Source: Chiloscyllium plagiosum (Eukaryota). From it: a stretch of 27,180 bases of DNA. Positions within the stretch are counted from its first letter, which is position 1; each line of letters begins with the position of its first letter. Position numbers and translations under genes: made by a program. Below are positions 1-27,180 of the stretch, piece by piece. The DNA lies in assembly GCF_004010195.1 (NCBI RefSeq), contig NC_057757.1, positions 4,374,314-4,401,493 on the forward strand. The letters run 5' to 3'. Below the pieces are notes generated by a model. The model ran no database searches. It saw only the letters and a program-made list of their open reading frames with translations, and was not told the DNA's origin.

Positions 1-143
1 CTGTCGGAATGTAAGCTGGTGTTGTGTGATTTCTGACTCTGATAACACACATACTTATTCCTTGACCAGTAGCTTCATAGACAAGGGCTTTATTTCATTA
101 ATTTTGAAGAACTAATGGGAGGAAATTAAACAGAAAACTTTAC

Positions 144-167
144 CATAACCGCCATAATCTCCGGGAC
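144..167 (-). CDS. Micro-exon (24 nt), encodes GPGDYGGY; gene continues beyond the window start
   Basis: cttggctcctcag|GTCCCGGAGATTATGGCGGTTATG|gtaaag, phase 1-1. Differs in length from the 1405-1422 paralog by an in-frame 6 nt. Confidence 0.72.
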
Positions 168-670
168 CTGAGGAGCCAAGAGAGATTTGAGTTAATGTTG
201 TCATGGAGATTGGTTTTGGAATCTACATGTTCAGCCACACAATCAGTTTGACAATGGTTCATGTCCAAAGATTTCAACTTGACGTTGCTCATTCAAAATT
301 CAAAATGGACTCCACCTTTCGAAATTAGTTTCTTTCAATTTATTGATCCTTCCCCTTCGCTCAGATAAATATCGAACTCTTGAGGGAAGTGATATTCTGG
401 ATTGTGGTATCTCCCTCAAATCATGGGGGAGTCACGGAAGGGTGATGGGAGAGACAGCTATCCCCAAAAGCAGGAATGATCAAAGCTCAATTCTTCCTGT
501 GGTCGGTAGCTAATTCACTCAATTTAATTGTCAATTTGCAGTCGGTTCCCACTCCACCTTCACCCTCAAACCTCTACTGCCAGCATTTCCCTAAACCCCC
601 AAACTCTACTGCCAGCATTTCATCAGCATCAGAATGATCCCCAAAATCTTTATACCCAATGTTGATGCAG

Positions 671-970
671 TGGCATGGTGGCTCCATGGTTAGTGCTGCT
701 GCCTCATAGTGCCTGGAACCCATGTGTGATTCCAACCTCAGGTGAATGTCTGTGTGATGCTTGTGCATTTTCCCTGTGTCTGCGTGTGTTTCCTCCCACT
801 GTCCAAAGATGGACAGCCTAGTGAACCTTGACCATTTTAAATTGTCCCGTAGTACCCAAGGGTATGCAGGCTAATAGCGTTAACCATGGGAGTTGCAGGG
901 ATGGATTGGGACGCTCTTTTAGGGTCAATGTGGGCTGAATGGCCTGCATCCTCACATTGAATATTCCATG
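671..970 (+). mobile_element. HE1-like V-SINE (tRNA-derived)
   Basis: tggcatggtggctccatggttagtgctgctgcctca head, V-domain-like core (tgtctgcgtgtgtttcctcccactgtccaaagat), CR1-like tail. Confidence 0.8.
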
Positions 971-1148
971 AATTCCCAGACAGAATCTGTCATTGCTATA
1001 TTCCTGCTATTGGAGTTTTGTCTTTGTAATGGTGGGCATTGTGTTTTCTGTATTATCTAAATCTTGTCATTACAGAAGCTGTGCCTGGGTACGTTTGTAT
1101 CTACGAGGAGACCCTGACCACGCCTGACCCCGTCCCCACGCCTACTTC

Positions 1149-1295
1149 TTCAACACGACACCAGGTTATAACCCAACAGGTTTATTTGAAATCACAGTCT
1201 TTCAGAGCGCTGTCTGGTGAAGTGAGTTCTCCTGATGCTTAGGTTGTGATTTCAAATAAACCTGTCGGAATGTAAGCTCGTGTTGTGTGATTTCT
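1149..1295. mobile_element. Palindromic (hairpin) Penelope-derived-like element, degenerate
   Basis: caacacgacaccaggttataacccaacaggtttatttgaaatcaca is inverted relative to tgtgatttcaaataaacctgtcggaatgtaagctcgtgttgtgtg. The right arm is repeated at 1-35. Confidence 0.6.
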
Positions 1296-1404
1296 GACTC
1301 TGATAACACACATACTTATTCCTTGACCATTAGCTTCATGGACAAGGGCTTTATTTCATTAATTTTGAAGAGCTAATGGGATGAAATTAAATAGAAAACT
1401 TTAC

Positions 1405-1422
1405 CATAACCGCCTCCGTGAC
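1405..1422 (-). CDS. Micro-exon (18 nt), encodes GHGGGY
   Basis: cttgtctcctcag|GTCACGGAGGCGGTTATG|gtaaag, phase 1-1. Confidence 0.72.
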
Positions 1423-2029
1423 CTGAGGAGACAAGAGAGATTTGAGTTAATGTTGTCATGGAGTTTGGTTTTGGAATCTACATGTTCAGCCACACAATCA
1501 GTTTGACAATGGTTCATGTCCAAAGGTTTCAACTTGACGTTGCTCATTCAAAATTCAAATGGACTCCACCTTTCGAAATTAGTTTCTTTCAATTTATTGA
1601 TCCTTCCCCTTCGCTCAGATAAATATCGAACTCTTGAGGGAAGTGATAGTCTGGATTGTAGTATCTCCCTCAAATCATGGGGGAGTCACGGAAGGGTAAC
1701 GGGATAGACAGGTGCGATTTTTCCTCCCCTCCGCCTTTCCCTAAAAGCAGGAATGGTGGAACATCAATGCTTCCTGAGGTTGGTAGCTAATTCACTCAAT
1801 TTAATGGCCAATTTGCAGTCATTTCCACCCCTTGTGATGGGAGAGACAGCTATCCCCAAAAGCAGGAATGGTAAAAGCTCAATTCTTCCTGTGGTCGGTC
1901 GCTAATTCACTCAGTTTAACGGCCAATTTGCAATCGTTTCCCGCTCCCCCTTCACCCCCAAACCTCTATTGCCAACATTTCATCAGCATCAGGATGATCC
2001 CCAATATCTTTACACCCAGAGTCAATGGG

Positions 2030-2330
2030 GTGGCATGGTGGTTAGCACTGCTACCACCCAGTGCCAGGGGCCTGGGTTCTATTCCAGCCTTGGGCAACTG
2101 TCTGTGTGGAGTATGCGCATTCTGCCCATGAACGGGGAGAATCTGGCCCTATGGGTTTCCTCCTGTAGTGCAGAGATGTACAGGTTAGTGTGTACTGGCC
2201 GTGTTATAGAGTCCAGCGATGTGCGGGCTAGGTTGGGTTAGCCATGGGAAATACAGAGTAGGGGAGAGGGATGCTCTACAAAGGGTTGGTATGGACTGAA
2301 TGGCCTGCTTCCACATTGTAGGCATTCTAA
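2030..2330 (+). mobile_element. HE1-like V-SINE
   Basis: tggcatggtggttagcactgct...gggttctattccagccttgggcaactgtctgtgtggag; tail gactgaatggcctgcttccacattgtagg. Confidence 0.8.
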
Positions 2331-2540
2331 GTGGCAGTTTGTTGCAAAATTGTAGTCTGTTGCAATCCTCAGATCTCAAGAAAACAATACTGACCCTGGT
2401 GGAACATCCTGCACATTCATGCTGTTGTATAAGGTTAAGAATTTATCTGTCAACAGCATCTTTTATTTCATTTATCTATCTGCACTCATTCCTTATAGAA
2501 AAACCAAGTCTCTTAGATGAAAAACACAATACGTTTGCAC

Positions 2541-2630
2541 ATTCCTGATGAAGAGCTTATGCTCGAAACATCGATTCTCCTGCTCCTCGAATGCTGCCTG
2601 ACTGGCTGTGCTTTTCCAGCACCACGATCT
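2541..2630 (+). mobile_element. Penelope-like terminal fragment with hammerhead-like core
   Basis: CTGATGA-agagcttatgctc-GAAA followed by tctcctgctcctcgaatgctgcctgactggctgtgcttttccagc, matching the termini of the 8098-9660 element. Confidence 0.65.
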
Positions 2631-2639
2631 TTGACACAG

Positions 2640-2850
2640 TTAAGAATCAACCAGACTGCTATAGATCTGGAGTCACATGTAGACTAGATAAGGATGATGG
2701 TTTCCTTCCCTAAAGGACATGAGTAAACCAGATGGGATTTTTCCTCCCGACAACGGATTCATTGTCATTAATGTTCTTTTAAAAATTATTGAATTCAAAT
2801 CTCCATGGTGGGATTCAAACCCGGGTACCCAGAACAACATCTGGATCTCT
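2640..2850 (-). mobile_element. Deu-domain-type SINE fragment
   Basis: Reverse complement of the SINEs at 17390-17620 and 19290-19570 (ctggagtcacatgtag...ccttccctaaaggacat...attcaaacccgggt). Confidence 0.55.
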
Positions 2851-3300
2851 TTACTAGGATGTTGCCAGGGTTGGAGCGTTTGAGCTGAAGGGAGAGGCTG
2901 AACAGGCTGGGGCTGTTTTCCCTGGAATGTCGGAGGCTGAGGGGTGACCTTATTGTGGTTTATAAAATCATGAGGGGCATGGATAGAATAAATAGACAAA
3001 GTCTTTTCCCTGCGGTGCAGGAGTCCAATACTAGAGGGCATAGGTTTAGGGTGAGAGGGGAAAGATTTTAAAACGATCTAAGGGTTTAACTTTTTCATGC
3101 AGAGGGTGGTGCGTGTATGGAATGAGTCACCAGAGGAAGTAGTGGAGGCTGGTGCAATTGCAGTATTTTAAAAGGCATCTGGATGGATACATGAATAGGA
3201 TGCATTTGGAGGGATATTGGCCGGGTGCTGGCAAATGATACTAGATTAGGTTCGGATATCTGATCGTCATGGATGAGTTGGACTGAGGGCTCTATGACTT
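2850..3300 (+). mobile_element. CR1 LINE 3' fragment
   Basis: Degenerate FTRMLPGLE...RLRGDLIVVYKIMRGMDR...RGHRF...WNE motifs plus 3' tail. Confidence 0.9.
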
Positions 3301-3461
3301 TATTCACTGCATGAACACTGTAACTAGGAGATCAAACTCCATGTGTAGGGTCTTGGTGTCCTGTAAGGGTTTGTGTCAATCTGAAACCAAATCTTTGATT
3401 GCTGAGTCTCTCTATCCTTATTCCTTCTGAAGAGAAAGGTCTTTTAGATTAAAGACAATAC

Positions 3462-3482
3462 CTTTATAACCATCGCCATGAC
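3462..3482 (-). pseudogene. Homologous micro-exon (21 nt, GHGDGYK) with defective acceptor
   Basis: tctcttcctcat|GTCATGGCGATGGTTATAAAG|gtattg. Exon and upstream intron resemble the exons at 1405-1422 and 144-167, but the acceptor is CAT rather than CAG. Confidence 0.55.
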
Positions 3483-3729
3483 ATGAGGAAGAGACATATT
3501 GGGTGTTAACATTGACCAGAGAGAATGAATTGGAAAACTACATTGTCAAGTATATTCGATTAAACAACTGTTCCATTTAGAATTATAAGGATTATGAGAT
3601 AGTATTATTCTTCCAACGCCTGAGTAAACAATCCTGTCCAAGTTCATTCCAGTTCAGTTCATTTATGTTTCCTCCATTTTGCAACAAATATCAAACTATC
3701 TTACACCAAGATAGGACTGACAGTTATAG

Positions 3730-4140
3730 TTATACAGCCATAGAAATGGACAGCACGGAAACAGACCCTCCAGTGCAACTTGGCCATGCCTAACCTAATC
3801 TAGTCCCATTCCTAGCATTTGTCCCATTTCCCTCTCAACCCTTCCTATTCATGTACCCATCCAGATGCCTTTTAAATGTTGTAATTGCACCAGCCTCCAC
3901 CACTTCCTCTGGCAGCTCATTCCATTCACGTACCACCCTCTGTGTGAAAATGTTGCCCCTGAGGTCTCTTTTATATCTTTCCCCTTTCACCCTAAACCTG
4001 TGTCCTCTAGTTCTGGACTCCACTGGCCCAGGGAAAGGACCTTGTCTGTTAATCTTATCCATGCCCCTCATGATTTTATAAACCTCTATAAGGTCACCCC
4101 TCGGTGTCCGTACTGCAGGGAAAACAGCCCCAGTCTGTTT
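3730..4140 (-). mobile_element. CR1 LINE 3' fragment
   Basis: ORF 3835-4191: RGDLIEVYKIMRGMDK...RTRGHRFRV...FTQRVVREWNELPEEVVEA. Confidence 0.92.
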
Positions 4141-4546
4141 GTTCAGTCCATGTCCATGTATTTTACAGTTTACTGGGATAAACACAATCAAAAGCAGTTG
4201 GGATATGATTACCTATCAGCTATGTCACCCCAAATTAGAAATGTAAAGCCATCTGGACTGGTACTGATTGGCTGAACACCCAAAGCAGTTGGCAGTTTTG
4301 AAGATTACCCATGTTCAGTTGAGTGATTAACATGCTTGGGCAATAGCTATACCAGGTGACAAACTTGGATAGCCAAGGCAAAAGGTACCCTGTCTGCTTG
4401 TGCCCCCAAGGATACCCGCTGCCATGGTTTTACAGCAGTGTTACATAACAGAATAGACTCCCCACATACAGAGAACCCACCGGACTGTTCGGACAGATTG
4501 AAACATACCAATATTGAACAGATAGTTCCAATGTTAAAATACTTAC

Positions 4547-4561
4547 CAAATGGTTCAGGGT
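4547..4561 (-). CDS. Micro-exon 2 (15 nt), encodes DPEPF
   Basis: gtttcttccacag|ACCCTGAACCATTTG|gtaagt: strong polypyrimidine acceptor, perfect donor, length a multiple of 3, phase 1-1, in frame with exon 1. Confidence 0.72.
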
Positions 4562-4620
4562 CTGTGGAAGAAACAGATATCTGTGTTAACATCGGCTGCA
4601 GAAAAACGAGTGACGATTCA

Positions 4621-5155
4621 CATTCTGTCCAGAGGCTGTGAGCTCTGTCCATGGTCTACACTGGACACTCGGAGCTCCGTCCAGAGGCTGTGAGCTCTGT
4701 CCATGGTCTACACTGGACACTCGGAGCTCCGTCCAGAGGCTGTGAGCTCTGTCCATGGTCTACACTGGACACTCGGAGCTCCGTCCAGAGGCTACGAGCT
4801 CTGTCCATGGTCTACACTGGACACTTGGAGCTCTGTCCAGAGGCTGCGAGCTCTGTCCATGGTCTACACTGGACACTCGGAGCTCCGTCCAGAGGCTGTG
4901 AGCTCTGTCCATGGTCTACACAGGACACTCAGAGCTCTCTCCAGAGGCTATGGGCTCTGTCCATGGTCTACACTGGACACTCGGAGCTCCATCCAGATGC
5001 TGCGAGCTCTGTCCATGGTCTACACTGGACACTCGGAGCTCCGTCCAGAGGCTACGAGCTCTGTCCATGGTCTACAATGGACACTCAGAGCTCCATCCAG
5101 TGGCTGCGAGCTCTGTCCATGGTCTACACTAGACAGTCGGAGCTCCGTCTAGAGG
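4621..5155. repeat. 52-bp minisatellite, ~10 copies, in intron 1 of the micro-exon gene
   Basis: Unit ctccgtccagaggctgtgagctctgtccatggtctacactggacactcggag; atggtctaca recurs at 4651, 4703 and onward. Confidence 0.95.
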
Positions 5156-5215
5156 ACTGACATTAAAAAGCTGACCACTACCAGGGGGTGAGTGGGACAG
5201 CACACTTCTACGTAC

Positions 5216-5270
5216 CTGCCATGACCACTGCCATCAGGCTGACCAGGAGGAACAGACACAGGTACTTCAT
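5216..5270 (-). CDS. Coding part of exon 1 of a putative secreted Gly/Tyr-rich micro-exon protein: signal peptide MKYLCLFLLVSLMAVVMA
   Basis: Minus strand reads acaaccATG AAG TAC CTG TGT CTG TTC CTC CTG GTC AGC CTG ATG GCA GTG GTC ATG GCA G|gtacgt. Kozak A at -3, basic N-region, hydrophobic core, V-M-A cleavage motif; 55 nt ending in a phase-1 GT donor. Confidence 0.78.
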
Positions 5271-5319
5271 GGTTGTAGTGAGTCGGGAGTCTCACGGTAA
5301 GTTGTCTGTTTGCCTCTAG

Positions 5320-5510
5320 CTGAGGTGATTTGTACACGGTGCACCCTGGGTTTATGTACACTGTCAGACCAGCCTCCTGACACCCAGCCAAGCAACACTT
5401 GGCTCCTGTCAGAGCAGCTGCCACTCTGCCCTGCCCATGAATCAGCTTCTCTGGCAGATTGGTTACGGGTCAATCAACAAATGTCAGCCAAAAGATAAGG
5501 CATTGGCCGC
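5320..5510 (-). promoter_or_regulatory. Putative core promoter of the micro-exon gene
   Basis: Minus strand: CCAAT at 5506-5502 and 5462-5458, TATA-like TACATAAA at 5358-5351, and Inr-like AATCACC about 30 nt downstream (~5326), about 55 nt before the ATG. Confidence 0.45.
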
Positions 5511-5959
5511 AGAGCAGAGGATCCTGGAAACCTTTTCCCAGCCAGCAATCCCAGGCTGTCCACCCCTCACAATACCTGGAGCTAACCCCTGAAACCAGGC
5601 TCCTGTGGAAGGTGGGGAACAGCAGTGGGTCTGTATCTGTGGTTGACTGGGACAGGACGATGGGTCTGCATAGTCAGGGAGTTGGTCAGAGCTTTGGGAG
5701 GACCTTGTTTAAATGGGGGGATTGCCTCATCATTGATGGCCTTACCTCAATCCCACCCTTTCCCAGGAATGCTTCCTTTCCCTTCAACCCAAATTCCCAT
5801 TCCTACATAGTCATTCGAAATTTAAAACAGCCCTCAAAGATTTGACACATTCACTGCCTTGATTTTGATAAGGGATCTTCTGACTAAGGAAACAATTATA
5901 CCCAGTTGCAAAACCAATTCACTCCAGAGTGTGCCCCCTCTACGCTATTTAAACAGAAA

Positions 5960-6400
5960 GTTAAGTTCCCTCTACACTGTCCCCCATCGAACACTCCCAG
6001 GACAGGGACAGTATAGGGTTAAAAACAGAGTAAAGCTCCATCTACGCTGTCCTCCATCAAACACTTCCAGCCCAGATTAGATACAGAGTAAAGCTTCCTC
6101 TACACCGTCCCCCATCAAACAATCCCAGGACATCAACAGCATGGGATTAGATACAGAGTAAAGCTTCCTCTACACTGTCCCCCATCAAACAATCCCAGAC
6201 CAGGGACAGCACCAGATTAGATACAGAGTAAAGCTTCCTCTACATTGTTCCCCATCAAACACTCTCAGGACAGGAACAGCATGGGGTTAGATAGAGAGTA
6301 AAGCCTCCTCTACATTGTTCCCCCATGAAACACTCCCAAGACAGACACAGCACGTAGATAGATATAGAGTAAAGCTCCCTCGACACTGACCCCCATCAAA
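5960..6400 (+). repeat. Dispersed ~70-bp minisatellite array
   Basis: Unit gtaaagctccctctacactgtcccccatcaaacactcccaggacagggacagcacggggttagatacaga, about 6 degenerate copies. Confidence 0.92.
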
Positions 6401-6865
6401 AATCAGTGTGCATTGGGATTCGATCCTTTCTGAATTGAAAACAATATGTCTGTCTACTCTGTCCAGTCTCCTCTTGAATGTGAAATTATTTTGTAAAATC
6501 TCCTCCCAGATGATGATCATCAGCTTGCCAATAAAATGCAACCTAAATCCCTGAATCAAATTTCCATTCGATTTTTTAAATGAACCTATGTTTTCGACCC
6601 ACCTGGTCTGAGATATTATGCCACACCTCCGGAACAAGAATGATTTGAAACCAGGCCTCCTGGTCCATGGGGTGAGGACATTACCACTGTATCACAAGAG
6701 GGCCCCCAATTTCCTTTTTTTCTCCTTCAGTGTTCTTGAGTGCATCTGATTTGGGGTCTTAACAGCTGATGATGACAGCCGGGATGTGATAGCACTGCAG
6801 AGGGGGCAGAGGAAATTTACCAGGATGTTGCCTGGGCTGGAGAGATTTACCAGAATGTTGCCCAG

Positions 6866-8050
6866 TCATAGAATCTTAGAGTCACAGAATCATAGAGATG
6901 TACACCATGAAAATAGACCCTTCGGTCCAACTCGTCCATGCTAACCAGATACCCTAAATTAATCTAGTTCCATTGGCCAGCACTTGGCCCATATCCCTCT
7001 CAACCCTTCCTATTCATGTACACATCCTGATGCCTTTTAAATATTGTAATTGTACCAGCCTCCACCACTTCCTCTGGCAGCTCATTCCATACACGCACCA
7101 CCCTCTGTGTGAAAAAGTTGCCCCTGAGATCCCTTTTAAGTTTTACCCCTCTCACCCTAAGCCTATGCCCTCTACTTCTGGTCATCCTTACCTTGGAAAA
7201 GACTTCGTTTATTTATCCTGTCCCTCATAATTTTGTAAACCTCTATAAGGTCACCCCTCAGCCTCCGACGCTCCAGGGAAAACAGCCCCAGCCTATTCAA
7301 CCTCTCCCTATAGCTCAAATCCTCCAACCCTGGCAACATCCTTGTAAATCTTTTCTGAACCCTTTCACAACATCCTTCTGATAGGAAGGAGACCAGAATT
7401 TTTTGCAATATTCCAAACATATCCTTACTAATGTCCTGTACAGCTGCAACATAGCCTCCCAATGCCTGTACTCAATGCTCTGATCAGTAAAGGAAAGCAT
7501 TCCAAACGCCTTCTTCACGATCTTATCTACCTGTGACTCCACTTTCAAGGAACTATGAACCTACACTCCAAGGTCTCTTTGTTCAGCAACACTCCCTAGG
7601 ACCTTCCCATTAAGTGTATAAGTCCTGCCCTGATTTGCCTTTCCAAAATGCAGCACCTCGCATTTATCTAAATTCAATTCCATCTGCCACTCCTCAGCCC
7701 ATTGGCCCATCTGATCAAGATCCAGTTGTAATCCAAGGTAACTTTCTTTGCTGTCCACTACACCTCCAATTTTGGTGTCATCTGCAAAATTACGAACTAT
7801 ACCTTTTATGTTCACATCCAAATCATTTATATAAATGATGAGAAGTAGTGAACTCAGCACCGATCCTTGTGGCATTCCACTGGTCACAGACCTCCAGTCT
7901 GAAAAACAACCCTCCACCACCACCCTCTGTTTTCTACCTTCGAGCCAGTTCTTATCCGAGTTTTCCCTGTACTCCATGAGATCTAACCTTGCTAACCAGT
8001 CTCCCATGGGGAAACCTTGTTGAACACCTTACTGAAGTCCATATAGATCA
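6866..8050 (-). mobile_element. CR1 LINE, RT domain to 3' end, frameshifted
   Basis: ORFs 7561-8007 (VTSGMPQGSVLS...YINDLD...FADDTK), 7315-7548 and 7000-7185. Confidence 0.95.
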
Positions 8051-8097
8051 TGCCTGGACAGATTTGCTGGGATGTTGCCTGGCCTGGAGAGTTTCAG

Positions 8098-9660
8098 AGC
8101 TGAAAATGTGTTGCTGGAAAGGCGCAGCAGGTCAGGCAGCATCCAAGGAGCAGGGGAATCGACGTTTCGGGCATGAGCCTTCTTCAGGAATGAGGAAAAT
8201 GTGTCCAGCAGGCTAAGATAAAAGGTAGGGAGGAGGGACTTGGGGGAGGGGCGTTGGAAATGCGATAAGTGGAAGGAGGTCAAGGTGAGGGTGATAGGTA
8301 GCTGTGGGAGTCGGTTGGTTTATAGTAAATGTCCGTGTTGTTTCGGTCGCCCGAGATAGAAATGGAAAGGTCTAGGAAGGAGAGGGAGGAGTCTGAGACG
8401 GTCCAGGTGAATTTGAGGTCGGGGTGGAAGGTGTTGGTAAAGTGCATGAACTGTTCAACTTCCTCGTGGGAGCACGAGGCGGCGCCGATACAGTCATCGA
8501 TGTAGCGGAGGAAAAGGTGGGGGGTGGTGCCAGTGTAGCTACGGAAGATGGACTGTTCCACATATCTGACGAAGAGGCAGGCATAGCTGGGGCCCATGCG
8601 GGTGCCCATGGCTACTCCTTTGGTTTGGAGGAAGTGGGAGGATTGGAAAGAGAAGTTGTTCAGAGTGAGGACCAGTTCAGTCAGTCGAAGGAGGGGGTCA
8701 GTGGAAGGGTACTGGTTGGTACGGCAGGAAAGGAAGAAGCGGAAGGCTTTGAGTCCTTCGTGATGGGGGATGGAGGTGTACAGGGACTGGACGTGATGGG
8801 GGATGGAGATGTACACTGTACACCTCCATCCCCCATCACGAAGGACGCAAAGCCCTCCGTTTCTTCCTTTCCCGCCGTACCAATCAGTACCCTTCCACTG
8901 ACCCCCTCCTTCGACTGACTGAACTGGTCCTCACTCTGAACAACTTCTCTTTCCAATCCTCCCACTTCCTCCAAACTTCCTTGAGCCCCGCCCCTCCAAC
9001 CGCCACCAGGACAGAACCCCATTGGTCCTCACCTACCACCCCACCAACCTCCATATACAGCGTATCATCCGCCGTCATTTCCGCCACCTCCAAACGGACC
9101 CCACCACCAGGGATATATTTCCCTCCCCTCCCCTATCAGTGTTCCGAAAAGACCACTCCCTCCGTGACTCCCTNNNNNNNNNNNNNNNNNNNNNNNNNNN
9201 NNNNNNNNNNNNNNNNNNNNNNNNNNNNNNNNNNNNNNNNNNNNNNNNNNNNNNNNNNNNNNNNNNNNNNNNNNNNNNNNNNNNNNNNNNNNNNNNNNNN
9301 NNNNNNNNNNNNNNNNNNNNNNNNNNNNNNNNNNNNNNNNNNNNNNNNNNNNNNNNNNNNNNNNNNNNNNNNNNNNNNNNNNNNNNNNNNNNNNNNNNNN
9401 NNNNNNNNNNNNNNNNNNNNNNNNNNNNNNNNNNCACCTTGACCTCCTTCCACTTATCGCATTTCCAATGCCCCTCCCCCAAGTCCCTCCTCCCTACCTT
9501 TTATCTTAGCCTGCTGGACACACTTTCCTCATTCCTGAAGAAGGCTCTTGCCCGAAACTTCGATTCTCCTGCTCCTTGGATGCTGCCTGACATGCTGCGC
9601 TTTCCCAGCAACACATTTTCAGCTCTGATCTCCAGCATCTGCAGTCCTCACTTTCTCCTG
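8098..9660. mobile_element. Penelope-like retroelement (PLE) with internal inversion and inverted termini
   Basis: Minus-strand RT 8280-8816 (QTKGVAMGTRMGPSYACLF...RYIDD...LSFLDL...YYKPTDSHSYL). Inversion centre at ~8816. Plus-strand LVLTYHP...HSLRDS at 9022-9173. 8098-8295 is inverted relative to 9436-9625. Flanked by the direct repeat cctggagagtttcag (8083-8097, 9657-9671). Confidence 0.93.
9174..9434. other. Assembly gap (N run)
   Basis: Run of n. Confidence 1.
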
Positions 9661-10020
9661 GAGAGTTTCAGCCATGAAGAGAGATTGGACAGACTGGGGT
9701 TGTTTCCCTGACAGCAGAAGAGATTGAGAGGGGGCATGAATGAGGTGGATAAAATGGTGAGGAGCATTGACAGGAAGAAACATTTCCCCTTGATGGAGGA
9801 TTAAATGATCAGGGACATAGATTGAAGGCGAGAGGCAGAAGGTTTAGAGGGGATGTGAGGAATGTTTCATCACCCAGAGGATGGTGGGAATCTGGGACTG
9901 TGAGGGTGGGAGAGGCAGAACCCATTGTTATGGGCTAAGTGCTGGTGAATGGAATCAAAATAGTTAGGTGGCTGTTTTTGACCAACATAGACTCGATGGG
10001 CTGAAGAGCCTTTTTCTGAT
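9661..10020 (+). mobile_element. Old CR1 LINE 3' fragment, continuing 8050-8097 across the PLE insertion
   Basis: ESFSHEERLDRLGLF...; tail gatgggctgaagagcctttttct. Confidence 0.8.
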
Positions 10021-10239
10021 TCTGTGACACTAACTTCAAATTTGTTCAGGCCATCTAATCTGTCCTCTTTCTCTGTTTTTAAATCATCCGTCATTGAAAA
10101 GCTCTCACTACTCCATCTTACTCTCCGTCTCTTCTACAGTCAGTGGGAGAGCTGAGTCCAGGATTGGTTCATTTGGAAAGGAGTTGGATAGTTTCCTGAG
10201 ATTGACCAGTGTGACAGTACGGAGAGAGAGAAATAGTGG

Positions 10240-11003
10240 CTCATTGGCCCCATTACTCAGACACGCTCTCCCAGAGTTTGTGTGATTGGTTTGTGTGAAT
10301 TTTACAAAGTTTTACAATTCCTCAATGGAATTCTCATCTTTACTGTTTGTCCTCACTCTCCCGGAAGATTGTGAGTCTGGTGGGGGCCTGGTGCAGGAGG
10401 GGACAAGGATGAGTGCATTGATGGGCAGGCAACTCTGGATGAGACAGGTTCAATGCTCCAGTCTCCTTTTCCCCATCCTCTCTCCTCTTTTCAGTGCTCT
10501 GATCAGTACTTTTGGAGACTTTGCTCCCCTTCACCCCACTATGTGACTTTGTTAAATGATTCGCCATTGGCTTCATGTCCCAGAATGCTCGCTGTCCCTG
10601 CTTGATCTCCTTCTTCAAGGATGCCACGTCAGACATTGGTGGGTCTGCCCCCCACCTCCCCCCACCTTGCCCACACCTGGCCAAATAAATATTCACGTGG
10701 ACCTTTGTAACGTTCAAGATAAATTTCCCAAAGAACGCGATGGAAAGGGATAAGATGTTCTCTGATAATCTCCGGGATAACGAGGGAAAATGTACATGGG
10801 TCATGGCATTCATTCAGCTCCTTCATGCCAAGCTACATCCGGCAATGTGGCCCATTGGCAGTGCCAATTGGCAGCGTGGGCAGAGGGGGAATGTGTGGGG
10901 AGTTGGAGAGGAACAGGTAAGTTTGAGCATCTGGTTCCCAACACTCTCCACCACTGAGGGTTTCCCCCACCCCATGTCTGGTTCAGTGGGAGACTCATCA
11001 ATG
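10240..11003 (+). pseudogene. Disrupted copy of an unidentified three-exon-like module
   Basis: Inverted paralog of 24873-25650. Exon-like 10261/10325-10370|gtgagt, then 10495-10638 (two in-frame TGA), then a third segment ending 10916|gtaagt with a lost acceptor and a 2-nt deletion. Confidence 0.5.
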
Positions 11004-11019
11004 GCGATAGTTTGGTTTC

Positions 11020-11885
11020 TCTCAGTCACCTCTCTCTTAGGGAGATATCTGCACTCTGGCTGGTGTCTCTCAATCCCTTCTCTCTCTTCGGGAGCTATCT
11101 GTACACTGACTGGTGACTCTCAGTCCTCTCTCTCTCACGGAGATATCTATACACTGCCTCATGCCTCTCAGTCCCCTCTGTCTCTCTGAGTGAGATATTT
11201 GTACACTGACTGGTGTCTCTCAGTCCTCCCCCTCTCTCAGAGAAATAGCTGGACACTTCCTCATGACTCTCAGTCCCCTCTCTCTCTTTTTCTCTCACTG
11301 GGATATCTGTGTACTGACTGGTGTCTCTCAGTCCCATCTCTCTCTGAGAGATATCTGTTCACTGACTGGTGTCTCCTAGTCCCTACTCTTTTAGGGAGAT
11401 ATCTGTACACTGACTGGTATCTCTCAGTCCCCTCTCTCTCTGTAAGAGAAATCTGTGCACTGACTGGTGTCTCTCAGTCCCCTCTCTCTCTGTAAGAGAA
11501 ATCTGTGCACTGATTGGTGTCTCTCAGTCCCCTCTCTTTCTCTCAGGGAGATATCTGTGCACTGACTGGTGTCTCTCAGTCCCCTCTCTTTCTCTCAGGG
11601 AGATATCTGTGCACTGACTGGTGTCTCTCAGTCCTCTCTCTCACGGAGATATCTATACACTGCCTCATGCCTCTCAGTCCCCTCTGTCTCTCTGAGTGAG
11701 ATATTTGTACACTGACTGGTGTCTCTCAGTCCTCCCCCTCTCTCAGAGAAATAGCTGGACACTTCCTCATGACTCTCAGTCCCCTCTCTCTCTGTAAGAG
11801 AAATCTGTGCACTGACTGGTGTCTCTCAGTCCCCTCTCTTTCTCTCAGGGAGATATCTGTGCACTGACTGGTGTCTCTCAGTCAG
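11020..11885. repeat. ~50-bp minisatellite array
   Basis: Unit gagatatctgtgcactgactggtgtctctcagtcccctctctttctctcagg, with a higher-order block repeat (11120-11285 vs 11625-11790). Confidence 0.93.
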
Positions 11886-12175
11886 TGCATTTTCACAGGT
11901 ACAGACCATGAGAAATAAGAACAGGATGAGGCCATTTAGCCCTTCCTGTCTGATCCACTCTTTCGGAAGTTCATTATTCATTTCCTTGTGACCTCAGCAT
12001 CTGTGACCCTCCTTCGAAACCCCGATCTGTGCTATCACTCAGGATTCTGTCGATGTCAGCCTTGGGGAATGTTCAGTGACACAGATTGTCTTCTGGGCAG
12101 GACTAGTCAAAAAGTCATGATTTGGAAATGGACAACAATCTCCTTATCCCTATCTTTAATTGGTGAGCTGTTTTA

Positions 12176-12675
12176 NNNNNNNNNNNNNNNNNNNNNNNNN
12201 NNNNNNNNNNNNNNNNNNNNNNNNNNNNNNNNNNNNNNNNNNNNNNNNNNNNNNNNNNNNNNNNNNNNNNNNNNNNNNNNNNNNNNNNNNNNNNNNNNNN
12301 NNNNNNNNNNNNNNNNNNNNNNNNNNNNNNNNNNNNNNNNNNNNNNNNNNNNNNNNNNNNNNNNNNNNNNNNNNNNNNNNNNNNNNNNNNNNNNNNNNNN
12401 NNNNNNNNNNNNNNNNNNNNNNNNNNNNNNNNNNNNNNNNNNNNNNNNNNNNNNNNNNNNNNNNNNNNNNNNNNNNNNNNNNNNNNNNNNNNNNNNNNNN
12501 NNNNNNNNNNNNNNNNNNNNNNNNNNNNNNNNNNNNNNNNNNNNNNNNNNNNNNNNNNNNNNNNNNNNNNNNNNNNNNNNNNNNNNNNNNNNNNNNNNNN
12601 NNNNNNNNNNNNNNNNNNNNNNNNNNNNNNNNNNNNNNNNNNNNNNNNNNNNNNNNNNNNNNNNNNNNNNNNNNN
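12176..12675. other. Assembly gap (500 N)
   Basis: Run of n. Confidence 1.
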
Positions 12676-12919
12676 ACCATAGGTTTTGGTTCACCAGTTC
12701 ATAGCCAATTTTTCATCCCCATCATTTCCAGCCCATAATTCCCTGCTGTCAACCATATCCAATCCCATAACCATCAGTGTGAACTGGAGGTTTGTTCTGG
12801 GATGAGAACTGAATCCCTTAAAAGATCAAGGCAAGATTTCCAAAACTAGTGAATACTGGGACCCTTGTTAGCACTAACCCCTAGATATCCCTTGAACTTT
12901 CGAATATATCTCTATACAA

Positions 12920-13670
12920 GATATTCACTGAGGCCGCATTTGGAACATTGCACAGAGTTCTGGTCGCCACAATACCACGAGGATATGGAGGCTTTAGAGA
13001 GAGTGCAGAAAAGGTTTATCAGTCTGGCTTAAAGTCTGCTAACTATGAGGATAAGTTGGATAAAATTGGCATGTTTGTACTTGAATGTTGGACACTGAGG
13101 GGGTGACCTAATAGAAGTTTCCAACATTATAAGAGGCCTGGGTAGAATGGATACTCCGAGTCTTTTTCCAGGGGGTTGAAATGTCAATTACTAAGGTAAT
13201 TGAGGGTGGTGGGCGTTTGGAACGTGTTGCCAGCAGAGGTGGTAGAGGCAGGCACGGGAGATTCATTTAAGATGCGTCTGGACAGATGCATGAGTGGGGG
13301 GGGGGGGAGCAGAGGGATATAGGTGCTTAGGAATTGACCGACAGGTTTAGACAGTACATTTGGATCAGCTCAGGCTTGGAGGGCCAAAAGGCCTGTACCT
13401 GGGCTGTAAGTTTTCTTTGTTCTTTGTTCTTAAGGTGAAAGGGTTAAGTTTACAGGAGATGTTGGCGTTTTTACACAGAGAATGGTAAGTGCCTGGAGTA
13501 CACTGCCAGAACAGGAGGTGAAGGCAGCTACAATAGATACATTTCAGAGACAACTTGACAGAAATATGAACAGGCAGGGAATAGAGGGATATGGGGCACA
13601 AAGAGGCAAACGGGCTTTAGTTTGGACAGGCACAGGCTTAATGGGTCGAAGGGTCTGTTTCAATTCTGTT
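12920..13670 (+). mobile_element. Nested or degenerate CR1 LINE 3' fragments
   Basis: RPHLEHC..FWSP..., ggggtgacctaatagaagt, WNVLPAEVVEA and WSTLPEQEVKA-type motifs, and two 3' tails. Confidence 0.8.
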
Positions 13671-15057
13671 CTTTGTCTGCAATATAAACACAGCATATTT
13701 CTATCCCTGCATTCCAGACTGAAGTCTGTTTTCCGATTAGAACTCGGTTCCATTCTTGTCCGAAAGCAGGCCTCATGTCTCCCCTCGCAGGTTGACATCT
13801 GTCCAACGGCGGTGCTAACATTTCCTCTCCCGATTTTCAGGAAACCCTGTCTGGACTGGAACCCCTGAAACAATGTGATTGTTGTTGACCTACTTTCAGC
13901 TTGCTTCGCTTGTTTGTCGAGGGAGCCGTTTCCCAAGAGCGCTCCCTTCACCCGCCCGGACCAATGGGTGCTGCCTGAGTAACACTGGAACCCCATCGCA
14001 CCTGACCACCCTATCGGTGACCATTCACAAGAACCACAAACGATACTGTCCCTTGGGAGAAGGGTTCTGTCGCCTCTCGGACTAAAGAACCTTGGGAGAA
14101 TAGTTGCTGCCTGTCAATTCTCTTGTTGATTAATTCAAATGGATTCAGGTGAAGGTTCACATGATTGTTTCCAATCAGCTTGAGTCGAGATTAAATTAAA
14201 CATGGACATAGGTTCAATCGTGTGACAGTATTCAACTCTGCCTATTCAAGTGACAGATCTTGCGTTTTGTATCGAGGGACGTTAGTCTTTTTCGGCCTGG
14301 AGTGCGTCAATAACTTTATGAAACCAGTTGCTCCAAATTAGAATTGGAGACGGGCCCTAAAGGTCACTGTGATCTCTTCCTCATACACCAGATGCTGCAA
14401 ACACAAACAGGCCCCACTTTCTGCTTCTCTTCCGAACGGTGAGAGTGAAGGTGCAAACTGGCCGCTGAGGACATTGATGAAGAGTTGGTCAGGACCTCGG
14501 TCCAGCCCTTCTCTGAGCGAGTTTCAAACGAGGAAGGCAGCTGGGGAGTTGGGGTCTTCACCGTTCGCTTCATCTGTAAATGTCAGTGAGGTTGGGCTGG
14601 GGTTTATCTCTACTGGGTTGGGTTGAGGTCAGTTGGTGTTGGGCCTGAATTGACTTAAAGTCCTTCGTGTTTCTGTGGGATAGGCGGAGGTGAACACCAG
14701 GGTGGGGGAAGGAGTTAGTTGGGTTGGGTTGAGTGAAGGTGGACTCCAATTGGTTTCTGTATCGATGATGGATGATGTAATTGCATCTTGCTTATTTAAT
14801 AAACTATTCCTGAATCTCAAGCGACTCGTTGATGGTTTTTAGAATTACAAACATATTTGTGCTTCACTCTCTTTATTCCTGAATACTGTCATAAACCAAG
14901 CAGCAACATCCAATGGGATTGGGATAACAAAGGCATTTTCAGGGAACTCCCAACAGGATCTGTGTCCATGTCTTAATGATGTGATACAATAACAGTCCGT
15001 TGGTTTCAGCATTGACAGTATCATCAACCCACTGGAACCAAAAGGGATCTGCGTTCG

Positions 15058-15362
15058 AGTAAAGCTCCCTCTACACTATCCCCATCAAACACTCCCAGGG
15101 ACAGGGACAGCACAGGGTTAGATACAGAGTAAAGCTCCCTCTACACTGTCCCCGATCAAACACTCCCAGGACAGGTATAGTACAGGGTTAGATACAGAGT
15201 AAAGCTCCCTCTACACTGTTCCCCATGAAACACTCCCAGGAGAGGGACAGCATGGGGTTACAGACAGAGTAAAGCTCCCTCTACACTGTTCCCCATCAAA
15301 CACTCCCAGGAGAGGGACAGCATGGGGTTACAGACAGAGTAAAGCTCCCTCTACACTATCCC
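15058..15362 (+). repeat. Dispersed ~70-bp minisatellite array (~4.3 copies)
   Basis: gtaaagctccctctacact recurs every ~70 bp. Confidence 0.93.
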
Positions 15363-15524
15363 TACCTCGAGCTTACCTATCTACCAGGCTTTGATCTGAT
15401 TAACGTTCAATTCGAACAGATTCCCCTTGACAGGTTTTAATCTCACAGCCCCCTTTCCTTGCTTGTTGCTTTCCAGTCCAGATGGAACCTGTCCAGAATC
15501 AAACAGGTTTTGGAAAATTACCAT

Positions 15525-16042
15525 CAACTAGAAAACACAAGGCCTCTTCTTCCTGAGAGACCAAGGAAATTAGGCACGTCTCTTACCAGTTTTTAATAGA
15601 TGCACCATAGAAAGCATTCTATCCCGATGCATCACAGCTTGGTACGGAAACTGTTCTTCCCCGGGACTGTAAGAAACTAGAGAGAGTTGTGAACTCAGCC
15701 CAGTCCGTCAGGCAAACCAACCTTCCAGCCATTGACTCCATCTACACTTTACACGGCCTTTGGGAAGAGAGCTAACATCGTCAAAGACCCCTCCCATGCC
15801 AGTTATAGTCTCTTCCACCCTCTTCTGTCAGGCAGAATATACAGAAGTTTAAACACCTATACCGACAGATTCAAGAACAGCTTCTTCCCCACTGTTATTA
15901 GACTTCTGAATGGATCTGTCAAATTTTAAATTTAATCTTGGTCTCTGCAACTGTAACATTGTATTCCTCACTCTGTTCCTTTACTATGGTATGATCTGCC
16001 TGTATTTAGGTACATGTGACAATAGTAAATCAAATCAAATCA
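15525..16042 (+). mobile_element. Rex1/Babar-like LINE 3' fragment
   Basis: Encodes degenerate RCTIESILSRCITAWYGNC and IVKDPSH...FHPLLSGRIYRSL...DRFKNSFFPTVIRLLN; ends in an (aatca)n tail. Confidence 0.8.
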
Positions 16043-16324
16043 TTAGCCACCTTTTTTAAGACCCTAGGACTTATTAACCTCTAACTCTATCAGCACCATT
16101 GCCCCAGTGATTATAATTTCCTGCTTTAAGGTAATATTTCACACCATAAACCCCTTGCTCCTTTCAGCTGCTTGATTTAGAGCTATTTACTTTTGCATTG
16201 TCTGTAACGAAAACAGAAGAGAGAAATATTTGTTCACCTCTTCAGTCATTTCTTACTTAATCACCACTCTTTCCCTACTCTCTCCCTCCAAAGGGCTAAC
16301 ACTCACTTGACTTACCCTTTTATA

Positions 16325-16700
16325 CAAAGAACAGAGAGCAATACAGCACAGGAATCGGCCCATTGGCCCTCCACACCTGTGCCAACACAGTTTGCCCTTC
16401 TGCATGAAAACTATCTTCTCTTACAGGATCCGTATCTCTCTATTCCCTTCCTGTTCATGTATTAGTCTGGGTGTTTTTTGAATGCTGCTATTGTGTCTGC
16501 TTCTGCCACCTCCTCACTGTCCTTTGTGTGAAAAACCTGCCTCGCACATCTCTTTTGAACATCCCCTCCTCTGCACCTTGACCCTGTGTCCCCTAGGAAC
16601 TGACCCCTCCACCCTGGGAAAAAGCCTCATGCTTACCACTCTATGCACATCATTCACAATCTTATAAACCTCTATCAGGTTGCCCCTCAAGCTCCTGCAT
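16325..16700 (-). mobile_element. CR1 LINE 3' fragment
   Basis: LRGNLIEVYKIV...RGHRVKV in ORF 16514-17131. Confidence 0.85.
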
Positions 16701-17105
16701 TCCAGACTGGGCAACATCTTGGTAAATCTCTCCAGACCAGGCAACATCCTGGTAAATCTCTCCAGACCAGGCAACATCCTGGTAAATCTCTCCAGACCGG
16801 GCAACATCCTGGTAAATCTCACCAGACTGGGCAACATCTTGCTAAATCTCTCCAGACCAGGCAACATCTTGGTAAATCTCTCCAGACCGGGCAACATCCT
16901 GGTAAATCTCACCAGGCTGGGCAACATCTTGGTAAATCTCTCCAGAACGGGCAACATCCTGGTAAATCTCACCAGACTGGGCAACATCCTGGTAAATCTC
17001 TCCAGACTGGGCAACATCCTGGTAAATCTCACCAGCTTGGGTGACATCCTGATAAATCTATTCAGGCTTGGCAATATCCTGGTAAATCTCTCCAGACTGG
17101 ACAAC
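16701..17105. repeat. 30-bp tandem array (~13 copies) derived from CR1 ORF2 coding sequence
   Basis: Unit gcaacatcctggtaaatctctccagaccag; minus strand reads (ERFTRMLPGL)n. Confidence 0.95.
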
Positions 17106-17389
17106 ACCCAGTCTATCTGACCTTTCTCCATAGCTAAAATCCTGGTAAATCTTTTCTGTACCCTCTCTAAAGCATGCCTGTAGAAACTTGCGCTGTCGCT
17201 TTTGACATTGCTAGCCAGCTTTCTCTCACACCACTTTATCTGTACTGATTAACCTTTCAGCCACTCTCTGCCAATATTTACATTTCACCCTTACCTCTGA
17301 CCTGGCACTCACCTTTGCTCATTGACATGTATTTTTCCTTTTGCTATAATGGATTCCTGAACCTCGACAGTTAACCACAGATGTACTTG

Positions 17390-17620
17390 TAAATCCAGGT
17401 AATTCTTGGGGCTGTGGGTTTGAATCCTGGCGGGTGGTGGAATTTGGAATTCGGTTTAAGATTAAGAAACGCTGGCCTAATGTCAACAAGTTAGCCACTA
17501 GTGGTTGTTGGAAATACCCATCAGGCCCACTCAGAGAGTGAATCGACTCTCCCTACTCAGTCTGGCTTGTACGTGACTCCAGACCCACAGCAAAATAGTT
17601 GACTATCAACTGTCCACATG
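17390..17620 (+). mobile_element. Deu-domain-type SINE fragment
   Basis: gggtttgaatcc...ggtggaatttggaattc...cagtctggcttgtacgtgactccagacccacagcaa. Confidence 0.55.
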
Positions 17621-17629
17621 GGTGATTAT

Positions 17630-18030
17630 AGAATCAGAGACGTCAATAGCACAGGAAAAAAAGCCCTTCAACTCATTATGACTATAACAAAACGCAAACA
17701 CATTTCTATTCTATTTCTGTTTCCCAGCACTTGGCCCATAGATTTATTGCACATCTAAATACAATGTTATAAGGATGTGAGTTCCAATATCCCAGCACCT
17801 TCTCAGTGACAAGGTTCCTCGCATCCCTATTAAACGTCCTGTCCCTTCCCTTCAATCTGTATCCCCGCACCCCCACCCCCCGTATCATTGAGCCCTCTGT
17901 CAAGGGGAAATGTTTTCTTCCTGTCAATGCCCCTCATTATCCATTAAATCATGTCCCCTCTCAATCTCCTCTGAGCTAAGGGAAGCAACCCCAGTCTGTC
18001 CAATCTCTCTTCATAAATGAAACTCTCCAG
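17630..18030 (-). mobile_element. Old CR1 LINE 3' fragment
   Basis: Reverse-complement similarity to 9661-10020. Confidence 0.75.
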
Positions 18031-18445
18031 CCAGGCAACACTCTGATAAATCCCTCCAGACTGGGCAACATCTTGGTAAATCTGGATAAAAGCAAAGCTT
18101 TGACAAAGGGTCAGTTAGACTCGAAATGTCAGTTCTTTTCTCTCCTTACAGATGCTGCCAGACCTGCTGAGATTTTCCAGCATTTTCTCTTGATAAATCT
18201 CTCCAGACTGGGCAGCATCCCGGTAAATTTCTCCAGTCCATGAAACATCCTGGTAAACCTTTCCAGCCCAGGCAAAATCCTGATAAATCTCACTAGACAT
18301 GGCAACAGCCTGGTAAATTTCTCAAGCCCAAGTTAACATCCTGATAAATCTCTCCAGACTTGGGAAAATCCTGGTAAATCTCTCCATCCCAAGAAATACC
18401 CTGGTAAATCTATTCAGATTTGGCAACATCCCAGTAAATCTCTTT
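18030..18445. repeat. Degenerate 30-bp CR1-derived array, interrupted by a PLE terminal fragment (~18085-18190)
   Basis: Repeated acatcctggtaaatctctccag; the insert contains gatgctgccagacctgctgagattttccagca. Confidence 0.85.
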
Positions 18446-19044
18446 CACATCGTCTCCTGTGCAACCAAATCCTTCTTATAATGCAGGATGGGCAATAAAT
18501 GTTGGCTAGACATTGATGCTCACATCTGGTGGATGAATGAAAATGGAATGAAGAGGGAGGTGTGTGAGAAAACTTTGCCTTACTTTGGGGATTTGGCTGC
18601 TAACCTAGAGTTAAAAGCCCTCGCGGGTCTCCTGCCTCACCTTGCCTTTTAGAGCGGGTCTCAACCCGAGCAGTTTGCCCTGGTTCGGCGTGGGGAGCGG
18701 TCAAAGAGTGGAGATGGTGGTGCTGCATTGCCCCAGGCTGCAATATGAACATCAACCACACAACTAGGCCTCAACATCTGAGGGGAGCAGTCCTCAGCCA
18801 AGCTAAGGGTTGGTGCTTCCAGTCAGGCCACAGCAAGGCAAGGGGATGGTCTACTATCAACACAGGAGCTAGGGGCATGGTCAGTCAGCCACTTGGAACA
18901 GTCAGGCAGCCAGTGTCATGGAAGTCCTTTGGGACATAGAGGAGAGACTCTCAGGGGCCATTACTATGAGAGGGATGTTAGGGGACTCAGATTCGGGGAT
19001 TGGAGGGAGGATGCAGAGGGGACAAGAAAGGGACAAACCTCATG

Positions 19045-19282
19045 GGCTTGCTTTCATTGGTCAGTGCATTGAGTGTAGGGGTTCGGACGTTATCTCACAG
19101 CTGTACAGCACATTGCTCAGGCCACTTTTAGAATGTCGCATGCAATTCCGGTCTCCCTGCTATGGGAAGGATGGTGTGAAACTTGAAAAGGTGCAGAAAA
19201 GGATGTCGGAAGGTTTGAGCTGTAGGGAGAGGCTGAATAAGCTGGGGCTGCTTTCCCTGGAGCGTCGGAAGCTGAGGGGTGA
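19045..19282 (+). mobile_element. CR1 LINE fragment
   Basis: LAFIGQCIECRG...LYSTLLRPLLE...RERLNKLGLLSLERRKLRG. Confidence 0.88.
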
Positions 19283-19289
19283 GCTAGAT

Positions 19290-19570
19290 TTGGAAACCCA
19301 AGTAACGTTCAGGGACCCAGGTTCAAATCCTGCAATGGCTGATGGTGGAACATGAATTCAATACAAATCTGGAGTGAAGGGTCTAATGATGATCGTGAAA
19401 CCAGTTGATGTGGGTAAGAACCATTCAATGTCCTTTAGGGAACGAAATTGCCTTCCTTACCTGGTCTGGCCTATATGCCACTCCAGCAATGGGGTTGAAT
19501 CTTATCCGCCCTCAGGGCAATTAGTGTTGGGTAATAAGTGCTGGCCTAGCCAGAGAGCTCTGTGAATGAA
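19290..19570 (+). mobile_element. Deu-domain-type SINE
   Basis: gggacccaggttcaaatcc...aatgtcctttagggaa...ccttacctggtctggcctata...gggtaataagtgctggcc. Confidence 0.6.
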
Positions 19571-19899
19571 TTGCAAAGGAAATCTTTGGGGCAAGACATT
19601 TTATATTTAATGAGATGATTTGAATGGAAGTATCTCATTTCGTTCCCTGTCATTGAAGGGTGGATTCTATACTGAGCGTCTCTCTCTGACAGCGAAGGAT
19701 TGGATGGGGGTTCAACCAATCACCAGCTCCATGAGTGTTTCAGCTAAAGTCTGCTTCAGTGATCCCACATTCCACACGACTTGCTTAAGTTGTGGTCAAT
19801 CATTTGACTGGCTGGTATCAGCATGACATGAACACAACCCTGCGTTTGCCGAAATTAACTTGGGCGTCATGAAGACTGTCCAAAGTATGAAAACTTTTA

Positions 19900-20370
19900 C
19901 ATAGGAAATAGTTGCAGGAGTAGGCCATTCATCCCTTTGACCCTGCCCCACCATTCAATACGATCACAGCTGACCATGCAATCGCAGTATCCCATTCCCG
20001 CTTTCCCTCCATTACCCCTTGAACTCTTCAGCTGCAAGAGCCACGCCCAGCTCCCTCTTGAATATATGAAATGAACTGCTTCCTATGGGAGAGAATCCCA
20101 CAGGTTCCCAACTCTCCGAGTGAAGAAATTCTTCCTCGTCTCAGTCCTGAATGACTTACCCGTTATTCTTAGAGTGTGACTCCTCGTTCTGGATTTCGCC
20201 AACATCAGAAACATTCTTCCTGGATCTTAGCCTGTCCAGTCCTATCAGGATTTTATATCTTTCTATGACATCCCCCTTCATTCTTCTAAGTTCCAGTGAG
20301 TACAAGCCCAGTCAATCCAGTCTTTCCTCATATGTCAGTCCTGCCATACTGGGAATCCGTCTGGTGAACC
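19900..20370 (-). mobile_element. CR1 LINE 3' fragment (different subfamily)
   Basis: caggagtaggccattc tail; gtgaagaaattcttcctcgtctcagtcctgaatg; ends in a reversed RFTRRIPSMAGL-like segment. Confidence 0.8.
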
Positions 20371-20504
20371 TCAAGAGCAAGAATTTTGTTTCAATCTTTT
20401 TGGTCAAGCTCTTTCTGGTATCCTTCTTAATCTTTCAGTCCCGGAAGCAAGAATAAATTGGATTACCTGTTGCTCTCTTGTCAGTTCATCACTTAAACTT
20501 GGGT

Positions 20505-21030
20505 TAGATTAGATTAGATTAGATTACATTAGATTAGATTACATTACAGTGTGGAAACAGGCCCTTCGGCCCAACAAGTCCACACCGACCCGCCGAAGCG
20601 AAACCCACCCATACCCCTACATCTACGCCTTACCCAACACTACGGGCAATTTAGCATGGCCAATTCACCTGACCCGCACATTTTTGGATTGAGGCAGCAG
20701 TGCTAACCACTGTGACACCGTGCCGCCCACTGGCACGATGTGGCACGATGGCTCAGTGATTAACACTACTGCTTCACAGCTCCAGGGACCTGGGTTTGAT
20801 TCCAACCTCGGGTGATTGTCTGTGTGGAGTTTGCATATTTCCCCCCCCCCCCCTCCTCCCCACCCCGTACCTGTGTGGGTTTCCTCCCACAATCCAAAGG
20901 TGTGCAGGTTAGGGTAAATTGGCCATGCTAAATTGTTTAGGGATGTAGAGGCTAGGTGCATTAGTCTGGGGTTAATGTTGGGGATTGAGTTTGGGTGAGA
21001 TACTCTTTGGAGGGTCGGTGTGGACTTTGA
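20505..21030. mobile_element. Head-to-head HE1-like V-SINEs: minus, internally deleted, 20546-20727 with (agatt)n tail; plus 20741-21030
   Basis: gcagtgctaaccactgtgacaccgtgcc (minus head) and tggcacgatggctcagtgattaacactactgc (plus head). Confidence 0.8.
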
Positions 21031-21840
21031 ATCATAGAGATGTACAGCATGGAAACAGACCCTTCGGTCCAACCCGTCCATGCCGACCAGATGTCCCAAC
21101 CCAAATCTCGTCCCACCTGCCAGCTCCCTGCTCATATCATTCCAAACCCTTCCTATTCATATACCCATCCAATGCTTTTTACATGTTGCAATTGTACTAG
21201 CCTCCACCAATAAAGGAAAGCATACCAAACGCCTTTTTCACTATCCTATCTACCTGCGACTCTACTTTCAAGGAGCTATGAACCTGCACTCCAAGGTCTC
21301 TTTGTTCAGCAACACTCCCCAGCACCTTACCATTAAGTGTGTAAGTCCTGCTAAGATTTGCTTTTCCAAAATGTAGCATTTATCAGAATTAAACTCCATC
21401 AGCCACTCTTCAGCCCATTGGACTATTTGATCAAGATCCTGCAGTAATCTGAGGTAACCTTCCTCGCTGTTCACTACACCTCCAATTTTGGTGTCATCTG
21501 CAAACTTACTAGCTATACCTCTTGTGCTCACATCCAAATCATTTATATAAATGATGAAAAGTAGTGGACCCAGCACCGATTCTTGCGGCACTCCACTGGT
21601 CACAGGCCTCCAGTCTGGAAAACAACCCTCCATCACCACCCTCTGTCTTCTACCTTTAAGCCAGTTCTGTATCCAAATGGCTAGTTCTCCCTGTATTCCA
21701 TGAGATCTGACCTTGCTAACCAGTCTCCCATGGGGAAACTTGTCAAATGCCTTACTAAAGTCCATATAGATCACATCTACCATTCTGCCCTCATCAATCC
21801 TTTTTGTTACTTCTTCAAAAAACTCAATCAAGTTTGTAAG
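21030..21840 (-). mobile_element. CR1 LINE RT fragment with internal deletion
   Basis: ORF 21268-21927: LTNLIEFFEEVTKRIDEG...YMDFSKAFDK...VTSGVPQESVLGP...FADDTK. Confidence 0.95.
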
Positions 21841-23164
21841 GAAGAGGGAGGGGGAGGGGGAGGAAGGGGATGGAGAGAGAAAGAAAGAGTTCAAGAGTGG
21901 GAGGGGGCAGAGAGGAAGAAGAAGCAAACTGGATAGCTCCTATAACTCCCAGCATTGGCACAATGGGCTAAATGCTGCCTCCCCCCCCACCCCCCCCCCC
22001 TCCTTCTGTACCATTCCACAGAAACAGCCTTTTTAACTGGGTTAAAAAAAGACAGAAGGGCTGAAGGGTCTATTTCCATACAATAAGGATTCTTAAAAAA
22101 CATTCTAAAGTCTCTGTCTTTAAACAGTTGAAACTATGACAGTGTGTCAGTGGATTTCCAGTCTATGACGAGATGCTTGCTTTCCAAATCCCTTCTCTTT
22201 ATTAACTGCAAGCGAAAGTCAATGTCGAAGGGCAGTGTTATTTTCTGTTTCGCACAGACTTCTCTGTTTTTTTCTGTTGTGGTAGTTTTAGGACCTTTCC
22301 TTTCATCTTCTTGCCTCAGTGCACGTGACAATAAAATCAATTCAACTCAATAAACGGAAATGTTGCAACTGACCAAAGGTTTTCTGATTTACAAATCATT
22401 TTGTCTCAGCTTGTCTTTCTTTGTTTCTGGGTGTAAGTCAGTACTGCAGATTCAGGAGATTAGAGTCAAGGTTAGAGTGGTGCTGGAAAAGCACAACAGG
22501 TCGGGCAGCATCCGAGGAGCAGGAAAACTGTTATTCCTGCACCACTTTAATATTGCGTTTTTTTTTTCAATTTGCCCTCAAGAGCACTTTCGCAGAGCGA
22601 CAGCTGTCCTTGAACGCTTTTAAAGTTCCATTTGTTTTTAAAAATGGGTCTGTCCTGGGACTTTAGTTTTAGTTTTTAAAGTGTTAAGAGAGGCTGAGGG
22701 CTTGGGGACAGATTTATCGGCTTTGGTTTTGGTTGTCACACCTTGGTCTCATTGGTAAATGTAACTTAACTCTGAAACTGATGGATCAGCATTAAGAAAA
22801 GGACTTTTCAAGGGCTGCCAATTGTTTTTTTTACCTTTTCTGTTCACTCGTTGTCACTGACCAGTTGTCACATCTACTTTTCAGTGCGCGTTGGGTGATG
22901 TATGGCTTTCTACATGTCAGCCTACGTAAGCTAGCCTGCTAGGACTGGGTTCTGTTGCATACCCTAGTTATCCCTGCTCTGGAATGGGAGGACCATGGAA
23001 ACTAAGTAACTCCCACAGACCTAGGGCTTAAGGGAGGCAGGTCAGGGTGGGTCCGGGCTCACTACAGATCCCTCTACCCCTGGTGGATGTAGATCCCTCC
23101 GTTTGCATCAATGAGAAGATGACAATTGTTTTCTTGGTGGTCAGTGGACTCCTGTGTTTGCAAT

Positions 23165-23600
23165 CTTAGAGTCATAGAGATGTACAGCACAGAAACAGAC
23201 CCTTCGGCCCAATTCGTCCATGCCAACCCGATATCCCAACCTCATCTAGTCCTATTTGCCAGCACCCGGCCCATATCCCTCCAAACCCTTCCTATTCATA
23301 TTCCCATCCAGATGCCTTTTAAATGTTGCAATTGTACCAGACTCCACCACATCCTCTGGCAGCTCATTCCATACACGTACCACCCTCTGCATGAAAACGT
23401 TGCCCCTTACGTCTCTTTTATATCTTTCCCCTTTCACCTTAAACCTATGCCCTCTAGTTTTGGACACCCCCACTCCAGAAAAAAGACCTTGTCTATTTAC
23501 CCTATCCATGCCCCTCATGATTTTATAAATCTCAACAAGGTCACCCCTCAACCTCCGATGCTCCAGGGAAAACAGCCCCGGCCTATTCAGCCTTTCCCCT
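23165..23600 (-). mobile_element. CR1 LINE 3' fragment
   Basis: ORF 23252-23551: RGDLVEIYKIMRGMDRV...WNELPEDVVES. Confidence 0.92.
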
Positions 23601-23719
23601 TGCCGTGCCTACACAAGCTGCTCTGTTACCCAGATCACAATGGTGGCTATAAAACACAGACAGACTTCCACAAATCAACAGTCAATCTCTCCACCGCCGA
23701 CAATCAGTTATCGTAGGAT

Positions 23720-24405
23720 AGAATTCCCACAGCCATTCAGCCTATCTGGCTTATGCTGACTACCATCCCCCCCGCCGACTCCCACCAGGAGTATCCCACT
23801 AGATCTCGCCCCCAACCCTGCATTCCCCATGGTTAACCCATCCAGCCTGCACATTATGGGCAATTTCCCATGGCCAATCCACCCTACCTGCACTCCTTTG
23901 GACTGGGGAAGGAAACATAGTGGCATGGTGGCTCAGTAGTTAGCATCGCTGCCTCACGGCCCAAGAGACCCGGGTTCGATTCTAACCTCGGGAGACAGTC
24001 TGTGTGGAGTTTGCACATTCTCCCCGTGTCTGCATGGGTTTCCTCTGGGTGTTGCGGTTTCCTCCCACAGTCCAAAGATGTGCAGGTCAGGGTGGATTGG
24101 CCGTGCCCAGGGATATGCAGGTTAGGTGCATTAGTCAGGGGTAAATGTAGTGTAATAGGTTCGGGGCTGAAAATGTGTTGCTAGAAAAGCACAGCAGCTC
24201 ATGCCCGAAACGTCGATTCTCCTGCTCCTTGGATGCTACCTGACCTGCTGTGCTTTTCCAGCAACACATTTTCAGCTCTGATCTCCAGTATCTGCAGTCC
24301 TCACTTTCTCCTCCTAATCAGTTCAGGGGAATGGGTCTGGGTGGGTTACTCTTTGGAGGGTTGGTGTGGACTTGTTGGGCCGAAGGGCCTGTTTCCACAC
24401 TATAA
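23720..24405. mobile_element. V-SINE cluster (minus fragment 23720-23912; plus copy 23921-24405) with a PLE terminal hairpin inserted at ~24167-24315
   Basis: tggcatggtggctcagtagttagcatcgctgcctcac head; insert gctgaaaatgtgttgct...gcaacacattttcagc. Confidence 0.8.
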
Positions 24406-24519
24406 GGGATGATGTGATGAAATTGGAGCACACCCACACAGACAAAGACAACCTGAGTCCCCTGCCCCCTGAGACAGTGCTGCTAACCACTGAGCCACCA
24501 GGCAGGGGGGGCTCCTCAG

Positions 24520-24810
24520 GCAGCACCTTTCAAAACCATGACCTTCATGATTTGGATGGACAAGGGCAGCAAATACATAGGAAAGCCGCCCCTCCCCCCC
24601 CACAAGTTCCCCTCCACTCCCCATCCAGACACAGAAATATATCGGCCGTTCCTTCGGTGTCGCAGGGTCACCCTCCCGAACAGCGCTGTGTGGGTGGCCC
24701 TACACCACACGGGACTGCGGTAGTTCAAGAAGGCAGCTCACCCCCACCTTCTCAAGGGGGCAACTAGGGACAGGGCAATAAAGCTGCACCTGGCCAGTGA
24801 TGCACTGCCA
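24520..24810 (+). mobile_element. LINE 3' end sharing the Deu-SINE-type tail
   Basis: ttcaagaaggcagctcacccccaccttctcaagggggcaactagggacagggcaataaagctg. Confidence 0.55.
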
Positions 24811-24958
24811 CCATGACTGAGAAACAAATGTCTGTTGTTTGTTCCGATAGGTCCAGTTGGCCAAGCATGGACATCGATGAATCTCCCCACGGACCAGACA
24901 TGGGGTGGGGGAAACCCTCAGTGGTGGAGGGTGTTGGGAACCAGATGCTCAAACATAC

Positions 24959-25554
24959 CTGTTCCTCTCCAATTCCCCACACATTTCCCCTCTGCCCACG
25001 CTGCCAGTTGGCACTGCCAATGGGCCACATTGTCGGAGATGTACCTTGGCATGAAGGAGCTGAGTGAATGCCATGAGCCGCGGACATTTTCCCTCGTTAT
25101 CCCGGAGATTATCAGAGAACATCTTATCCCTTTCCATCGCGCCCTCTGGGAGATTTATCTCGAATGTCACAATGATCCCTGTGAATATTTATTGGGCCAG
25201 GTGTGGGTGAGAGGGGGGGGGTGGGGCGGGGCAGACTCACCAACATTTGATGTGGCATCCTTGAAGAAGGAGATCAAGCAGGGACAGCGAGCATTCTGGG
25301 ACATGAAGTCAATGATGAGCAGTTTAACAAAATCATTTTGTGGAGTGAAGGAGAACGGTGTCTCTGAAAGAACAGATCGGAGCGCTAATGAGAGGTGAGA
25401 GGATGGGGAAAAGGACACTGGGGCATTGAACCTGTCCCACCCAGAGTTGCCGGCCCATCAGCGCACTCCCCCATGTCCCCACCAGCCCCAGGCCCCCACC
25501 AGACTCACAATCTCCCGGGAGATTGAGGACAAACAGTAAAGATGGGAATGCCAT
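24959..25554 (-). CDS. Open copy of the unidentified three-exon-like module (25554-25509, 25384-25241, 25178-24959)
   Basis: GT-AG bounded segments join in frame: MAFPSLLFVLNLPGD|SLRSVLSETPFSFTPQNDFVKLLIIDFMSQNARCPCLISFFKDATSNV|GIIVTFEINLPEGAMERDKMFSDNLRDNEGKCPRLMAFTQLLHAK... The second intron is only 62 nt. Confidence 0.38.
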
Positions 25555-25669
25555 TGAGGAATCGTAAAACTTTGCAAAACTCAGCCCTGAAACCAATCAC
25601 ACAAATTCTGGGAGACTGTATCTGAGCAATGGGGCCAATGAGGCACCATTAATGAAAACACTTTTTGCT

Positions 25670-26120
25670 CTGTGTAGAGGGAGCTTTACTCTGTATCTAA
25701 CCCCGTGCTGTCCCTGTCCTGGGAGTGTTTGATGGGGGACAGTGTAGGGGGAACTTTACTCTGTATCTAACCCCGTGCTGTCCATGTCCTGTGAGTGTTT
25801 GATGGGGAACTGTGCTGTCCCTGTCCTGGGAATGTTTGATGGGGGAACAGAGTAGAGGGAACTTTACTCTGTATCTAACCCCGCGCTGTCCCTGTCCTGG
25901 GAGTGTTTGATGGGGTACAGTGTAGAGGAAGCTTTACTCTGTATCTAACCCTGTGCTGCCCCTGTCCTGGGAGTGTTTGAAGGGGGACAGTGTAGAGAGA
26001 GCTTTACTCTGTATCTAACCCCCTGGTGCCCCTGTCCTGGGGGTATTTGATGCTGGGACAGTGTGGAGGGAGCTTTACTCTGTATCTAACCCTGTGCTGT
26101 CCCTGTCCTGGGAGTGTTGG
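25670..26120 (-). repeat. Dispersed ~70-bp minisatellite array (reverse orientation)
   Basis: gctttactctgtatctaaccccgtgctgtccctgtcctgggagtgtttgatggggg, about 6 copies. Confidence 0.93.
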
Positions 26121-26871
26121 ATTCTGGGACAGCATAGTGGGCAATAGACAGATAGAGTACCAATATCTCCATCTCACTGATCTTGTCATGCTCCATGGGG
26201 ATACTACCCTTCTGAACAAGAATCAAGAACTTGATAATGAGGCTCTTTTGCCAGCTGGGCACTTTGCATCCTCTGGTCTCTTAGGTAGTGCCATGGGGAG
26301 CTCTTTGCCCTTGGCAGGGGTGCACGTCTCTTGCAGGGATGGTACGAGTTGCCATACCAACTACCCTGACAATGAAGCAGTCTCACCCTGTTTGAAGAAG
26401 CTGGCTGTGGTGAGGTGCGCCAATCATGGCACAGGGTGTCCACTCAATGAAGGACAGTTGGCACGTCAAGGGGTCTGCCCAACGTCCAATTGGGTCATGG
26501 GTGCTAGGATTCTATCCTAGCCCCTGAAGCGACGGAGACAAGATGGATAGCACCCTTTGACCTCCACTGTCTCCGTGCCACGATGAAGCTGACCAGTTCC
26601 TGTCCAACTCTCTGCCAACCATCTCTTCCATTCCGGTGCTTCTACCGTTGCCAACTGCTGTGGTCAGGCCGGACTTGGTTGAGAGGAATATTTCAATATG
26701 TCACTGTGTGGAGACGAAGCCCTGGCATGGAGTCGCTCCTTTTGACAGCACTCTCGATAAAATAAGAAGGTCGCCATTTGACAATCCAAATGCCAGATTG
26801 GCCATGCCAACTCTGTCTTCTATGAAGGCGTGACAGCGAGCGACTGGCCAGAAATCCCTCTCCAGGAGTCC

Positions 26872-27180
26872 GAGTAGTTGTTGTCAAGCACGCTCCTGGG
26901 TGTGTCTGTGTGGTGTGTGTGTCTGTGTGTGTATGTCTGTCTCTGGGTGTGTCTCTCTAAACGTCTGTGGGTGTTGGTGGGTATCTGTGAGTGTGTGTGT
27001 GCGAGTAGTTGTTGTCAAGCACGCTCCTGGGTGTGTCTGTGTGGTGTGTGTGTCTGTGTGTGTATGTCTGTCTCTGGGTGTGTCTCTCTAAACGTCTGTG
27101 GGTGTTGGTGGGTATCTGTGAGTGTGTGTGTGTCTGTGTATGTGTGTGTGTGGATGGGGGGGTCTGTGTGTGGGAGGTCT
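26872..27180. repeat. TG-rich simple repeat with a ~131-bp tandem duplication
   Basis: gagtagttgttgtcaagcacgctcctgggtgtgtc at 26872 and 27003. Confidence 0.9.

Follow-up and report, generated by a model that had tools for sequence, protein, structure and literature searches.

The minus strand of the window, by which we mean the whole analysed stretch of 27,180 nucleotides, carries the start of what looks like a real shark gene of ~30 kb, one of a clustered family. The four exons that had been proposed from the sequence alone (55, 15, 18 and 24 nt, all on this strand) were indeed found, separated by phase 1 introns and forming a single open frame of 112 nt when joined: i) the coding part of exon 1 (5216-5270), encoding an 18-residue predicted signal peptide plus 1 nt and ending at a phase-1 GT donor; ii) exon 2 (4547-4561; 15 nt, phase 1-1), a short acidic X-Pro spacer that both C90234 and C85405 conserve, splice sites included; iii) exon 3 (1405-1422; 18 nt, phase 1-1), the first type-A repeat exon; and iv) exon 4 (144-167; 24 nt, phase 1-1), the second one. 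Each of them is bordered by a GT donor, a polypyrimidine-CAG acceptor or both. The predicted signal peptide has a basic N-terminus, a mean hydropathy of 2.5 (residues 3-14) and an Ala that ends the exon. Two CCAAT boxes (5458-5462 and 5502-5506, minus strand) and a TATA-like box (5351-5358, minus strand; TACATAAA) lie upstream of exon 1, in agreement with the promoter that had been proposed, and this TATA box is non-canonical: the canonical form TATATAAA is found in six of the eight genomic copies of exon 1 and is absent from the window gene and one other copy. The transcription start was placed ~30 nt below the TATA-like box, so inferred, and the 5' UTR part of exon 1 would then occupy 5271-5327 (minus strand), of which public contig X1 covers the sequence up to 5310.

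The expectation that the remaining exons would lie in adjacent DNA was borne out by the recovery of 12 more phase-1 exons past the window start (18-24 nt each; six of type A and six intact ones of type B), the last of which ends at C48:4349371. The gene as seen thus has 16 coding exons that total 370 nt over 30.2 kb, where 315 of the 370 coding nucleotides sit in 15 exons of 15-24 nt and 15 out of 15 introns are in phase 1. Every exon beyond the window is located inside a tandemly copied intron-plus-exon unit, and so are exons 3 and 4, which was overlooked earlier: positions 1-1826 hold two of eight such units (~1.3-1.5 kb each; 1-549 versus 1262-1826, 90% identical), and the units of the window gene are 89-99% alike. 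All 14 intact repeat exons are stop-free multiples of three, and the indels in their flanks measure 1-9 nt. Also overlooked was a silenced 21-nt exon-like unit (3462-3482, minus strand; Gly/His/Tyr/Lys) with an intact donor and CAT as acceptor, which has homologues among the units of the paralogue next to it. Two exon-like candidates within the type-B units were rejected, one of 24 nt (38 nt from a donor, broken in three of seven copies) and one of 48 nt (weak donor, unrelated composition). A candidate last exon at C48:4342610 has no family homologue and was superseded; on the minus strand from the last exon to the end of paralogue C, no terminal exon of the window gene itself was found. The assembly has a gap at C48:4347530, and positions 12676-27180 of the window may be misoriented.

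The 105 residues that follow the signal peptide include 52 Gly (50%), 20 Tyr (19%), 10 His (10%) and 7 Pro, with six acidic residues, three Lys and no Ser, and have a net charge of +2 when His is not counted. Leu, Val and Ala do not occur among them, and the exons of the gene show neither Gly-X-Y periodicity nor dibasic cleavage sites.

The locus had been viewed as a single gene, a view that has to be abandoned: exon 1 is present in eight copies in the genome, none of these matches is a retrocopy, and several are accompanied by an upstream element and a long terminal exon. Common to all eight is a 52-bp minisatellite in intron 1 (4627-5155 in the window), which is confined to family loci (47 matches in nine places, namely the eight exon-1 copies and contig C85405, which has a copy of exon 2). 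The upstream element (10230-11000, with an inverted copy at 24876-25650) yielded 19 matches, 18 of them on C48 or on unplaced contigs and mostly near exon-1 copies (C96586 and C92176 left out), and one weak match on C15. The candidate family terminal exon (13841-14825, plus strand) has a branch point, an acceptor at 13841, a long conserved 3' part and an AATAAA (14798-14803); its seven matches are all near family genes on C48 or on family contigs, and within the window it is part of a neighbouring family member and not of the window gene. The signal exon is 98% identical in four of the seven paralogues, whose promoters are 78-100% identical, and the mature parts differ strongly despite this near-identity.

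Evidence for splicing was sought in public sequencing runs, where 19 runs were searched and seven contained part of the stretch, none of them recorded as RNA. Contig X1 matches 5217-5310 and departs from exon 1 exactly at the donor; past this point, 19 of 21 letters correspond to exon 2 of paralogue A and 8 of 8 to its exon 3 (compared by eye), in an alignment that spans paralogue A introns of 1,090 and 3,471 nt. Since X1 leaves the exon-1 donor and continues into the second and third exon of a paralogue, the family is spliced, where X1 is the sole spliced contig (depth 4, 30 letters shown, carrying another organism label and presumed to be RNA). The proposal of a secreted Gly/Tyr-rich micro-exon gene accordingly stands for a spliced shark family, as supported by X1, the chance controls below, the exon chain and the exon-1 copies, and not for the window gene in particular, as X1 belongs to the counterpart of a paralogue. 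Contig X2 runs from 5326 through the exon-1 donor into the intron, as either DNA or unspliced RNA would, and the single-cell runs X8 and X9 gave no reads for the stretch with ~2% and ~6% of the run read, respectively.

We then weighed the other explanations of the locus. That the exon chain consists of chance splice-like motifs amplified by tandem repeats, or that the locus is a host of repeated structured RNAs, is highly improbable. An untrained splice filter recovered 19 candidate exons on the gene strand (30.7 kb), 14 of which encode at least 60% Gly/Tyr/His, versus one candidate on the opposite strand of the same 30.7 kb (none with that composition), 11 in control DNA (180 kb, both strands; one with that composition) and a mean of 1.3 in 100 shuffles (none). 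The repeat exons copy just two units and tandem copies are not independent, and therefore the test covers about two unit types plus exons 1 and 2 rather than 14 separate events; the strand and composition controls and the eight exon-1 copies nevertheless argue against chance, and the existence of X1 largely refutes it. Structured RNAs found no support in Rfam (no matches in 77 kb from six sources) or ARAGORN (no matches in the window). That the gene is a divergent offshoot of some known vertebrate family (tropoelastin, SCPP, MFAP2/5 or dermokine/suprabasin) is improbable as well, even though tropoelastin and dermokine likewise combine a signal peptide with short symmetric Gly-rich exons. Tropoelastin alternates Val/Pro/Gly hydrophobic with Ala/Lys cross-link domains and ends in a basic exon with two Cys, and the window gene has neither Ala/Lys nor Val/Pro domains; a basic Cys-pair tail was not seen in the paralogue terminal exons in the phase-1 frame, where this frame is uncertain and the last exon of the window gene itself lies outside the scaffold. 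Membership of the SCPPs, characterized by mostly phase-0 introns, SxE sites and acidic tracts (PMC9122587), was rejected on all three points, given that the 15 introns seen are all in phase 1 and that the 105 residues include six acidic ones and lack Ser. An origin from MFAP2/MFAP5 was rejected because the MAGP domain (PF05507) scored over the cut-off only on C34 and not on C48, where assembly gaps could hide exons. The neighbourhood also speaks against a known family: the nearest genes found are MED11 and a C1s-like gene with shark proteins as its top matches. The long C1s-like models of other species have no Gly/Tyr insert (six of 17 examined). Of the 1,046 frames of unique sequence that surround the cluster, 150 were searched with Pfam, and these yielded no more than a trypsin exon, MED11, a zinc-finger frame and transposon pieces. 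When a 41-residue frame that includes the signal peptide of a paralogue served as protein query, one search returned four candidates, none with E≤10, a second search returned none, and there was no usable atlas match; little weight attaches to these searches, since non-coding flank makes up 23 of the 41 query residues and the query was not the spliced product. With this frame as query there was no named match, in line with the sequence-only reading, which had not recognised a named gene, and the label 'unannotated' was tested weakly for the same restriction to a signal-peptide-containing frame. In the literature searched, neither a description of the family nor an elasmobranch egg-capsule proteome was found.

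Two further explanations accept the family as real. According to one, which we consider rather unlikely, the genes encode precursors of Gly/Tyr/His-rich host-defence peptides released from glands (skin, mucosal or reproductive), with exon gain and exon skipping as the source of their diversity. The near-identical signal exon in front of very different mature parts fits this, as does the X-Pro dipeptide start, which may be comparable to the pro-pieces seen in defence peptides of insects and nematodes. The exons moreover outpace their flanks, mostly at the amino-acid level: type-B exons vary in 8 of 21 columns versus 30 of 300 in the flanks (p=0.001; p=0.04 for non-CpG columns), with a pN of 0.20 versus a pS of 0.10, and in the 24-nt type-A exons pN equals pS (0.28). 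We have counted the type-B diversification, which also fits defence peptides, against a structural role. The charge of just +2 at neutral pH (plus 10 His), the lack of dibasic sites and the 29 intact exons with near-balanced Lys/Asp of the neighbouring paralogue, long for a defence peptide, plead against such precursors. According to the other explanation, which is quite unlikely, the window copy is decaying, or truncated at a donor-less unit, and no complete message of 16 exons is produced. The non-canonical TATA box and the silenced unit at 3462-3482 point that way, and so do the first type-B unit, where a deletion of 11 nt removed the donor and the frame runs on to a stop, the stop inside one of the exon-1 copies, and paralogue C, with at least three donor-less units and one with a stop. 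However, frame and splice sites were kept in all 15 intact exons after exon 1 despite the recent duplications, symmetric exons tolerate skipping, and the matching type-B exon is intact in a paralogue whose TATA box shows the same variant. The non-canonical TATA, the silenced exon, the donor-less unit and the terminal exon that is not in the scaffold were likewise counted against a structural role.

On balance we somewhat favour the view that the window gene, as one of a micro-exon family, encodes a secreted matrix protein that is disordered and cross-linked through Tyr and His. Tandem duplication of intron-plus-exon units enlarged the gene's set of 15 symmetric phase-1 exons, and because the exons are symmetric, units can be gained, lost or skipped without a break in the frame, which tunes length and chemistry. 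The signal peptide would be cleaved after Ala18, the Asp-Pro-Glu-Pro start possibly trimmed by dipeptidyl peptidase, and the mature product would be a disordered chain of ~105 or more residues. Such a chain could be kept soluble in acidic granules with its His protonated, condense by Tyr stacking at the pH of seawater, and be fixed into a tanned matrix by Tyr oxidation (dityrosine, or DOPA-quinone with His/Lys). If a single tissue has to be named, the egg capsule, from the oviducal gland, comes first, itself a tentative choice, with skin, fin rays and other gland secretions sharing the rest; in two catshark/shark papers the capsule is described as mainly collagen, which counts against it (PMC10230700, PMC8894161).

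It is possible, though doubtful, that we are dealing with a superfamily of cartilaginous fish that goes back to a single phase-1 exon cassette with common acceptor and donor flanks. Copies of this cassette would have spread inside genes and from gene to gene, on three or more chromosomes, and a nearly fixed signal exon would precede varied low-complexity secreted proteins (Gly/Tyr/His, Gly/Tyr/Lys/Asp, Pro/Tyr and Gly/Lys/Pro). The superfamily would be a vertebrate counterpart of the schistosome micro-exon genes (MEGs), supplying non-collagen, Tyr-rich, tannable proteins to the egg capsule. The analysis provides coordinates for ~10 genes/pseudogenes that are invisible to frame-based annotation, and anchors for other sharks and rays (the C1s-like gene, MED11, the family-only minisatellite and the terminal exon). 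The family makes the growth of proteins through copied intron-plus-exon units tractable, with exon births and deaths side by side, and if structural, its members are candidates for the components of a tanned biomaterial in vertebrates.

Among known systems, lamprin, with its GGLGY repeats, and tropoelastin are, like the window gene, encoded by short in-frame exons and are secreted Gly-rich non-collagen vertebrate matrix proteins. As there is no Leu, Val or Ala in the 105 residues, GGLGY and VPGVG repeats and Ala/Lys cross-link domains are all lacking in the shark protein, and the neighbouring genes differ as well; lamprin has been named as an elastin-like cartilage protein (PMC3142159). The elasmobranch scpp genes share a signal peptide, a Tyr-rich part and having been missed by annotation, and differ in having introns of phase 0 rather than phase 1, SxE sites and tracts of Asp/Glu; their place is the sparc-L locus, and the nearest genes found here are the C1s-like gene and MED11 (PMC9122587). 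In composition, the protein resembles suckerin M2 modules and squid beak His-rich proteins. A review ascribes GGY/GHY repeats to suckerins and squid beak proteins, richness in His and Gly to hard bulk proteins, 45-60% Gly+Pro to elastomers and dityrosine cross-links to the Tyr-rich ones (PMC9999432); the mature part of the window gene has 56%, similar GGY/GHY-type repeats, high Gly and His, and Tyr residues that are candidates for cross-linking in a secreted protein. Ala/Thr beta-sheet modules are absent, and the likeness is one of composition only, and probably convergent. The architecture of the window gene parallels that of the Schistosoma MEGs, where tiny symmetric exons also hold most of the coding sequence behind a signal peptide in a multi-gene family with recent duplications and elevated non-synonymous change (PMC4350168, PMC10526429). 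A further MEG trait is a pool of isoforms produced by exon skipping; on this point the shark evidence consists of the 30 letters shown of the one spliced contig. Membership by descent was rejected, as the host is a shark and the MEGs have been described as flatworm-restricted (PMC4350168). Unlike those of the MEGs, the shark exons are low-complexity Gly/Tyr/His repeats that were copied along with their introns, and no relation in sequence is to be expected.

All four minus-strand exons proposed by the sequence-only reading, which had described a hidden gene for a secreted Gly/Tyr-rich protein, were found (window 5216-5270, 4547-4561, 1405-1422 and 144-167; NC_057757.1, hereafter C48, C48:4374314-4401493 in the 3.56-Gb genome), each with proper acceptors and donors, in phase 1 and in a single open frame. 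The feature is real, and reading of the adjacent DNA, as had been advised, extended the gene beyond the window to 16 coding exons (370 coding nt spread over 30.2 kb, with possibly more exons concealed in four assembly gaps). An array of eight type-A exons (18 or 24 nt), arranged in ~1.3-1.5-kb tandem units that are 89-99% alike, begins with exons 3 and 4 and is followed by six intact 21-nt type-B exons in units of ~2 kb. Two units are dead or doubtful: the one at window 3462-3482, where the acceptor reads CAT, and the first type-B unit, which has lost its donor and would read a stop if used. The 105 residues following the signal peptide comprise 52 Gly, 20 Tyr, 10 His, 7 Pro, 5 Arg, 4 Asp, 3 Lys, 2 Glu and 2 Phe.

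An untrained splice filter for symmetric phase-1 exons returned 19 candidates on the gene strand (30.7 kb), 14 of which were ≥ 60% Gly/Tyr/His; the corresponding numbers were 1 and 0 for the opposite strand, 11 and 1 for 180 kb of control DNA (both strands), and a mean of 1.3 and 0 for 100 shuffles. Since the repeat exons arose by copying of two units, the 14 are not independent events. Length changes among the intact exons are of 6 nt and flank indels of 1-9 nt. Variable columns in type-B units number 8/21 in exons versus 30/300 in flanks (p = 0.001; p = 0.04 with CpG columns removed), and on small numbers pN is 0.20 and pS 0.10 for type-B exons and pN equals pS for the 24-nt type-A exons.

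Eight exon-1 copies were recovered, five on C48 (2.88-4.58 Mb) and three on unplaced contigs, one of the eight having a stop and no donor. A 52-bp intron-1 minisatellite (window 4627-5155) accompanies all eight, its sole other match being a ninth contig that carries an exon-2 copy. It is 85-93% alike among paralogues, with promoters down to 65-91% in six of seven, a likeness that may reflect either concerted evolution or a regulatory function of this intron sequence. The window further contains ordinary 30-, 50- and 70-bp minisatellites (5959-6400, 11013-11883, 15057-15362, 16701-17106 and 25672-26122) and LINE fragments (~7200-9100 and 21300-21900). Contig C90234, from which the entire type-A array is absent, represents a paralogue and not an allele, because similarity stops ~450 nt upstream of the start codon. 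In paralogue C, which lies tail to tail with the window gene, 29 exons are intact, at least three units lack a donor and one unit has a stop; paralogue A is Pro/Tyr-rich. Just upstream of the window gene, at 4406-4424 kb, lies another minus-strand array (L062, L063 and L109; C48:4406146-4423866) of four intact 21-nt Gly/Ser/Tyr exons and two decayed units. No exon 1 is visible in this array, whose units resemble contig C91784. The family's upstream element is also present on contigs C96586 and C92176, where further members may lie.

Genome-wide, the 24-nt type-B acceptor context was found at 27 sites with ≤ 2 mismatches (reversed control: 0). These sites are in the window gene (7), a Gly/Tyr/His array at 8.0 Mb (12), a Gly/Lys/Pro array on C47 (2), C7 (1) and unplaced contigs (5). 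Because it recurs across these loci, one cassette seems to have seeded several genes. The plus-strand C47 array (L122-L125; C47:10433248-10469240) consists of 24-nt phase-1 exons whose acceptor and donor flanks match those of the window-gene family. The lone minus-strand type-B exon on C7, a large chromosome (L081, C7:41738913; listed with L079:726), is 99% identical to contig C99114 across 610 nt and is either a unit that has moved or a product of misassembly.

Paralogues A and C, and likewise contigs C100447 and C99114, have a candidate long terminal exon (branch point, acceptor and AATAAA; reading frame uncertain) in sense orientation after their last micro-exon. The window gene's own copy is absent from the scaffold and is probably located in the gap at C48:4347530. 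In C100447 a terminal exon of this kind is joined to a unit 95% like the window gene's last unit, and this contig therefore holds the 3' end of the window gene or of a close paralogue. A plus-strand terminal-exon copy at window 13841 and an inverted upstream element at 24876-25650 suggest that segment 12676-27180 has the wrong orientation in the scaffold and that the end of the upstream gene lies within it; the segment is gap-bounded, and both copies point wrongly for the flanking minus-strand genes.

The flanking genes are represented by a plus-strand C1s-like protease exon (L064:3019-3810; C48 ~4275.7 kb, i.e. 4276 kb), with best protein matches from sharks, and a MED11 exon (C48 4430 kb) scoring below the curated cut-off; human MED11 lies in 17p13. 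The C1s-like protease domain is a single exon in which the catalytic His and Ser motifs are altered; matching shark and ray models are long, with two protease domains, the second being of this apparently inactive type. Elsewhere, an intronless zinc-finger frame (L121:8207-8809, minus) resembles a processed pseudogene, while the frame at L115:7556-8038 (plus) appears receptor-like and has no Pfam match.

Four public runs were compared with window 5156-5700. X1, RNA by guess and with an organism label different from that of the best-matching runs, yielded a single 705-nt contig (depth 4) that matches window 5217-5310 with two differing letters and departs from it exactly at the exon-1 donor. Its 30 loose letters begin, by eye, with the last base of paralogue A exon 1, followed by exon 2 of that paralogue (19/21 identical) and the first 8 letters of exon 3, jumping 1,090 and 3,471 nt relative to paralogue A. 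A processed DNA copy would look identical, yet still record splicing. Splicing thus holds for the family, but these junctions match paralogue A and not the window gene. X2 crosses the exon-1 donor unspliced, and the roughly 2% and 6% covered of runs X8 and X9 gave no matching reads.

The product is predicted to be a secreted, disordered protein. We somewhat favour a reading in which it would be stored in gland granules, condense on release and become a matrix through oxidative Tyr/His/Lys cross-linking, because of structural-protein features described in PMC9999432: GGY/GHY repeats of suckerins, hard bulk proteins enriched in His and Gly with pH-controlled solubility, elastomers with 45-60% Gly+Pro (56% in the window-gene product), and reported dityrosine cross-links. 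The egg capsule would be the likeliest tissue, a tentative assignment; the capsule is mainly collagen according to PMC10230700 and PMC8894161, which counts against a capsule or matrix role. That the exons change fast behind a fixed signal exon would also fit defence peptides, which we regard as unlikely, and decay of the window-gene copy, which we consider less probable still, is supported by its dead units and its non-canonical TATA box.

Intron phase and composition speak against SCPP membership (criteria from PMC9122587), domain location against MFAP membership, and the characteristic motifs against lamprin (named in PMC3142159) and tropoelastin. Full-text literature, whose coverage mostly excludes subscription papers on elasmobranch capsule proteins, yielded no description of the family; capsule proteomes in supplements or such papers could bear on its novelty, and generically named database models may exist, the protein searches, which are weak, having used a frame around a paralogue's signal peptide. 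Among known systems, the architecture works like that of the schistosome MEGs described in PMC4350168, although the window gene is not itself a MEG.
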